Of a stretch of 64,000 nt of DNA, positions 1-64,000 are shown one piece after another. Source of the stretch: Bacteroidota bacterium (GTDB lineage Bacteria; Bacteroidota; Bacteroidia; SXHM01). The translations under genes were made by a program, and so were the position numbers. The notes below the pieces were generated by a model. The model searched no databases. It saw nothing but the letters and a program-made list of their open reading frames with translations, and was not told the origin of the DNA. How positions within the stretch are numbered: the stretch's first letter is position 1; every line of letters begins with the position of its first letter. The DNA is taken from contig CANJWH010000008.1 in NCBI GenBank assembly GCA_947478465.1, positions 4,008 to 68,007 on the forward strand, given 5' to 3'.

Positions 1-722
1 AATGATAAATCCTGTTCAAACAATTCCACTTTATTTTTCCATTCAGGATTGTTTTTGTCGTGATAACAAATTACAAAACGAGCATCCTTATGGGTGAAAT
101 AAACATTGGTAACAATACGAATATCATTACTAATGTTGGGTGGTGAGAAGTGAATAATACTTTGGTCAAAAATCGCTGCCTGCCCTGCTTTCAGATAATA
201 CGGAGTCATATAATCTTTAATTTCTTCCTGAATTCCGTCATAAAATCCACGAAGTGTATGTCCGCGATAAGTAGGAAAAAAACGGTGGCTTCCTGGGAGA
301 ATGTATAACACTCCATTGTTTTCAGTTAGGTCAGTAAGTGGCGTCCAGATATTCATGCCGGTAAACTCGGTTTCATCTACCAAAGTCATATCCTGATGCA
401 CATGTAGATAACTTTCTTCGCCAGGTGATTTTACGATAAAACTTCCGTTGATAATCTGATAATCTGTAAATAATTCTTCAAACCGTTTGTGTCCTATTCT
501 TTTTAATTCTTTGTCTGTTGTGTCACGGTAATTTTTGTCTTTAGAAAATGTAGAAGGAAAAAAACCTTTCTCATCTTTTGGATGCATCCGGTGATACAAT
601 TCTTCGGCTTCACGTATTTCATCAGGTGTATAAAAATCAACTACAACAAAACCTTCACGCTCGAAATCCTCCTGCAGTTGAGGGTTTTTAAACACACGTT
701 TCATCCTTGCAAATTCAAACAT
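1..722 (-). CDS. PhyH-family Fe(II)/2-oxoglutarate dioxygenase (partial; C-terminus lies beyond the window start)
   Basis: Absent from the ORF track because there is no stop in the window. My reverse-strand translation from the ATG at 722..720 gives MFEFARMKRVFKNPQLQEDFEREGFVVVDF...SYLHVHQDMTLVDETEF...LPGSHRF...QSIIHFSPPN and stays open to position 1. The HxD, GSH and distal His motifs and the N-terminal FxREGF motif match the PhyH modules at 732..3555. Confidence 0.75.
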   Translation of the reverse strand, partial: MFEFARMKRVFKNPQLQEDFEREGFVVVDFYTPDEIREAEELYHRMHPKDEKGFFPSTFSKDKNYRDTTDKELKRIGHKRFEELFTDYQIINGSFIVKSPGEESYLHVHQDMTLVDETEFTGMNIWTPLTDLTENNGVLYILPGSHRFFPTYRGHTLRGFYDGIQEEIKDYMTPYYLKAGQAAIFDQSIIHFSPPNISNDIRIVTNVYFTHKDARFVICYHDKNNPEWKNKVELFEQDLS

Positions 723-731
723 GACTTCTTT

Positions 732-2621
732 TTAATTTCCTGTTACACGAAATTTTATTTCACGCAAAATGTTGATAGGTGTATAAACTTTCCAAAACGA
801 TTCTTTTGGTTGGGTGGGTTCATTTCCCACTTCCACCAGTTCTTCTACTACCGGTTCAGGATGTTTAGCACTTCCATCCATGTTAAAGTTAAACAACTTT
901 GCCATGTGCTCACATAACTCTACATTAAAGGTATTTCCGGCTTCTTTAATTTTAGCCAACAATTCATCTGATGTTGGGTTTGGAAAAATATACGGCAACT
1001 CTTCTGCTATTTCATACCCGGTAATTGCTTCGCCCTTATCATACATCTTCGACAATTTTGAATTATCGTATTTCAGCAAAAATGCATCGTCAATTTTGTA
1101 TTTCAGTAATGTATCTTTCTTACCGTTCTGTTTTAGCGTAAAATGATAAAGCTCTGAATCTGCCTGTGTAAATCCCAAACCGATTGCAATGCGCGGATCA
1201 TCCGTTGTATTGGGCGTTGATGCATGAAATGTGCGGTGATCAAAAATCAATGCTTCGCCCGGTTGCATTTCATACATTTCAAGGTAAGGAAAAATGGAAA
1301 ATAAATGATTCATCAAAGGCGTTGGAACTTGCGGTGATGGTGATGGTCGCGTGTTTTTATAAATCAGGTGACTTCCTTTAATCACGCCCATGTATCCATT
1401 TTGCATGTTGGTTGGCACAAGCGAAATCCAACAGGTAACAGAATAATTCTCTCCTTCATTATCCACAAAAGTCCAATCTTGATGTGGCGGAACAACTCCT
1501 TGCGGATTTTTTTCTTTTACAACATAGCTGCCTGCGATAACCTTTGCATTTTCAAAATGGGGTAGAGCTTTAGGCAATGCCACTTCAAATATTTTCTTGC
1601 GAATACGTGCCACTTTTTCCTTGTCATCATCTTCCATGCTCATATTGAATCCATAGCCTGAATGGTCGCGCAGGTTTTGTTCGTTGAAATAATCCAGCAA
1701 TTGTTTTACATCAGTTGCATCTAGCATGGGAATTCGAGCGTAGCCATTTTTGCTGAAGAAACTCTGCACTTCAGGATCTTTAAAAAGTTGTTTCATTTTA
1801 ATTGGATTTTTCTCTTGATATTTTTTTATCGCTTTGTTCAGTTCTGCTTTTGTCAGCGGCTGCCAAGCGTAATCAAACTCGTCAGTTCTTTTTGCATTTA
1901 CAGGAGCTTTTCCTATTTCGTTGTAGGTAATGAAGAAATCATCAGCCGTTGCATATTTTTCAACTTTGCCGCTTTCGTTTTTATGATAAAAAATAAGTTC
2001 TGCCTCCTGTGGCACCAAACCGAAAGTGGCAATTACTCTGTCTTTGCTGCTAAGGTTTGGAGGAGAAGCATGAAGCAGAGCGTGACTGAAAATAACCGCT
2101 TCGCCCGCTTTCACTTTCACCCACTTCATCTTCATGTAAATATCATTATTCAATTGCTGGAAAGCTCCAGGCAAAGTAGGGCTGCGCAATACATCAGAGA
2201 ATTTATGACTTCCGGGCAACACGCGCATTGCCCCGTTTTTTTCATCAACATCAGTAAGCGGAATCCAAATGGTAACGGATTGAAATTTTGATTCGTCAAC
2301 GATTGTCCAGTCCTGATGCACAGGCATAAAACTCTCTTGTCCCGGAGTTTTGCAAAGAAAACTGCTGCCTAATTTTCTGAAATTCTGAAAATGATTTTGC
2401 ACTGAACTGTCAAGCATAGCAACAATTTCTTCGCTTGTTTTCTTCTTTAACTCAATGTCAGGATTATAAATAGTTGAAGAGAAACCTTTCATGGAAACAG
2501 GTTGAATTTTGCGGTATAACTCAGAAAGCAAATCAACTTTATCCGAATCAATTAAACGCAGCGTTAGATAGCCATCGCGGTCAAATTGTTTTTGTAATGC
2601 TTCGTCTTTAAAAATATTCAT
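732..2621 (-). CDS. Didomain PhyH-family dioxygenase (two complete phytanoyl-CoA-dioxygenase-like modules fused)
   Basis: 629 aa. N-terminal module: MPVHQDWTIVDE...LPGSHKF...FSHALLHASPPN. C-terminal module, restarting near residue 285 with MKQLFKDPEVQSFFSKNGY: PPHQDWTFVDNE...IKGSHL...FDHRTFHASTPN. Each module has its own HxD...H iron triad. Confidence 0.8.
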   Translation of the reverse strand: MNIFKDEALQKQFDRDGYLTLRLIDSDKVDLLSELYRKIQPVSMKGFSSTIYNPDIELKKKTSEEIVAMLDSSVQNHFQNFRKLGSSFLCKTPGQESFMPVHQDWTIVDESKFQSVTIWIPLTDVDEKNGAMRVLPGSHKFSDVLRSPTLPGAFQQLNNDIYMKMKWVKVKAGEAVIFSHALLHASPPNLSSKDRVIATFGLVPQEAELIFYHKNESGKVEKYATADDFFITYNEIGKAPVNAKRTDEFDYAWQPLTKAELNKAIKKYQEKNPIKMKQLFKDPEVQSFFSKNGYARIPMLDATDVKQLLDYFNEQNLRDHSGYGFNMSMEDDDKEKVARIRKKIFEVALPKALPHFENAKVIAGSYVVKEKNPQGVVPPHQDWTFVDNEGENYSVTCWISLVPTNMQNGYMGVIKGSHLIYKNTRPSPSPQVPTPLMNHLFSIFPYLEMYEMQPGEALIFDHRTFHASTPNTTDDPRIAIGLGFTQADSELYHFTLKQNGKKDTLLKYKIDDAFLLKYDNSKLSKMYDKGEAITGYEIAEELPYIFPNPTSDELLAKIKEAGNTFNVELCEHMAKLFNFNMDGSAKHPEPVVEELVEVGNEPTQPKESFWKVYTPINILREIKFRVTGN

Positions 2622-2625
2622 GGCA

Positions 2626-3555
2626 CTAATTTTCGCCTACCAACGCTGCTTTAATTTTTTGAAAAATATTTTTTTCTTCTTTTATGTCAAACCGTTTCCC
2701 ATATAAACGGGAAGCAAAAGAATCCTCATCTAAATCCTTGTGACGATAATCTACTTTTCCAATTGATTTTACATTAGTAGGAAACTGCCAGGGATTAAAC
2801 TGAAAATAAAATTCTTTGTCAACTTCCAAAATATCTACTTTTCCATCATTAGCTGATGGATTTTTGTAATAATGCCATGATGGAAGTTCTTCGGGAATAC
2901 AAATTAACTGAATTGCTAACCTTAAATCCTTAGTTTTATTGGGTGCCGAATAATGCACAATGCTATCATCTAATATTACTGCTTTACCAACCGGAATTTC
3001 AATTGGCTTCATATATTTGTTTATGATTGGAGCCTTTATATTTTCTAATTCCCAGGGAACCATTGGACCTCTTATTTCACCAAAACGCTTATGACTTCCT
3101 GGCACTACCTGCAAGGTTCCGTTAGCAATAGTAGCATCTACCAAAGGACACCAGATGGAAACGGTACAACATTTCTTTTCATCTGCAAACGACCAGTTCT
3201 GATGTAATGGAACTTCGCCTCCTTTCTCAGTAGTTTTGCGGATGTAGTTAGCAATAATCGGTTTGTAGTTATTCAGAAGTTCATTCATTTTTGCATTGAA
3301 CATTTCTGTTATTATACCAAAAACCAATTTTTTGTATTCCGGGTTTTTATCAATGAAGGTAAAGTCATACGTTATTTCATCCGGCATATCAAAACCCGTT
3401 TCAGGAGCTGTAATTTGCCCTCCACTTGATGGTAGTGTATCAAAGAATTTTTGCTTTAAAATCGCGACATCTTCTTTAGAAATAAAATCAACAACAACAA
3501 ATCCTTCGCGTTGAAATTCTGCTTCTAATTCAAGGTTATTAAGAACTGGTCTCAT
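2626..3555 (-). CDS. PhyH-like dioxygenase paralog with HxN in place of the HxD iron-binding motif
   Basis: 309 aa. MRPVLNNLELEAEFQREGFVVVDF...VPLHQNWSFADE...VPGSHKRF...DDSIVHYSAPNK. It is collinear with the neighbouring PhyH modules. Only 4 nt separate it from the next gene. Confidence 0.75.
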   Translation of the reverse strand: MRPVLNNLELEAEFQREGFVVVDFISKEDVAILKQKFFDTLPSSGGQITAPETGFDMPDEITYDFTFIDKNPEYKKLVFGIITEMFNAKMNELLNNYKPIIANYIRKTTEKGGEVPLHQNWSFADEKKCCTVSIWCPLVDATIANGTLQVVPGSHKRFGEIRGPMVPWELENIKAPIINKYMKPIEIPVGKAVILDDSIVHYSAPNKTKDLRLAIQLICIPEELPSWHYYKNPSANDGKVDILEVDKEFYFQFNPWQFPTNVKSIGKVDYRHKDLDEDSFASRLYGKRFDIKEEKNIFQKIKAALVGEN

Positions 3556-3619
3556 GGTGATTTTTTAACAAAGTAAGCTAATAAAACAGTAGCAGCGAAA
3601 TGATTTTTATCATTCTAAA

Positions 3620-4450
3620 TTAGATATTATCCGCAATACTGTCTTCTGTTCTTATGAAATAAATTAGTGATATTATTAATAATACAAAAGATAGTAATAC
3701 TGAAATAAGATAATAGGGATTAAAAACTTCCTGTATGCCAATGCTCCACCTGAATAGTTCTATAAATCCTGCCATTGGATTAAGATAGATAAGATTTGAA
3801 AACTTTTCAGGAATAATGCTTACAGGATAAAAAACAGGCGTAAACCAAATTCCGAAATTAATTAAAAAAGGGATGATGTGATTCAAATCCCTGTTTTTTA
3901 TTGTGGCTGCACTAAGTATGAGCATAACAGCAGTTGAAAATACAATTGTGATTGCAACTATTAGCGGACTGAAAATTATTTGCCACCCGATATTTATCTG
4001 AAAAAAAATTAACAGACAGATTAATAAAACCAAGGTTACTCCAAACTCAACCAAAGCCACCAGCACTTTAGACAACGGCAAAATTATTTTCGGAAAATAC
4101 AACTTACGGATTAAATCCTGATTATTAGTTAAGCTTGTGCTTCCTTGCGAAAAAATATAATTAAAAAGGTTCCATAGCAATACACCGCTTAAAACAAATA
4201 ATACATACGGGTAGTCATTCTTGACCTCGAGAAGCACTGAAAAAAATAGGCTAAAAACAATAACTGCTGTTACAGGTTGAACAATAGTCCAAGCCAAACC
4301 TAAATACGTTTGCGCGTATTTTACTTTTAAATCGCGTTTGGCGAGTGTTAGAATTAATGCTCTGTGCTGCACTACTTTTTTAAAATAATCCGCTAACGAA
4401 TCCTGTTCGGAACTGATAATCCTGGTAGGCAGGATTTTAATTTCTTCCAT
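3620..4450 (-). CDS. ABC-2 type exporter permease (Wzm/TagG/KpsM-like polysaccharide or glycolipid export)
   Basis: 276 aa. The cytoplasmic N-terminus carries RDLKVKYAQTYLGLAWTIVQP, typical of ABC-2 permeases, followed by about 6 hydrophobic spans. It is the first gene of the minus-strand operon. Confidence 0.8.
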   Translation of the reverse strand: MEEIKILPTRIISSEQDSLADYFKKVVQHRALILTLAKRDLKVKYAQTYLGLAWTIVQPVTAVIVFSLFFSVLLEVKNDYPYVLFVLSGVLLWNLFNYIFSQGSTSLTNNQDLIRKLYFPKIILPLSKVLVALVEFGVTLVLLICLLIFFQINIGWQIIFSPLIVAITIVFSTAVMLILSAATIKNRDLNHIIPFLINFGIWFTPVFYPVSIIPEKFSNLIYLNPMAGFIELFRWSIGIQEVFNPYYLISVLLSFVLLIISLIYFIRTEDSIADNI

Positions 4451-4480
4451 GTGGCAAAATTAGCATTTATAAAGGTACTT

Positions 4481-4504
4481 CAGATACCGTAAAAGTGGTA
4501 TCTG
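4481..4504. promoter_or_regulatory. Perfect 8-bp inverted repeat CAGATACC-N8-GGTATCTG in the divergent promoter region
   Basis: Read directly. It lies between the exporter/PhyH operon (-) and the thiolase gene (+). Operator candidate only. Confidence 0.3.
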
Positions 4505-4593
4505 AACAAGTGCAATCAATACTATTACAAACATAATTTTTTCTCGTTTGTTATAAATAGAGCAGGCTTATTCACCATTTTAATAATATAGCT

Positions 4594-4601
4594 TAGTTTT
4601 G
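4594..4601 (+). promoter_or_regulatory. Putative Bacteroidota -7 box (TAGTTTTG, consensus TAnnTTTG) for the beta-oxidation genes
   Basis: Motif lies 29 nt upstream of the ATG at 4630. Confidence 0.35.
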
Positions 4602-4629
4602 CCTCTTAAACATAACCATAATTTTAATC

Positions 4630-5910
4630 ATGAAAAAAGTAGTTGTCATTGACGGAACCCGCACCCCATTTCTGAAAAGCGGAACAGACTATATGGATTT
4701 ATTGTCATACCAGTTGGGGCAATATGCCATTTCTGGCTTACTGAAAAAAACAGGTGTTGACCCTAAGTCGGTTGACCGTGTTATTATGGGAACTGTTATC
4801 TCAAACGTGAAAACCAGTAATGTGGCACGCGAAGCTGCTTTGACAGCCGGAATTCCTTATACAACACCTTGCAGCACAGTTACACAGGCTTGCATTTCTG
4901 CTAACCAGGCAATTTCAAGCGGTGTGGAACAAATTATGGCGGGGCAAGCCGATATTGTAATTGCAGGCGGTACAGATTGCACTTCCGATGCTCCTATTTT
5001 ATTCAATAAGCCCATGCGCAAAAAACTATTCAATGCGCAAAAACTCAAAGGTTTTGGCGATACACTGAAATTCATTTTTTCTTTGCGATTGAAAGATTTT
5101 GTGCCCGATGCACCAGCTATTGCAGAATATACTACAGGAAAAACTATGGGTGTTGACTGCGATATTCTTGCAGCAAAATATTCTGTCCCGCGCGAAGACC
5201 AGGATAAATTTGCATTGCGTTCTCACACTCTTGCTCAAAAAGCAATTGACGATGGTATTTTAGGACAAGAAATTACTGAGGTTGCATTGCCTCCAAAGTT
5301 TGCTGCCATAAAACAAGATAATGGAGTTCGTGTAGGTAAATATGAAAAGCTTGCCTCTCTGAAACCTGCATTTGTAAAGCCACACGGAACTCTGACTGCA
5401 GCCAATTCGTCTTTTCTGACTGATGGCGCTGCTGTTGTATTATTAATGAGCGAAGAAAAAGCAAAAGAACTTGGACTAAAACCCAAAGCTTATATCCATA
5501 ATTACACGTTTACAGGCTCAGATTTAAAGGAAGAGCTTTTATTAGGTCCTGCTTATGCTATTTCAAAAGTATTGAAACGCGCCAATCTTGAACTGAAAGA
5601 CATGGACGTTGTTGAATTGCACGAAGCATTTGCCGGTCAGGTTCTTGCAAATATTAAATGTTTGGCTTCGGATGAATTTGCAAAAGAAAAATTGGGCAGA
5701 GATAAAGCTGTTGGGCAAGTGAACATGGACAAACTAAATATTCATGGAGGCTCATTGGCTATCGGGCATCCTTTTGGTGCAACAGGCGCACGTTTAGTAA
5801 CAACAGTTGCCAACCGCCTGCAACGTGAAAACGGAAAGTACGGAATATTAGCTGCCTGCGCTGCAGGTGCCCACGGCCATGCAATGATTTTGGAACGTTA
5901 CCCCAACTAA
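4630..5910 (+). CDS. fadA: Acetyl-CoA C-acyltransferase (3-ketoacyl-CoA thiolase)
   Basis: 426 aa. Thiolase signatures are present: nucleophile region VTQACISANQAI, NIHGGSLAIGHPFGATGAR, and C-terminal ACAAGAHGHAMILE. Confidence 0.9.
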   Translation: MKKVVVIDGTRTPFLKSGTDYMDLLSYQLGQYAISGLLKKTGVDPKSVDRVIMGTVISNVKTSNVAREAALTAGIPYTTPCSTVTQACISANQAISSGVEQIMAGQADIVIAGGTDCTSDAPILFNKPMRKKLFNAQKLKGFGDTLKFIFSLRLKDFVPDAPAIAEYTTGKTMGVDCDILAAKYSVPREDQDKFALRSHTLAQKAIDDGILGQEITEVALPPKFAAIKQDNGVRVGKYEKLASLKPAFVKPHGTLTAANSSFLTDGAAVVLLMSEEKAKELGLKPKAYIHNYTFTGSDLKEELLLGPAYAISKVLKRANLELKDMDVVELHEAFAGQVLANIKCLASDEFAKEKLGRDKAVGQVNMDKLNIHGGSLAIGHPFGATGARLVTTVANRLQRENGKYGILAACAAGAHGHAMILERYPN

Positions 5911-5928
5911 AAGACCTCCTATTGATTT

Positions 5929-8058
5929 ATGAAAAACCAATACGCAGAAATTGAAAAACGTGGCGACATTGCCATTCTTTGGCTTGACCAGCAGGGTGAA
6001 AAAATAAACAAGATTTCTCCCGAACTCATTGATGTTTTTACCAAACTTTTTGAAGAAGTTGATAATGACCCATCAGTAAAAGCAGCCATATTAATCAGCC
6101 GCAAAAAAGATTTTATCGCGGGAGCAGATATTGAAGCATTTCAGAAAGTGAAAAAGCCGGGTGACTTTGCACCTGTAACCCGCAAAGGCCACGAAGGCTT
6201 AGCGAAAATTGCTAAATCTAAAAAGCCAGTGGTAGCTGCTATTCATGGTGCGTGTTTAGGTGCAGGATTGGAAATTGCACTGGCTTGTCACGCGCGCATT
6301 TGCGCAGATGAAGGAACAACACTTGCGCTTCCCGAAGTGCAGCTTGGCTTGCTTCCAGGTGGTGGTGGAACGCAACGTTTGCCTCGTTTGGTGGGCATTC
6401 AAAAAGCATTGGACATGATGCTTACAGGCAAAACCATTTATGCGCGCCCTGCCCTGAAAATGGGTTTGGTTGACCGCATGACACAAAAATCGGAATTGCT
6501 GAATGGCGCGATTGCATTGGCTCAGGAACTGATTAAACGCCCTTTGGTTCGCAAGCGCAAAAAGACTTTAGTAGATAGATTGTTAGAAGACAACCCAATC
6601 GGGCGCAACCTTATTTTCAAGAAAGCAAAAGAGATGGTTGACCGCCAGACGCAGGGTAATTATCCTGCGCCTTACAAAATTCTGGAGTGTGTTCAGATTG
6701 GCATGAACCAAGGCGAAAAAGCAGGTTATGAAGCCGAAGTGATCAAATTTGAGCAGTTGGTTCTTTCACCCGAAAGTGCGCAGCTCATCAATATTTTCTT
6801 CGCCATGACCGAGATGAAAAAGAACCCGATGGCGGATAAAGTAAAACCTTTTAGCCGTGTTGGTATGCTGGGCGCAGGCTTTATGGGAGCGGGTATTGCG
6901 GAGGTTACAGCGGTTAAAGGTGTTCCCGTAATTCTTAAAGACATAAAGGATGAGTTTGTTGCCAACGGTAAAAAAACAATCTGGGATAATCTTTACAAAA
7001 AAGTGAAACGTAAAGCCATGAGCCGGACTCATGCCGACAGCATTATTGGGCGTGTTTGGGGACAAACGGATTTCACGGGCTTCCAACATTGCGACATTGT
7101 TATTGAAGCAGTGCTGGAAGATATTAAGGTAAAACAAAACGTGCTTGCCGATGTGGAAGCAAACACCAAAGACACTTGCATTTTTGCGTCCAACACTTCT
7201 TCTCTACCCATTACCCAGATTGCAAAACATGCAAAACGCCCCGAAAACGTTATTGGTATGCACTACTTCTCGCCTGTTCCAAAAATGCCGCTGCTTGAAA
7301 TTATTGTTACCGATAAAACGGCTGATTGGGTTACTGCAACGTGTCTGGAGTTGGGAATAAAACAAGGCAAAACCTGTATCGTGGTAAAAGACGGTCCGGG
7401 ATTTTATACCACCCGCATTCTTGCTCCTTACAGCAACGAAGCATTGTTGCTGCTTGACGAGGGTGCAGATGCTTTGCAGGTTGATAAAGCGTTGAAAAAA
7501 TTTGGTTTCCCTGTGGGACCAATAACGCTTATGGATGAAGTGGGCATTGATGTTGGCGCACATATTATGAAAGGCGAACTGACCACCGAATTTGCCATGA
7601 AACGCGAAGGCGCGAAAATATCACAAGGAATTGCACGTCTCTACGATGCCGGTTTCAAAGGCCGCAAAAACAAAAAAGGCTTTTATAAATATGACGAGAA
7701 AGGTAAAAAGCTGAGCGGACAAATTGACCCCGAAATGTATAACCATTTTGGCGGCCCTAACCGCAAAAAGTTTGACGATCTGGAGATACAACAACGCATG
7801 GCCATGCTGATGGTGAACGAAGCCGCGCAATGTTTGCAGGAAGGCATTCTTTCTTCTCCACGCGATGGTGATATTGGCGCTATTTTCGGGTTGGGCTTTG
7901 CACCTTTTACAGGCGGACCGTTCCGTTACCTTGATACCTTGGGCGCACAAAAAGCAGTAGATATTATGAATGCCCTAAAAGACAAACACGGCCTGCGCTT
8001 TAAACCAGCTGAGATTATTGTGGAGAAGGCGAAGAGCGGGAAGAAGTTTTACGAATAA
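5929..8058 (+). CDS. Multifunctional fatty-acid oxidation enzyme (enoyl-CoA hydratase / 3-hydroxyacyl-CoA dehydrogenase, FadB/FadJ type)
   Basis: 709 aa. N-terminal crotonase fold (AAIHGACLGAGLEIALACH) followed by an NAD-binding VGMLGAGFMGAGIA dehydrogenase domain. Starts 18 nt after the thiolase gene. Confidence 0.9.
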   Translation: MKNQYAEIEKRGDIAILWLDQQGEKINKISPELIDVFTKLFEEVDNDPSVKAAILISRKKDFIAGADIEAFQKVKKPGDFAPVTRKGHEGLAKIAKSKKPVVAAIHGACLGAGLEIALACHARICADEGTTLALPEVQLGLLPGGGGTQRLPRLVGIQKALDMMLTGKTIYARPALKMGLVDRMTQKSELLNGAIALAQELIKRPLVRKRKKTLVDRLLEDNPIGRNLIFKKAKEMVDRQTQGNYPAPYKILECVQIGMNQGEKAGYEAEVIKFEQLVLSPESAQLINIFFAMTEMKKNPMADKVKPFSRVGMLGAGFMGAGIAEVTAVKGVPVILKDIKDEFVANGKKTIWDNLYKKVKRKAMSRTHADSIIGRVWGQTDFTGFQHCDIVIEAVLEDIKVKQNVLADVEANTKDTCIFASNTSSLPITQIAKHAKRPENVIGMHYFSPVPKMPLLEIIVTDKTADWVTATCLELGIKQGKTCIVVKDGPGFYTTRILAPYSNEALLLLDEGADALQVDKALKKFGFPVGPITLMDEVGIDVGAHIMKGELTTEFAMKREGAKISQGIARLYDAGFKGRKNKKGFYKYDEKGKKLSGQIDPEMYNHFGGPNRKKFDDLEIQQRMAMLMVNEAAQCLQEGILSSPRDGDIGAIFGLGFAPFTGGPFRYLDTLGAQKAVDIMNALKDKHGLRFKPAEIIVEKAKSGKKFYE

Positions 8059-8073
8059 TCTTTAGGCTTTATC

Positions 8074-8865
8074 GTGCAATTTGTTGACCAACTCGGTCGA
8101 AATATTGAGATTGAGTTGAATGCTCAACTTAGAATTGTTTCCCTCGTGCCCTCACAAACCGAATTGCTGTTTGATTTAGATCTGGGTGAAGCAGTGGTGG
8201 GCATCACCAAATTCTGCATTCACCCTAAAGAAAAAGTTGGACAAAAAGAAAAAATTGGCGGCACTAAAAACCTGAACATCGAAAAAATACGCTCGCTAAC
8301 CCCAACACTAATCATTGCCAACAAAGAAGAAAACGAAAAAGAGCAGATAGAAGCACTGGCAAAAGATTTTCCGGTTTGGATTAGCGATATAACTGATTTA
8401 CATAGCGCATTGAAAATGATTGCTGTCGTTGGAGAAATGACGCAAAAAGAAAAAGAAGCACAAAAACTTAGCAACAATATTTCAAAAGCCTTTGCGTACT
8501 TAGCACCTTTACGAGAGACAAAAACTTCTGCCTACTTCATCTGGCAAAACCCTTTTATGGTTGCCGGCAAAAACACCTTTATCAACGATATGTTGCAAAA
8601 AGCAGGCTTCAAAAACTGTTTTGAAAATCTGAACGGGCATTATCCCGAAATAAGCTCACAGCAGTTGCAAAAGGCAAATCCCGAAGTAATACTTCTTTCG
8701 TCAGAGCCTTTTCCGTTTAAAGAAAAGCATGTGAAGGATTTCAAAAAAATATGTCCCACAGCTAAAATTATGTTGGTAGAAGGCGAACTGTTCTCGTGGT
8801 ATGGCTCGCGGTTATTAAACTCGCCCGTTTATTTCCAAAAACTAGCTGCAAGTTTGCAGTCCTGA
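8074..8865 (+). CDS. Periplasmic-binding-protein-fold protein (BtuF/TroA-like, cobalamin/metal-chelate binding family)
   Basis: 263 aa. RIVSLVPSQTELLFDLDLG..VVGIT and LIIANKEENEKEQIEAL resemble class III substrate-binding proteins. GTG start. I see no obvious signal peptide. Confidence 0.55.
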   Translation: MQFVDQLGRNIEIELNAQLRIVSLVPSQTELLFDLDLGEAVVGITKFCIHPKEKVGQKEKIGGTKNLNIEKIRSLTPTLIIANKEENEKEQIEALAKDFPVWISDITDLHSALKMIAVVGEMTQKEKEAQKLSNNISKAFAYLAPLRETKTSAYFIWQNPFMVAGKNTFINDMLQKAGFKNCFENLNGHYPEISSQQLQKANPEVILLSSEPFPFKEKHVKDFKKICPTAKIMLVEGELFSWYGSRLLNSPVYFQKLAASLQS

Positions 8866-8882
8866 AAGCCCTGCAAATTTTG

Positions 8883-8890
8883 TAGGTTTG
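8883..8890 (+). promoter_or_regulatory. Putative -7 box TAGGTTTG
   Basis: TAnnTTTG match just upstream of the GTG start at 8898, implying a very short leader. Confidence 0.25.
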
Positions 8891-8897
8891 TCCATCT

Positions 8898-11800
8898 GTG
8901 AAACCCAACTCAAAAAAACTCAGTATTTATCTGCTCTCGGCATTGCTGCTATTGGGGGCTTCGCATGTATTTAACAGGGGCAACTGGTTTCATCCCTCGC
9001 TTGAAAAACAGGCTGCACGCTTTCAAAACAAGCTGCTTGAAAAAGAAACCCTGCTTGAAAAAAATCTGGATGAACTAATAAATCAAACGCAACACAGCAA
9101 CGATTATAACAGCTTTACAAGTCTGGGCTTTGGTAATTTATTTGCCGAAGAAGGAATGTTGTTTCTGATTTATGAAAACAATGAACTCAAGTTCTGGAGC
9201 AACAACTCGGTATCGGCAATTAATGAGCTAACAACGCGCAGAAATTACGAAGCACCATTGCAAAAACTCAGTAACGGTTGGTACCTGAGCAAAACACAAA
9301 AAGCGGGAAACAAAACCTATGTCGGACTGCTACTAATAAAAAATGAATACCCGTTTGAGAATAAATATCTGCAAAACTCTTTTAATAAATGTCTGGATTT
9401 TGGAGACGAACTGGAAATAACTCCTGAGTTAAGCAAGGAACCCCTTGAAATAAAAAATAAAAGCGGCACTTATCTTTTGTCTGTTGAGAAAGGAAAAGAA
9501 CTGCCCCACATTGATGTTCATCAGGTAATCAGCATCCTCTTATTCATTGAGGGATTATTTTTTCTTCTGCTTTTCTTTTACAGGATTTTTAATTTTTATT
9601 TAGTAACAAAAATTGTTTTATTCCCGCTGGTTGTGTTGCTCATCCGTGCGGCAATGCTGTATTTTCACTATCCTGCATCGCTTTATTCGCTTCCACTTTT
9701 TGATCCTGCGTATCACGCTTCCTCTGCTGTTTTTCCTTCGCTTGGAGATTTTCTGCTGAATATTCTTACTCTTGCCGTGCTTACTTTTTATATCACTAAC
9801 AATATTAAGTTCAGCAAGGCAGCTAAAGGCATTGCAAGCTCATCTGTGCTGTTGTTTTTTGCACTAAGCGTGCATTTTCCTATTGCTTATTTATTAGAGC
9901 GTTTGATAGTGGATTCGGATATTGATTTCACCATCAACAATCTTTTTACGCTCAATTTTTTCAGCTATGCAGGCTTACTCATTACCGGGCTTATGCTGTT
10001 TACCTGGTTTTTGATTTTCAATAAAACCGTTGAGTTTATTTCCGCAAACAGTCTTAAACAAAAACTAAGTTCTTATTCCATTGCGCTTATTGCTTTCGCA
10101 GGAATAGCAGTCCTTACAGGCGCTACCAACTGGCAGGCATTGGGAATTACCGCCATGATTTGCGGTGGAATTCTACTGCACAATGAACGCGAAAAACCTT
10201 CACGCTCTGTTTTTTCAACTGCCACTTTATTACTTGTCATTTCAGTTTATGCAGCCTGGTCACTCGCAAATTTTCACAAAGAAAAAGTGGAAATAAAAGC
10301 CCGCTTTTTTGCAGAGAAGTTGGCTACCGAGCGCGACCCTGTTGCTGAATACGTTTTCTCGGAAGTAGCATCTGAGATACAAAACGACCGCATTATCAAA
10401 AACTTTATCACGCTGTTGCCTCAAAAGCAAGATGAGTTTTTTTCGCGCGTTGAACAAAATTTCCTTAACGATTACCTGCAAAAATATGAAGTGCGCATAA
10501 GTGTGTTTAATACCAACGACACACTGATTGCTTCTAACAACAAACTCACTCAAACAGCAGGTTTTTATAAATCGTTGGAAACTTCATCCAAACCAACTTC
10601 CGATAAATCATTGGTTTATTCTTACGAAACCACCAATGAAATCAACTACCTCGGGAAAATTATTTTCGCCAGCAACAGCAGAGATTCTGTTCAGAAGCAA
10701 ACAACCGCTTATATTGAGTTTGAAGAAAAGAGTTCAAAAAACGAATTGGGTTTTCCTGAATTGCTGCTCGACAAAAATGTGGACGATGACAAGAGTTTAG
10801 AAGACTATTCCTTTGCTGTTTACCGCGATGGAAAAATTGTTTCGGCAAATGGTGATTTCAGTTACAGCGCAGATGAACCTACCGTGCAATTGCACAACGA
10901 AAAGTTTGAGTTCCGCTCTTCGGGAAACTGGCGGCATTTGTTTTACAAACCCAACCCAGACATGTTGATTTTATTGAGCCGCCCGCAGCTTACAACCTTT
11001 CAAAAATTAACAGGCGTTTCGTTTCTTTTTCTGTTTTATTCAGTGCTTCTTCTAGTTACGTTGGCAGGCTATTCGCTTGTCAACTCACAAAAAATTGAAA
11101 CAGAAAATTTCAGAAACAGAATTAACATTTCTGTTATTTCCATACTTACTATTTTTCTGTTGCTCATTGGTTTTGCCACCATCTATTATGTGGAAACAGA
11201 ATACCGCCACAAGAACAGCGAAGCCATCAGCGAAAAAATCCGTTCGGTACTGATTGAACTGGAAAATAAATCGGGGAAAAGCGAAAATTTTTACGGCAAT
11301 ACCGAGCAATTGGGCTACACGCTCAACAAATTTTCTAAAGTATTTTTCACCGATATTAATCTCTACGACACCAAAGGCGAGCTTATTGTTTCTACACGTC
11401 CGCGTCTGTTTGACATTGGACTTATTTCGGAAAAATTAAATTCAGATGCAGGTTTCTCTATGCTGGTGCAAAAGAAAACCTTGTTTGTTCACAACGAAAA
11501 TATCGGTGCGCTTAGTTTTCTTTCTGCCTACGCACCGCTTACCAACAGCAGCGGAGAAATAGTGGCTTACCTTAATCTGCCCTATTTCGCCAAGCAAATC
11601 AGTTTACAAAAAGAGATTTTAACACTGCTTTCTGCGTTGGTCAATATCTACGTATTGCTCATTATTATTGCTGTTGCAGTCGCTATTTTAATCTCCCGAA
11701 AAATCACCGAACCCTTTGATGTGATTGGAAAAAATATCCAACAGGTAAAACTTGGAAAAGAAAACAAACCCATTGAATGGAACAGCGATGATGAAATCGG

Positions 11801-12545
11801 GCGGCTTGTTAAAGAATATAACAACATGATACTGAAGCTGGGCGAAAGTGCTGAAACACTTGCAAAATCAGAACGGGAATCAGCATGGCGCGAAATGGCA
11901 AAACAGGTGGCGCATGAAATCAAGAATCCGCTAACACCCATGAAACTGAGTGTGCAGCACTTGCAGCATTCCTACAAAGAGCAACGTCCGGGTTGGGATA
12001 AAAACATTGAGCGCATGACACATACCATGATTGAACAGATTGATACGCTCGCGCATATTGCTTCTGAGTTTTCCAACTTTGCAAAAATGCCGAAAGCCAA
12101 CAACGAAAAAATAAATATTGCAGACACCATCTCAAATGTTGTTGCGCTTTACAACGAAACAGAAAATTGCAAGATTGAATTCAATACTGCCGAAATCAAT
12201 CTCTTTGTTCTTGCCGACCGGGAGCAATTGCAACGGGTATTCAACAACCTGATTAAAAATGCTATTCAATCTGTTCCTGAATGGCGCGAAGGAAAAATTC
12301 TGATTACACTTGAAAAAGTAGACAACACTGTTTTGATAAAAATTCAGGACAACGGAACAGGCATCAGCGATGAAATGAAAGACAAAATTTTCACACCCAA
12401 CTTCACTACCAAAAGCACCGGAATGGGGCTTGGACTGGCAATGGTGAAAAGCATTATTGAAAACAACAGTGGATCTATCCGATTTGAAACTACTGTGGAT
12501 GAAGGCACTGCCTTTTTTGTTTCACTCCCTGTGATTCCTTCTTAA
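8898..12545 (+). CDS. Sensor histidine kinase with a very large polytopic N-terminal sensor region (NtrY-like H-box)
   Basis: 1215 aa. H-box AKQVAHEIKNPLTPM, N-box RVFNNLIKNAIQS, G1 IQDNGTGISDE, G2 GMGLGLAMV. Many hydrophobic segments fall between residues about 205-460 and about 700-940. No response regulator is adjacent. Confidence 0.85.
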   Translation: MKPNSKKLSIYLLSALLLLGASHVFNRGNWFHPSLEKQAARFQNKLLEKETLLEKNLDELINQTQHSNDYNSFTSLGFGNLFAEEGMLFLIYENNELKFWSNNSVSAINELTTRRNYEAPLQKLSNGWYLSKTQKAGNKTYVGLLLIKNEYPFENKYLQNSFNKCLDFGDELEITPELSKEPLEIKNKSGTYLLSVEKGKELPHIDVHQVISILLFIEGLFFLLLFFYRIFNFYLVTKIVLFPLVVLLIRAAMLYFHYPASLYSLPLFDPAYHASSAVFPSLGDFLLNILTLAVLTFYITNNIKFSKAAKGIASSSVLLFFALSVHFPIAYLLERLIVDSDIDFTINNLFTLNFFSYAGLLITGLMLFTWFLIFNKTVEFISANSLKQKLSSYSIALIAFAGIAVLTGATNWQALGITAMICGGILLHNEREKPSRSVFSTATLLLVISVYAAWSLANFHKEKVEIKARFFAEKLATERDPVAEYVFSEVASEIQNDRIIKNFITLLPQKQDEFFSRVEQNFLNDYLQKYEVRISVFNTNDTLIASNNKLTQTAGFYKSLETSSKPTSDKSLVYSYETTNEINYLGKIIFASNSRDSVQKQTTAYIEFEEKSSKNELGFPELLLDKNVDDDKSLEDYSFAVYRDGKIVSANGDFSYSADEPTVQLHNEKFEFRSSGNWRHLFYKPNPDMLILLSRPQLTTFQKLTGVSFLFLFYSVLLLVTLAGYSLVNSQKIETENFRNRINISVISILTIFLLLIGFATIYYVETEYRHKNSEAISEKIRSVLIELENKSGKSENFYGNTEQLGYTLNKFSKVFFTDINLYDTKGELIVSTRPRLFDIGLISEKLNSDAGFSMLVQKKTLFVHNENIGALSFLSAYAPLTNSSGEIVAYLNLPYFAKQISLQKEILTLLSALVNIYVLLIIIAVAVAILISRKITEPFDVIGKNIQQVKLGKENKPIEWNSDDEIGRLVKEYNNMILKLGESAETLAKSERESAWREMAKQVAHEIKNPLTPMKLSVQHLQHSYKEQRPGWDKNIERMTHTMIEQIDTLAHIASEFSNFAKMPKANNEKINIADTISNVVALYNETENCKIEFNTAEINLFVLADREQLQRVFNNLIKNAIQSVPEWREGKILITLEKVDNTVLIKIQDNGTGISDEMKDKIFTPNFTTKSTGMGLGLAMVKSIIENNSGSIRFETTVDEGTAFFVSLPVIPS

Positions 12546-12553
12546 AAATTAAC

Positions 12554-12570
12554 AATTGCTTAAAGCAATT
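12554..12570. promoter_or_regulatory. Palindrome AATTGCTT-A-AAGCAATT between the kinase stop and the Rieske gene -7 box
   Basis: Read directly. It could be a weak terminator stem for the kinase gene or an operator overlapping the upstream part of the Rieske gene promoter. Confidence 0.25.
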
Positions 12571-12574
12571 CAGT

Positions 12575-12582
12575 TAAATTTG
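12575..12582 (+). promoter_or_regulatory. Putative -7 box TAAATTTG
   Basis: TAnnTTTG match 24 nt upstream of the ATG at 12606. Confidence 0.35.
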
Positions 12583-12605
12583 CAGCAATTACAATTGATA
12601 TCTTC

Positions 12606-13655
12606 ATGTTAGAAACACAAGCGGTTGCATCAGAAAAAAGGCAAACCGGATTTAATGAACTTCCTCCATTCCCGAATGGCTGGTATGCAGCCTGTTCATC
12701 AGCCCAATTGAAAAAAGGACAGATTATTTCAAAAAAATTCTGCGGACAAGAAATCGTTTTATTTCGCACAGAATCAAATATTCCAGCCGCTGTAGATGCA
12801 TATTGTCCCCACATGGGTGCGCATTTTGCACATGGAGGAACCGTTCAGGGCGAAACAATAAAATGTCCTTTTCACGATTTTTGTTTTGATATAAAAGGCA
12901 CCTGCACTTCTACCGGCTACGGAACAAAACCACCACCAAAAGCAGTGTTACGTTCATGGCACTTGCAAGAGAAAAATGGTTTTGTTTTAGTATGGTTTCA
13001 CAGCGAACGTAAGGCGCCCGAATGGGAAGTTCCGACAATTGATTTTGAAGGCTGGACACCTGTAATTACAACCGAATGGGAACTAAAAAGTCATCCTCAG
13101 GAAACTACTGAGAACAGCGTAGATTTAGGTCATCTTTCAATCGTACATGGTTACAATAAGGTGGAAATGCTTACAGAATTAGAACTTGACAAGCATTACC
13201 TTAACGCAAAATATGCTATGCACCGTAAAGCAGACTTTTTTGGAAATGCGAAACATTTATTGCGTGCAGAATTTCACGGACATGCTTACGGACTGGGCTA
13301 TTCTTATGTGGAAGTCAGCGTTCCTGAATATGGATTACAGTATCGTAATTTTGTGCAGCCCACTCCTATTGACGGAGAAAAAATTCTCTTACGCATTGGT
13401 TTATGCATGAAGCACGTTGAAAACCCCGGGAAAATAAATCCGTTGTTGAGCATTATTCCGAAACCGCTTATCAATAAATTTTTGCCAAAAATTTCGTTCC
13501 GTGCATATGTACATGATGTAGCTCAGGATTTCAAAATCTGGGAAAACAAAGTGTACATAACCAGCCCTGCGCTGGCAAAAGGTGACGGACCAATCGGAAG
13601 ATACAGACAGTGGGCAAAACAGTTTTATTCAGAAAACCATTTAAGCGAAAACTAG
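12606..13655 (+). CDS. Rieske [2Fe-2S] non-heme iron oxygenase, alpha-subunit type
   Basis: 349 aa. Rieske motif CPHMGAHFAHGG...CPFHDFCF (CxH...CxxH). Mononuclear iron motif ENSVDLGHLSIVHG (E-x3-D-x2-H-x4-H). Confidence 0.85.
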   Translation: MLETQAVASEKRQTGFNELPPFPNGWYAACSSAQLKKGQIISKKFCGQEIVLFRTESNIPAAVDAYCPHMGAHFAHGGTVQGETIKCPFHDFCFDIKGTCTSTGYGTKPPPKAVLRSWHLQEKNGFVLVWFHSERKAPEWEVPTIDFEGWTPVITTEWELKSHPQETTENSVDLGHLSIVHGYNKVEMLTELELDKHYLNAKYAMHRKADFFGNAKHLLRAEFHGHAYGLGYSYVEVSVPEYGLQYRNFVQPTPIDGEKILLRIGLCMKHVENPGKINPLLSIIPKPLINKFLPKISFRAYVHDVAQDFKIWENKVYITSPALAKGDGPIGRYRQWAKQFYSENHLSEN

Positions 13656-13656
13656 A

Positions 13657-14811
13657 ATGCTGTTCAGAGAAGTTGTAGGTCAGGAAGATATTAAAAGACG
13701 GTTGATACAAACGGTGAAAGACAACCGTATAAGCCATGCTCAGCTCTTGCTTGGTCCTGCAGGCAGTGGGAATCTACCACTCGCTTTTGCTTATGCCCAA
13801 TACATTTTTTGCAGCAAGAAAGGTGAAGATGATTCATGCGGTGAATGTTCTTCATGCCTGAAAATGCAGAAAATTGCACATCCTGATTTTCATTTTGTTT
13901 TTCCGGTTTTTAAAATAAAAGATGGGCGCGAAACTATCAGCGATGATTTGATTGCCGACATGCGCGAAGCACTGATTCAAAATCCTTACCTTGAATTGGA
14001 TGAATTTCTAGACAGCGCAGGAATTGAAAATAAACAGGCGCAAATTTACGTAGGCGAAAGTTCAAGCATTTTGCGTAAACTCTCTTTCAAGGCGTATGAA
14101 GGTGAATACAGAATTGTGATAATCTGGAAACCTGAAAAAATGAATGTACAGGCAGCGAATAAAATTTTAAAAATGATTGAAGAGCCGCCCGAAAGAACGC
14201 TTTTTATCATGGTTGCAGAAAATACAGACCTTATGTTAGCCACCATTCTTTCGCGCACACAAATGGTAAAAGTTAAAAAAATTGATGATGCTTCCGTGCA
14301 AAAAACATTGATTGAAAAATTCAATCTTTTGCCCGAAAATGCATTACGCATTATCCACCTTGCGGATGGCAATTTCAGTTCAGCTATGAAGATGGCTGCC
14401 CAAGGCGATGATTCAACTGATAATACACAACGTTTTCGTGACTGGATGCTTGCTTGTTACAAAAACAATATTCCTGAAATGCTGAACTGGTCTGAGAAAT
14501 TGGCGTCAACTGATGAAGGAAGAGAAAAGCAAAAAGCATTTTTGTCGTTTTGTCAGAATATCTTTCGCAAGGCATTAATGCAAACCTATTCAACACCAGA
14601 ACTGGCAAGAATGACAGAAAATGAACGTAATTTTCTGCTGAAATTCTCAACATTTGTTACAGGAAACAATATTGTGGAAATTACCACTGAACTGGATTCT
14701 GCCTCTTACCACATCGAACGGAATGCTTATCCTAAGTTACTTTTCTTTGATCTTTCCCTGAAATTAGGGGCACTCCTAAGAGCAAGCCAACAAGTTCCTG
14801 TAAAAGTGTAA
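13657..14811 (+). CDS. holB: DNA polymerase III subunit delta-prime (clamp-loader AAA+ protein)
   Basis: 384 aa. Degenerate P-loop GPAGSGN (Lys missing, as in delta-prime), zinc module CGECSSCLKMQKIAHPDFHF, and ILSRTQ in the position of the SRC motif. Confidence 0.8.
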   Translation: MLFREVVGQEDIKRRLIQTVKDNRISHAQLLLGPAGSGNLPLAFAYAQYIFCSKKGEDDSCGECSSCLKMQKIAHPDFHFVFPVFKIKDGRETISDDLIADMREALIQNPYLELDEFLDSAGIENKQAQIYVGESSSILRKLSFKAYEGEYRIVIIWKPEKMNVQAANKILKMIEEPPERTLFIMVAENTDLMLATILSRTQMVKVKKIDDASVQKTLIEKFNLLPENALRIIHLADGNFSSAMKMAAQGDDSTDNTQRFRDWMLACYKNNIPEMLNWSEKLASTDEGREKQKAFLSFCQNIFRKALMQTYSTPELARMTENERNFLLKFSTFVTGNNIVEITTELDSASYHIERNAYPKLLFFDLSLKLGALLRASQQVPVKV

Positions 14812-14816
14812 GTTTG
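14809..14816 (+). promoter_or_regulatory. Putative -7 box TAAGTTTG overlapping the holB stop codon
   Basis: TAnnTTTG match 43 nt upstream of the ATG at 14859. Confidence 0.3.
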
Positions 14817-14858
14817 TAGGCTTAACAATTAATACTCAATACCTGATACTAGATAAAG

Positions 14859-16142
14859 ATGGGATGTAGCGGATGCAGCACCGGAAGAGGAAGCGGAACA
14901 CCGGGAGGGTGCAAAAATAATGGCAGTTGCGGCACAGGCGGTTGTAATAAACTCAATGTTTTTGATTGGCTATCGAATATGCAACTGCCTTCGGGACAGG
15001 AGCCATTTCCTTATGTGGAAATACGTTTCAAAAACAGCCGCAAAGAATTTTACAAAAACGAAGGAAAACTTCAGCTTAACGTAGGCGAGATAGTAGCTGT
15101 TGAAGCTTCACCGGGTCACGATATTGGTTCTGTTTCCATAACAGGAGAACTGGTGCGATTACAAATGCGCAAGAAAAAATTTGACCCTGAAAAAGATGAG
15201 GTGAAAAAGATTTACCGCAAAGCCAACAACAACGATGTTGACAAGTGGAAAGCAGCCATGGCGCAGGAAAAAGACACCATGTACAAAGCCCGTGTTATCG
15301 CAACTGCTTTGGGCCTAAAAATGAAACTAAGCGATGTGGAATTTCAGGGCGATAAAACAAAAGCTATTTTTTATTACACTGCTGATGATCGTGTAGATTT
15401 TCGTGAACTGATAAAAAGACTGGCTGAAGAATTTAGAATTCGCGTAGAAATGCGCCAGATTGGTGCAAGACAAGAAGCCAGCAGATTAGGTGGGATTGGT
15501 TCATGCGGAAGAGAGTTATGCTGTTCTACATGGCTCACCGACTTCAGAACGGTTTCAACCAGCGCTGCAAAATATCAGCAACTTTCACTGAACCCTCAAA
15601 AATTAGCCGGTCAATGCGGCAAACTAAAATGCTGTCTCAACTATGAGTTAGACAGCTACATGGATGCGATAAAAGATTTTCCTGACACCAAGCTAAGATT
15701 GGAAACAAATCGCGGATATGCAATGCACCAGAAAACCGATATTTTCAGAAGGGTAATTTGGTATTCGCTACCGGATGAGAGAGATACCTTTATTCCGCTC
15801 AGTGTTGAAAAAGTGAAAGAATTTCAGGAGCTTAACAAGCAAGGAATTAAGGCAGATATTATGCCTGCTAAACAGGCAATTCCTGAAGAGAAAAAACCTG
15901 ATTACGAAAATGTTGTTGGTCAAGATAGTCTTACCCGTTTTGATAGGGACAAAAGCAAACGTAACAACAACAAGAATTGGAAAAACAAGAAGAAAAAAGG
16001 CAATTCTCCTCAAACTAACTCTACACAAACCGGGGAACAAAAAACTCCTCAACAGAGGCCGCCTCAGCAAAGACGAGATAATAGACCACCTCGCCAAAAT
16101 CGGCCCAATCCACCAAAAGGAGACCAGAATAAGCCACAGTAA
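14859..16142 (+). CDS. PSP1 domain protein (YaaT/RicT-like) with Cys/Gly-rich N-terminus and basic disordered tail
   Basis: 427 aa. N-terminal GCSGCSTGRGSGTPGGCKNNGSCGTGGCNKLNVFDWL. Core CGRELCCSTWL...GQCGKLKCCLNYE is typical of PSP1. C-terminal tail is rich in K, N, Q, P and R. Confidence 0.8.
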   Translation: MGCSGCSTGRGSGTPGGCKNNGSCGTGGCNKLNVFDWLSNMQLPSGQEPFPYVEIRFKNSRKEFYKNEGKLQLNVGEIVAVEASPGHDIGSVSITGELVRLQMRKKKFDPEKDEVKKIYRKANNNDVDKWKAAMAQEKDTMYKARVIATALGLKMKLSDVEFQGDKTKAIFYYTADDRVDFRELIKRLAEEFRIRVEMRQIGARQEASRLGGIGSCGRELCCSTWLTDFRTVSTSAAKYQQLSLNPQKLAGQCGKLKCCLNYELDSYMDAIKDFPDTKLRLETNRGYAMHQKTDIFRRVIWYSLPDERDTFIPLSVEKVKEFQELNKQGIKADIMPAKQAIPEEKKPDYENVVGQDSLTRFDRDKSKRNNNKNWKNKKKKGNSPQTNSTQTGEQKTPQQRPPQQRRDNRPPRQNRPNPPKGDQNKPQ

Positions 16143-16143
16143 A

Positions 16144-16602
16144 ATGAAAAGGATTTTCATTGCATTAAGTTTGGTAGTGATGTTTTCTTCCTGTGATTCA
16201 AAAAGAATTTTTGAAAAAAACACCGAAATTTCTGATAGTAATTGGGATACATCAGAAAGAGTAAAATTTGAAGTTAATATTACCGACACCATTTCCGGAA
16301 ATAATGTTTTGATCAATATCCGTCACGCAGGATTTTATCCTTACAGCAATCTTTTTCTTTTTATTAATACAACATTCCCAAACGGGAAAACTACGCGCGA
16401 TACGGTTGAATGTATGCTATCGGATGACAAAGGAAAATGGTTTGGAAAAGGTCTGGGGGATTTGTGGGATGCGCGTATCCTCTTCAAAAGAAATGTGCGT
16501 TTTTCGCAGAGTGGAACCTATATTTTTGAATACGAACAAGCTATGCGGGTTGAGCAATTACCCGGTGTTATGGATGTTGGATTGAGGATTGAAAAGCCTT
16601 AA
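16144..16602 (+). CDS. gldH: Gliding motility lipoprotein GldH
   Basis: Internal ATG of the 15910..16602 track ORF. MKRIFIALSLVVMFSSCDSKRIFE is a lipoprotein signal with a lipobox Cys. YPYSNLFLFI...GKGLGD...VGLRIE matches my recollection of GldH. Sits in the holB-PSP1-gldH order. Confidence 0.8.
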   Translation: MKRIFIALSLVVMFSSCDSKRIFEKNTEISDSNWDTSERVKFEVNITDTISGNNVLINIRHAGFYPYSNLFLFINTTFPNGKTTRDTVECMLSDDKGKWFGKGLGDLWDARILFKRNVRFSQSGTYIFEYEQAMRVEQLPGVMDVGLRIEKP

Positions 16603-16638
16603 TTTTTTATATTAATTTGATTATCATCATTCAACGAT

Positions 16639-16646
16639 TATATTTG
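16639..16646 (+). promoter_or_regulatory. Putative -7 box TATATTTG
   Basis: TAnnTTTG match 42 nt upstream of the ATG at 16688. Confidence 0.35.
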
Positions 16647-16687
16647 CTTGCTTTATTAATTATTCTTAACCCACAAAAAACAAAAAC

Positions 16688-17461
16688 ATGAAAAAACTAT
16701 TACTTCTTTTTACTGTTGCACTTACGTTTGCTTATTCTGAAAGTAATGCCCAAAGTTGCACTCCAACCTTACCTGCTGATGGGGTTCACAGTCACATTGT
16801 ACCTGATACAATTGTTAACTTGCCACATGCTACTGTAGGTCAGCCCTATGCAACAGATTTGCAGATCCGTGTTGGAACTGATACAGCAGTTACTACTCCA
16901 ATTAATTGCAATCTTCATATTACTGACTTCACTTTAACAAGTATTACTGGTATGCCAACAGGATTTAGCTACACAACTAATCCTTCAAATGGAGTTTTTC
17001 CAGGAGGCTCTTCAGGCTGTTTACATGCAGTCGGTACTGCTCCAACCCCAGATATGGTTGGTACATATCCTTTATTAGTGAACGTTACTGCTCATTTAAC
17101 CTGCAATGGTTTTCCAATTACACAGCAACCAGTTTTTTCAGGTTACAAAATTGTTATAGATGCTGATGGAACAGTTGGTATTTCAACAAATGCCGCTGAA
17201 AAATTTGAATTAGGACAAAATATTCCTAATCCATCTTCAGATTTAACACGCATAAGTTTTACTTCACCTTTAGCTGAAAAAATGGACTTAAATATTTATA
17301 ACTCATTAGGTCAGATTGTTTTCAAAAAATCAATTGATGCTGAAAGAGGTTCAAATGAAGAATTCATCTCAACAGCTTCTTTTGCTGATGGAATTTACAT
17401 TTACACTCTCCGCAACTCTTCTACTATACTCACAAAAAGAATGGTTGTAACGAAAAAATAA
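16688..17461 (+). CDS. Secreted protein with T9SS type A C-terminal sorting domain
   Basis: 257 aa. Signal peptide MKKLLLLFTVALTFAYSESNA. C-terminal LGQNIPNPSSDLTRISF...GIYIYTLRNSSTILTKRMVVTKK is the usual Por/T9SS type A CTD pattern. Confidence 0.75.
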   Translation: MKKLLLLFTVALTFAYSESNAQSCTPTLPADGVHSHIVPDTIVNLPHATVGQPYATDLQIRVGTDTAVTTPINCNLHITDFTLTSITGMPTGFSYTTNPSNGVFPGGSSGCLHAVGTAPTPDMVGTYPLLVNVTAHLTCNGFPITQQPVFSGYKIVIDADGTVGISTNAAEKFELGQNIPNPSSDLTRISFTSPLAEKMDLNIYNSLGQIVFKKSIDAERGSNEEFISTASFADGIYIYTLRNSSTILTKRMVVTKK

Positions 17462-17480
17462 TTTAAACTTTAGGAAAAAA

Positions 17481-17508
17481 AGCTGCCTTATTTGGCAGCT
17501 TTTTTTTT
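17481..17508 (+). terminator. Rho-independent terminator
   Basis: AGCTGCC-ttattt-GGCAGCT stem-loop followed by T8, 20 nt after the stop at 17461. Confidence 0.7.
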
Positions 17509-17518
17509 GAATATACCC

Positions 17519-19132
17519 GTGAAAAAAATATTCTTATTATTTACAATACTTCTTGCTTTTGCATCCTGCTATTCTCAAGAATATCAGTGGGCAAAAGCTG
17601 CCGGTTGGATTGGTCAGGATGCTGCTCGCGCAGTTGCGGTTGATGATGACGGGAATGTTTACGTAGCAGGACAATATGGGGGTTACTCACAATTTGACAC
17701 TATTTTTTGTTACGGTAATGGAACTTACGAAGCATTTTTAGCAAAGTATAATTCTACCGGTGAGATACAATGGGTGAAACATGCAGGCGGACCGAATGAA
17801 GATTATGCTACAGGTGTTTGTATTGATACAGGAGGATTTATTTACATCACCGGTTATTTTCTTGATTCCATATTTTTCGATGATCTTAAACTGGAAAGCG
17901 CAGACCTGAATGATATTTTTATTGCAAAATATTCACCAGCCGGTGAATTAGTTTGGGCAAAAAGTGCTGGTGGAAGAGGAGATGACAAAGGCTATGCAAT
18001 AACTGCAGATCCACAAGGCAATGTTGCAATTGCAGGGCAATTCACTGGCACAGCAAATTTTGATTTGAACTTTGTTTCGTCATCCGGTGATTATGATTCC
18101 TTTCTTGCAAAATATGGCAACAATGGCATTTGTCAATGGGTGAAAAAAGGTGGGGGAAGTAATGATGATGCAGCCAAAGGCATTGGTAGCGATGCCGCTG
18201 GTAATTTTTTTATTACAGGCTATATCTATGGTAGTACATTGTTTGATACCGTTCATTTAAGCACTACATCACCAACAAGCACTGATATTTTTATTGCTAA
18301 ATATCGCCCATGGGGTGATTTTGTGTGGATTAAAAAATGTGATAGCTACCTGGGTGATAATCCATATGCAATTGCTACCGACTGGCAAGGAAACAGTTAC
18401 CTCACAGGATATTTTCAAAACGAAACAACATTTGGAAATCATACAATACAAGCACATGGTTACAACGATGCTTTTCTTACAAAATACAATCCCGATGGCA
18501 ATTGTGAATGGGCTAAAGCAGTAGGTGGAAATGATTTAGATGTGGGCACGGCTGTTTGTGTTGACAATTTTGGTTCTGTTTACCTCACTGGTTTTTTCGA
18601 CTCTGCAATAGTTTTTCAAGACACTACATACATTGCTGCAGATTACGAAGTATTTATTGCAAAATACTGGTGGAATGGTGATGAAATATGGACACAAATT
18701 GGTGGTGGAGCTGGTAATGATTTTGGAAATGCTATTGGTGTTAACAAAACGGGAGAATTAGCAGTAGCAGGGTTTTATAACCTCTATGGCTATTTTGGTG
18801 ATTATGTTTTACCTCTAACTCAACAGCAAGACATTTTTGTCACCAAACTTTCAAACACGGTTGGAATAAAAGAAGAAACCAAAAAATCTTTTGCTTCAAT
18901 TTATCCTAATCCAGGTAAAGGTGATTTTATTATTGAAGCTCCTTTTGAGAAAAATCAATTGCTTAATATTTCTGCAACTGATGCTTGGGGGATGATTATT
19001 TTTTCCTCTGTTGAATTACCCCAAAACAATAAAATAAAACTATCAATGGATTTAATCTGTGATGGAATTTATTTTTTGAACGCTTACAACAATTCGCAAT
19101 CCTTTTCAGGAAAATTTATTGTGAACAGATGA
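17519..19132 (+). CDS. SBBP/beta-propeller repeat protein with T9SS type A C-terminal sorting domain
   Basis: I place the start at the GTG at 17519 (VKKIFLLFTILLAFASCYSQ signal), because the track start at 17492 lies inside the upstream terminator. Repeated G..DDxG.AI..D..GNVYVAG.F blades. C-terminal IYPNPGKGDFIIE...GIYFLNAYNN...GKFIVNR. Confidence 0.7.
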   Translation: MKKIFLLFTILLAFASCYSQEYQWAKAAGWIGQDAARAVAVDDDGNVYVAGQYGGYSQFDTIFCYGNGTYEAFLAKYNSTGEIQWVKHAGGPNEDYATGVCIDTGGFIYITGYFLDSIFFDDLKLESADLNDIFIAKYSPAGELVWAKSAGGRGDDKGYAITADPQGNVAIAGQFTGTANFDLNFVSSSGDYDSFLAKYGNNGICQWVKKGGGSNDDAAKGIGSDAAGNFFITGYIYGSTLFDTVHLSTTSPTSTDIFIAKYRPWGDFVWIKKCDSYLGDNPYAIATDWQGNSYLTGYFQNETTFGNHTIQAHGYNDAFLTKYNPDGNCEWAKAVGGNDLDVGTAVCVDNFGSVYLTGFFDSAIVFQDTTYIAADYEVFIAKYWWNGDEIWTQIGGGAGNDFGNAIGVNKTGELAVAGFYNLYGYFGDYVLPLTQQQDIFVTKLSNTVGIKEETKKSFASIYPNPGKGDFIIEAPFEKNQLLNISATDAWGMIIFSSVELPQNNKIKLSMDLICDGIYFLNAYNNSQSFSGKFIVNR

Positions 19133-19923
19133 GGTTTATTGTTCTATTCATACTTCAATTTTCAATTTTCATTTTCTATTCTTCAGCACAAGTTGTTCTC
19201 ATAAATGCCCATGCTCACAATGATTACTGGCATACTCGACCATTATTTCAGTCATTGAAAAATGGATTTATGAGTGTGGAAGCTGATTGCCATTTGATTG
19301 ATGGACGCATACTGGTAGCACATGAAAGAATATTTACAAAAAAATGCAGAACACTTCAGAAACTCTATCTCGAACCTTTATTGCAAAGAGCTAAAGAAAA
19401 TAATTTCAAAAGCGTTTATAAAAATGGACCACAAGAGTTTATCCTTTACATTGACATAAAAGCTGATTGCCAAATTTTTATTCCTTTTCTTGACAGTGTT
19501 CTGAATAACTATGATGCAATGCTTACAAAATTTGTTGATGACAAGAAAATTATTGGTGCTGTTCGCGTTTTGGTTGATCATTGCGGAAATGATAGTTACA
19601 TTTTAAACTCAAATCCACGATACATTTCATTATCAGGAAGCATGGGTGATGAAGACAAAAAAAATGGCAATGATATTATGCCGCGCATAAGTTTCTCTTA
19701 CAAGAGTTTATTACAATGGGATGGGAAAGGAAAGATGCCTGAAGCAGAAAAGGATAAACTAAAAACCTATATACAAAAAGCTCACTCAAATAATCATACA
19801 ATTAGAATATGGGCTGCTGGTAATAAAAAGAAAGTGTGGAAAGAATTAGTGGCTGCTGGTGTTGACTGGATTAATGTAGACAGACTAAATAAATTTAGAA
19901 AATTTATGGCTGAAAAAAACTAA
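19129..19923 (+). CDS. PLC-like phosphodiesterase (PI-PLC / glycerophosphodiester phosphodiesterase superfamily), secreted
   Basis: 264 aa. Signal-like N-terminus, then NAHAHNDYWHTRPL (the HxHNDY catalytic motif of the Ca-dependent PI-PLC-like family). ATGA overlap with the upstream gene. Confidence 0.6.
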   Translation: MRFIVLFILQFSIFIFYSSAQVVLINAHAHNDYWHTRPLFQSLKNGFMSVEADCHLIDGRILVAHERIFTKKCRTLQKLYLEPLLQRAKENNFKSVYKNGPQEFILYIDIKADCQIFIPFLDSVLNNYDAMLTKFVDDKKIIGAVRVLVDHCGNDSYILNSNPRYISLSGSMGDEDKKNGNDIMPRISFSYKSLLQWDGKGKMPEAEKDKLKTYIQKAHSNNHTIRIWAAGNKKKVWKELVAAGVDWINVDRLNKFRKFMAEKN

Positions 19924-22301
19924 AGCCTTACTCCTATTACCAAAATATCATCTACCTGTTCCAGCTCTCCAATCCATGTTATCATAGTTTTCTCCAGAAG
20001 TTCTTTCTGGCGACTCATTTTAAATTGTTGGTTTTCAGCAAAAAGATTTTTCAGGCGTTTATAGCCATATTTCTTTTCGTCCTTACCACCAAACTGGTCA
20101 ACTATACCATCTGAGAAAATATAGAAACAATCTCCTTTTTCAAAAGGAATAGTAAAGCAACTGTAGTTCCTTCTGCTACTGTGAATCATTCCGCCAATTG
20201 CGTTTTTATCGCCTTTCAATTCTTTGAATTCACCAGCTTCATTGAAAAAATATAACACCCTGTTTGCGGATGCAAATTGAAGTTCTTTCTTTTTGTAATC
20301 AATGCAACAGAGTGCAATATCCATCCCGTCATGATTCTCATTCAATCCATCTCGTTGCTTTAACGCAAACTGCACTTCACGGTGAAGATTGTTCAGCATT
20401 TCACCTGGATTTGTAATTTCTTCAACATTGGCAATTTGATTTAACAAATCGTTTCCAATCATACTCATAAATGCACCTGGTACTCCATGTCCTGTGCAGT
20501 CAACCGCAGCAATAAAAATTTTATCATCTTTTTTATTGAACCAGTAAAAATCACCGCTTACAATATCTTTGGGCTGAAAGAAAATGAATGAGTCAGGAAG
20601 TGAAGAACGTATGTCTTCAATTGTAGGAAGAATGGCTTCCTGTATGCGTTTTGCATAGGTGATGCTGGAAGTAATAACTTGATTCTTGTCTTCCAAAACT
20701 TCTTTTTGCAACTCAATTTCCCCCTTAGCTTTATTGATTGCTTTGTTTTTCAGCTCTAATTCTGCATTAACAATTTTGTTAGCACGATAACGGTTATAAA
20801 TTGTTCCGGCAAGGATGATAATGAGTAAAAGAACAGCTAGAACCAAATATAACACCCTACGTTGATTTACCTGAGATTCCTCTTGTTTTAGTTTTTCTAT
20901 GTTAAGTAGTTCTATTTCTTTTTCTTTTTTTTCCGTCTCATATTTTGCCTGCATTTCAAGCATAGCTTTGTCATTCTGTGCCTTTTGTAGTGAATCATTC
21001 AACTTTGTAAAGAGAACCTGAAACTCATAAGATTTCTGGTGATTGCCCATTTTGGCATAGGTTTCAGCAATAAGGTAGTAAATGCTTTTTGCCTGCTCCA
21101 TAGCTCCGCTGGCTTTTACAATTGTCAAAGCTTTAGACAGGTATTCCAGACTTTTTGAATAACTGCCCTGCAGCTGATAAAGCAGGCCGATAGACTGAAG
21201 AGTTTCCGAATATTTTTCATTGTAACCAATATTCTCCATCAATGTCAGTGACTGGAAATAATATTCTAGACTCTTATCAAAATTTTCCTGTAAACTGAAA
21301 TATTCACCAATGTTAATCAGTGAACTAACCATTCCCTTTTTATCACCTATTTCTTCCTGAATTTTGAGTGCTCGTGTGGCATTCTCCAATGCTTTTTTGT
21401 AATTACCTTCTTCTTTGTAAACACCGCCAATATTGAGCAAAAGGTTAGCAATACCACTTTTATCGCCAAGTATTTCTTTTATTTTTAACGACTTCTCATA
21501 ATATTCTAATGCCTTTATATAATTGCTTTGTTTGTAATAAATATTACCAACATTATTGAGTGTACTTGACTGCCCGAGATTATCACCAATTTCTTCAAAT
21601 ATTTTTAATGAATTAAGATAGTTTTCAATTGCTTTCTCAGAATTTCCTTTGTGCAGATATGTCATTCCGAAATTATTGAAACTATTGGCTATTCCTTTCT
21701 TATCATTGATTTCTTTAAAAATCTGATACGAATTTTCATAATATTCTAAAGCCTTATCATAACTACCTTGGTTCTTGTAAGCAAGACCTATATTGTTGAA
21801 AGAAATTGCTATTCCATTTTTATCATTTATTTCCTGTCTCAGCGCAAGTGACTTGAAGTAAAACTCAAGTGATTTATCATATGCACCCTGCGATATATAT
21901 ATGTTACCAATGTTATTAAGTGAAAGTGCTTCACTGCTTTTATCACCAATTTCGTGGTCGATGATTAGCGCTTTCTGCAAATACTCGAGTGCTTCTTTAT
22001 ATTTTCCTTGCAGTCGATAGACATTACCAATGTTATTGTAAGCAGGAGAAATTCCTCTCTTAAAGTTATTCTTCTGCGAAAGCCCAATAGACTCATTACT
22101 GTATGCAATAGCTTTGTCCGGATTAATGCGCAGGTATTGTTTGGCTAGTTCATTCAACAACTTTATCCGTAGAGTATCTTTTGCACTTTGATGTAAAGCA
22201 AGAACCTGTTCCAGGCTATCTATAGCCGGGTTTTGGGCAAAAGAATTTGCAGTAATCAGTAAGAATAAAATACAAATAAAATTTCTCAATGCAATTTTCA
22301 T
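19920..22301 (-). CDS. TPR-repeat sensor fused to a PP2C/SpoIIE-type serine phosphatase
   Basis: 793 aa. Signal peptide, about 9-10 TPR units (recurrent NNIGNVY..QG.Y.KALEYY), one TM segment (VLYLVLAVLLLIIILAGTIY), a coiled coil, then a PP2C domain with GDFYWF...AAVDCTGHGVPGAFMSMIG...SDGIVDQFGG. Confidence 0.85.
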   Translation of the reverse strand: MKIALRNFICILFLLITANSFAQNPAIDSLEQVLALHQSAKDTLRIKLLNELAKQYLRINPDKAIAYSNESIGLSQKNNFKRGISPAYNNIGNVYRLQGKYKEALEYLQKALIIDHEIGDKSSEALSLNNIGNIYISQGAYDKSLEFYFKSLALRQEINDKNGIAISFNNIGLAYKNQGSYDKALEYYENSYQIFKEINDKKGIANSFNNFGMTYLHKGNSEKAIENYLNSLKIFEEIGDNLGQSSTLNNVGNIYYKQSNYIKALEYYEKSLKIKEILGDKSGIANLLLNIGGVYKEEGNYKKALENATRALKIQEEIGDKKGMVSSLINIGEYFSLQENFDKSLEYYFQSLTLMENIGYNEKYSETLQSIGLLYQLQGSYSKSLEYLSKALTIVKASGAMEQAKSIYYLIAETYAKMGNHQKSYEFQVLFTKLNDSLQKAQNDKAMLEMQAKYETEKKEKEIELLNIEKLKQEESQVNQRRVLYLVLAVLLLIIILAGTIYNRYRANKIVNAELELKNKAINKAKGEIELQKEVLEDKNQVITSSITYAKRIQEAILPTIEDIRSSLPDSFIFFQPKDIVSGDFYWFNKKDDKIFIAAVDCTGHGVPGAFMSMIGNDLLNQIANVEEITNPGEMLNNLHREVQFALKQRDGLNENHDGMDIALCCIDYKKKELQFASANRVLYFFNEAGEFKELKGDKNAIGGMIHSSRRNYSCFTIPFEKGDCFYIFSDGIVDQFGGKDEKKYGYKRLKNLFAENQQFKMSRQKELLEKTMITWIGELEQVDDILVIGVRL

Positions 22302-22321
22302 TTCTCTAAGTCAAATATAAA

Positions 22322-25300
22322 CTAAAGCCTTATTCCCATAACCAAAATATCATCTACCTGTTTGTAATCACCTTTCCATTCCTCATGTGCTGTGAATATT
22401 TTTTTCCTTTGCTCATCCATTGTTAACTCATTGTTATTAATCAGTAATTCTTTCAATTTTCCAGTCATAAATTTCTTCCCTTTAGGTCCGCCAAACTGAT
22501 CGGCATAACCATCGGAGAATAAATAAATACAATCACCTTTTTTCAGATTCAGTTTATTAGAAGTGTAACGGTAATTTGTGTCAGACGTTCCGCTGATAGA
22601 AGATTTATCACCTTCCACTTCCCGAAACTCTCCTTTGCTGATTATATATAATGGGCGCAATGCTCCTGAAAAATTTACTTCTTTATTTTTAAGATTAATA
22701 GAACAAATGGCTACGTCCATCCCTTGTTGCGTTTCAAATTCTCTTGCGCTTTGTTTGAATGCAAGTTTTATTCCGAGATTAAGTTCGGTAAGAATTTCAG
22801 ATGGCTCTGTTACCTGTTTTTCAATAATTATCTGGTTAAGCAAGTCGGTTCCAATCATACTCATAAATGCTCCTGCAACTCCATGCCCTGTGCAATCCAC
22901 AACTGCCACAAACACATTATCATCATGGCGGAATAACCAATAAAAATCACCTCCCACAATTTCTTTTGGACGGTAGAGAATAAAATGTTCCGGAAAAACT
23001 TTATTTATTTCTTCACCACTTGGCAAAATCGCCATCTGAATATTCCGAGCATAATTTATTCCTTCTGTGATATGGCGATTTTGTTGTTCAACAATTTCCT
23101 TTTGCTCTTGTAACTGGTGTGTTCGTTCTACAACTTTTTCTTCCAGTTCAGCTTTTTCATCCAATAGCTTTTGTTCACGCCATTTTATATACGCAACAGT
23201 TGATGTAATCAAAAAAACCGCCACCAATATATAAAACAGCCATGTTCTCCAAAATGGAGGAGTAATTACAAAATGTATTTCAACCGGCTGCGACCAGATT
23301 TTTTCATCGTTGCAGGCACGAATAATAAATGTGTAATCGCCCGGAGCAAGATTTGAATAATTTGCTTCGCTGATTTTTGTTTCCGGCATCCAATCTTTGT
23401 CTGAGCCTTTCAGCATCCATTGGTAAAAAACCTTTTCAGGGTTTTTGTGAGTGATAGCACTGAATGTAAAAAATAAATAGTTTTCGTTGTAAGGAAGTTT
23501 CATATTCACAGGCAAACCTGAGATCGAATCAATACGTTCGGAATATTTTTCTTTGTCAAACTGTTTGAAGAAAAGCAGAATATCATTCACAACCAATTCG
23601 GGTACTTTTGTGTTTATTTTTTCCTCAGATTGTGTGAAGCGGGTTATACCTTTTGCTGTTCCGAACCATAGATGTCCGTCATTATCAGACAATGCTGCAT
23701 TAGAATTACATTCAATTGATTTAAAACCTTCACTATAGCCATAACTGCGAACGAGGATTTTGTTTTCTGAATCAAAACTGATTTTATTTATTCCACGCTG
23801 TGTTCCTGCCCAAAGTATTCCACTATTATCAAAAACCAATGAGCGCACAACATCAGAACTCAAACCATCATTCTGTTTTATTGCTGTAAATTTTTTATCG
23901 CGGAAAGAAAGAAATCCATTCTCTTCAGTGCGGAAGAAGATAGTTCCGTTTTTACTTTGTATAATTGAAAGAACAGGCGATTTATTTTCATCAAACTTTT
24001 GAATTCGCTTGCCGTCAAACTTGTAAATAATTCCATCGAAACCTCCCATCCAGATATTTCCTGAATTATCTTCCATCAGTGAAACAATATTGTTATCAGT
24101 AACATCTTCACTGATTTCAATTTTGGTGAAACCCGAACTGTCTGATTTTGCAACTCCGTTTGGTGTGGCAATCCATATTTTCCCTTTACGATCGCAGATG
24201 ATATCGTTTATGTTGTTGGATGGCAAACCAACATCTTCTGTATATTGTGTAACTGTAGTTTTCTTGGCCTGCTCTAAAACATAAGCACCTTCAAAATCAG
24301 AGGTTCCAAACCAAATTCTGCCAAACCTGTCTTCTGCAATGCAACTGATAACGCGCTCATTCAGTGTTTCATCAATTTCCCATTTAGTGAAATTATCTCC
24401 ATTGAAAATATAAATTCCTCCTCCGCGATTTGGTGCAATAATTTTTCCGGTGGATGTTTTAAAAATTTCAGAAGGGCTAAAACCAGGCTCAGAAAAATGC
24501 ACAAAACTTCGGTCTGCTAATTTTGTTAATCCTTTTTTGGTGCCTAACCAGAGATTGTCTTCGCGGTCAACAAATACGCAGTTTACTTTATTATCAGGCA
24601 TTCCTGCTTTTTCTGTACTGTGAGAAAATATTTTGCCATCATATTTTGTAACTCCATAATCCGAGGCCATCCATAAATTTCCTGAGCCATCAAATGCAAA
24701 ATCATTTAGCTGAAAACTAAGTAAGCCTTGCTGCTGACCAATATTCGTAAATTTCTTACCATCAAAAATACTGATGCCTGAAGTGGTTGATGCTACGACT
24801 TCGCCTTTACTGTTAATGTCAACATTTGTTATATAATTGTCAGCCAGGCCATCATTGGTTTTAAAAAACACAACGCTTTTTCCGTCATATCTTCCCAAGC
24901 CGCCACCATAGGCACCAAGCCACAAATTTCCATTTTTATCTTCGCAAATGGAGTAGATAAAATTTCCGGCTGAACCATTATTTAGCTCAAGATTTTCGAA
25001 TTTACCATTGTTGAATTTTGAAACGCCAGAAAAAGTTCCGAACCAGAGATTTTTTTTACTATCCTCAAAAATTGAACGAACATCATTTGAGATTAAGCCG
25101 TTTTCTTCGCTGAAGTGCTTAAACTTAGTTCCGTCAAAACTTGCAACCCCTTTATTAGAACATGAAATCCATAAAATCCCTTTGCTGTCCTGGGTTATTG
25201 CAAGAACATTTGAAGAGGGCAAACTATCTTTTACAGTCCATGTTTTAAAATTTTTGCCATCAAAACGGGTAAGTCCTCCATTACCACCAATCCAGATATA

Positions 25301-25474
25301 CCCTTTTTTATCCTGATAAACTGTATTTATATTGCTTTGCTCAAACCCGTCTTCAACGGAAAAATTGCTGAAATTATATTGCTGACAAAAAGCGCCAAAG
25401 CAAGAAAGAGCAAGAAATAAAATGAGAAAATATCTCATTAAAATGTAGACGAAAATGTGCGAAGTTTTATACAA
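22322..25474 (-). CDS. Reg_prop beta-propeller / Y_Y_Y sensor fused to a PP2C/SpoIIE-type serine phosphatase
   Basis: 1050 aa. The start is more likely the ATG at 25438 (MRYFLILFLALSCFGAFCQQ). Many two-component-regulator-propeller repeats (D..G.LW.GT..G). Y_Y_Y region YQWMLKGSDKDW...GDYTFIIRA, then TM PPFWRTWLFYILVAVFLI, then PP2C GDFYWL...AVVDCTGHGVAGAFMSMIG...SDGYADQFGG. Confidence 0.85.
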   Translation of the reverse strand: MYKTSHIFVYILMRYFLILFLALSCFGAFCQQYNFSNFSVEDGFEQSNINTVYQDKKGYIWIGGNGGLTRFDGKNFKTWTVKDSLPSSNVLAITQDSKGILWISCSNKGVASFDGTKFKHFSEENGLISNDVRSIFEDSKKNLWFGTFSGVSKFNNGKFENLELNNGSAGNFIYSICEDKNGNLWLGAYGGGLGRYDGKSVVFFKTNDGLADNYITNVDINSKGEVVASTTSGISIFDGKKFTNIGQQQGLLSFQLNDFAFDGSGNLWMASDYGVTKYDGKIFSHSTEKAGMPDNKVNCVFVDREDNLWLGTKKGLTKLADRSFVHFSEPGFSPSEIFKTSTGKIIAPNRGGGIYIFNGDNFTKWEIDETLNERVISCIAEDRFGRIWFGTSDFEGAYVLEQAKKTTVTQYTEDVGLPSNNINDIICDRKGKIWIATPNGVAKSDSSGFTKIEISEDVTDNNIVSLMEDNSGNIWMGGFDGIIYKFDGKRIQKFDENKSPVLSIIQSKNGTIFFRTEENGFLSFRDKKFTAIKQNDGLSSDVVRSLVFDNSGILWAGTQRGINKISFDSENKILVRSYGYSEGFKSIECNSNAALSDNDGHLWFGTAKGITRFTQSEEKINTKVPELVVNDILLFFKQFDKEKYSERIDSISGLPVNMKLPYNENYLFFTFSAITHKNPEKVFYQWMLKGSDKDWMPETKISEANYSNLAPGDYTFIIRACNDEKIWSQPVEIHFVITPPFWRTWLFYILVAVFLITSTVAYIKWREQKLLDEKAELEEKVVERTHQLQEQKEIVEQQNRHITEGINYARNIQMAILPSGEEINKVFPEHFILYRPKEIVGGDFYWLFRHDDNVFVAVVDCTGHGVAGAFMSMIGTDLLNQIIIEKQVTEPSEILTELNLGIKLAFKQSAREFETQQGMDVAICSINLKNKEVNFSGALRPLYIISKGEFREVEGDKSSISGTSDTNYRYTSNKLNLKKGDCIYLFSDGYADQFGGPKGKKFMTGKLKELLINNNELTMDEQRKKIFTAHEEWKGDYKQVDDILVMGIRL

Positions 25475-25604
25475 AGCGAAATCTTTACGAAACTTTATGT
25501 ATTAAGTTTCTCGTTAAAGCGTATCGAACGATAAAAAAATTAGTCGTTACGTTTTTCAAAAAAAACTACATTTACGAACGTTTAAACGATAAAAAATCAA
25601 AACT

Positions 25605-26357
25605 ATGTCAAAGATTAACATTCTGGTGGTTGAGGACGAAGCCATTGTATCTAAGGATATACAGAACAGCCTTAAAAAATTAGGCTATAACGTAGTAGCT
25701 GCAGTAGATTCAGGCGAAGCTGCTATTGTTGCTGCAGAAGAACACAAACCAGATTTAGTAATGATGGACATTATGCTGAAAGGCGAATTGAGCGGTATTG
25801 AAGCGGCAGACCAAATCCGTCAGAAATTTGACGTTCCGGTTCTTTACCTTACTGCTTATGCAGATGAAAGTACACTTGCAAAAGCAAAGGTAACTGAGCC
25901 ATATGGCTATATTATCAAACCTTTTAAAGAAATTGATTTGCACACTACCATTGAAATGGCGTTGTACAAACATGGCAAAGAAAGTGAATTACGTAAAGAG
26001 CGAGATATGTATTCGTCAATTGTTCTGGATAAAAATACCAGCGATTGCATTTTCGTAAAATCAAATTCCCGCTTAGTAAAACTAAAAACAGCCGACATCA
26101 TGTATGTAGAGGCATTGAAAGATTATGTGATTATTCATGCAGTTGGAGCAAAATACACCGTTCATTCCACCATGAAAGATATGCAGTCGAGCCTTATGGA
26201 CAAGGATTTTATTCGTGTTCACAGATCTTATATTGTGCGTATTGACAAAATTGCAGCTATTGACTACCCAAATCTGATTATGGAAGACGACAAAAAAGTA
26301 ATTCCTATTGGTGGTTCTTATAAAGATGATTTAAACAGCAGGCTGAAGTTTGTATAG
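25605..26357 (+). CDS. LytTR-family response regulator (CheY receiver + LytTR DNA-binding domain)
   Basis: 250 aa. Receiver ILVVEDE...DLVMMDIMLKG...IIKPF. C-terminal LytTR pattern IMYVEALKDYVIIH...IRVHRSYIVRIDKI. Confidence 0.9.
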   Translation: MSKINILVVEDEAIVSKDIQNSLKKLGYNVVAAVDSGEAAIVAAEEHKPDLVMMDIMLKGELSGIEAADQIRQKFDVPVLYLTAYADESTLAKAKVTEPYGYIIKPFKEIDLHTTIEMALYKHGKESELRKERDMYSSIVLDKNTSDCIFVKSNSRLVKLKTADIMYVEALKDYVIIHAVGAKYTVHSTMKDMQSSLMDKDFIRVHRSYIVRIDKIAAIDYPNLIMEDDKKVIPIGGSYKDDLNSRLKFV

Positions 26358-26384
26358 CGCTGAAAGGCTGCTTACATTTATCCT

Positions 26385-27347
26385 GTGAAAATCCTCATTC
26401 TCCGTTTCAGTTCAATTGGTGATATTGTTCTCACATCGCCTGTTGTGCGCTGCCTTAAGCAACAACTTAACAATGTTGAAATTCATTATCTGACCAAGAA
26501 ATCTTTCGTTTCTATAGTTGAGAATAATCCAAACATTGACAAGGTTTTCAGTTTTGAAAAAGATGTAGATGAAGTTCTGTCTGAACTGAAAAAAGAAAAG
26601 TATGATTGGATAATAGATCTACATCATAATTTTCGTTCAATGAGAGTTAAAAGGTCTTTAGGAAAGCCGTGGAAGTCATTTAACAAATTGAATATTGAAA
26701 AGTGGTTACTGGTAAATTTTAAAATCAATCTGCTTCCGCAGAAACATATTGTTGGTCGCTACTTTGAAACAGTTACCCACCTTGGTGTTAAGAACGATTT
26801 AAACGGTTTAGATTTTTTTATTGATGCAAAGAATGAAGTTAACATTTCATCTTTACAAAAAGAATTTCACAATGGGTTTATCGCTTTTGTGATAGGTGCA
26901 AAACACAACACAAAAAAACTTCCTTTTGAGAAAATAATTTCTATTTGTAAAAAAATAAATCAACCTATAATTTTTATTGGCGGCAGAGAAGATTTTGAAA
27001 CAGGGAAAACGATTGCTTCTCAAACCCCAAATATCTTTAACGCCTGCGGAAAATATAACCTTCAACAATCTGCTTCATTAGTAAAACAGGCAGAAAAAGT
27101 AATTACGCACGACACAGGAATGATGCACATTGCTGCTGCTTTTAAGAAAAATATTATTTCTGTATGGGGAAATACAGTTCCTGAATTTGGCATGTTTCCT
27201 TACATGCCGGAGAATGAAGCAAACTCAAAAATTGTGGAGGTTAAAAATCTATCGTGCCGACCATGCTCAAAAATTGGTTTTGAAAAATGTCCGAAAGGGC
27301 ATTTTAAGTGCATGAATGAAATTGACGAAACAGAGTTTATAACTTAA
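26385..27347 (+). CDS. Glycosyltransferase family 9 (heptosyltransferase-like)
   Basis: 320 aa, GTG start. MKILILRFSSIGDIVLTSPVVRCLKQQ and ...VITHDTGMMHIAAAF are typical GT9 motifs. Confidence 0.8.
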   Translation: MKILILRFSSIGDIVLTSPVVRCLKQQLNNVEIHYLTKKSFVSIVENNPNIDKVFSFEKDVDEVLSELKKEKYDWIIDLHHNFRSMRVKRSLGKPWKSFNKLNIEKWLLVNFKINLLPQKHIVGRYFETVTHLGVKNDLNGLDFFIDAKNEVNISSLQKEFHNGFIAFVIGAKHNTKKLPFEKIISICKKINQPIIFIGGREDFETGKTIASQTPNIFNACGKYNLQQSASLVKQAEKVITHDTGMMHIAAAFKKNIISVWGNTVPEFGMFPYMPENEANSKIVEVKNLSCRPCSKIGFEKCPKGHFKCMNEIDETEFIT

Positions 27348-27413
27348 TACAAAGTTCTGTTTCCGTATTTTTTTGAAGCCTACCTTTATCTTTTAAATAA
27401 AAAGGACTTTCCC

Positions 27414-28889
27414 TTGTCATCACTTAAAAAACTTGCGGGACAAACCGCTATTTACGGGCTTAGCAGCATAGTAGGCAGGTTTCTTAATTATCTTCTTGTT
27501 CCTTTGCATACAGGTGTTTTCAGCACCGATCAGTTTGGAATTATTACAGAAATGTATGCATATGTTGCTTTTCTTGTAATACTACTTACATATGGAATGG
27601 AAACTGCTTTTTTTCGTTTCTCAACAAAGGAAAACGAGAACAAGGAAAAAGTTTATTCAACCATTATTTCTTCTCTTGTTTCCAGCACATTCTTATTCAT
27701 TGCATTGTCTTTTGTTTTTCAACATTCGGTTGCCGATTGGCTGCGATATCCAGACAACAGCGAATACGTTGTTTGGTTTGCAATTATTGTAGGGCTTGAT
27801 GCACTATCTTCCATTCCACTTGCTCGACTAAGACAGGAAAACAAAGCTTTTCGCTTTGCATTTATAAACTTAAGCAATGTGTTTGTAAATATTGCTCTCA
27901 ATCTTTTTTTTATTGGTTACTGTTTGCCAATGCACCAAGCAGGAAACAGCAATTTTATGATTGAAACTTTTTACAATCCTGAGATTGGTGTAGGCTATGT
28001 TTTCATTGCAAATCTTGTGGCAAGTATTTTCAAATTTCTGTTGCTTGCTCCTGAATTGCTGAAAGCACGTTATGGATTTGACAAGGCAATCCTTAAAGAA
28101 ATGCTGATATACTCCATGCCTTTGCTGATTGCAGGTTTGGCAGGAATTATCAACGAAACACTTGACCGGATTATGCTTAAACGTATGTTGTTTGATAAGA
28201 TGGGCGAAAAAGACACAATGAGTATTATTGGCATTTATGGTGCTAATTATAAGGTTTCAATAATCATTACGTTATTTATTCAAGCGTTTCGTTATGCGGC
28301 TGAACCATTCTTTTTCGCACAGGCAAAGCAAAAAGACCCGCACTTAATGTATGCCCGCATAATGAACTATTTTGTAATTGTTTGCGCCACCATTTTTTTA
28401 GGTGTAATGCTTTACATTGATATTCTGAAATATTTTATTCCGAATAAAGCATATTGGGTAGGTTTAAATGTGGTTCCAATACTTTTGCTTGCCAATGTTT
28501 TTCTTGGAATTTATTACAACCAAAGTGTATGGTATAAACTAACTGACAAAACACGTTATGGTGCGTTGTTAGCCATTTTTGGGGCTATAATAACTGTTAC
28601 GGTCAATTACTTTTTTATTCCGGAGTATAATTACATTGCATCAGCTTGGGCAACATTGGCCTGCTATGGAAGCATGATGGTTGCCTCTTATTTTCTGGGG
28701 CAGCATTTCTACCCTGTTCCTTACAATCTTGGAAAAATCTTCGGCTATATTATAGCTGCTCTATCTCTTTATTTTGCCAGCACAAAAATTCCAGATTTGG
28801 GAGAGTTGGTTCATTATTCACTGAACAGCCTGTTGATGCTGCTTTTCGTTGCAGGAATTTTCATCGTGGAACGACCCAAAAAAGTATAA
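27414..28889 (+). CDS. MOP-superfamily oligosaccharide/polysaccharide flippase (Wzx-like)
   Basis: 491 aa, about 12-14 hydrophobic spans. The N-terminal LAGQTAIYGLSSIVGRFLNYLLVPL pattern matches polysaccharide biosynthesis (flippase) proteins. Non-ATG start in the track. Confidence 0.7.
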   Translation: MSSLKKLAGQTAIYGLSSIVGRFLNYLLVPLHTGVFSTDQFGIITEMYAYVAFLVILLTYGMETAFFRFSTKENENKEKVYSTIISSLVSSTFLFIALSFVFQHSVADWLRYPDNSEYVVWFAIIVGLDALSSIPLARLRQENKAFRFAFINLSNVFVNIALNLFFIGYCLPMHQAGNSNFMIETFYNPEIGVGYVFIANLVASIFKFLLLAPELLKARYGFDKAILKEMLIYSMPLLIAGLAGIINETLDRIMLKRMLFDKMGEKDTMSIIGIYGANYKVSIIITLFIQAFRYAAEPFFFAQAKQKDPHLMYARIMNYFVIVCATIFLGVMLYIDILKYFIPNKAYWVGLNVVPILLLANVFLGIYYNQSVWYKLTDKTRYGALLAIFGAIITVTVNYFFIPEYNYIASAWATLACYGSMMVASYFLGQHFYPVPYNLGKIFGYIIAALSLYFASTKIPDLGELVHYSLNSLLMLLFVAGIFIVERPKKV

Positions 28890-28894
28890 ATTTG
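28887..28894 (+). promoter_or_regulatory. Putative -7 box TAAATTTG overlapping the flippase stop codon
   Basis: TAnnTTTG match 17 nt upstream of the dut ATG at 28911. Confidence 0.3.
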
Positions 28895-28910
28895 CAGACT
28901 TTTTAGAAAA

Positions 28911-29345
28911 ATGAAAATACGAATAGTAAACACCTCACAACATGAAGTTCCGGCATACGCCACAGTAGCTTCGGCAGGAATGGATTTGAGAGCAAATCTC
29001 TCTGAACCTGTTGTTTTAAAACCATTAGAACGCTCATTGGTTGCTACAGGTTTATTTATTGAATTACCAGTTGGATATGAAGCACAAATACGTCCGCGAA
29101 GCGGACTGGCCTTTAAAAAAGGTGTTACCGTTTTAAATTCACCGGGTACTATTGATGCAGATTACAGAGGAGAAGTAAAAGTTTTGTTGGTCAATCTTTC
29201 CAATGAAAATTTTACGATTGAAAATGGTGAGCGAATTGCACAAATGATAATTGCTGCACATGAAAAAGTAGAGTGGGAACAAGTAGAAACACTAGAAGAA
29301 ACGGTGAGAGGTGCCGGTGGTTTCGGGCACACAGGAGTAAAGTAA
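28911..29345 (+). CDS. dut: dUTP diphosphatase
   Basis: 144 aa. [25 protein letters not shown] and the C-terminal [10 protein letters not shown] are the canonical dUTPase motifs. Confidence 0.92.
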
Positions 29346-29360
29346 ATTCAAAAAGAGAAT

Positions 29361-30368
29361 ATGAAAATAATAGTTCCAATGGCGGGAATGGGAAAACGGA
29401 TGCGCCCGCATACATTAACAATTCCTAAGCCTTTGCTGCCTATTGCCGGCAAACCAATTGTTCAGCGTTTGGTGGAAGATATCACCAAAATTGCCAACGA
29501 AAAAGTAGATGAAATTGCTTATATCATTGGTGAGAACTTTGGTGCAGAAACTGAAAAAAATCTGAAAGAAATTGCTGCAAGTCTTGGCGCAAAAGGAACA
29601 ATATATTATCAGGATGAAGCCTTGGGAACTGCCCATGCTATTCTTTGCGCTTCACCTTCACTAAACGGAAAAGTAATTGTTGCATTTGCCGACACACTTT
29701 TTAAAGCCGACTTTGTTTTGGAAGCCGAAAAAGATGGCATCATCTGGGTTCAAAAGATAGAAGACCCACGTGCTTTTGGTGTAGTTAAAGTAGATGCAAA
29801 TAATGTGATTACCGACTTTATTGAAAAGCCTGAAGTTTTTGTTTCTGATTTAGCAATCATTGGTATTTATTATTTTAAAGACGGTGCTTACCTGCGCAGT
29901 GAACTGCAATACCTTATTGATAACGACATAAAGGATAAAGGTGAATATCAGCTGACCAACGCATTGGAAAATATGAAGAAGAAAGGAACTAAGTTTTCTC
30001 CGGGCGCAGTTACAGAATGGTTGGATTGCGGAAATAAAGATGCAACTGTTTATACTAACAAACGCATTCTTGAATTTAACAAAAATCAGAACCTTGTTTC
30101 GGACAAAGCAGAGATAATTGAATCGGTAATTATTCAACCTTGCTATATTGGTGATAATGTAAAAATATCTGGATCTGTAATTGGCCCGTATGCTTCTATC
30201 AGCAAGGGAAGCGTTATAAAAGACAGCATTATTACAAACAGCATAATACAAGCATCTGCAAAAATTAAAAATTCGCACTTAGATAATTCAATGGTGGGAA
30301 ATAACGTTGAGTTAAACGGAACGGCACATCAGGTAAGTATTGGCGATTTCACAACTGTGAATAATTGA
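29361..30368 (+). CDS. Sugar-phosphate nucleotidyltransferase with C-terminal left-handed beta-helix
   Basis: 335 aa. N-terminal MAGMGKRMRPHTLTIPKPLLPIAGKP (GxGxR...KP motif). The C-terminal third has hexapeptide-like I/V periodicity. Confidence 0.75.
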   Translation: MKIIVPMAGMGKRMRPHTLTIPKPLLPIAGKPIVQRLVEDITKIANEKVDEIAYIIGENFGAETEKNLKEIAASLGAKGTIYYQDEALGTAHAILCASPSLNGKVIVAFADTLFKADFVLEAEKDGIIWVQKIEDPRAFGVVKVDANNVITDFIEKPEVFVSDLAIIGIYYFKDGAYLRSELQYLIDNDIKDKGEYQLTNALENMKKKGTKFSPGAVTEWLDCGNKDATVYTNKRILEFNKNQNLVSDKAEIIESVIIQPCYIGDNVKISGSVIGPYASISKGSVIKDSIITNSIIQASAKIKNSHLDNSMVGNNVELNGTAHQVSIGDFTTVNN

Positions 30369-30374
30369 AAGAAT

Positions 30375-32096
30375 TTGAGTTTGCGAACCAAAATATCAGC
30401 GCTTGCATTTTTCTTTCTTTTGTTAAGCGTTTCCGCTTTTGCACAAAAGAAAAACAAGAAAGGTCTTTCTGAGCAGGAAAAAATAAAAGCTGAAGGTATT
30501 TTTATTGATGCCAGCAAAGAAAGGTTGTTGGGTAACCCAGCCAATGCTGCTGAGTTATTTAGAGAATGCTTAAAAATTGACGCCAACAACGCTGCAGCAA
30601 TGTATGAGTTGGGAACAATTTATTTCAACGCCCGCAAAGATGATGAAGCAATTGCACTCATTACTGAGGCTATAAAAATTGATCCGAAAAACGAATGGTA
30701 TCGAATGTTATTGTCCGATATTTATTCTCAGTTAGGCAAAAATGAAGATGCCGCAAAAGTATTGGAGTCACTTGTAAATGACTACCCGAAAAAACCTGAG
30801 TTCCTATATGAATGGGCAACCGAATTACTGAAAGCAGGCAAGTATGAAGAGGCAATAAAAGTGTATAACCGCATTGAAGAAAATTTAGGCATTACTGAAG
30901 AAATTTCTATACAGAAACACAGCATTTACCTTAGCATGAAACAGGGTGAAAAGGCTGCTGATGAAATAAAGAAACTTATTGCTGCATTCCCTGAAAACTC
31001 CCGCTACTTAGGCATTCTTGCCGACCTTTATCTTTCATTGAATAAAAAAGATGAAGCTTTTGCACTCTATGAAAAAATGGAGAAGTTAAATCCTTCTGAC
31101 CCATTGTTGCATCTCTCACTCGCGAACTATTATCGTGAAAAAGGCGATAAAGAAAAATCATACCAGGAGTTGAAAAAAGCATTTCAAAATCCCGACCTTG
31201 ATATTGACACGAAAATAAATATTCTGCTTAGTTTTTATGTACTTACCGAGGTGAACAAAGAACTTACTTCCCAGGCATTGGAATTGACAGAAATATTAGT
31301 GAATGTTCATCCTAAAGAGGGAAAGGCCCATGCAATGCAAGCTGATTTTCTATTCCGCGAAGGCAAAATGAAAGAGGCGCAGGATGCTTTTCGTAAAACA
31401 ATACAACTAGACAACAGCAAATTTTTAGTGTGGAGTTCGCTTTTGCAAGTTGACTATAATTTAGGCGATTATGATGGTTTGCTAAAAGAGAGCAACGAGG
31501 CACTTGAACTTTTTCCAACACAAGCATTGGTTTATCTTTTCAATGGCATTGCTAATTTGCAAATGAAAAAATATGATGATGCTATCTCCATTTTAAATTC
31601 TGGAGTTGTGTATTCAAAAAAAGACAAACAACTTTCGTCACAATTTTATTCTTCATTGGGTGATGCCTATAACTTTCAGAAAAAACATACCGAGAGTGAT
31701 GCCGCTTATGAAAAAGCACTGGAAATTGACCCGACAAATTCTACCGTTTTGAACAACTATGCCTATTACCTTTCGCTTCGCAAAGAGAATATGGACAAAG
31801 CCGAATCCATGTCAAAAAAATCAAATGAACTGGAACCCAACAACGCATCGTTTGAAGATACTTACGGCTGGATAATGTATCAGCAAGGTAAGTTTGCCGA
31901 AGCCAAAGAGTGGATTGGCAAAGCCTTGAAATCAAGTGAAAAGCCAAGCGGTGTGGAATATGAACACTATGGTGATGCTCTTTGGCAACTAGGCGAAAAA
32001 GAAGCCGCCAAAGAATACTGGAACAAAGCTAAAGTTGCAGGTGGTGGTTCAGATTTGTTGGGGCGAAAGGTTGCTGAAGGCAAATTAGTTGAGTAA
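30375..32096 (+). CDS. TPR-repeat protein, secreted or periplasmic
   Basis: 573 aa. Signal-like ALAFFFLLLSVSAFAQ, then multiple 34-aa TPR-like units (A..Y..AL..DP.N). Confidence 0.7.
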   Translation: MSLRTKISALAFFFLLLSVSAFAQKKNKKGLSEQEKIKAEGIFIDASKERLLGNPANAAELFRECLKIDANNAAAMYELGTIYFNARKDDEAIALITEAIKIDPKNEWYRMLLSDIYSQLGKNEDAAKVLESLVNDYPKKPEFLYEWATELLKAGKYEEAIKVYNRIEENLGITEEISIQKHSIYLSMKQGEKAADEIKKLIAAFPENSRYLGILADLYLSLNKKDEAFALYEKMEKLNPSDPLLHLSLANYYREKGDKEKSYQELKKAFQNPDLDIDTKINILLSFYVLTEVNKELTSQALELTEILVNVHPKEGKAHAMQADFLFREGKMKEAQDAFRKTIQLDNSKFLVWSSLLQVDYNLGDYDGLLKESNEALELFPTQALVYLFNGIANLQMKKYDDAISILNSGVVYSKKDKQLSSQFYSSLGDAYNFQKKHTESDAAYEKALEIDPTNSTVLNNYAYYLSLRKENMDKAESMSKKSNELEPNNASFEDTYGWIMYQQGKFAEAKEWIGKALKSSEKPSGVEYEHYGDALWQLGEKEAAKEYWNKAKVAGGGSDLLGRKVAEGKLVE

Positions 32097-32348
32097 GTCT
32101 CTAATACCTTTTTTACATTTTAACTTTTGAAATTGTTAGTAACCTACACTATCAATTGTCAATATTCTTATCGAAAATTCCCTTGAAAGCCTTTATTGAT
32201 AAAGGAATAATAATTTTCGACAAACGACAACTATTTTATTTTTCATCCGTTAAACATCCGTTCAAAAATAAATGAACCTTATAATTTTCACTATCTCAGG
32301 AAAGATGTATTTTTAACCTGATTTTACAATAGTTGCAACCCGAAACCA

Positions 32349-35300
32349 ATGGAAAAACTTATACGCCCTATGAATACTATATTGAAAAGTGCAACCCTGT
32401 TGCTTGCAGTATTCCTTACTTCAATCAATTTTAACACAGTATCGGCCCAATGCCCATTGACCGTTTCTGCTACCATGACACCGGTTACATGCTTTGGCGG
32501 TAGTGACGGAACAATAACCATTACAGGAACCGGAGGCATTGCTCCTTATGACTTTGGTGTGGTTCAGGTACCTTCTATCTTCCTGACATTCACTGATAAT
32601 ATATTAACCCACACCTTTACCGGTTTGCCCGCAGGAAACTACATTGTGGTATTTGAATCAGACAATAGCGGTTGCGGGTCCACCCAGGTTTCTACAACAA
32701 TAACTATAACAGAACCGGCAGCAGGAGTAACAACTGCAATGTCATTCACACCTGTTTCGTGTAACGGAGGCACAAATGGAACAGCAACTGCAACACCATC
32801 GGGTGGAACTCCTGGCTATACATATCTCTGGTCGCCAAGCGGACAAACCACACAAACAGCTACGGGCTTATCAGCAGGTGTTCAAAACGTATTAATTACT
32901 GATGCACTTGGTTGTACAACCAATGGTACAGTTACTATTACTCAACCTGCAGGAATGAGCCAAAGCAGAATCGTTACTAATGTTTTGTGCTTCGGTCAAA
33001 GCAATGGTTCAATAGATTTATCAGTAAGCGGAGGAACAGCACCATATACTTACCTTTGGTCTAACGGTGCAACCACACAAGATATAGGTGGGCTTGCAGC
33101 AGGAAACTATTCGGTTGTAATTACTGATGCAAACAGCTGTACACTTAACTCGGGAACTATTACCGTTTCACAACCAACTATTCTTACTAGTTCCGAAACA
33201 CATGTGAATGTAAACTGTGCAGGATCTAATACCGGCTCTATTGATGTAACCGTTTCAGGCGGAACATCACCCTACACGTATTTATGGAATACCGGTCAAA
33301 CTACTCAGGATTTATCTGGCTTAGCACCAGGATTTTATTCAGTAAACATTATTGATGCCAACGGTTGCACCTCAACAAGAAGTGCAACCATTACGCAACT
33401 ATCTAATCTTAGTGTTTCATCCTTGATAACTGACGCTACCTGCGGAGCAAGTGATGGGGCAGTAAATGTTACTGTTTCAGGAGGCTCTGGCAATTATACT
33501 TACTCATGGTCACCCGGAGGAGCAACCACAGAAGACATCAGCGGTCTTAATGCAGCAGTTTATACAGTTACTGTTACGGATATAACATTGGGTTGCACAC
33601 AAACATTAGCAAACAATGTTCAGAACTCAGGCAATCCTAATATTACAGGTACAGTAACTAATGCAACAAATTGCAACGCTACTAATGGTGCAATTGACAT
33701 TACCGTTACAGGAGGATTGGGTAGCTATTCATATTTATGGTCACCAAGCGGGCAGATTACTCAAGACCGAATCAATCTTGCAGTAGGAAGCTATACTGTT
33801 ACTGTAACAGATAACACAACTGGTTGTATAGCCATTGCAACTTTTGCTGTATCATATAATAATGCAATGACGCTTACTGGTTCTGTAACCAACTCTAATT
33901 GCAGCAGCAACAGCGGTGCAGTTGATTTAACTGTAACAGGCGGAACTGCTCCTTTAACTTATCTGTGGAGCAACGGAGTAACAACACAAGACATAAGCAG
34001 CATTGGTGCCGGAGTGTATTCAGTTACCGTTACCGATGCCAATGGTTGCACCGCTAACAGCGTATTCCCTGTAAGCGGCTCAAATGGCATTACTGTTACC
34101 TCGGTTGAAACAGATATTACCTGTGCCGGAGCGGGTAACGGAAGTGTTAATCTTACGGTTTCAGGTGGTTCAGGAAACTACACTTATTCATGGTCAAATG
34201 GAGCAACAACACAAGATATCAGCAACCTTTCACCCGGAACCTACACCGTTTCCGTTACTGATGCTGTAAGTTTATGTTCTTCATTCTTATCATTTACCAT
34301 AACACAACCTTCAGGATATAACGGATTTGTTGATATTACACATGTAAGTTGCAATGGCGGAAGCAACGGAAGCATTGATCTTACAATTGCTGGCGCAACT
34401 CCTCCTTACTCTTATTCATGGTCACCTGGCGGTCAAACCACACAAGACCTAAGCGGGCTTAGTGTTGGAACTTATATAGTTACTATTACAGATGCTAACG
34501 GTTGCACCGCAGGAGCAGGGTTTACAATTACTCAACCTGCTGCAATATCTTTAACCGAAACTCACGTAAATGTTAGCTGTGCAGGTGGTGCAAATGGTTC
34601 TGTTAACCTGAGTGTATCAGGCGGAAGCGCACCATACAGTTATGGATGGAGCAACGGAGCAACAACACAAGACATTAGTGGACTTATTGCGGGATTCTAT
34701 AATGTTACCGTTACAGATGCCAATGGATGCTCATCAATCCTTAATGTTACCATAACTGAAATCTCAAACCTGACTATTAATATAGTTAGTGTTGTGAATT
34801 CTCAGTGTAATGCAAATACAGGCTCAATAGATATAACAATTACAGGAGGCTCAGGAAACTATACTTATTCATGGACGCCAGGATCTTTAACTACACAGGA
34901 TTTAACAGGACTTGCTCCAGGAACCTATAATGTTACAGTTACAGATGTTAATTTGGGTTGTGTTCAATCAACCGCTATCAATGTATCAGAAACAGGCGCT
35001 CCAAACGTTTCGGGAGTTGTAACTCCTGCTACCAATTGTGCGGCTACCAATGGAGCTATTGATATTACTGTTTCAGGAGGCTCAGGTAATTATTCCTACT
35101 TATGGTCACCGGGCGGGCAAACTACACAAGACCGCACATCACTTGCTCCGGGAACATATACCGTTACTGTTACAGATGTAACAACCGGATGCTCAGGACT
35201 CTTTAATTATACAGTTACAGCAGGAAGCGGAATATCACTTACGGCAAGTATTACAAACTCAAGCTGCAGCACAAGCACAGGCGCGATTGATTTAAGTGTA

Positions 35301-38300
35301 AGTGGAGGCACAGCTCCTTATACTTATTTATGGACCAACGGAGCAACTACCCAAGATATAAGTGGATTAGCAGGCGCTATTTATGGAGTAACTGTTACCG
35401 ATGCAAATGGATGCAGTTCAAATTCGTTCTTTACTGTAAGCGAAACCTCAGCATTTACACTTTCAGTTGCAATCACTAATATTAATTGTGCAGGAGGAAC
35501 CAATGGGGCTATTAACCTTACAGTTTCCGGAGGTTCAGGAAACTATACCTATACTTGGAGTAACGGAGCAACAACACAGGATTTATCATCCATTCCTGCA
35601 GGTTCATATTCAGTTAGCGTTACAGATGTAACAACTGGTTGTACTTCACTTGCAATTTATACTGTTACTGAGCCAACAACTATTACACTTTCTGCCAATG
35701 TAACCAATATTCCATGTAACGGAAGCGGAACAGGTTCTATTGACATTACTGTAGCTGGCGGAACTCCAACCTATACTTATTCATGGTCAAATGGAGCAAC
35801 AACACAAGACATCAGCGGACTTGCTTTAGGGACTTACACCCTGACTTTTTCTGACGCAAATGGCTGCGGTGGGGTTTATTCTTATACTGTCTCTCAACCA
35901 ACTTCTATAACTATTACCGAAACACATACAAACGTAACTTGTAACGGACTTAACAACGGAACTATTGATATAACCGTTTCAGGAGGAACTGCCCCATACA
36001 GTTATTTGTGGGCCCCAAGCGGACAGACAACACAAGACCGCACCGCTCTTGCACCTAATACATATACTGTAACAGTTACAGACATCAACGGATGTAATTC
36101 AAACTTATCGGTTACCATTACTCAACCTGCTGTTCTTACTGCATCAGAAACACATACTAATATAAACTGCTTCGGGGCAAACAACGGAGCAATTGATGTA
36201 ACGGTAAGCGGTGGCACAGGTCCTTTCACCTATTTATGGACACCAAGCGGACAAACTACACAAGACCGCGCAGGCCTTGCTCCTGGAACATATTCAGTAG
36301 CAATAACTGATGCAAACGGATGTACAACTTCAGTTAATAATGTAATAATCACTCAACCAGGGTCAGCACTTACTGCTTCTATTTCAGCCAGCGGCAATGT
36401 TACTTGCTTTGGACTATGTAATGGTACAGCAACTGTTAGTGCAAGTGGCGGAAGCGGTGGTTATACTTACTTATGGACACCGGGTGGACAAACTACACAA
36501 ACAGCTATTAACCTTTGTCCAAGCATTTACAACGTTACAGTAACTGATGCAAGTGGTTGTACTGCTGCTGCAACTGTAACAATTATTCAGCCTGCTGATT
36601 TAGTTGCTTCAGCTACAGGAACAGATGCAAGTTGCAACGGAGTTTGTGACGGAACTGCTATAGTTACCCAAGTTGGTGGAACAAGCCCTTTCACTTATTT
36701 CTGGTTGCCTACCGGACCAGCAACTAACACAGTAAATAATCTTTGTGCAGGAACTTTCCAGGTTGTTGTAACTGACTTTAATGGATGTGACGACACAGCT
36801 TCCGTTACCATTAACCAACCTGCTCCTATCACTTATACTTCAAGTGCAACACCGGTTCTTTGTAACGGTCAATGTAACGGAACTGCAACAGTTACTCCAA
36901 GCGGAGGATTTGTTCCATACACTTATCTGTGGAGTAATGGTCAAACTACTCAAACGGCTACCAATCTTTGCTTAGGTATCGTTACCTGCTTAATTACAGA
37001 TGCAAACGGGTGTTCAACAACTGCAACAGTTGCAGTTCCAAGTAACTCAGCTATTGTAATTGATGTTACTTCAAACGAACCAACCTGCAATGGAAGCTGT
37101 GATGGTTTTATAAACACAAGTATTTCAGGAGGTACGGGACCTTATACTTACTTATGGACACCTGGTGGTGAAACCACAAACTCAATAAATAATCTTTGTG
37201 CAGATACCTACACGCTTGCTGTTACCGATGCAAATGGTTGTCAGCAGGTAGTTGTTGTTATTCTTTCAGAACCTACACCGATTGTAATCACACCAAGCAC
37301 AACATCTGCAAGTTGTAATGGTGTTTGTGATGCTTCTGCAAGTGTTTCTGTATCAGGTGGCACTGCTGGCTATACCTACTTATGGTCTCCGGGCGGGCAA
37401 ACAACAAGTTCATTAAGCAATATCTGTGCAGGCTTCTATACAGTTACTGTAACAGATGCCAATGGTTGCCAGCAAACAGCTAATGTCAATGTTTCTGAGC
37501 CAACTGCTATAACCTTAACTACCAACGTTAATAATATCTCCTGCAACGGAAACACAGATGGTTCAATTGACTTGGTTGTTTCAGGCGGAACACCAGGCTA
37601 TACATACTTGTGGGATAGCGGACAAACTTCTCAAGACCTGAGCAATCTTACTCCGGGAACTTATTCAGTAACTGTAACTGATGCTAATAATTGTACAGCT
37701 ACTACTTCGATAACTATTACTGAACCCGGTATAGTTGATATGACTTACACTTCAACTCCTGCAACCTGCGGACAATGTGACGGAACAGCTACACTTTCAG
37801 TTATTGGTGGAACTGCTCCTTACACCTACTTGTGGGGAACAGGAGCCACTACCGCAACAGCAACCAATCTGTGTGCCGGTGTTTATCCTGTTTTTGTAAC
37901 AGATGCTAATGGTTGCACAGGCAGCTTTGCTGTTGCAATCAGCAACACAGGCGGGCCAGCTTCAGTTACAGTTTCAACAACCGATGCAAGCTGTTTTGGT
38001 ATATGCGATGGTTCTGCAACGGTTACAGGTGTAACAGGCGGAATTGCACCTTACAATTATCTGTGGGTACCGGGTGGAGCTACTACTACTTCATTGTCAG
38101 GATTGTGTTCAGGAACCTATTTTGTTCAGGTTTCCGATACTAACAACTGCACACTTACACAAACTGTTACCATTTCTGAGCCTTTAGAAATACAGGCAAA
38201 CGAAGTTGTTGTTACGGCTGATTGTGGAGTTTGTAACGGAAGTATAACACTTGCTCCTTCAGCAGGACAAGCTCCTTATACCTTCTTGTGGGGTGGTGGC

Positions 38301-41300
38301 GAAACTACAAATTCAATAACCGGTCTATGTGCCGGAGTTTACTCTGTTGATATCACGGATGCCAACGGTTGCGTTGAATCACTTGCATTCCCTGTAAACA
38401 ACGTTCCTAATTCAAGCATTTCAGTTTCATCAACATCTGCAACCTGCAGCGGAAGCTGTGACGGAACAGCAACAGTTACTGTAACTCTTGGAACTGCTCC
38501 TTTCACTTATCTTTGGAGTGATGGACAAACTACTGCTACAGCAAGTAATCTTTGTGCAGGAGTTTATACTGTTCAGGTTACAGATGCTTCAAGTTGCATT
38601 GCAACCGACATCATAACCGTAAACGAACCTGCTTTATTAGCATTAAGTCTTCCCGTAGTTTCCAACATTACTTGTAACGGAGCATGCGATGGAACAATTT
38701 CTATCATTCCTTCAGGCGGAGTATTACCATATTCTTATCTGTGGAACGATGGACAAACTACTGCAACAGCAACCAATCTTTGCCCTGGAGCTTATAGCGT
38801 AGTTGTAACTGATGCTAACGGTTGCACATCTACATGGTCTGACATTCCGGTCACAGAACCTACACCTATTGTATTGTCAACTTCATGGACAGACGCTTTA
38901 TGTTTTAGTGTTTGTGATGGAACAGCTACAGTTACAGCAACTGGTGGTACAGGAGCATATACTTACTTGTGGACACCAGGAAACCAAACCGATGCAACAG
39001 CAACCGGACTTTGTGCAGGAACATACATTGTTCAGGTAACAGATGCAAATGGATGTGTTCAGGGAACTTCAGTATTAATTGGTGAACCAACCGAAATCAC
39101 ACTTTCAACTAACATGCTGCCAGCAAGTTGTAATGGAGTTTGCGATGCTTCGGCTTGGGTAGTTGCTACAGGTGGAACTCCTTCGTTAGTTACAGGATAC
39201 ACTTATTCATGGAATCCAACTTCTCAAACAGGTGATACTGCTATTGCTTTGTGTGCAGGTATTTACACTGTTACCATTACTGACTCTCTTGGTTGTGCGC
39301 AAACAGCTACAATAAACGTTGCTGAACCTACACCTGTTACCATGACATTTGCTGTAAATAACGTAACCTGCTTTGGTTTCTGTAATGCTGATATTACTGC
39401 AACACCTGCGGGTGGAACTGCTCCTTACACATATCAGTGGCTGAACACTACAGGATTGGAAACAATAGACTTTGTTGACAGCCTTTGCCCTGGTGAATAC
39501 TATTTATTAGTTACAGATGCAAACGGGTGCAGAGGTCAGGATACAGCAATTGTAACCGAACCAACTTTACTTGTATTTGATGCAACAGTAGTTAACAATG
39601 TAAGCTGTGGAGGATTGTGCGATGGTACTGCGTCAGCAACTCCAAGCGGTGGAACACCGGGATACTCTTACCTGTGGTCGCCTTCAGGCCAAACAACTGC
39701 AACTGCAATTAACCTGTGTGCCGGAACCTACACTGTAACAGTTACAGATGCCAACGGTTGCGACACAACACAAACCATTGTAATCACCGAGCCGCCAATT
39801 CTTACTCTTTACCCTACTACAACCAACGCAAGTTGTGGTGGTGTGTGTGACGGAACAGCAACAGCTCACGTAGGTGGAGGAACACTTCCTTATCAATATG
39901 CATGGAGTGACGGACAAACCGACAGCACTGCAGTAGGTCTTTGCGCAGGAAATTACAGTGTGCTCATTACTGATGGAAACGGTTGTACTATTTCTGTCAA
40001 TGTAATTATTCTTGAACCACCAATTCTGACATCTTCAATAACTGATTTCAGTGAAATACTTTGCGCAGGAAGCTGCGATGCCTATGCAACTGTTGATGTA
40101 AACGGTGGTGTTCCTCCTTATTCTTATCTATGGAATAACGGACAAACAGATAGCACTGCAATTGATCTTTGTATTGGAACATATAGTGTTGTTATTACCG
40201 ATGCTATCGGTTGCAATACCACTGCTACAGTCATTATAAGCGACCAGAATGCCTTGGCAACTGCAATTCCGTTGTTCAACAACGTAAGCTGCTTTGGCCT
40301 GTGCGATGGAACCGCTACAGCAATAGCAACTGGAGGAGTTGCTCCTTACAGTTTTGTATGGAGTGACGGACAAAGCGCTGCAATGGCTACAAACCTTTGC
40401 CCTGGTACTTATACCGTTACTGTTACCGATGCTGCTAACTGCGTTTCAACTTCTACAATTGATATTACAGAACCTGAACTGCTTACTGCTTCTGCTACAG
40501 GTGTAAATGCAAGCTGCGGTGGTAATTGCGATGGAACTGCTACAGTAACACCTGCCGGTGGAACTCCTGTTTACTCCTACCTCTGGGTTCCAGGCGGACA
40601 AACAACAGCAACAGCTACCGGACTTTGTGCGGGTTCTTATACAGTAACTGTAACCGATGCTAATGGTTGTGACACTACTGCTACAATTGTTATTACAGAA
40701 CCTCCGATTATTGTAGCTTCTGCTTCAGTAACTGCACCAACTTGCACCAATACTAACAACGGAGCAGTTGACCTTTCAGTATCTGGCGGTGTTCCGGGTT
40801 ATACCTATTTATGGTCTAATGGAGCAACTACCGAAGACCTTAGCAATCTGCTTCCCGGAGTTTATACCGTAACCGTAACAGACAACATTGGTTGCTCTAA
40901 AACACTTATTGTAACAGTTGTTGAACAGATAGTAATTGATGCAAATGCAGGACCGGATATTACAATTTGTATCGGTGAACAGGTTCAGTTGCAGGCAACA
41001 GGCGGAAGCGGTTATCTGTGGACACCGGCTTCAGGATTAAATTACAACAACATTGATAATCCGGTTGCAACCATCACCACTACTACTACCTACATTGTTC
41101 AGGTTACCAACTTCAGTTGTGTGGATTACGATACCATCACTATTATCGTTAATCCTCTTCCTGTAATTGATGCAGGTGCAGGTGCCGAAATTCTTTCAGG
41201 AACTACCGTTCAGTTACAGGCTGGCGGTGCAGGAACTAACGGCACCTACACATGGTCACCGATAGATGGTTTAGATAATTGGGCTATCGCTAATCCTATT

Positions 41301-41657
41301 GCTTCACCAACTGAAACTACTATTTACTATGTAACAGGAACAGATGAAAACGGATGCTCGGCAACTGATTCATTAACCATTGAGGTATCGCCCGGAATTG
41401 TTTTCCCTGATGGTATCACACCAAATGATGACGGTAAAAACGACACCTGGATTATTGACTTTATCAATAACTTCCCTGAAGCAGTGGTAATGGTTTACAA
41501 CCGTTGGGGACAAGAGCTTTTCTATTCTAAAGGTTACGGAACACCTTGGGATGGAAGATACAAAGGTAAAGACCTGCCTGTAGGAACATACTACTATGTA
41601 ATTGACCTGCACAATGGTAAAGAACCTTATACCGGACCTATAACAATAGCGAGATAA
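32349..41657 (+). CDS. Giant cell-surface adhesin: about 38 SprB-type repeats plus a T9SS type B (gliding-motility-associated) C-terminal domain
   Basis: 3102 aa. Signal peptide. I counted about 38 units of about 75 aa, each ending (V/I)TDxNGC. C-terminus ITPNDDGKNDTWIIDF...VYNRWGQELF...WDGRYKGKDLPVGTYYYVIDL...GPITIAR fits the type B CTD pattern. Confidence 0.9.
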   Translation: MEKLIRPMNTILKSATLLLAVFLTSINFNTVSAQCPLTVSATMTPVTCFGGSDGTITITGTGGIAPYDFGVVQVPSIFLTFTDNILTHTFTGLPAGNYIVVFESDNSGCGSTQVSTTITITEPAAGVTTAMSFTPVSCNGGTNGTATATPSGGTPGYTYLWSPSGQTTQTATGLSAGVQNVLITDALGCTTNGTVTITQPAGMSQSRIVTNVLCFGQSNGSIDLSVSGGTAPYTYLWSNGATTQDIGGLAAGNYSVVITDANSCTLNSGTITVSQPTILTSSETHVNVNCAGSNTGSIDVTVSGGTSPYTYLWNTGQTTQDLSGLAPGFYSVNIIDANGCTSTRSATITQLSNLSVSSLITDATCGASDGAVNVTVSGGSGNYTYSWSPGGATTEDISGLNAAVYTVTVTDITLGCTQTLANNVQNSGNPNITGTVTNATNCNATNGAIDITVTGGLGSYSYLWSPSGQITQDRINLAVGSYTVTVTDNTTGCIAIATFAVSYNNAMTLTGSVTNSNCSSNSGAVDLTVTGGTAPLTYLWSNGVTTQDISSIGAGVYSVTVTDANGCTANSVFPVSGSNGITVTSVETDITCAGAGNGSVNLTVSGGSGNYTYSWSNGATTQDISNLSPGTYTVSVTDAVSLCSSFLSFTITQPSGYNGFVDITHVSCNGGSNGSIDLTIAGATPPYSYSWSPGGQTTQDLSGLSVGTYIVTITDANGCTAGAGFTITQPAAISLTETHVNVSCAGGANGSVNLSVSGGSAPYSYGWSNGATTQDISGLIAGFYNVTVTDANGCSSILNVTITEISNLTINIVSVVNSQCNANTGSIDITITGGSGNYTYSWTPGSLTTQDLTGLAPGTYNVTVTDVNLGCVQSTAINVSETGAPNVSGVVTPATNCAATNGAIDITVSGGSGNYSYLWSPGGQTTQDRTSLAPGTYTVTVTDVTTGCSGLFNYTVTAGSGISLTASITNSSCSTSTGAIDLSVSGGTAPYTYLWTNGATTQDISGLAGAIYGVTVTDANGCSSNSFFTVSETSAFTLSVAITNINCAGGTNGAINLTVSGGSGNYTYTWSNGATTQDLSSIPAGSYSVSVTDVTTGCTSLAIYTVTEPTTITLSANVTNIPCNGSGTGSIDITVAGGTPTYTYSWSNGATTQDISGLALGTYTLTFSDANGCGGVYSYTVSQPTSITITETHTNVTCNGLNNGTIDITVSGGTAPYSYLWAPSGQTTQDRTALAPNTYTVTVTDINGCNSNLSVTITQPAVLTASETHTNINCFGANNGAIDVTVSGGTGPFTYLWTPSGQTTQDRAGLAPGTYSVAITDANGCTTSVNNVIITQPGSALTASISASGNVTCFGLCNGTATVSASGGSGGYTYLWTPGGQTTQTAINLCPSIYNVTVTDASGCTAAATVTIIQPADLVASATGTDASCNGVCDGTAIVTQVGGTSPFTYFWLPTGPATNTVNNLCAGTFQVVVTDFNGCDDTASVTINQPAPITYTSSATPVLCNGQCNGTATVTPSGGFVPYTYLWSNGQTTQTATNLCLGIVTCLITDANGCSTTATVAVPSNSAIVIDVTSNEPTCNGSCDGFINTSISGGTGPYTYLWTPGGETTNSINNLCADTYTLAVTDANGCQQVVVVILSEPTPIVITPSTTSASCNGVCDASASVSVSGGTAGYTYLWSPGGQTTSSLSNICAGFYTVTVTDANGCQQTANVNVSEPTAITLTTNVNNISCNGNTDGSIDLVVSGGTPGYTYLWDSGQTSQDLSNLTPGTYSVTVTDANNCTATTSITITEPGIVDMTYTSTPATCGQCDGTATLSVIGGTAPYTYLWGTGATTATATNLCAGVYPVFVTDANGCTGSFAVAISNTGGPASVTVSTTDASCFGICDGSATVTGVTGGIAPYNYLWVPGGATTTSLSGLCSGTYFVQVSDTNNCTLTQTVTISEPLEIQANEVVVTADCGVCNGSITLAPSAGQAPYTFLWGGGETTNSITGLCAGVYSVDITDANGCVESLAFPVNNVPNSSISVSSTSATCSGSCDGTATVTVTLGTAPFTYLWSDGQTTATASNLCAGVYTVQVTDASSCIATDIITVNEPALLALSLPVVSNITCNGACDGTISIIPSGGVLPYSYLWNDGQTTATATNLCPGAYSVVVTDANGCTSTWSDIPVTEPTPIVLSTSWTDALCFSVCDGTATVTATGGTGAYTYLWTPGNQTDATATGLCAGTYIVQVTDANGCVQGTSVLIGEPTEITLSTNMLPASCNGVCDASAWVVATGGTPSLVTGYTYSWNPTSQTGDTAIALCAGIYTVTITDSLGCAQTATINVAEPTPVTMTFAVNNVTCFGFCNADITATPAGGTAPYTYQWLNTTGLETIDFVDSLCPGEYYLLVTDANGCRGQDTAIVTEPTLLVFDATVVNNVSCGGLCDGTASATPSGGTPGYSYLWSPSGQTTATAINLCAGTYTVTVTDANGCDTTQTIVITEPPILTLYPTTTNASCGGVCDGTATAHVGGGTLPYQYAWSDGQTDSTAVGLCAGNYSVLITDGNGCTISVNVIILEPPILTSSITDFSEILCAGSCDAYATVDVNGGVPPYSYLWNNGQTDSTAIDLCIGTYSVVITDAIGCNTTATVIISDQNALATAIPLFNNVSCFGLCDGTATAIATGGVAPYSFVWSDGQSAAMATNLCPGTYTVTVTDAANCVSTSTIDITEPELLTASATGVNASCGGNCDGTATVTPAGGTPVYSYLWVPGGQTTATATGLCAGSYTVTVTDANGCDTTATIVITEPPIIVASASVTAPTCTNTNNGAVDLSVSGGVPGYTYLWSNGATTEDLSNLLPGVYTVTVTDNIGCSKTLIVTVVEQIVIDANAGPDITICIGEQVQLQATGGSGYLWTPASGLNYNNIDNPVATITTTTTYIVQVTNFSCVDYDTITIIVNPLPVIDAGAGAEILSGTTVQLQAGGAGTNGTYTWSPIDGLDNWAIANPIASPTETTIYYVTGTDENGCSATDSLTIEVSPGIVFPDGITPNDDGKNDTWIIDFINNFPEAVVMVYNRWGQELFYSKGYGTPWDGRYKGKDLPVGTYYYVIDLHNGKEPYTGPITIAR
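33195..35918 (+). repeat. Two tandem 1362-bp super-repeats (each six SprB repeats) inside the adhesin gene
   Basis: Blocks start at 33195 (ETHVNVNCAGSNTGSIDV), 34557 (ETHVNVSCAGGANGSVNL) and 35919 (ETHTNVTCNGLNNGTIDI). Both full blocks are exactly 454 codons and are collinear repeat by repeat. Confidence 0.8.
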
Positions 41658-41668
41658 AAATAAATTAA

Positions 41669-41726
41669 CCACTAAGTGCACAAAGAACACTTAGAATTAC
41701 TTAGTGAGCTAAGTGCTCTTAGTGGT
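41669..41726 (+). promoter_or_regulatory. Cluster of CTTAGTG/CACTAAG-type heptamers forming nested and alternative stem-loops between the adhesin and porP/sprF genes
   Basis: CCACTAAG (41669-76) pairs with CTTAGTGG (41718-25). CTAAGTG (41672-78) pairs with CACTTAG (41688-94), which also pairs with CTAAGTG (41709-15). No T-run follows. Confidence 0.4.
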
Positions 41727-41749
41727 AAAAACAATAAAACACCAGAAAT

Positions 41750-42703
41750 ATGAAAAAGCTATACACTCTTCTTACAGTAATTGTTTGCACTGTTTCAGGC
41801 ATCAAAGCCCAACAAGTGCCGCAGTATGCACAATACATGCTGAACAATTATATCCTCAACCCTGCTGTATCGGGCACCGAGGATTATTACGAAGTAAAAT
41901 CAAACAACCGCTACCAGTGGGTAGGTGTTACTGATGCTCCCCGCACGTATGTGCTAAGCGTGCATGGTCCGCACCGCAAATACAACATGGGGTTTGGCGG
42001 CTCAGTGTATAGTGATATTACCGGCCCTACCAGCCGTACAGGTGCATACCTCTCCTATGCCTATCATGTGAAACTTTCACAAAAACTGAAACTCTCTTTC
42101 GGACTTGGATTTGGTGTAATGCAGTTTAAAATTGACGGCTCAAAAGTTACTTTGAAAGAAGGTAACGACCCTGCAATGAGCAACGGAGTTATGAGTGTTA
42201 TTGCTCCTGATGCAACTTTCGGAATTCAGCTCTACACCAAAAAATTCTATTTTGGAATTTCTGCTCCGCAGTTAATCGGTAATAAGTTGAAATTTTTTGA
42301 CAATGTATCTGATGCACAGAGCCGTCTTGCTCGCCATCTTCTAATCATGGGAGGTTATACCTTTAACCTTGGCGACAACTGGACCATACAACCTTCCTTC
42401 CTGTTAAAATATGTTAGCCCTGTTCCAATGCAAATTGATCTTGGCCTTAAAATCGGTTACCGCGATATAGTTTGGGCAGGAAGTGCTTTCCGAATTAAAG
42501 ATGCCGTTTCGGTAATGGCGGGGTTTAACATTGGTAAAAATGTTATTCTTGGTTATGCTTACGATTTCCCGATGTCAAGCCTCAAAAACTACAGCAGCGG
42601 AAGCCACGAAGTAATGATTGGCGCACGCTTTGCAAAAATCCGACACAACGATACTCCTCCGGCTGAAAGCCCGGTGGAAACTCCAACAAGTAAAGAAAAG
42701 TAA
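41750..42703 (+). CDS. PorP/SprF-family type IX secretion system membrane protein
   Basis: 317 aa. Signal peptide, then AQQVPQYAQYMLNNYILNPAVSG, the characteristic PorP/SprF N-terminus. Beta-barrel-like alternating pattern. Lies immediately downstream of a type B CTD protein. Confidence 0.85.
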   Translation: MKKLYTLLTVIVCTVSGIKAQQVPQYAQYMLNNYILNPAVSGTEDYYEVKSNNRYQWVGVTDAPRTYVLSVHGPHRKYNMGFGGSVYSDITGPTSRTGAYLSYAYHVKLSQKLKLSFGLGFGVMQFKIDGSKVTLKEGNDPAMSNGVMSVIAPDATFGIQLYTKKFYFGISAPQLIGNKLKFFDNVSDAQSRLARHLLIMGGYTFNLGDNWTIQPSFLLKYVSPVPMQIDLGLKIGYRDIVWAGSAFRIKDAVSVMAGFNIGKNVILGYAYDFPMSSLKNYSSGSHEVMIGARFAKIRHNDTPPAESPVETPTSKEK

Positions 42704-42726
42704 ATCAAACTTATTATATCTAAAAA

Positions 42727-42759
42727 CAGCCCCGCCCAAAATGCGGGGCTGTTTTTTTT
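42727..42759 (+). terminator. Rho-independent terminator
   Basis: CAGCCCCGC-ccaaaat-GCGGGGCTG followed by T8, 24 nt after the stop at 42703. Confidence 0.75.
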
Positions 42760-42762
42760 AAA

Positions 42763-42770
42763 TACTTTTG
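42763..42770 (+). promoter_or_regulatory. Putative -7 box TACTTTTG for ispG
   Basis: TAnnTTTG match 17 nt upstream of the ATG at 42787. Confidence 0.35.
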
Positions 42771-42786
42771 CATCCAAATACCTCAA

Positions 42787-44739
42787 ATGCCAAACAAACC
42801 CAGCCTCTACTGCAATAGCCTCACCTCCTACTCACGCTATCAAACCCGTGCAATAAAAGTGGGCAACGTATTAATAGGTGGCGGCAACCCAATTGTGGTG
42901 CAAAGCATGACCACCACCGATACTATGGACACCCTCAAAACCGCGGAACAAAGCATCCGCATGATTGAAGCCGGTTGTCAACTCGTGCGCATAACCGCAC
43001 CCAGCATTAAAGAAGCAGAAAATCTCCTCAACATAAAAAACGAATTGCGCAAGCGCGGGTACGCTACCCCGCTTGTTGCAGATATACACTTCACCCCCAA
43101 TGCAGCCGAAGTAGCTGCCCGCATCGTAGAAAAAGTGCGTGTAAACCCCGGCAACTATGCCGACCGCAAAAAGTTTGAGACCATTGAATACAATGACCTG
43201 AGCTACGAAGCCGAGCTGGAGCGCATCCGCGAACGCTTCACTCCTTTGGTAAAAATTTGCAAAGAACACGGCACCGCCATGCGCATCGGCACTAACCACG
43301 GTTCGCTTAGCGACCGGATTATGAGCCGCTATGGCGATACTCCACTTGGCATGGTTGAATCAGCTTTGGAGTTTGTCCGCATTTGCGAAGAAAATGATTT
43401 CAGGGAAATTGTTCTTTCCATGAAAGCCAGCAACACACTGATAATGGTGCAGGCCTACCGCCTCCTCATTAAAAAGATGCAAGATGAAGGAATGAATTAC
43501 CCCCTACATCTTGGCGTTACCGAAGCAGGAGAAGGCGAAGATGGCCGGATAAAATCAGCAGTAGGAATAGGAACATTACTGGAAGATGGTATAGGTGACA
43601 CCGTCCGCGTTTCCCTCACAGAAGACCCCGAGTTTGAAATACCCGTTGCCAAGGCATTGGTTGAACGATACTCAACACGAGAAGAAAAACAATCACCAAT
43701 TCCTGAAATTGAAAACTACCCCGTCAATCCCTACGAACACAACCGCAGAAACACACGCGAAGTGCAGAATATTGGTGGACATAAAGTTCCCGTTGTTGTT
43801 GCTTCCTTAACTAATAAGCAAGAAATAATACCATCAAACTTATTTAGCCTCGGCTATAATTATTCTGTAACCTTTGACAAATGGAATATTGCCGACCAGG
43901 CTTGCGATTGCATCTATACAGGGAGTACTCCGGTTAATTTCAAAACTCCCGGAACGCTGGGAATTATTTATGATTACACTACCTGGATTGCTAACAAAAC
44001 AGAAGAAAGAAGATATCCACTCCTTACAAATGAAGAATACCTTTCTGCAAAAGAAAAATCTTCTGTTCTCAATTTTATTTCATCATCCATCACTCAATTA
44101 ACAGCATCTTTTATTGAAAAATTAAAAGCTGATACAACTGCTGTGCTTATTATAACAACATCCAATGATCATGGAATGGCAGAGCAACGCAGCATGTTTG
44201 CATCCTTGATGCACAATAATTGCCAAACACCTGTTGTTATAAAAAGAACCTACAATGGCTTAGATGAAAATCGTTTCCAACTCCATGCCTCCACCGATAC
44301 AGGCGCATTATTGATTGATGGCTTGGGCGATGGAATACTAATAGAAGCAGAAGGAATTGCTCCCAAAACAATCAATGCAACCGCATTCGGAATTCTGCAA
44401 GCTGCCCGTACCCGTATTTCAAAAACAGAATATATCTCCTGCCCATCCTGCGGAAGAACATTATTTGACTTGCAAGAAACCACAGCAAAGATCCGAAACC
44501 GTACCAGTCATCTGAAAGGAATAAAAATAGGCATCATGGGCTGTATCGTAAACGGACCTGGCGAAATGGCCGATGCCGATTACGGTTATGTGGGCACAGG
44601 TGTTGGAAAAATAACACTCTACAAAGGCAAAGAAGTAGTAAAACGAAATGTTGCTTCCGAAAATGCGTTAGACGAACTGATAGACCTCATCCGCCAGCAT
44701 GGCGATTGGGTAGAAGCACAACCTGTAGGACAGGAATAA
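42787..44739 (+). CDS. ispG: 4-hydroxy-3-methylbut-2-en-1-yl diphosphate synthase, long form with inserted domain
   Basis: 650 aa. N-terminal GGGNPIVVQSMT and VRITAP TIM-barrel motifs. C-terminal [4Fe-4S] domain YISCPSCGRT...GCIVNGPGEMADADYGYVG. About 270 aa are inserted between them, as in Bacteroidota, Chlamydia and plant enzymes. Confidence 0.92.
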   Translation: MPNKPSLYCNSLTSYSRYQTRAIKVGNVLIGGGNPIVVQSMTTTDTMDTLKTAEQSIRMIEAGCQLVRITAPSIKEAENLLNIKNELRKRGYATPLVADIHFTPNAAEVAARIVEKVRVNPGNYADRKKFETIEYNDLSYEAELERIRERFTPLVKICKEHGTAMRIGTNHGSLSDRIMSRYGDTPLGMVESALEFVRICEENDFREIVLSMKASNTLIMVQAYRLLIKKMQDEGMNYPLHLGVTEAGEGEDGRIKSAVGIGTLLEDGIGDTVRVSLTEDPEFEIPVAKALVERYSTREEKQSPIPEIENYPVNPYEHNRRNTREVQNIGGHKVPVVVASLTNKQEIIPSNLFSLGYNYSVTFDKWNIADQACDCIYTGSTPVNFKTPGTLGIIYDYTTWIANKTEERRYPLLTNEEYLSAKEKSSVLNFISSSITQLTASFIEKLKADTTAVLIITTSNDHGMAEQRSMFASLMHNNCQTPVVIKRTYNGLDENRFQLHASTDTGALLIDGLGDGILIEAEGIAPKTINATAFGILQAARTRISKTEYISCPSCGRTLFDLQETTAKIRNRTSHLKGIKIGIMGCIVNGPGEMADADYGYVGTGVGKITLYKGKEVVKRNVASENALDELIDLIRQHGDWVEAQPVGQE

Positions 44740-44742
44740 AAA

Positions 44743-44931
44743 TCAGGCTTCCTTTTTTGACATTCCCAGACTTAGAAAGTCTGCAACAAACAGTCCGATA
44801 AATACGCCATACAATACTGTCGAAAAAAGATTTGGGCCCATTTCAACTTTAGCAGCAACAACTGCATAAGCCAGCCCGATAAGTCCGCCAATCAGGCAGC
44901 CTAAAAACATTACGATAGATTTGCCACTCAT
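44743..44931 (-). CDS. Small two-TM membrane protein (hypothetical)
   Basis: 62 aa with two hydrophobic helices (IVMFLGCLIGGLIGLAYAVVAA and LYGVFIGLFVADFLSL). I recognise no family. Confidence 0.4.
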   Translation of the reverse strand: MSGKSIVMFLGCLIGGLIGLAYAVVAAKVEMGPNLFSTVLYGVFIGLFVADFLSLGMSKKEA

Positions 44932-45043
44932 AAATTAAATTTTAGAGTTACTAATGAAGCGTTTAAAAGCATCATAAAATTAAGCTGAAATCAATTTATG
45001 AAACAAGCAAAATGCCATAGTTCTAAACAGGTTATTGTTTATT

Positions 45044-45730
45044 TCATTGGGCATCTTTTTCTCCCTCTTTGCCCATTGAGTCTTTAGGCATTTTTTTGTC
45101 GCGTTTCTTTCCTTTATACCACAAAACTTTAGGTTCAAACAAGTCAGGCTGGTATTCACGTTGCACAAATTGCTTTTGCTTTGAACGTGAAGAAAAGGGG
45201 CTTTCTTCAGCGCGGTTATAACTTGCACGCTGTCTTCGGTTTTTGCTTGACGAACTAAAGAAATCTTTGCTTTGCTTATTGCTTCCGGAGCGGCTTGCAA
45301 GTAAAAAATAATCCTTGCTGCCTGCCCTGTTTTGCTTGCGGTAAGGCGATGAAAAATGGTCGGCCTCTTTTTGCGCCCGTGTCTTCTTGGGTTTTGAGGC
45401 AAAGGCATCCATATCACGGTATTTATTTTTACCTGAAGAAAATGTTCCAAAAAAATTACGTTCCATATCAGCACTTCTTTTCTTTGAACTTGTTGCAAAA
45501 TAATTCTTCATGGTAGCATTGCGGTGATAAGTATTTGTCCGCATTGCAAAGAATTCCTTTTCGCGATAATTGCTGCTTTTCTTTTCCTTAAAAGCAAACC
45601 AGGTCTTTACATCACGCTGACTGATTTTTGGTCTGGTAATAAAAGTAGAAGGACAACCCGATGGTCGGCTGCAGGCAGCAAAAACAGTTACGGCAACAAT
45701 CAAAAACAAAAGTGTTTTAAAGATTTTCAT
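45044..45730 (-). CDS. Highly basic, low-complexity lipoprotein with degenerate aromatic-Phe/Ser-Lys repeats (hypothetical)
   Basis: Start placed at the ATG at 45730 (MKIFKTLLFLIVAVTVFAACSRP, lipoprotein signal). The track start at 45832 would overlap the divergent gene at 45776. About 9 motifs such as NYFATSSKKR, NFFGTFSSGKNK and DFFSSSSKNR. Confidence 0.5.
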   Translation of the reverse strand: MKIFKTLLFLIVAVTVFAACSRPSGCPSTFITRPKISQRDVKTWFAFKEKKSSNYREKEFFAMRTNTYHRNATMKNYFATSSKKRSADMERNFFGTFSSGKNKYRDMDAFASKPKKTRAQKEADHFSSPYRKQNRAGSKDYFLLASRSGSNKQSKDFFSSSSKNRRQRASYNRAEESPFSSRSKQKQFVQREYQPDLFEPKVLWYKGKKRDKKMPKDSMGKEGEKDAQ

Positions 45731-45744
45731 CCTTGCAAATAGTG

Positions 45745-45752
45745 TAGTTTTG
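45745..45752 (+). promoter_or_regulatory. Putative -7 box TAGTTTTG
   Basis: TAnnTTTG match 24 nt upstream of the ATG at 45776. Confidence 0.35.
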
Positions 45753-45775
45753 CTTTCCAATTCATACAAATATAC

Positions 45776-46204
45776 ATGGAAGCCCCAAAAGAACTGTTTC
45801 AAAACATTATTGAAGAATTTATACCGTTTCACAAGGTAATTGGTTTTAAACTTATTGATGTGCGGGAAAATTTCGTTTCGTTACTTATTCCCTACAAACC
45901 CGAACTAATTGGTGACCCGCGCAGACGCAGCATTCACGGTGGAGTTATAGCCACTGCAATGGATGCAGTTGGTGGTGCTGCCGGAATAACAACATTAAAA
46001 CATTATGACGATAAACTTTCAACCATTGATTTGCGTGTTGATTACCTATCACCCGGGTTAGCAAAAGACCTGATTTGCGAAGGCACAATTGTAAAAAGCG
46101 GCAACAAAGTAATCTTTACAAGAATGATTGCTTATCATGATAGTCCTGAGAATATTATTGCTGAAGGGCGGGGTGTTTACAGCGTTTCGCGCATGAAAGT
46201 CTAA
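45776..46204 (+). CDS. PaaI/YbdB-type hotdog-fold thioesterase
   Basis: 142 aa. IPFHKVIGFKL...SIHGGVIATAMDAVGGAA...TIDLRVDYL is typical of the PaaI thioesterase family. Confidence 0.75.
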   Translation: MEAPKELFQNIIEEFIPFHKVIGFKLIDVRENFVSLLIPYKPELIGDPRRRSIHGGVIATAMDAVGGAAGITTLKHYDDKLSTIDLRVDYLSPGLAKDLICEGTIVKSGNKVIFTRMIAYHDSPENIIAEGRGVYSVSRMKV

Positions 46205-47451
46205 CCGTTTGAACGGATGGCTTCTACTGGGTCAAGGCGCGAAGCTATCCAAGCCGGTATAATACCAGAAACCAAACCAATTCCTGCAGAAATACCTAAA
46301 CCTAGAAAAACATTTTTTAGCGATAAAGAAATGTCTAAATCTAAGATATTGCTTCCGGCAAGACTTAGAAAAAACACAATGAGTAAGCCTGCTGAACCAC
46401 CAATAATGCAGAGGAAAATTGCTTCAAATAAAAACTGCAACAGAATAAAATAATTCTTTGCACCCAGTGATTTTTGTATTCCTATAATATGTGTCCGTTC
46501 TTTTACCGAAACAAACATGATGTTTGCAATTCCAAAACCGCCCACAAGAATTGAAAATAAGCCAATCAACCAACCTGCTCCATTAATTACGGTAAACAAA
46601 CCTTCCATGCTATTACTCAACAAACTGGTTTCATTCAATGCAAAATTATCATCAGATAAAGGCTTCTGTTTGCGAACCGAGCGCATGATTCCGCGCAGTT
46701 CGTCTTTTAGTTCTTCATTACTTACTCCTTCTTTCCCTTTCACCTGAATCATGGGATTGAAGCGCTCTTTTCTTAGGTCAACCAATGTGCGTGCATAAAC
46801 AGCAGGAATTACCACTTGATTATCGGTTGAATTACCAAAAAGACTCTCTCCCTCTTTGTCAAACACCCCAATTACATCAATCTTTCTGCCCATTGTTTTT
46901 ATGGTTTTACCAATGGGATTTGCTTCTCCAAAAAGTCCTTCAGCCACCTTACTTCCAATAATGGCCACATTTCTTCCCCCGGCCGATTCAAAAGGTGTAA
47001 AATACCTGCCTTCCATCAATTCAAATGTTTTTATATTTTTCCAGTCGTGTGATACACAAACAATGCTCACATTTTGAAGATTGCTACTGCCATATTCCAC
47101 TGTTTTTTGCATGTATGCCATGAAAGCCAGCGCCTCCGCATTTTTACTCCGCTCCTGTACTTCATGCAACTCTTTCAGATTGGGAACAGGGCGCTGCCAG
47201 TATTTCCACCAGGGATAACCCTGCCCGAAAGTCCAGGGCCATTTTTGAATAAAAATTACATCATCCCCAAGCGATTCAACACTACCGCGAACTTGTTTTT
47301 CCATTGAGTCAACCATAGTGAAAACTGAAATGATAGCCAGAATACCGATGGTAATTCCAAGCAAAGAAAGCACGGTGCGAAGTTTGTTTACCACCAACGC
47401 GCCCACTGCCATTGCAATACTCTCATTAACTAACTTCAGGTAAAGCCTCAA
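46201..47451 (-). CDS. ABC transporter permease, MacB/FtsX-like
   Basis: 416 aa. N-terminal TM segment, a large periplasmic MacB-PCD-like domain, and a C-terminal FtsX 3-TM bundle (ERTHIIGIQKSLGAKNYFILLQFLFEA). No ATPase gene is adjacent. Confidence 0.8.
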   Translation of the reverse strand: MRLYLKLVNESIAMAVGALVVNKLRTVLSLLGITIGILAIISVFTMVDSMEKQVRGSVESLGDDVIFIQKWPWTFGQGYPWWKYWQRPVPNLKELHEVQERSKNAEALAFMAYMQKTVEYGSSNLQNVSIVCVSHDWKNIKTFELMEGRYFTPFESAGGRNVAIIGSKVAEGLFGEANPIGKTIKTMGRKIDVIGVFDKEGESLFGNSTDNQVVIPAVYARTLVDLRKERFNPMIQVKGKEGVSNEELKDELRGIMRSVRKQKPLSDDNFALNETSLLSNSMEGLFTVINGAGWLIGLFSILVGGFGIANIMFVSVKERTHIIGIQKSLGAKNYFILLQFLFEAIFLCIIGGSAGLLIVFFLSLAGSNILDLDISLSLKNVFLGLGISAGIGLVSGIIPAWIASRLDPVEAIRSNG

Positions 47452-47529
47452 AATCGGATGTGTTTAAAACTTGGAAATAATTTTTAAAAAAACGTTTACA
47501 AATGTAGGTTTTAAATGTAGAATTATATC

Positions 47530-47537
47530 TACTTTTG
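47530..47537 (+). promoter_or_regulatory. Putative -7 box TACTTTTG for purH and the mre operon
   Basis: TAnnTTTG match 53 nt upstream of the ATG at 47590. Confidence 0.3.
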
Positions 47538-47589
47538 ATACGCCTGAAAAACGGCATTTCCCCGGATTTTTCTTTTGATAATCTATTAA

Positions 47590-49113
47590 ATGAGCGACTT
47601 GAAAAAAATTAAGAATGCCTTGATTTCCGTTTACTACAAGGATAATCTTGAACCTATAATTTTAAAATTGCGTGAGCTTGGAGTGAATATTTACTCCACA
47701 GGTGGCACACAAAAATTTATTGAAGACCTTGGTGGCACAGTGATTCCTGTTGAGCAACTTACCTCCTACCCTTCTATTTTGGGTGGACGAGTAAAAACAT
47801 TGCATCCGAAAATTTTTGGTGGAATACTTGGAAGAAGAGAATTACAATCAGATATATTGCAGCTTGAGGAATATGACATTCCTGAGATTGATTTAGTGAT
47901 TGTTGACCTTTATCCATTTGAAGCAACAGTTGCTTCAGGAGCTCCAGAACAGGACATTATTGAAAAAATTGACATTGGAGGCATTTCACTTATTCGCGCT
48001 GCTGCAAAGAATTTTAAAGATGTCTTGATTGTTTCATCACGCGATGAATATCCTGAGTTGATTGAATTACTGAATGAAAAAAATGGCTCAACAACTTTGG
48101 AAGAACGCAAACAACATGCACTGAACGCATTTCATATTTCATCGAATTACGACAGCGCTATTTTTAATTATTTCAACCAGGGAAAGAAAAATATTTTTAA
48201 GCAAAGTATTGCACAGGCGCAAGTATTGCGATATGGTGAAAATCCACATCAGCAAGGCGTTTTTTATGGAAAGATGGAAGAGTTGTTTGATAAACTGCAT
48301 GGTAAAGAATTATCGTACAATAACCTATTGGATGTTGATGCGGCAGTTGCATTGATTGCAGAATTTACAGAACCAACTTTCGCAATTTTAAAACACAACA
48401 ACGCTTGCGGGATTGCGAGCAGAACTAATTTAACAGATGCATGGAAAGCTGCACTGGCTGCAGACCCGGTTTCAGCATTTGGCGGCATTCTCATCACCAA
48501 TCGTGAATTGGATGAAGCAACAGCAACTGAAATTAACAACCTGTTTTTTGAAGTGATAATTGCACCGGCATATTCTACTTCTGCAGTTGAAATTCTGAAA
48601 CAAAAAAAGAACAGAATTATCTTAGTTCAAAAGCCTGTTGAGTTTTCTAAAAAACAATTCCGCACTTTGCTGAATGGAGTTATTGAACAGGACAAAGACC
48701 TGAAAACAGAAACCATTGCCGACATGAAAACGGCAACTCTGAAAGCTCCAACTGCAAAGGAATTGACCGACATGGAGTTTGCCAATAAGATTGTAAAACA
48801 TACAAAAAGCAACACCATTGTTCTTGCAAAAAACAAACAACTTTTAGCAAGCGGTGTTGGACAAACTTCGCGTGTTGATGCATTGAGGCAAGCTATTGCA
48901 AAAGCAACATCCTTTGGGTTTGATCTCAATGGTTCCGTGATGGGCTCTGATGCGTTTTTCCCTTTCCCTGACTGCGTGGAAATTGCACATAATGCAGGAG
49001 TTACAGCAGTGCTGCAACCCGGAGGCTCCGTAAAAGATCAGGAATCAATTGATTATTGCAACAACAACGGAATGGCAATGGTAATGACAGGAACAAGACA
49101 TTTTAAACACTAA
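47590..49113 (+). CDS. purH: Bifunctional AICAR transformylase / IMP cyclohydrolase
   Basis: 507 aa. ALISVYYKDNL...STGGT...GGRVKTLHPKIFGGIL...PGGSVKDQESI...MVMTGTRHFKH are canonical PurH motifs. Confidence 0.95.
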   Translation: MSDLKKIKNALISVYYKDNLEPIILKLRELGVNIYSTGGTQKFIEDLGGTVIPVEQLTSYPSILGGRVKTLHPKIFGGILGRRELQSDILQLEEYDIPEIDLVIVDLYPFEATVASGAPEQDIIEKIDIGGISLIRAAAKNFKDVLIVSSRDEYPELIELLNEKNGSTTLEERKQHALNAFHISSNYDSAIFNYFNQGKKNIFKQSIAQAQVLRYGENPHQQGVFYGKMEELFDKLHGKELSYNNLLDVDAAVALIAEFTEPTFAILKHNNACGIASRTNLTDAWKAALAADPVSAFGGILITNRELDEATATEINNLFFEVIIAPAYSTSAVEILKQKKNRIILVQKPVEFSKKQFRTLLNGVIEQDKDLKTETIADMKTATLKAPTAKELTDMEFANKIVKHTKSNTIVLAKNKQLLASGVGQTSRVDALRQAIAKATSFGFDLNGSVMGSDAFFPFPDCVEIAHNAGVTAVLQPGGSVKDQESIDYCNNNGMAMVMTGTRHFKH

Positions 49114-49133
49114 AATATTTCAACTAAAAATTC

Positions 49134-50159
49134 ATGGGACTTTTTAATTTTTTAACACAGGAAATTGCGATTGACCTTGGAACAGCTAACACGCTTATTA
49201 TCCACAACGATAAAGTAGTGGTGGATGAGCCTTCTATTGTTGCAATAGACAGACGTACTGAAAAGGTGATGGCTGTTGGTAAAAAAGCAATGCAGATGCA
49301 TGGCAAAACACACGAAAACATTAAAACCATTCGTCCATTGCGTGATGGTGTTATCGCAGATTTCCAGGCTGCAGAACACATGATTCGCGAAATGATAAAA
49401 ATGGTGAATCAGGGAAAAAGTTCACTGTTTCAACCTTCGTTGAAAATGGTTATTTGCATTCCGTCAGGTATTACCGAGGTTGAGAAACGTGCGGTACGTG
49501 ACTCGGCTGAACATGCAGGTGGAAAAGAAGTTTACCTTATTCAGGAGCCTATGGCTGCCGCAATCGGTATTGGAATTGATGTAGAAGAACCGATGGGAAA
49601 TATGATTATTGACATTGGTGGCGGAACAAGTGAGATTGCGGTTATTGCGTTGGGCGGTATTGTTTGCGACCGTTCAATCCGCACGGCAGGTGATGATTTA
49701 ACTGCCGATATTGAAGATTACATTCGCAGACAACATAACGTTCTGGTGGGAGAGCGCACTGCAGAAAAAATTAAAATTGAAGTTGGTTCTGCATTAACTG
49801 AGCTTGAAAATCCTCCACCTGATTTAGCCGTTCACGGAAGAGATTTAATGACCGGAAAACCAAAAGAAGTAAAAGTTACTTATCAGGAAATTGCACAGGC
49901 TCTGGATAAATCCATCATCAAAATTGAAACAGCGGTAATGAATGCATTGGAGATGACCCCTCCCGAATTATCTGCTGATATTTACAGAACAGGACTTTAC
50001 CTTGCGGGCGGTGGTGCATTGTTACGCGGACTTGATTTACGTATTTCACGTAAAACAGGTTTGCCTGTTCACATTGCCGAAGACCCTTTGCGCGCAGTTG
50101 CCCGCGGAACAGGTATTGCCCTGAAAAATATTGAGAAGTTCCCATTCCTCATGAGATAA
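49134..50159 (+). CDS. mreB: Rod shape-determining protein MreB
   Basis: 341 aa. IAIDLGTANTLI...RPLRDGVIADF...IDIGGGTSEIAVI...LAGGGALLRGLD are actin-fold MreB motifs. Confidence 0.95.
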   Translation: MGLFNFLTQEIAIDLGTANTLIIHNDKVVVDEPSIVAIDRRTEKVMAVGKKAMQMHGKTHENIKTIRPLRDGVIADFQAAEHMIREMIKMVNQGKSSLFQPSLKMVICIPSGITEVEKRAVRDSAEHAGGKEVYLIQEPMAAAIGIGIDVEEPMGNMIIDIGGGTSEIAVIALGGIVCDRSIRTAGDDLTADIEDYIRRQHNVLVGERTAEKIKIEVGSALTELENPPPDLAVHGRDLMTGKPKEVKVTYQEIAQALDKSIIKIETAVMNALEMTPPELSADIYRTGLYLAGGGALLRGLDLRISRKTGLPVHIAEDPLRAVARGTGIALKNIEKFPFLMR

Positions 50160-50191
50160 GTTGCTAATCCGCTTCAGGCGGATGCGAAAAA

Positions 50192-51022
50192 ATGAAAAAC
50201 ATATTTGTATTCATCTGGCGAAATCATTTTGTTTTTCTGTTTTTGCTTTTACAAAGTTTTGCGGTTTATCTGCTGATACAAAACAACAATTATCAGCGCG
50301 CTGGTTTTATCAATTCAGCAAATACACTTAGCGGTAACTTTCTGAATATTTACAGCAACATTACTGAATACTTTTCTCTGAAAAAGGCAAATGAAATTCT
50401 TGCTGCTGAAAATGCAGAACTGAAAAAGCATCATCCTAATTCTTATTTCAGATACGATGTGCAGGTGTTCAATATCAACGATACTGTTTATCGTCAACAG
50501 TATAACTACCGCGCTGCACGTGTGGTTAACAAATCAGTAAACAAACGCAATAATTATCTTACACTTAACCGTGGAAGTCTGCACGGTGTTGAACCCGATA
50601 TGGCTGTAATTACTCCCGTTGGTGTAGTTGGTATAGTGAAAAATGTTTCAGAAAATTTTTGCACCGTTATTTCTATGCTGCACGTGAATTCAAAAATAAG
50701 TGCGCAGATAAAAAACAACAATTATTTTGGTTCGGTGGTATGGAATGGCAACAACGCTTCATTAGTTGATTTGGTTGATATTCCTTCGCACGTGAAACTG
50801 CACAAGGGTGATACAGTGCTCACTACTTCTTTCTCTACTATTTTTCCGGAAGGTATTATTGTAGGAACCATTGAAGAATTTGAACTGAAAGCGGGAGATA
50901 ATTTCTATACCATAAAAGTAAAACCCGGAACAGATTTTCGAAGCGTTACAAATGTTTATATAGTGGGTAACCTGCTGAAAAATGAACAACAGCAATTAGA
51001 AGAAGATTCAAGCGATGATTGA
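50192..51022 (+). CDS. mreC: Rod shape-determining protein MreC
   Basis: 276 aa. N-terminal TM segment, coiled coil (ENAELKK), then a beta-barrel region with GVVGIVKNVSENF..V and FPEGIIVGTI. Position is after mreB. Confidence 0.85.
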   Translation: MKNIFVFIWRNHFVFLFLLLQSFAVYLLIQNNNYQRAGFINSANTLSGNFLNIYSNITEYFSLKKANEILAAENAELKKHHPNSYFRYDVQVFNINDTVYRQQYNYRAARVVNKSVNKRNNYLTLNRGSLHGVEPDMAVITPVGVVGIVKNVSENFCTVISMLHVNSKISAQIKNNNYFGSVVWNGNNASLVDLVDIPSHVKLHKGDTVLTTSFSTIFPEGIIVGTIEEFELKAGDNFYTIKVKPGTDFRSVTNVYIVGNLLKNEQQQLEEDSSDD

Positions 51023-51530
51023 ACTGTTAGCAAGAAATGTGTTGCGTTTTATTTTTCTCGTCATCTTTCAGGTGTTGATTCTTAACAACGTTCAGTTGGG
51101 TGGTTTTATCAATCCTTACCTTTATGTATTATTTATATTAATGCTGCCCATTGATATTGCGGGATGGCTGCTATTGCTGCTTGCATTTTTTATGGGCCTG
51201 AGTATTGATTTATTTGAAAATACAGCAGGAATGCATACGTCAGCAAGTTTGTTTATGGCGTTTTGCCGTCCTTATTTACTGCGCATGATTTCGCCACGCG
51301 AAGGCTTTGACCGCGGCAGCATAGCTACCATTCAGAAATTCGGGATTGGCTGGATGCTCACCTATGCAGGTATATTAATTCTACTGCATCACCTTGCACT
51401 TTTTTATTTAGAAATATTCCGTTTCTCTTCGTTTTTTTCAACGCTGTTGCGCGTGATTTTAAGTTCGGTGTTTACGCTTGCGTTGGTAATTATATCACAG
51501 TATCTTTTCAGCACGGTTAAAAAGAACTAA
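51015..51530 (+). CDS. mreD: Rod shape-determining protein MreD
   Basis: 171 aa, about 5 TM segments. Overlaps the mreC end by 8 nt and the mrdA start by 1 nt. Called on synteny and hydrophobicity. Confidence 0.75.
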   Translation: MIELLARNVLRFIFLVIFQVLILNNVQLGGFINPYLYVLFILMLPIDIAGWLLLLLAFFMGLSIDLFENTAGMHTSASLFMAFCRPYLLRMISPREGFDRGSIATIQKFGIGWMLTYAGILILLHHLALFYLEIFRFSSFFSTLLRVILSSVFTLALVIISQYLFSTVKKN

Positions 51531-53374
51531 TGGATTTACGCTATTCCGACCGTAAGCTGATAATCGGTGGCGTGATTGTTATCACGGGAATTATTTTTCT
51601 TATCCGTCTGTTTTTTTTGCAGGTGCTTGACGACAGCTACAAACTTTCGGCAGAGAATAACGTGTTGCGCCATATGACTGAATATCCTGCGCGGGGCTTG
51701 GTTTACGACCGCAACGGCAAACTGCTTGTTTACAATGAGGCTTATTACGATTTGATGGTAATTCCAAAACAAGTTGAAGATTTAGACACACTGGATTTCT
51801 GCAACACACTTGGTATAACAGTAGAGGATTTTAATCAGCGAATGCAGAAAATCAAAGACTACTCCAGACATAAACCTTCTATTTTTGAAAAACAATTGTC
51901 GTCTGAATTTTATGCAATGCTGCAGGAGAAGTTGCATCACTACAAAGGTTTTTTTACGCAAACCCGCACGTTGCGCAAATATCCGAGCAGGGTGGCTGCA
52001 CACTTGCTTGGTTATGTTGGCGAGGTTGACGACCGTATGACTAAAAATAACGTCTACTACAAATCGGGTGACTACATTGGTGTGAGTGGAATTGAGAAGC
52101 ATTATGAAGAATACCTGCGCGGACAAAAAGGCGATAAGGTGATGATGGTGGATGTTTACAATCGTCCGAAAGGAAGTTTTAAAGACGGTGAGTATGACAA
52201 GCTGCCTGTTTCAGGGCTTGACCTTATTTCCACCATTGACGGGGATTTGCAGGCGTATGCCGAAAAGCTGATGCAGAATAAAATAGGCAGTGTGGTAGCA
52301 ATAGAACCAAGCACGGGAGAAATTTTAGTGCTTGCCACTAGTCCAACATACGACCCTAATTTATTGGTGGGTCGTGTGCGTTCAGAAAATTATTCGTTGA
52401 TGTCTAAAGACGAATTTAAGCCTTTGTTTAACCGCGCACTGATGGCACAGTATCCACCGGGATCAACATTTAAGTTGGTAAATAATCTTATAGGGCAACA
52501 GGAGAAAGTGGTGTTCCCGCAAACTACTTACTCTTGCCGCATGGGTTATTCGGCAGGGCCAATTCATGTGGGTTGTCACCAACATCCTTCACCGCTTAAC
52601 CTGATGCAATCGGTGCAGCACTCGTGCAATGCTTATTACTGCAATGTTTACCGCAATATCCTTGACAGCAAGAAAACAGTGCGCGAAGGTTATGATGTCT
52701 GGCGCAAACACGTTTTAAGTTTTGGTTTTGGCAAAAAGTTCAACACCGATTTACCGAGCGAGTTGAAAGGATTAATTCCAACGGGTGATTATTACGATAA
52801 GATTTATGGCAAGAGCCGCTGGAAATCATTGACCGTTGTTTCGCTAAGTATAGGACAGGGAGAGTTGGGTACTACACCTTTGCAATTGGCTAACTTAGTG
52901 GCTACGCTTGCCAACCGCGGGTTTTATTATCCTCCGCATCTGGTGAAACAAATTGGCAGTAAAAAAATTGAGAATGAATTTACCACCCGCAACTATACTA
53001 CTATTGACAGCCAATATTTTCAGATTGTGATTGACGGAATGGAACAGGTTGTTGAAGCCGGAACGGCAGCACGCTCGAAACTGAAAGGTATTCCGTATTG
53101 CGGAAAAACAGGAACGGCACAAAACCCGCATGGTGAGGATCACTCGGTGTTTGTGTGTTTCGCGCCTAAAGACAATCCGAAAATTGCATTGGCTGTATTT
53201 GTTGAAAATTCAGGGAAGGGCGGAACCTATGCTGCACCTATTGCCAGTTTGCTGATTGAAAAATATCTGACGGATAGTTTAAGACGACCTTTGGTGGAAG
53301 AATTTATTTTGAATGCCAACCTGATGCCGAAGCCGGTTGAGAAACCAGTGAAAAAAGAACCCGTAACCGATTAA
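51530..53374 (+). CDS. mrdA: Penicillin-binding protein 2 (elongasome transpeptidase)
   Basis: 614 aa. SxxK as GSTFK, SxN as HSCN, KTG as GKTGTA. N-terminal TM anchor. Confidence 0.9.
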   Translation: MDLRYSDRKLIIGGVIVITGIIFLIRLFFLQVLDDSYKLSAENNVLRHMTEYPARGLVYDRNGKLLVYNEAYYDLMVIPKQVEDLDTLDFCNTLGITVEDFNQRMQKIKDYSRHKPSIFEKQLSSEFYAMLQEKLHHYKGFFTQTRTLRKYPSRVAAHLLGYVGEVDDRMTKNNVYYKSGDYIGVSGIEKHYEEYLRGQKGDKVMMVDVYNRPKGSFKDGEYDKLPVSGLDLISTIDGDLQAYAEKLMQNKIGSVVAIEPSTGEILVLATSPTYDPNLLVGRVRSENYSLMSKDEFKPLFNRALMAQYPPGSTFKLVNNLIGQQEKVVFPQTTYSCRMGYSAGPIHVGCHQHPSPLNLMQSVQHSCNAYYCNVYRNILDSKKTVREGYDVWRKHVLSFGFGKKFNTDLPSELKGLIPTGDYYDKIYGKSRWKSLTVVSLSIGQGELGTTPLQLANLVATLANRGFYYPPHLVKQIGSKKIENEFTTRNYTTIDSQYFQIVIDGMEQVVEAGTAARSKLKGIPYCGKTGTAQNPHGEDHSVFVCFAPKDNPKIALAVFVENSGKGGTYAAPIASLLIEKYLTDSLRRPLVEEFILNANLMPKPVEKPVKKEPVTD

Positions 53375-53418
53375 ATGATTAGCTCAATAGAAACAATTAA
53401 CAGTATAAAGGCAGTCAG

Positions 53419-53484
53419 TCATTGCGAGGGTTTTTCACCCGAAGCAATCTTATTGAGAGATTGCTTCGCTGAAGCTCGCAATGA
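53419..53484. repeat. REP-like nested inverted repeat (double-stem hairpin) in the mrdA-rodA spacer
   Basis: TCATTGCGAG (53419-28) pairs with CTCGCAATGA (53475-84). GAAGCAATCT (53441-50) pairs with AGATTGCTTC (53458-67). It resembles the CATTGCGAG...GAAGCAATC intergenic repeat class I recall from Bacteroidota genomes, which often yields spurious small ORFs. Confidence 0.6.
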
Positions 53485-53496
53485 CGACAAAACAGA

Positions 53497-54762
53497 ATGA
53501 GACAACAGAAATCCATATTTGATAACATAGACTGGGTGATGGTTTCCATCTTTCTGGTAATGATTTTCCTGGGCTGGATAAGTATTTATGCTGCCGTGTA
53601 TAACGAGGAGCACAAAAGCATTCTGGATACTTCGGAAAATTATGGTAAACAGTTGATCTGGATAGCAAGTTCCATATTTATAGCAGCCGTTATTCTGCTT
53701 ATTGACGGAAAGTTTTATACCATTTCTGCATATCCTGTTTACGGGCTGGTGATGCTGCTGCTTATTCTGGTATTGGTTTTCGGGCGCGAGGTTGCGGGAA
53801 GTAAATCGTGGTTTGAAATAGGCAGTAATTTTCGCATTCAGCCGGCCGAGTTCGGGAAGTTTGCCACTGCGCTGGTGGTTGCCAAATACCTGAGCACAAT
53901 GAACATTAAGTTTGAGGACAACAGAACCAAACTGATTACAGCTGCTTTTATTGCCACCCCTGCCCTGCTTATTCTGTTGCAGAACGATACAGGCTCGGCT
54001 TTGGTTTACGGGGCTTTTTTGTTTGTGCTGTATCGCGAAGGTTTATCGGGAAATTTTTTGATGGCGGGTGTAGCGGTGGTAACGGTGTTTATTGTTACGC
54101 TGCTGTTTGACCCAAAGACCATGATGTGGATTGTAGGGGTTATTGCCTTCCTGATTTTTATTGCGGGCAAACGCAACTGGAAGAATGCAATGCTGATTGG
54201 CGGCACTGCGGTGGTATTTTCGGGCATATCCTATAGTGTAGGTTATGTGGTTGACAATGTATTGGAGATACATCAGAAAACACGTATTAATGTAATGCTG
54301 GGCAAGGAAGACGACCCGAAAGGCGTTGGTTATAACGTGAACCAAAGTAAAATTGCCATTGGCTCGGGAGGTTTTAGCGGCAAAGGTTTTTTAAACGGCA
54401 CGCAAACCAAATACAAGTTTGTGCCGGAGCAAAGCACCGATTTTATTTTTTGCACGGTGGGCGAAGAGTGGGGCTTTATGGGCAGCTTTGTGGTGATTGT
54501 GTTGTTCCTGTTTTTATTAGTGCGTATTATTTATGTAGCCGAGCGGCAGAAATCAACCTTTACACGCATCTATGGCTACGGGGTGGCTTCTATTCTGTTT
54601 TTCCACTTTGCGGTAAATATTGCCATGACCATAGGGCTTGCTCCCGTTATCGGTATTCCGTTGCCCTTTTTCAGCTACGGGGGTTCATCGCTGTGGGCTT
54701 TTACCATTCTGCTGTTTGTGTTTATTAAGCTGGATGCTTACAGGATGCAGTTGTTGAGGTAA
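53497..54762 (+). CDS. rodA: Rod shape-determining protein RodA (SEDS glycosyltransferase)
   Basis: 421 aa, about 10 TM segments. FRIQPAEFGKF, VPEQSTDFIF and IGIPLPFFSYGGSS are FtsW/RodA/SpoVE motifs. Confidence 0.9.
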   Translation: MRQQKSIFDNIDWVMVSIFLVMIFLGWISIYAAVYNEEHKSILDTSENYGKQLIWIASSIFIAAVILLIDGKFYTISAYPVYGLVMLLLILVLVFGREVAGSKSWFEIGSNFRIQPAEFGKFATALVVAKYLSTMNIKFEDNRTKLITAAFIATPALLILLQNDTGSALVYGAFLFVLYREGLSGNFLMAGVAVVTVFIVTLLFDPKTMMWIVGVIAFLIFIAGKRNWKNAMLIGGTAVVFSGISYSVGYVVDNVLEIHQKTRINVMLGKEDDPKGVGYNVNQSKIAIGSGGFSGKGFLNGTQTKYKFVPEQSTDFIFCTVGEEWGFMGSFVVIVLFLFLLVRIIYVAERQKSTFTRIYGYGVASILFFHFAVNIAMTIGLAPVIGIPLPFFSYGGSSLWAFTILLFVFIKLDAYRMQLLR

Positions 54763-54851
54763 GGAAGCTACTCAATCCTATCCGAAATGCCGGATTGGAT
54801 TAAGTTATTCTCTTCATTGCTATCTGCAATTACCAACCACTCAAAATCAGA

Positions 54852-55313
54852 CACTTTATTCCTTTCGTGGTTTCGGTACCACACTGAGGAGGTCAACTTA
54901 TTCCTATGCCCGTCTCCTTTTCGCACTGCGGGGGACACTTTATTCCTATGTCCGTCCCCGATACACATTGCGGATGACACTTTATTCCCATCCGCAAACC
55001 AAGATAGGAATGAAGCGAATACTTTATTCCTATATCCGTCTCTGCTTCGCACTGCGGAGGGCACTTCATTCCCATCTGCAAAACAAGATAGGAATGAAGC
55101 TGGCACTTTATTCCTATATCCGTCTCCGTTTCGCACTGAGGAATACACTTCATACCAATCTGCAAACCAAGATAGGAATGAAGTGAGCACTTTATTCCCA
55201 TGTCCGTCTCCGTTTCGCACTGCAGAGGGTACTTCATTCCTATCATGGTTTCGGCACCAACCTGCGGAAGGCGATTTATTCCAAATCGAAAAGCCTGTTT
55301 GCAGTAAATCAAT
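54852..55313. repeat. Tandem array of 11 units of exactly 42 bp (three unit classes sharing the 14-nt core CACTTYATTCCYAT)
   Basis: Unit starts at 54852, 54894, 54936, 54978, 55020, 55062, 55104, 55146, 55188, 55230 and 55272, with no indels. Class order is C-A-A-B-A-B-A-B-A-C-degenerate. It lies between convergent rodA and the ppiD-like gene. Confidence 0.85.
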
Positions 55314-55334
55314 TATTTGAATTTGATACCAAAA

Positions 55335-55363
55335 GAAAAGCCCCGCCATTGGCGGGACTTTTC
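55335..55363 (-). terminator. Stem-loop terminator for the ppiD-like gene (possibly bidirectional)
   Basis: GAAAAGCCCCGCC-attg-GGCGGGACTTTTC (one mismatch). T-rich on both sides. Lies 20 nt downstream of the minus-strand stop at 55383. Confidence 0.6.
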
Positions 55364-55382
55364 TTTTATCAATAGTAATCGT

Positions 55383-57482
55383 TTAGTAGAATTTCACGCG
55401 GTTATCTTTAACCTCTGCTTTGTCTTTCAGTGCTTCGTACACTTCGTAATCGGCACGTGAGGCAAGGGTTTGTTCCAGTTGTTTTTTAGCAGCAGTAAAG
55501 TCAGTTACTTCGGGTGCTTCCACCACATTGTCAACATACACTACATACACACCTGCCAAACCTTTTACCGGTTTAGAAACTGCGGCAGCCTTTAATGCTG
55601 AAATAGTGCCCAGCACTTCGGGTTCTTTACCCATACCAGGTATTGAACCTGCGCTGAAAACTACGTTTTGTGCCGTTTCAACAGGGGCATTCATTTTTGC
55701 GGCAAGGTCATCAACTGATGGTTTTGCAGCAAGAGCAGCATCAAATTCTTTTATGAATTGTTCTGCTTTCTTTTCTTTACGCACTTCGGCTTCCAGTTCT
55801 TCTTTAATGCTTTCAAGTGGCTTAACACCTTTCTCGTATTTCTCAACAAGAACAACAACTACATATTTGCTTCCTACTTCATATACATCCGATACATCGC
55901 CTTTTTTAGCCGTGTTATATGCCCACTGAATTATAGGGCGTGGATTATCCAACCCGGCAACTTTTGCTTCCATTGGTTTAATGTTTGCGGCAATGCGCAC
56001 ATTGTAACCTGCTTCGGTTGCTGCAGCTTCAAATGTTTCGAGCGTGCGATTTTTAGTAGAGAAATCGCTTGCTTTAGAATAAATGTTCTGGAAGGTTTTG
56101 TCGCTTGGCTCGGTAAGGCGTTCCACTGTTCCTATGTTAAGCTTGCGGCTTTCTTTGCTTCTGTCAAGAATCTCAATCAGGTGAATACCAAATTGTGATT
56201 CAACAATAGGCATATCACCTTTTTTGCCATTGAAGCAGGCATCGTTAAAAGGAGCAACCATAACGTTTTCTTTAAACCAGCCAAGGTCGCCACCATTTGC
56301 ACCTGAACCGGCATCGGTTGAAAGAGCTTTGGCCAATTCGGCAAAATTGTTTTTTGATTTAATTACTTTTTTAAGACTGTCGGCTTTAGCTTTAACAAGC
56401 TCAGCATTTCCGCCTTCCACTTTTAAAAGAATGTGGCGGGCTTTAACTGAGTCAACAGCCATTTTAGTTCCAAGAAGTTTAGATACTTTCCAGCTTTCGT
56501 TTTCCAGATAAGGACCAGCAACGGTTCCAACCACAGCTTTTTTAAGGGTATCAACAGCAGCAGGAAGTGCTGATTCAGCATACCACATTGCCTTATAAGG
56601 CTTATCTGAATTGATGTTGATAAACAACGTATCGTTATCGGTGAGTTTAAATTCTTCAGTTGTTTTGTCAATCCATTTTTTTGCAGCCTGATTATCATCA
56701 TCAGAAGGTTTGATGTCAAAGGCCACATATTTAAGGTCAACAGCTTCGTCCTGTTTGTATTGCTCTTTATAGTTGTTGGCAGCATAATATGCCTTAATCT
56801 CTGCATCGGTAACTGCAACGCTGGTGTCGGTTGAAGCAGCATAACGCTTTGCCACAAAACGGATGTTTGCCATTTTGTTTTTAGCTACGTTATCGGCTTT
56901 TGCCTCAGCTGTGGTGATGTAAAGACCTTTTTTTACTAAGGTGTTGTATTTGGTGTAAACCTGTTGTTTTTTCAAATCTTTTTCAAATGCCAACCAGCGT
57001 TTTTTGGTGTCACCTGATTCGTCTTCGTCCATTCTTTTAAGAAAAGCGATTACGTTGGCAGGGTTAAACTCACCTGTTTGCGGGTTGCCGAAAGCCTGAC
57101 GCACCTGCGGGCTTGGATTTGGCCCCTGAATTATGTCAAATAATTCTTCAGCGCTAACACTTAGCCCCAATTCTTCGTGCTGGCTTCCCATAACAATCTC
57201 CTGAATTTGTTGTTCCCAGGTCTGGTTGCGGATAGCTTCTTTAGTAGCTTCGTCAATATTAGCCTGCTGGTAGTTGGCTTTGTAGTTTTCAATAGCTTCC
57301 TGAACTTTCAGTTCAAAATCCTGTCCTTCTATTTTTTGGCCGGCAATAATACCAACGTGGGTTTCGCCACGTTTAGAGCTGCTGAAAATGGAGCTGGGAT
57401 CAATAACAAACAGGGCAATACCAAGCCCAACGAATATAAGCGCTAAATAAGTTTTTTCTCTGATTTTCTGTAAAATTGACAT
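55383..57482 (-). CDS. Periplasmic chaperone / peptidyl-prolyl isomerase, PpiD-like (SurA-N plus parvulin domain)
   Basis: 699 aa. N-terminal TM anchor YLALIFVGLGIALFVI. Parvulin core ARHILLKV...DLGWF...FGIHLIEI. Confidence 0.8.
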   Translation of the reverse strand: MSILQKIREKTYLALIFVGLGIALFVIDPSSIFSSSKRGETHVGIIAGQKIEGQDFELKVQEAIENYKANYQQANIDEATKEAIRNQTWEQQIQEIVMGSQHEELGLSVSAEELFDIIQGPNPSPQVRQAFGNPQTGEFNPANVIAFLKRMDEDESGDTKKRWLAFEKDLKKQQVYTKYNTLVKKGLYITTAEAKADNVAKNKMANIRFVAKRYAASTDTSVAVTDAEIKAYYAANNYKEQYKQDEAVDLKYVAFDIKPSDDDNQAAKKWIDKTTEEFKLTDNDTLFININSDKPYKAMWYAESALPAAVDTLKKAVVGTVAGPYLENESWKVSKLLGTKMAVDSVKARHILLKVEGGNAELVKAKADSLKKVIKSKNNFAELAKALSTDAGSGANGGDLGWFKENVMVAPFNDACFNGKKGDMPIVESQFGIHLIEILDRSKESRKLNIGTVERLTEPSDKTFQNIYSKASDFSTKNRTLETFEAAATEAGYNVRIAANIKPMEAKVAGLDNPRPIIQWAYNTAKKGDVSDVYEVGSKYVVVVLVEKYEKGVKPLESIKEELEAEVRKEKKAEQFIKEFDAALAAKPSVDDLAAKMNAPVETAQNVVFSAGSIPGMGKEPEVLGTISALKAAAVSKPVKGLAGVYVVYVDNVVEAPEVTDFTAAKKQLEQTLASRADYEVYEALKDKAEVKDNRVKFY

Positions 57483-57560
57483 CGTTATCTTTTTTTATTT
57501 GGGGCTGCGAAGATAGAATTATTGTTGTAAAGTTGAAAAGATTGAAAATTTGGAATGCTT

Positions 57561-58268
57561 TTACTTCATATTATGATATACCGCCTGCACATCGTCATCG
57601 TCTTCAAAACGTTCAATCAGTGCATTAATTTCTGCTTGCTGCGCTTCATTTAACTCTACGGTAGTAGCCGGGAAACGCTGTTTAGTTGTACTCAGTATAG
57701 GAATATGTTTTTCCTCCAGGGCTTTCTGCATTCTACCCATGTCAACAAAATCAGTATAAAGGAAGGTGCCGTCTTCGTCTTTATTTATCTCTTCCAGACC
57801 ATGGTCAATCAGGTCAAGTTCAAGTTCTTCAATGTCTTTTCCTGTATCATCAATCTTGAAAACGCCTTTGCGCTCAAACATAAAAGCTACCGAACCATTA
57901 GTTCCCAAGGCACCGTTGGCGCGTGAAAAATACATACGGATATTTGCAACTGTGCGGGTATTATTATCTGAAGCACACTCAATCAGCATGGCAATACCAT
58001 ACGGTCCGTAACCTTCAAAAATGCTTTCTTCAAAATCTTTTTCCTCTTTGCTGGATGCGCGTTTAATAGCAGCATCAACTCTGTCTTTAGGCATGTTGAT
58101 AGCCTTTGCATTCTGGATGGCAGCGCGCAGGCGCGGGTTTCCGCCCGGGTCGGCACCTCCCTGTTTAATTGCTATCGCTATCTCTTTACCTATTTTAGTA
58201 AAGCCTTTCGCCATCTTGTCGAAGCGGGCAAACATGGTGTGTTTGCGTTTTTCAAATACTCTTCCCAT
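57561..58268 (-). CDS. YebC/PmpR-family DNA-binding transcriptional regulator
   Basis: 235 aa. FARFDKMAKGFTKIGKEIAIAIKQGGADPGGNPRLR...EGYGPYGIA matches the YebC family throughout. Confidence 0.9.
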   Translation of the reverse strand: MGRVFEKRKHTMFARFDKMAKGFTKIGKEIAIAIKQGGADPGGNPRLRAAIQNAKAINMPKDRVDAAIKRASSKEEKDFEESIFEGYGPYGIAMLIECASDNNTRTVANIRMYFSRANGALGTNGSVAFMFERKGVFKIDDTGKDIEELELDLIDHGLEEINKDEDGTFLYTDFVDMGRMQKALEEKHIPILSTTKQRFPATTVELNEAQQAEINALIERFEDDDDVQAVYHNMK

Positions 58269-58349
58269 GAGAAAAAAAGTTATTGGTTAATTAAGTTAAT
58301 AGTTAATCGGAAAAACCATTGGGGCGGCAAAAATAAGAAAGGCTGCGAA

Positions 58350-58817
58350 TTATTTCACTTTTGCCAGCGAACCATCATTATTTACATAGCGGAAATGTGC
58401 CCAATCTCCTATTCTGCCTTCGTCAAAACGTATACCGTAACAAAAGCGTGTAAATCCAAAACCATTATCAATTGTGCAGTAACGGTAGGTCATTAAATCG
58501 GGGTTCCAGGCTGTAGTGTAGTCAGCAGAAATATCAGGGGTGTATTTGCAATTATTAAAAACCAGAAGGTAGAAAATGGTAGAGGAATCTTTTCCTGCAA
58601 GCAGTTTAGTTTTTTCCTGCCATAAAGCTTTTGCCAGTTCTGCCCAGTTGGTATCGGCACTGTAATAGCTGGCGGCAACAATGCTGTCATCAGAATAAAC
58701 AGAAACTTTTTGAAGTAGTGTGTTATCGCCCTCACCGGGACAATTGGTTTTACTTCCGCAAGAATACAGCAAGCTAATTATTACAAAAAAAGCGAAAAAG
58801 TGTTTTATATAAGCCAT
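58350..58817 (-). CDS. Hypothetical lipoprotein
   Basis: Start placed at the ATG at 58817 (MAYIKHFFAFFVIISLLYSCGS, lipoprotein signal). About 155 aa. I recognise no domain. Confidence 0.5.
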   Translation of the reverse strand: MAYIKHFFAFFVIISLLYSCGSKTNCPGEGDNTLLQKVSVYSDDSIVAASYYSADTNWAELAKALWQEKTKLLAGKDSSTIFYLLVFNNCKYTPDISADYTTAWNPDLMTYRYCTIDNGFGFTRFCYGIRFDEGRIGDWAHFRYVNNDGSLAKVK

Positions 58818-58871
58818 AATATTAATGACCAAACCTAAGTAAAATTGAGATTTGTTCCCGTTATTTGCGGC

Positions 58872-59363
58872 ATGAAAAATTTAAGTCTTACCATTGACTA
58901 TATTGAATACGACTCTATTGATGAGTTAAATGCTGAAGATAAAAGCCTGATGCAAAAAGCCCAGGAAGCGGCAAACACAGCCTATGCGCCTTACTCCAAT
59001 TTCAGTGTTGGTGCTGCGGTGTTGCTTGAAAACGGTGTTATTGTAAAGGGTAGTAATCAGGAGAATGCAGCTTATCCTTCGGGATTATGCGCAGAACGGG
59101 TGGCTGTATTTTCTGCTGCTGCACAAAACCCGGGTGTTGCTTTTAAAACTATAGCCGTAACTGCAAAATCATCTAAAATAGCAGTTGAAAATCCTGTGGG
59201 GCCATGTGGCTCCTGCAGACAAGCAATATCGGAATATGAAGTACTATATAATAAGCCAATACGCTTCTTATTAATGGGCGAAAGAGGAAAAGTGCTGGAG
59301 ATTAAAGATGTGAAGAGCCTTTTACCTCTCCGATTTGAAGGAAAAGATGCTTTTAATTTTTGA
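58872..59363 (+). CDS. cdd: Cytidine deaminase
   Basis: Start placed at the ATG at 58872 (MKNLSLT...). Zinc motifs are present: CAERVA and PCGSCRQ. APYSNFSVGAA is a typical Cdd motif. Confidence 0.85.
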   Translation: MKNLSLTIDYIEYDSIDELNAEDKSLMQKAQEAANTAYAPYSNFSVGAAVLLENGVIVKGSNQENAAYPSGLCAERVAVFSAAAQNPGVAFKTIAVTAKSSKIAVENPVGPCGSCRQAISEYEVLYNKPIRFLLMGERGKVLEIKDVKSLLPLRFEGKDAFNF

Positions 59364-59378
59364 TAAGTTTTCAGTTAT

Positions 59379-59386
59379 TATTTTTG
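59379..59386 (+). promoter_or_regulatory. Putative -7 box TATTTTTG
   Basis: TAnnTTTG match 115 nt upstream of the ATG at 59501. Confidence 0.25.
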
Positions 59387-59500
59387 CAAGCAATATATCC
59401 CTAAATCACACGTTATTAAATTATTAAATGACCATAATCATATCCTCAATGGCATACTAATTGTCGAAATCATTTTACATTTACCCAAAATTTAATCACT

Positions 59501-60511
59501 ATGAACTATTCTCACGAACACACTAAAAAAAATTTACTCTCTGTGAGTAAAACAACAAAATCAATTCTGTTCCTCGCATTACTAACTATTGCAGGAGCAA
59601 CTCTTTTCTCGTCTTGTTTTAAACACAAGAACAATGCACAACTTGATGCCAATATTGACCAGCATAATAAAGATGCCAATGAATACAAATCAGAATTAGA
59701 TCAGGCAGATAATGATATTAATAATGCGCTGAGCGATATCCCTGCTTTTGGCAAAACTGAAAACGGTGCTGAAATACTGTCCAGCCCACTTTGCGGTTGC
59801 ACTATTGATTCAACCGACATTGCCAACAAAATTCTGTATTTCAACTTTGATGGTGTTACTCCTTGTTTCTCGCCTTCAGTTACCCGTTCAGGACAAATTA
59901 AAGTGCAACTTACTTCGGGAGTTCACTGGAGCGATGCAGGGGCTGTGCTTACCGAGACATTCACCAATTATAAAATAACCCGCCTGAGTGATAATAAGTC
60001 AATTATGTTCAACGGAGTGAAAACATTGGAGAATATTGCAGGACACAACTGGCTTACATTCCTTACCAGCCAAAGTACATTCTATCATCGTGAACGTGCG
60101 TTCAATGTTGATGTAACATTTGATAACAATCAGCATGCAACCTGGAACAGTGCCCGCACAACCGAGTGGAGTTATGTTCAGGCAGGAGGAGGAATTCCTT
60201 ATGCCAGAGTAGCTTTTGAAGCCAATGGCGATACTTCTGTTAATGGTTACAACACAGTTGATTCATGGGGCACCAACCGTTTCGGCAGTACTTTCACAAC
60301 GTATTACAACGCTCCTGTAAACTCAAATACGTATTGCGGTTTATGGCGCTTCTCTTCAGGAGAATTGGTTCACCACGTTGACAATAATGATTTCACCTTA
60401 ACACTTGGTGTAGACCAAAACGGAAATCCTTCTACTTTAAGTTGCGCGTATGGCTTTAAAGTAGAATGGAGTAATGGTAACAGCAATTATGATGTAGTGC
60501 TGAGCTACTAA
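59501..60511 (+). CDS. Hypothetical lipoprotein (about 336 aa, no recognised domain)
   Basis: Hydrophobic segment ILFLALLTIAGATLFSSCFK with a lipobox-like Cys. The rest is polar and predicted beta-rich. Followed by a strong terminator. Confidence 0.5.
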   Translation: MNYSHEHTKKNLLSVSKTTKSILFLALLTIAGATLFSSCFKHKNNAQLDANIDQHNKDANEYKSELDQADNDINNALSDIPAFGKTENGAEILSSPLCGCTIDSTDIANKILYFNFDGVTPCFSPSVTRSGQIKVQLTSGVHWSDAGAVLTETFTNYKITRLSDNKSIMFNGVKTLENIAGHNWLTFLTSQSTFYHRERAFNVDVTFDNNQHATWNSARTTEWSYVQAGGGIPYARVAFEANGDTSVNGYNTVDSWGTNRFGSTFTTYYNAPVNSNTYCGLWRFSSGELVHHVDNNDFTLTLGVDQNGNPSTLSCAYGFKVEWSNGNSNYDVVLSY

Positions 60512-60533
60512 TTTAAATTAATTTTTGTTTTGA

Positions 60534-60574
60534 GAAGTCCCGCCTTTCGTAAAGAAAGGCGGGACTTCTTTTTT
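60534..60574 (+). terminator. Rho-independent terminator
   Basis: 15-bp stem GAAGTCCCGCCTTTC-gtaaa-GAAAGGCGGGACTTC followed by T6. Confidence 0.8.
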
Positions 60575-60602
60575 AAATAATCGCTGTACATCAAACAAAA
60601 AC

Positions 60603-60610
60603 TATTTTTG
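60603..60610 (+). promoter_or_regulatory. Putative -7 box TATTTTTG for the efflux operon
   Basis: TAnnTTTG match 21 nt upstream of the ATG at 60631. Confidence 0.35.
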
Positions 60611-60630
60611 CGTTTAATTGTATAGTACAT

Positions 60631-61695
60631 ATGAAAACTCTGCGCACCGTTTTAATTATTGCTCTTGTAATTGCAATTTTTGTAATTATTAAAGTCAAAT
60701 TTTTTCCTGCCAACACTCCTCAGGCTATGCCTCAGCAACAGGGAAAGCCACAACCGGTAAACGTTACAGCATACATTGTAAAGCCCGAAAAACTAGATAA
60801 CAAAATTTTTATTTCGGGAACCCTGTTGTCAAACGAGGAAGTAATACTGATGCCCGAAGTAGCAGGAAAAATTTTGTCAATCGCCTTCAAAGAAGGAAGC
60901 GTAGTTAAGAAAGGTGATTTGCTGGTTAAAATAAATGATGAAGACTTGCAGGCGCAACTAAGAAAACTGCAATTACAGGAAAAGCTTGCTTCTGAAAAAG
61001 AAGGACGGCAAAAAAAATTGCTGGCAATAAATGGTATAAGCCAGGAAGAATATGATGCTTCATTAACACAACTAAATTCTATAGCGGCAGATATTGATGT
61101 GCTGCGAGCACAGATTTCAAAAACCCAAATTACGGCTCCTTTCAATGGAACAGTGGGCTTGAAAAATATCAGTGAAGGAAGTTACGTAACACCCGGCACT
61201 CCAATAGCAGCCATGCAACAAACCGACCCGATGAAACTTGATTTTTATGTTCCTGAAAAATATGCAGAACTGGTTAAGGTGAATGGCAAACTAACCTTCA
61301 CCACTGAAGTGGGAAATGAAAAGCACGATGCTGTTGTAATGGCAATTGAACCAAAAGTAGAAGCAGCAACACGCACCATACAGGTTAGAGCGAAAACAGA
61401 GAACAAAGGGGGTAATTTATTTTCCGGCTCGTTTGTTCGGATTGAATTTTCACTGGAAGAATCAGAAAATGCGCTGATGATACCAACTGAATCAATAATC
61501 CCGATTTTGAAAGGACAAAAAGTATTTGTCGCACGCGGAGGAATAGCAGAAGAAGTAAAAGTTGAAACAGGTTTGCGCAGCGAAAATAAAGTGCAGATAC
61601 TAAGTGGATTGTCGGTTGGAGACACTGTTATTGCAACCGGGATTATGCAACTGAAAGCAGGAAGTTTGTTAAACATAGTTACCATCAACGAATAA
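60631..61695 (+). CDS. RND efflux periplasmic adaptor (membrane fusion protein)
   Basis: 354 aa. N-terminal anchor, lipoyl/hairpin region GDLLVKINDEDLQAQL...Q..L......I.AP.NG.VG, and a beta-barrel C-terminus. Confidence 0.85.
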   Translation: MKTLRTVLIIALVIAIFVIIKVKFFPANTPQAMPQQQGKPQPVNVTAYIVKPEKLDNKIFISGTLLSNEEVILMPEVAGKILSIAFKEGSVVKKGDLLVKINDEDLQAQLRKLQLQEKLASEKEGRQKKLLAINGISQEEYDASLTQLNSIAADIDVLRAQISKTQITAPFNGTVGLKNISEGSYVTPGTPIAAMQQTDPMKLDFYVPEKYAELVKVNGKLTFTTEVGNEKHDAVVMAIEPKVEAATRTIQVRAKTENKGGNLFSGSFVRIEFSLEESENALMIPTESIIPILKGQKVFVARGGIAEEVKVETGLRSENKVQILSGLSVGDTVIATGIMQLKAGSLLNIVTINE

Positions 61696-61749
61696 CGTAT
61701 CTGTTTTCGAATATACGAATGACCAACTAACGCAAGAAAGATCTGACCA

Positions 61750-62145
61750 ATGACTGACTTACGCAGGAACGATTTACTTTTCCCTGAATTAAGTTACAAA
61801 ATTATGGGATGTGCTTATGATGTGTATAATGAACTTGGACCAGGACACCATGAAAAATATTATCAAAGAGCAATTGCATTATTGATGAAAGAAAGGAATA
61901 TAAATTTCACAGAGCAATTATATGCGCCTTTAAAATTTCATGATACTGTAATCGGAAAATTATTTTTTGATTTTCTTGTTGAAGAAAAAGTAGTTGTCGA
62001 ACTAAAGAAATCAAATAATTATTCCAAACGACATATTGACCAAGTTTTAGAATATCTGAAAGCAAATAATCTTCAGTTAGCAATAATCATAAACTTCGGT
62101 AGTGATAAAGTTCATTCCAAACGTATCATTAATCAAGTACAGTAA
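61750..62145 (+). CDS. GxxExxY protein (PD-(D/E)XK-fold family; type often found in 23S rRNA intervening sequences)
   Basis: 131 aa. ELSYKIMGCAYDVYNELGPGHHEKYYQRAI contains G-HH-E-KY-Y. ...VVELKKS... and LQLAIIINFG fit the family layout. Confidence 0.8.
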   Translation: MTDLRRNDLLFPELSYKIMGCAYDVYNELGPGHHEKYYQRAIALLMKERNINFTEQLYAPLKFHDTVIGKLFFDFLVEEKVVVELKKSNNYSKRHIDQVLEYLKANNLQLAIIINFGSDKVHSKRIINQVQ

Positions 62146-62231
62146 TATGGTATTCGTATATTCAGACTTATTAGTTATTATCTGATGAAATCGCACATTC
62201 GTAAATTCGTAACAATATTCGTTATTCGCTG

Positions 62232-64000
62232 ATGTCTTCCCTCTCCACCATAAGTATTCAGCGTCCGGTTCTCGCTATTGTGATGAACCTGATTATCCTG
62301 TTGTTTGGATTCATCGGATATAAATATTTAGGCGTTCGTGAATACCCTTCCATTGACCCACCAACCATTACGGTTAAAACAAATTATCCCGGTGCAAATG
62401 CAGATGTAATTGAAGCAGAAATTACCGAGCCGCTGGAGAAAATGATTAACGGAATTGAAGGCATACGTTCCATTTCTTCGGCCAGCAATCAGGGTTCCAG
62501 CGTTATTACCGTTGAATTTGATTTAGGTGAAAATTTAGAGGCCGCAGCCAATGATGTGCGCGATAAAGTGGCGCAGGCTGTGCGTAATCTTCCCCGCGAT
62601 ATTGACGGAATGCCGGTGGTAACAAAATCAGACGCAAACTCTGATGCCATTCTTTCCATGACTATTCAAAGCGATTCGCGCTCGCATCTGGAAGTGAGTG
62701 ACTATGCAGAAAATGTAATTGCACAACGCCTGCAAACAATTCCTGATGTGAGTAACGTGCAAATCTGGGGACAAAAAAGATATTCCATGCGCATCTGGAT
62801 TGAGCCTGCAAAACTTGCGGCTTACGGACTAACTCCTCTTGATGTTAAGTTGGCGCTTGACCGCGAGAATGTTGAATTACCTTCGGGAAAAGTTGCAGGT
62901 GATAATACTGAACTCACGGTAAAAGTTCTTGGAAGACTTACTAACGAAGAACAATTTAACAACCTCATGATCAAAAATGAAAACGATCGTCCTGTTCGTT
63001 TAAAAGATATTGGTCACGCAGAACTGGGAGCAGAAAATGAAGAAACTATGTTGCGCCAATCGGGAGTTCCTATGATTGGTTTGGGCGTGGTGCCTCAGCC
63101 CGGAGCAAATTACATTGACATTGCCGATGAATTTTACAAACGCTACGAGCAGATAAAAAAAGACTTGCCAGGTGATTACAAAGTAGAAATAGCAATGGAT
63201 AATACTTCTTTTGTAAGGCTTTCCATTGTTGAAGTTCAGGAAACTTTGATGATTGCAATCGGACTTGTTATCCTGATTATTTTTCTCTTTTTCCGTGATT
63301 GGGTTGTTGCAATTCGCCCGCTGATTGACATTCCTGTTTCGCTGGTGGGAACATTTTTTGTCATGTATCTTTTTGGCTTTTCCATTAATGTGTTAACACT
63401 GCTTGCTATTGTTCTTGCAACAGGTTTGGTGGTGGATGACGGTATTGTTGTAACCGAAAATATTTTCAAAAAAATTGAGCAGGGCATGTCGCCCATGGAA
63501 GCTGCCATCAAAGGTTCAAACGAAATATTTTTTGTTATCATTTCTACATCTATCACGCTTACTGCTGTGTTTCTCCCAATCATTTTCTTAGAAGGTTTTG
63601 TTGGAAAATTATTTCAGGAATTCGGAATTGTGCTGGCAACAGCAGTGCTGATTTCTGCGTTTGTTTCGCTTACACTCACACCGATGCTTAACGCCCGCCT
63701 TTTGCGAAAAAATAAAAAACACAATCGCTTTTACGAAGCAACCGAACCGTTTTTTGTGGGCATGGTTGACAGCTACAGCAATTCGTTGAAAGGCTTTATG
63801 ACAAAACGATGGATGGCATTTGTTATTCTTATTGTTGCAGGCGGAATGATCTACTTTTTCGGCAAAAAAATCCCTTCTGAACTGGCTCCGCTTGACGACC
63901 GCAGCTGGTTTAGAATTATAGCCACTGCACCTGAAGGTGCTTCGTATGAATACACTGATAATTTTGTGATGAAAATGACTCAGTTTGTGAATGATTCCAT
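62232..64000 (+). CDS. RND efflux transporter permease (AcrB/HAE1-like), 3'-truncated by the window end
   Basis: Not in the ORF track (no stop in window). My translation from the ATG at 62232: MSSLSTISIQRPVLAIVMNLIILLFGFIGYKYLGVREYPSIDPPTITV...VVDDGIVVTENIF..., the classic RND N-terminus. Open to position 64000. Confidence 0.9.
   Translation, partial: MSSLSTISIQRPVLAIVMNLIILLFGFIGYKYLGVREYPSIDPPTITVKTNYPGANADVIEAEITEPLEKMINGIEGIRSISSASNQGSSVITVEFDLGENLEAAANDVRDKVAQAVRNLPRDIDGMPVVTKSDANSDAILSMTIQSDSRSHLEVSDYAENVIAQRLQTIPDVSNVQIWGQKRYSMRIWIEPAKLAAYGLTPLDVKLALDRENVELPSGKVAGDNTELTVKVLGRLTNEEQFNNLMIKNENDRPVRLKDIGHAELGAENEETMLRQSGVPMIGLGVVPQPGANYIDIADEFYKRYEQIKKDLPGDYKVEIAMDNTSFVRLSIVEVQETLMIAIGLVILIIFLFFRDWVVAIRPLIDIPVSLVGTFFVMYLFGFSINVLTLLAIVLATGLVVDDGIVVTENIFKKIEQGMSPMEAAIKGSNEIFFVIISTSITLTAVFLPIIFLEGFVGKLFQEFGIVLATAVLISAFVSLTLTPMLNARLLRKNKKHNRFYEATEPFFVGMVDSYSNSLKGFMTKRWMAFVILIVAGGMIYFFGKKIPSELAPLDDRSWFRIIATAPEGASYEYTDNFVMKMTQFVNDS

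Follow-up and report, generated by a model that had tools for sequence, protein, structure and literature searches.

An indel-free tandem array with a 42- or 21-bp register and exchangeable sequence follows rodA in a Bacteroidota genus

Introduction

Tandem repeats in the intergenic regions of bacteria are usually filed as junk, as VNTR markers, as REP/BIME elements or as CRISPR arrays. CRISPR arrays have near-identical repeats of 23-55 nt with unique spacers and, usually, cas genes. REP/BIME hairpins protect the 3' ends of E. coli operons, and lineage-specific REP palindromes have reportedly been found at orthologous sites. The ToxI repeats of type III toxin-antitoxin systems are said to be near-identical, about 36-45 nt long and 2-5.5 in number, and to be followed by a terminator and then by a toxin gene on the same strand. 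Iteron arrays are built of units of about 21-22 bp.

REPs occur in more than 100 copies per genome, and in BIMEs the orientation alternates (PMC2817692). BrickBuilt, a MITE of Porphyromonas gingivalis, consists of 23-nt units, with small inverted-repeat ends, and is present in 19 copies per genome (PMC4596501). TIGR arrays have units of about 36 nt with two alternating repeats of 8-12 nt (or a palindromic stem) and two unique spacers of 9-12 nt flanked by box C/D; published examples have an adjacent tas gene coding for a Nop-domain protein (PMC12045711), and the array may lie upstream, downstream, on both sides of or inside that gene (bioRxiv 10.64898/2026.09.09.750476). In the F plasmid, the sopC site consists of 43-bp direct repeats, 12 in number, and SopB binds the 16-bp inverted repeat that each of them contains. 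The relatives of sopC found by the authors were all on Enterobacteriaceae plasmids; their tandem repeats, 3-17 in number and 43 (44, 45) bp long, likewise contain a 16-bp inverted repeat each, and the spacing was explained as four helical turns, which places the sites on one face (PMC3177203).

Here, we describe an array in a 64,000-nucleotide stretch of Bacteroidota DNA (hereafter, the window) and its alleles at the orthologous locus of relatives. We conclude that the array is a minisatellite, non-coding, dispensable and allelic, whose register, and not its sequence, stays fixed.

Results and discussion

Anatomy of the array

In the window, rodA is the last gene in an mreB-mreC-mreD-pbp2-rodA row, and the array comes after its stop codon, within the gap of 620 bp (54763-55382) that a preliminary description of this DNA had placed between rodA and a convergent ppiD-like gene (Table 1). 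That description had listed 11 units without an indel, and the sequence bears out both the units and their starts (54852 + 42k, k = 0..10); to these we add a degraded unit, in register, at 54810-54851. Twelve in-register units of 42 bp, with no indels, span 54810-55313. Tandem Repeats Finder reported periods of 42, 84 and 168 at 54880-55244, the 84-bp row having 3.7 copies, 82% matches, 0% indels and a score of 401. The non-palindromic 14-nt core, CACTTYATTCCYAT, was matched 15 times in the window with up to two mismatches, against 2.05 ± 1.45 times in shuffles, none of which (0 of 100) reached 15; of these matches, 11 lie in register on the + strand, three are inverted, and one is a stray at 46751. 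The division of the units into three classes also stands, as units share 31-36 of 42 positions within class A, 36 within class B and 32 within class C, but only 18-25 between A and B. The inverted copies of the core occur in class B units only, each of which is a hairpin of the core with its own inverted copy about 21 bp away (in unit 4, a palindromic stem of 13-14 bp with an 8-nt centre). This hairpin had been missed previously, as had the place of the array upstream of a shared terminator in the presumed rodA transcription unit. Over its entire length the gap shows 100% identity between three independent assemblies, namely an NCBI MAG and two ENA metagenomes; an assembly artefact is therefore unlikely, although all three seem to derive from short reads.

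Table 1. Features of the rodA-ppiD gap in the window and alleles of the array in relatives
Feature	Location	Strand	Description
rodA	53497..54762	+	421 aa, FTSW_RODA_SPOVE
Leader	54763..54809	+	hairpin with 11-bp stem (54774-54784 pairs with 54791-54801, one mismatch)
Unit 0	54810..54851	+	degraded, class-B-like (CTCTTCATTGCTATCTGCAA...), in register
Unit 1	54852..54893	+	class C (GTGGTTTCGGTACCAC hairpin)
Units 2-3	54894..54977	+	class A (tail CCGTCTCCnTTTCGCACTGCGGnGG, small CTCCG/CGGAG stem)
Unit 4	54978..55019	+	class B; inverted core 55004-55017 on - strand
Unit 5	55020..55061	+	class A
Unit 6	55062..55103	+	class B; inverted core 55088-55101
Unit 7	55104..55145	+	class A
Unit 8	55146..55187	+	class B; inverted core 55172-55185
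Unit 9	55188..55229	+	class A
Unit 10	55230..55271	+	class C
Unit 11	55272..55313	+	degenerate terminal unit (CGATTTATTCCAAATCG...)
Trailer	55314..55330	+	array to terminator; similar in L021
Terminator	55331..55367		bidirectional, intrinsic (AAAAGAAAAGCCCCGCC ATT GGCGGGACTTTTCTTTT)
ppiD-like gene	55383..57482	-	699 aa, SurA_N and Rotamase domains, convergent with rodA
Type I	window; L021/L134; L135		12 units in the window, 10 units in L021/L134
Type II	L043/L137		six units, 42-bp spacing
Type III	L129, L130, L131, L132, L136, L138		six units of 42 bp
Type IV	L123 and L139		8 and 17 units of 21 bp
Empty allele	L126-L128		rodA TAA then terminator directly

Alleles at the orthologous locus

The relatives compared belong to the same genus, with rodA 89-98% identical at the nucleotide level, and the comparison took in at most 10 kb of surrounding sequence. 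In all relatives the neighbours are mreC, mreD, pbp2 and rodA, and ppiD and yebC. At least four types of array, unrelated in sequence, and one empty allele were found in the stretch after rodA. The array is kept at the 3' end of rodA in at least five lineages, one of which has a different downstream gene, and the array type is discordant with the phylogeny of the flanking genes. The unit is exactly 42 bp long in types I to III and 21 bp in type IV, and the copy number varies in steps of 42 or 84 bp, from 6 to 17 units across the arrays; L135, for instance, has four A-B dimers and L021/L134 have two, and one unit fusion deletes exactly 42 bp. Arrays are identical among independent samples of one lineage; therefore, they are not unstable. 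Any function of the array is dispensable, because the closest relative, represented by three samples with rodA 97.6% identical in nucleotide sequence, is without an array.

Each array has its own core. In type II it is a palindrome of 8-14 bp, ACGATCGT, and in type III it is AACACA-N6-TGTGTT, in either case one per 42-bp unit and present in all six units. The type II unit is laid out as a conserved edge, a variable stretch, a conserved centre and a second variable stretch, and its arms differ among units but remain complementary; in type III the half-sites ACACA and TGTGT are invariant, and the 6-nt centre and the arms vary. The leader in the window looks, by eye rather than by formal alignment, related to that of types II and III (TTATCCGGATA...TAAGTT).

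The array is not a gene

The ORFs of 193, 177, 139 and 72 aa that had been listed over the gap are present, and the first of these is annotated over the array as a 'hypothetical protein' in public MAGs; almost certainly, it is not a gene. The proposal of a 14-aa-repeat protein does not hold up: a gene, or a recently dead gene, for such a protein, either on the - strand (the 139-aa frame, ...IGMKCPPQCETETD...) or in + frame 1 (HFIPxxVSVSHCGG), is highly improbable. Differences between type I units do concentrate in every third column, at constant phase (45-53%, compared with 33% expected; according to the set of units taken, the permutation p ranged from 0.008 to 0.2), several of them, such as GTC/GTT and TCC/TCG, leave the amino acid unchanged in either candidate frame, and the 139-aa frame is open across ten units of the window. 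The third-codon-position test suggested earlier thus gave a weak bias in type I units, but no 3-periodicity in types II, III and IV, which also lack a long ORF (the longest ORF of type II has only 36 aa, and that of type III 37 aa). Even in type I the bias is weak beside rodA, in which 83% of the differences are at third positions. Moreover, the best type I frame, that of 139 aa, has stops within the L021 and L135 arrays, + frame 1 has stops in every B unit, and no frame is open in all alleles. The ORF would start 25 nt past a terminator, with no space for a promoter.

Pfam returned no match to the array ORFs. A search with the 193-aa ORF found no match, not even itself, which is weak evidence given possible filtering of repeats or biased composition, and the 139-aa ORF matched, among 1.84 billion representatives, only four low-complexity proteins with repeats of 13 or 14 aa. 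We rejected these four as homologues, as matches of periodic composition; two of them look eukaryotic by sequence. Read-through of the rodA stop codon was likewise rejected: the 177-aa frame of the window continues the rodA frame, whereas in L021 and L129 a stop is reached within 10-15 codons. The array is, thus, non-coding.

The register is kept while the sequence is replaced

At least 381 substitutions (the length of a minimum spanning tree) link the in-register units of five arrays, and there is not a single internal indel. Types II and III are colinear over 369 bp, also without an indel, with 111 mismatches in 252 array positions; in two other spacers compared between the window and L021, 31 substitutions are accompanied by one indel. 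Because unit spacing is kept without indels across sequence-unrelated alleles, the register appears to be constrained and the sequence replaceable. That length or phase is constrained despite sequence divergence had been suggested from the window, and the relatives back this far more strongly than the window alone: comparison of the orthologous rodA-ppiD spacer, as then recommended, returned an exact 42-bp (or 21-bp) register across unrelated array types.

Within type I, the consensus A and B units differ between species at 10 of 84 positions, five of which lie in one linker, compared with 21% of rodA third codon positions; purifying selection on type I units is likely. In L021, folding of the degenerate units is weak (-0.9 to -4 kcal/mol), yet they retain CTTCATTCCYATC; what is conserved is the short cores, not the hairpins. 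The class A tail is also conserved.

Minisatellites have head-to-tail units of roughly 10-100 bp and, like VNTRs, change between strains by whole units; the 12 units of 42 bp in the window and the copy numbers of L135, L021/L134, the window and the empty L126-L128 follow this pattern. It may be asked whether the array is anything more, that is, whether a 21/42-bp repeat arose once after rodA in the ancestor of the genus and simply passed on its register, as a functionless (neutral or selfish) minisatellite that was later reshaped through slippage, unequal recombination and conversion of short tracts, the convergent gap being tolerant of junk. The empty allele, the copy-number steps and the fusion of exactly 42 bp, the lack of linkage between array type and the phylogeny of the flanking genes, and the lack of a partner gene nearby all fit such an origin, and a minisatellite with leader and tail has been described in a related member of the phylum (BrickBuilt, PMC4596501). 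We nevertheless consider it doubtful. Neutral decay should produce indels, at about one per 31 substitutions as in the other spacers, and none accompanies the 381 or more substitutions counted here; the cores are uniform within an array and the arms nevertheless remain orthologous and specific to the unit, a pattern that ordinary conversion would not produce; between species, the consensus units of type I have diverged less than synonymous sites have; and the arrays are stable among independent samples.

Searches for dispersed and related arrays

The array shares with REP/BIME elements the mosaic of a few palindrome-containing unit classes with regular spacing, the location at an operon 3' end between convergent genes and, as is reported for REPs, palindromes that are lineage-specific at orthologous sites. 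Unlike them, its units are all head-to-tail, the type I core is non-palindromic, and the array is single-copy in 64 kb. Besides the stray match at 46751, the core is limited to the array in the 64-kb window, and among 185,579 species-representative genomes scanned, the family was detected nowhere but at the orthologous locus of L021. A RAYT (Y1 transposase) was not found among the window ORFs scanned. The REP/BIME family, which had been offered as one identity of the array, was not supported, as neither a dispersed high copy number, within the 64 kb and the species-representative genomes scanned, nor an alternation of palindromes was seen.

With BrickBuilt the array has in common the phylum and the form of an intergenic, spacer-free tandem array with leader and tail; it differs in its units of 42 or 21 bp, its single locus and the absence, by eye, of terminal inverted repeats. 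A MITE was rejected after inspection by eye of the junctions against the empty allele, where neither terminal inverted repeats nor a clear duplication of the target could be made out; only an ambiguous AA is seen at both junctions.

No real match to any array type was found in viral contigs (pattern scans) or in plasmid and phage collections (BLAST); three viral hits to the type IV pattern were unrelated 21-bp repeats. A genome scan for two cores 42 bp apart returned mostly 21-bp arrays, in many phyla. Since the two-core search pattern itself selects periods dividing 42, these were not counted as relatives; those in Firmicutes and similar genomes are heptad repeats with G-M-K-S, probably coding. 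In the 21-bp arrays of Saprospiraceae, 17 of 21 bases match the first half of the class B unit, an excess over chance that is marginal after multiple testing.

An RNA element at the end of the rodA transcript?

Wherever ppiD is the downstream gene, the allele has its array between the rodA stop codon and a strong intrinsic terminator. In the window, a single weak terminator-like match (54918-54934) is found between the stop codon and the final terminator, in which interval neither a strong terminator nor a promoter-like site was seen; the Bacteroidetes-type promoter pattern (TTTG...TAnnTTTG) does not occur within or near the gap. The array would be co-transcribed with rodA, as the 3' UTR, of roughly 580 nt, of the mre-pbp2-rodA operon, and its tandem hairpins could, in the manner of REP/BIME elements, block 3'-5' exonucleases or read-through in cis. 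This location makes a role at the RNA level as natural as one at the DNA level. Moreover, the gap folds far better than shuffles do (z = -10.1, + strand), clear hairpins are formed by class B, type II and type III units, and the type II arms keep their complementarity while varying between units. However, hairpins are unevenly kept (several L021 units are at about -1 to -4 kcal/mol), and the conserved stems are invariant in sequence, without covariation. G.U pairs are equally rare on the two strands (12/121 and 14/137), with no excess on the transcribed strand, and per-unit folding also revealed no strand asymmetry. An exact 42-nt period would be unnecessary for a hairpin barrier acting in cis. 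An Rfam cmscan of 54300-55900 (E <= 10) returned only terminator-driven and chance-level hits, none at the gathering score. On balance, a cis-acting RNA element seems unlikely.

Alternatively, the transcript could be processed into unit-length small RNAs bound by a length-setting protein encoded elsewhere, as for tigRNAs, crRNAs and ToxI. The array shares general traits with TIGR and CRISPR arrays (a strict period, array-specific short repeats, a hairpin variant and a terminator at the end, to which the hypervariable alleles may be added), and the alternation of conserved and variable stretches in type II fits such RNAs. Furthermore, as in TIGR arrays, repeat conservation is too low for standard annotation (PMC12045711; bioRxiv 10.64898/2026.09.09.750476). 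Unlike in TIGR arrays, the period is 42 or 21 and not 36, and unique guides are lacking among the variable parts: in type I there are a few classes of near-identical units, and in types II and III the variable stretches measure only 5-10 nt, those of type II being complementary to each other. The window ORFs scanned include no Nop-domain, Cas or ToxN-like gene, and no toxin gene follows the terminator. We regard unit-length RNAs as very unlikely. As to the individual families, a TIGR array was rejected on the lack of a Nop-domain protein among the window ORFs scanned, and a CRISPR array on the 14-nt core, the 'spacers' in three classes and the lack of cas among the same ORFs. The tandem repeats ahead of an intrinsic terminator recall ToxI, with its units of about 36-45 nt; here, however, the units are diverged and the gene beyond the terminator is the convergent ppiD-like gene, and a type III toxin-antitoxin system was rejected.

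A candidate phased array of protein-binding sites

We favour an array of protein-binding sites over a structured RNA. More specifically, and tentatively, since we hold it at somewhat less than even confidence, the array may be a phased series of sites two or four helical turns apart, built like sopC of the F plasmid or like iterons. The short motif of each unit (the 14-nt core in type I, ACGATCGT in type II and AACACA-N6-TGTGTT in type III) would be a putative protein-binding site; the spacing would bring all sites to one face of the helix, which would allow a partner to bind cooperatively, with an action at the level of DNA. A fixed register with replaceable sequence would be the signature of spacing-dependent recognition by another component of the cell. 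The partner would act in trans, its gene not being nearby: a Pfam scan of roughly 40 larger window ORFs (leaving aside a 3102-aa ORF and a few small ORFs) revealed no ParB-, Rep-, HTH- or other candidate partner gene, either next to the array or elsewhere among them. Given that the core is replaced between lineages, the specificity of the partner should also differ between lineages.

The resemblance to sopC and iterons is in the architecture of the unit. Head-to-tail units of about 42-43 bp (21-22 bp in iterons), each around a short palindrome or core, are spaced precisely, by about four (or two) helical turns; types II and III have 6 x 42 bp, type IV 17 x 21 bp, and type I a core every 42 bp. 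As in sopC, the number of units is variable (3-17 in sopC relatives, 6-17 here) and the sequence between the sites is less critical. Unlike sopC and iterons, the array is chromosomal, in a gap between housekeeping genes, without parA/parB or rep among the window ORFs scanned and without sequence similarity to plasmids; a linked binding gene, on a plasmid or phage, was not found. The link to sopC and iterons would thus be a resemblance in the possible mode of action, and not membership.

At this one orthologous locus, the 21/42-bp register has stayed exact although the sequence has been replaced completely; each array has a uniform core, and yet the array can be lost. A broader proposal, which we consider unlikely, is that of a chromosomal phased platform, in which a lineage-specific core is swapped wholesale but two or four helical turns still set the register; the swaps would go in step with an unlinked, fast-evolving partner, and the platform would be either sopC/iteron-like DNA or a source of unit-length RNAs with a ruler protein. 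If so, it would have no described counterpart on Bacteroidota chromosomes; one form that it could take is a decoy titrating a plasmid or phage protein of the Rep, ParB or repressor type. A partner, if found, would point either to a chromosomal use of centromere- or iteron-like architecture or to a new small-RNA array.

Two further observations concern the unit itself. The conserved tail of class A is unexplained by a model of one site and a free spacer, and the relation between 21 and 42 bp could be mere inheritance, the 42-bp unit being a dimer of 21-bp units.

Organization of the array in the window

The array is set among housekeeping genes of an uncultured Bacteroidota MAG (GCA_947479515.1), in the gene order purH, mreB, mreC, mreD, pbp2, rodA, array, ppiD and yebC; genes for gliding and type IX secretion also occur in the window, farther from the array. 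The 620-bp gap between rodA and the convergent ppiD-like gene contains head-to-tail units of 42 bp. The preliminary description placed exact 42-bp units at 54852 + 42k, which the sequence confirms, and a further, degraded unit is found in register at 54810, making 12 in all. Tandem Repeats Finder reported periods of 42, 84 and 168 with 0% indels (scores 401-457). The 14-nt core that opens the units occurs 15 times at two mismatches or fewer, against 2.05 expected, and none of 100 shuffles reached 15; 11 copies are on the + strand in register and three are inverted. Pairwise comparison bears out the proposed unit classes A, B and C (positions shared per 42: A-A, 31-36; B-B, 36; C-C, 32; A-B, 18-25). 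A layout overlooked earlier is that of the class B unit, formed by the core and its own inverted copy, with a palindromic stem of 13-14 bp and a centre of 8 nt; in these units successive cores, in either orientation, are about 21 bp apart. The whole gap is identical across three independent assemblies; the array is thus no chance product of assembly, and the artefact considered earlier is unlikely, although all three assemblies appear to be built from short reads.

Coordinates of the array, its surroundings and related observations (window unless a locus from another genome, L, is named)
Feature	Position	Strand
LytTR-type response regulator	25605-26357	
3102-aa ORF	32349-41657	
PorP/SprF gene	41750-42703	
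Palindrome, pbp2-rodA spacer	53418-53485	
rodA	53497-54762	+
193-aa annotated hypothetical protein	54768-55349	-
Array, 12 units	54810-55313	
Weak terminator-like match	54918-54934	
Strong bidirectional intrinsic terminator, downstream of array	55331-55367	both
ppiD-like gene	55383-57482	-
DUF433/DUF5615 insertion with duplicated rodA end	L123 3852-4535	
Duplicated rodA end	L123 4440-4535	
Partial copy of spacer palindrome	L134 about 3340-3385	
Repeats from rodA stop onward	L052 2161-2588; L050 3760-3832	
Saprospiraceae 21-bp arrays	L019 3091-3243; L029 4474-4767; L018 2239-2488; L009 1802-2048	
Abutting 21-bp arrays	L013 2860-3320; L017 4278-4721; L005 3945-4567; L028 7215-7970	

The pbp2-rodA spacer carries a REP-like long palindrome, GTCATTGCGAGG...CGAAGCAATCT..AGATTGCTTCG...CTCGCAATGAC, present once in the window and kept in L126, L129 and L021; in L134, part of it is repeated in the interval that separates the terminator from ppiD. 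Elsewhere in the window, a giant ORF with many repeats of about 228 bp (76 aa), next to a PorP/SprF gene, probably encodes a type IX secretion or gliding surface protein.

Allelic variation downstream of rodA

Regions downstream of rodA in relatives were gathered using RodA, and the arrays found were sorted into four types, along with an empty allele.

Array alleles downstream of rodA
Allele	Loci	Structure
Type I	window	12 units, 42 bp
Type I	L021, L134	10 units, 42 bp
Type I	L135	four A-B dimers, not two, and one exact 42-bp unit fusion
Type II	L043, L137	six units, exact 42-bp spacing, around ACGATCGT, often inside 14-34-nt palindromes
Type III	L129, L130, L131, L132, L136, L138	six 42-bp units around AACACA-N6-TGTGTT
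Type IV	L123, L139	8 and 17 units, 21 bp, two classes
Empty	L126, L127, L128	rodA TAA, then directly the window's terminator

Judged from the flanking genes, L126 is the partner of the window (rodA 97.6% identical in nucleotides) and L129 that of L021 (95.5%); L043 is separate from both pairs, at about 90-92%, and L123 and L139 are more distant. Array type is discordant with this phylogeny, the sisters L021 and L129 being of types I and III, and the leader of L021 contains one type-III-like hairpin unit in a register matching L129; these observations imply that the gap was exchanged by recombination, or that the polymorphism is old. With arrays present on every branch, a loss is the simplest account of the empty allele. 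A different gene lies downstream of the array in L139, so that the array travels with the 3' end of rodA.

The 3' end of rodA looks like a site-specific insertion hotspot. In L123 (RodA 95% identical in amino acids) a DUF433/DUF5615 gene pair is inserted there, followed by a duplicate of the last ~96 nt of rodA and then by the 21-bp array. At two more distant loci, L052 and L050 (RodA about 60% identical), tandem repeats run from the rodA stop onward, one with 4.7 copies of a 91-bp unit (rodA tail plus hairpin), the other with five copies of a 14-bp unit.

Register is held while sequence is replaced

The gaps of types II and III have the same length, 369 bp, and can be aligned column by column without indels, with identities of 86% in the leader, 95% in the trailer and 56% over the 252 positions of the array. 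The six units are positional orthologues, as by per-column counts their left arms are about 60% alike between orthologous units and about 40% between non-orthologous ones; yet in all six units the central palindrome of one array is a different one from that of the other array. Across five arrays, a minimum spanning tree joining in-register units has a length of 381 substitutions with no internal indel; the one indel observed removes 4 nt from the degenerate terminal unit of L135. In a small local control, two ordinary spacers compared between the window and L021 showed 31 substitutions and one indel, a rate that predicts roughly a dozen for the arrays. The earlier claim that length and phase are constrained while sequence diverges is supported by the relatives; judged from these alignments, the 42-bp (or 21-bp) register is constrained. 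The array also qualifies as a bacterial minisatellite/VNTR. Samples of one lineage carry identical arrays, or arrays with 2 differences, and the arrays are in this sense stable; next to the indel-free divergence, a minisatellite without function is an unlikely reading, if a serious one.

Conservation within units is centred on short motifs. The best-conserved columns of type I are those of the core, which degenerate units of L021 retain after losing the folding, and in type III the half-sites are invariant while centre and arms vary. Of the 84 positions of the consensus A and B units, 10 distinguish the window from L021/L135, five of them within one linker, compared with 21% of rodA third codon positions. 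The data describe an element that appears to be selected for its unit length and for a short motif specific to each array; the motif is replaceable and the whole element can be lost.

Coding potential

In at least three public records (L001-L003) the array is annotated as encoding a 193-aa hypothetical protein, which is almost certainly a miscalled gene: a homology search returned no homologue, and Pfam no family in any array ORF. A 139-aa ORF matched only four low-complexity proteins with 13/14-aa repeats, two of them eukaryotic-looking by sequence; the best short match, the library protein P0137 (226 aa; 13-aa repeats, EIGVKAPSCEV...), may itself be a spurious ORF over a different repeat array. 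In relatives the longest array ORF is 36 aa (type II) or 37 aa (type III), and stops interrupt the best type I frame in L021 and L135. The suggested check for third-codon bias turned up a weak 3-base periodicity. Among type I units (window 54852-55313, L021 and L135), 45-53% of differences fall in every third column at constant phase, against 33% expected (permutation p 0.008 to 0.2, depending on the unit set), and these columns coincide with wobble bases in + frame 1 as well as in the minus-strand 139-aa frame; this bias is much weaker than that of rodA (83%), and it is absent from types II-IV. Possible sources are a coding ancestry and an internal (GTNTCN)2 sub-repeat. With no frame surviving in relatives, the 14-aa repeat protein proposed earlier is highly improbable.

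Possible function

The array may be a phased protein-binding array with a putative partner, a reading that we favour tentatively, short of an even chance, because helix geometry is the simplest physical reason for spacings of 21 and 42 bp: these are 2.0 and 4.0 turns of the DNA helix, a spacing that puts every site on one helix face. One-face placement is the published explanation for the spacing of F-plasmid sopC, with 3-17 tandem 43-bp units, each containing a 16-bp inverted repeat to which SopB binds (PMC3177203). The geometry is shared by iteron arrays. Both systems share architecture with the window array, but not genomic context or linked genes, and the likeness would bear on how the array may work rather than on membership. 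No candidate partner gene was found among the window ORFs scanned. LytTR proteins recognize direct repeats with a spacing of about 21 bp; a LytTR-type response regulator is encoded in the window, 29 kb away and with no link to the array.

Between the rodA stop and the main terminator there is no promoter-like site and no strong terminator, only a single weak terminator-like match, and the array would, for this reason, form a 3' untranslated part of the rodA transcript. A cis-acting array of RNA hairpins within this region would suit the class B stems; G.U pairs are equally rare on both strands and cores persist where folding is lost, and we hold it to be unlikely, slightly more so than the minisatellite without function.

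Comparison with known repeat families

Our evidence is sequence comparison among metagenome assemblies, covering about 64 kb of the window's genome and up to 10 kb per relative. Within these stretches the array does not qualify as the dispersed REP/BIME family entertained earlier, by copy number and by unit orientation: neither the core nor the other array cores recur within the 64-kb window, where all remaining repeats are coding, and in a scan of 185,579 species (one genome each) for core pairs 42 bp apart, the only member of the family to appear was L021, the orthologous locus in a congener. No array type had a match among viral, phage and plasmid sequences, and Rfam gave none inside the array. 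Nor does the array qualify as a BrickBuilt-like MITE (PMC4596501), by its ends and copy number, and the defining tests for a CRISPR array, a TIGR array and type III antitoxin repeats failed. TIGR arrays have 36-nt units with unique dual spacers and an adjoining Nop-domain gene (PMC12045711; bioRxiv 10.64898/2026.09.09.750476); unit-length processed RNAs, here with an unlinked partner, are improbable.

Intergenic 21-bp arrays were also seen in Saprospiraceae MAGs, with a core, RACTTCATTCCTRTTTGC, that matches the first half of the class B unit at 17 of 21 bases; two of them (L019 and L029) are flanked by an EAD11-domain gene and a 207-aa gene. Their kinship with the window array is uncertain, given a search pattern that itself favoured such arrays. 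In several unrelated phyla, at least two 21-bp arrays with different cores abut in phase, and some of these may encode heptad repeats (Firmicutes: G-M-K-S...).
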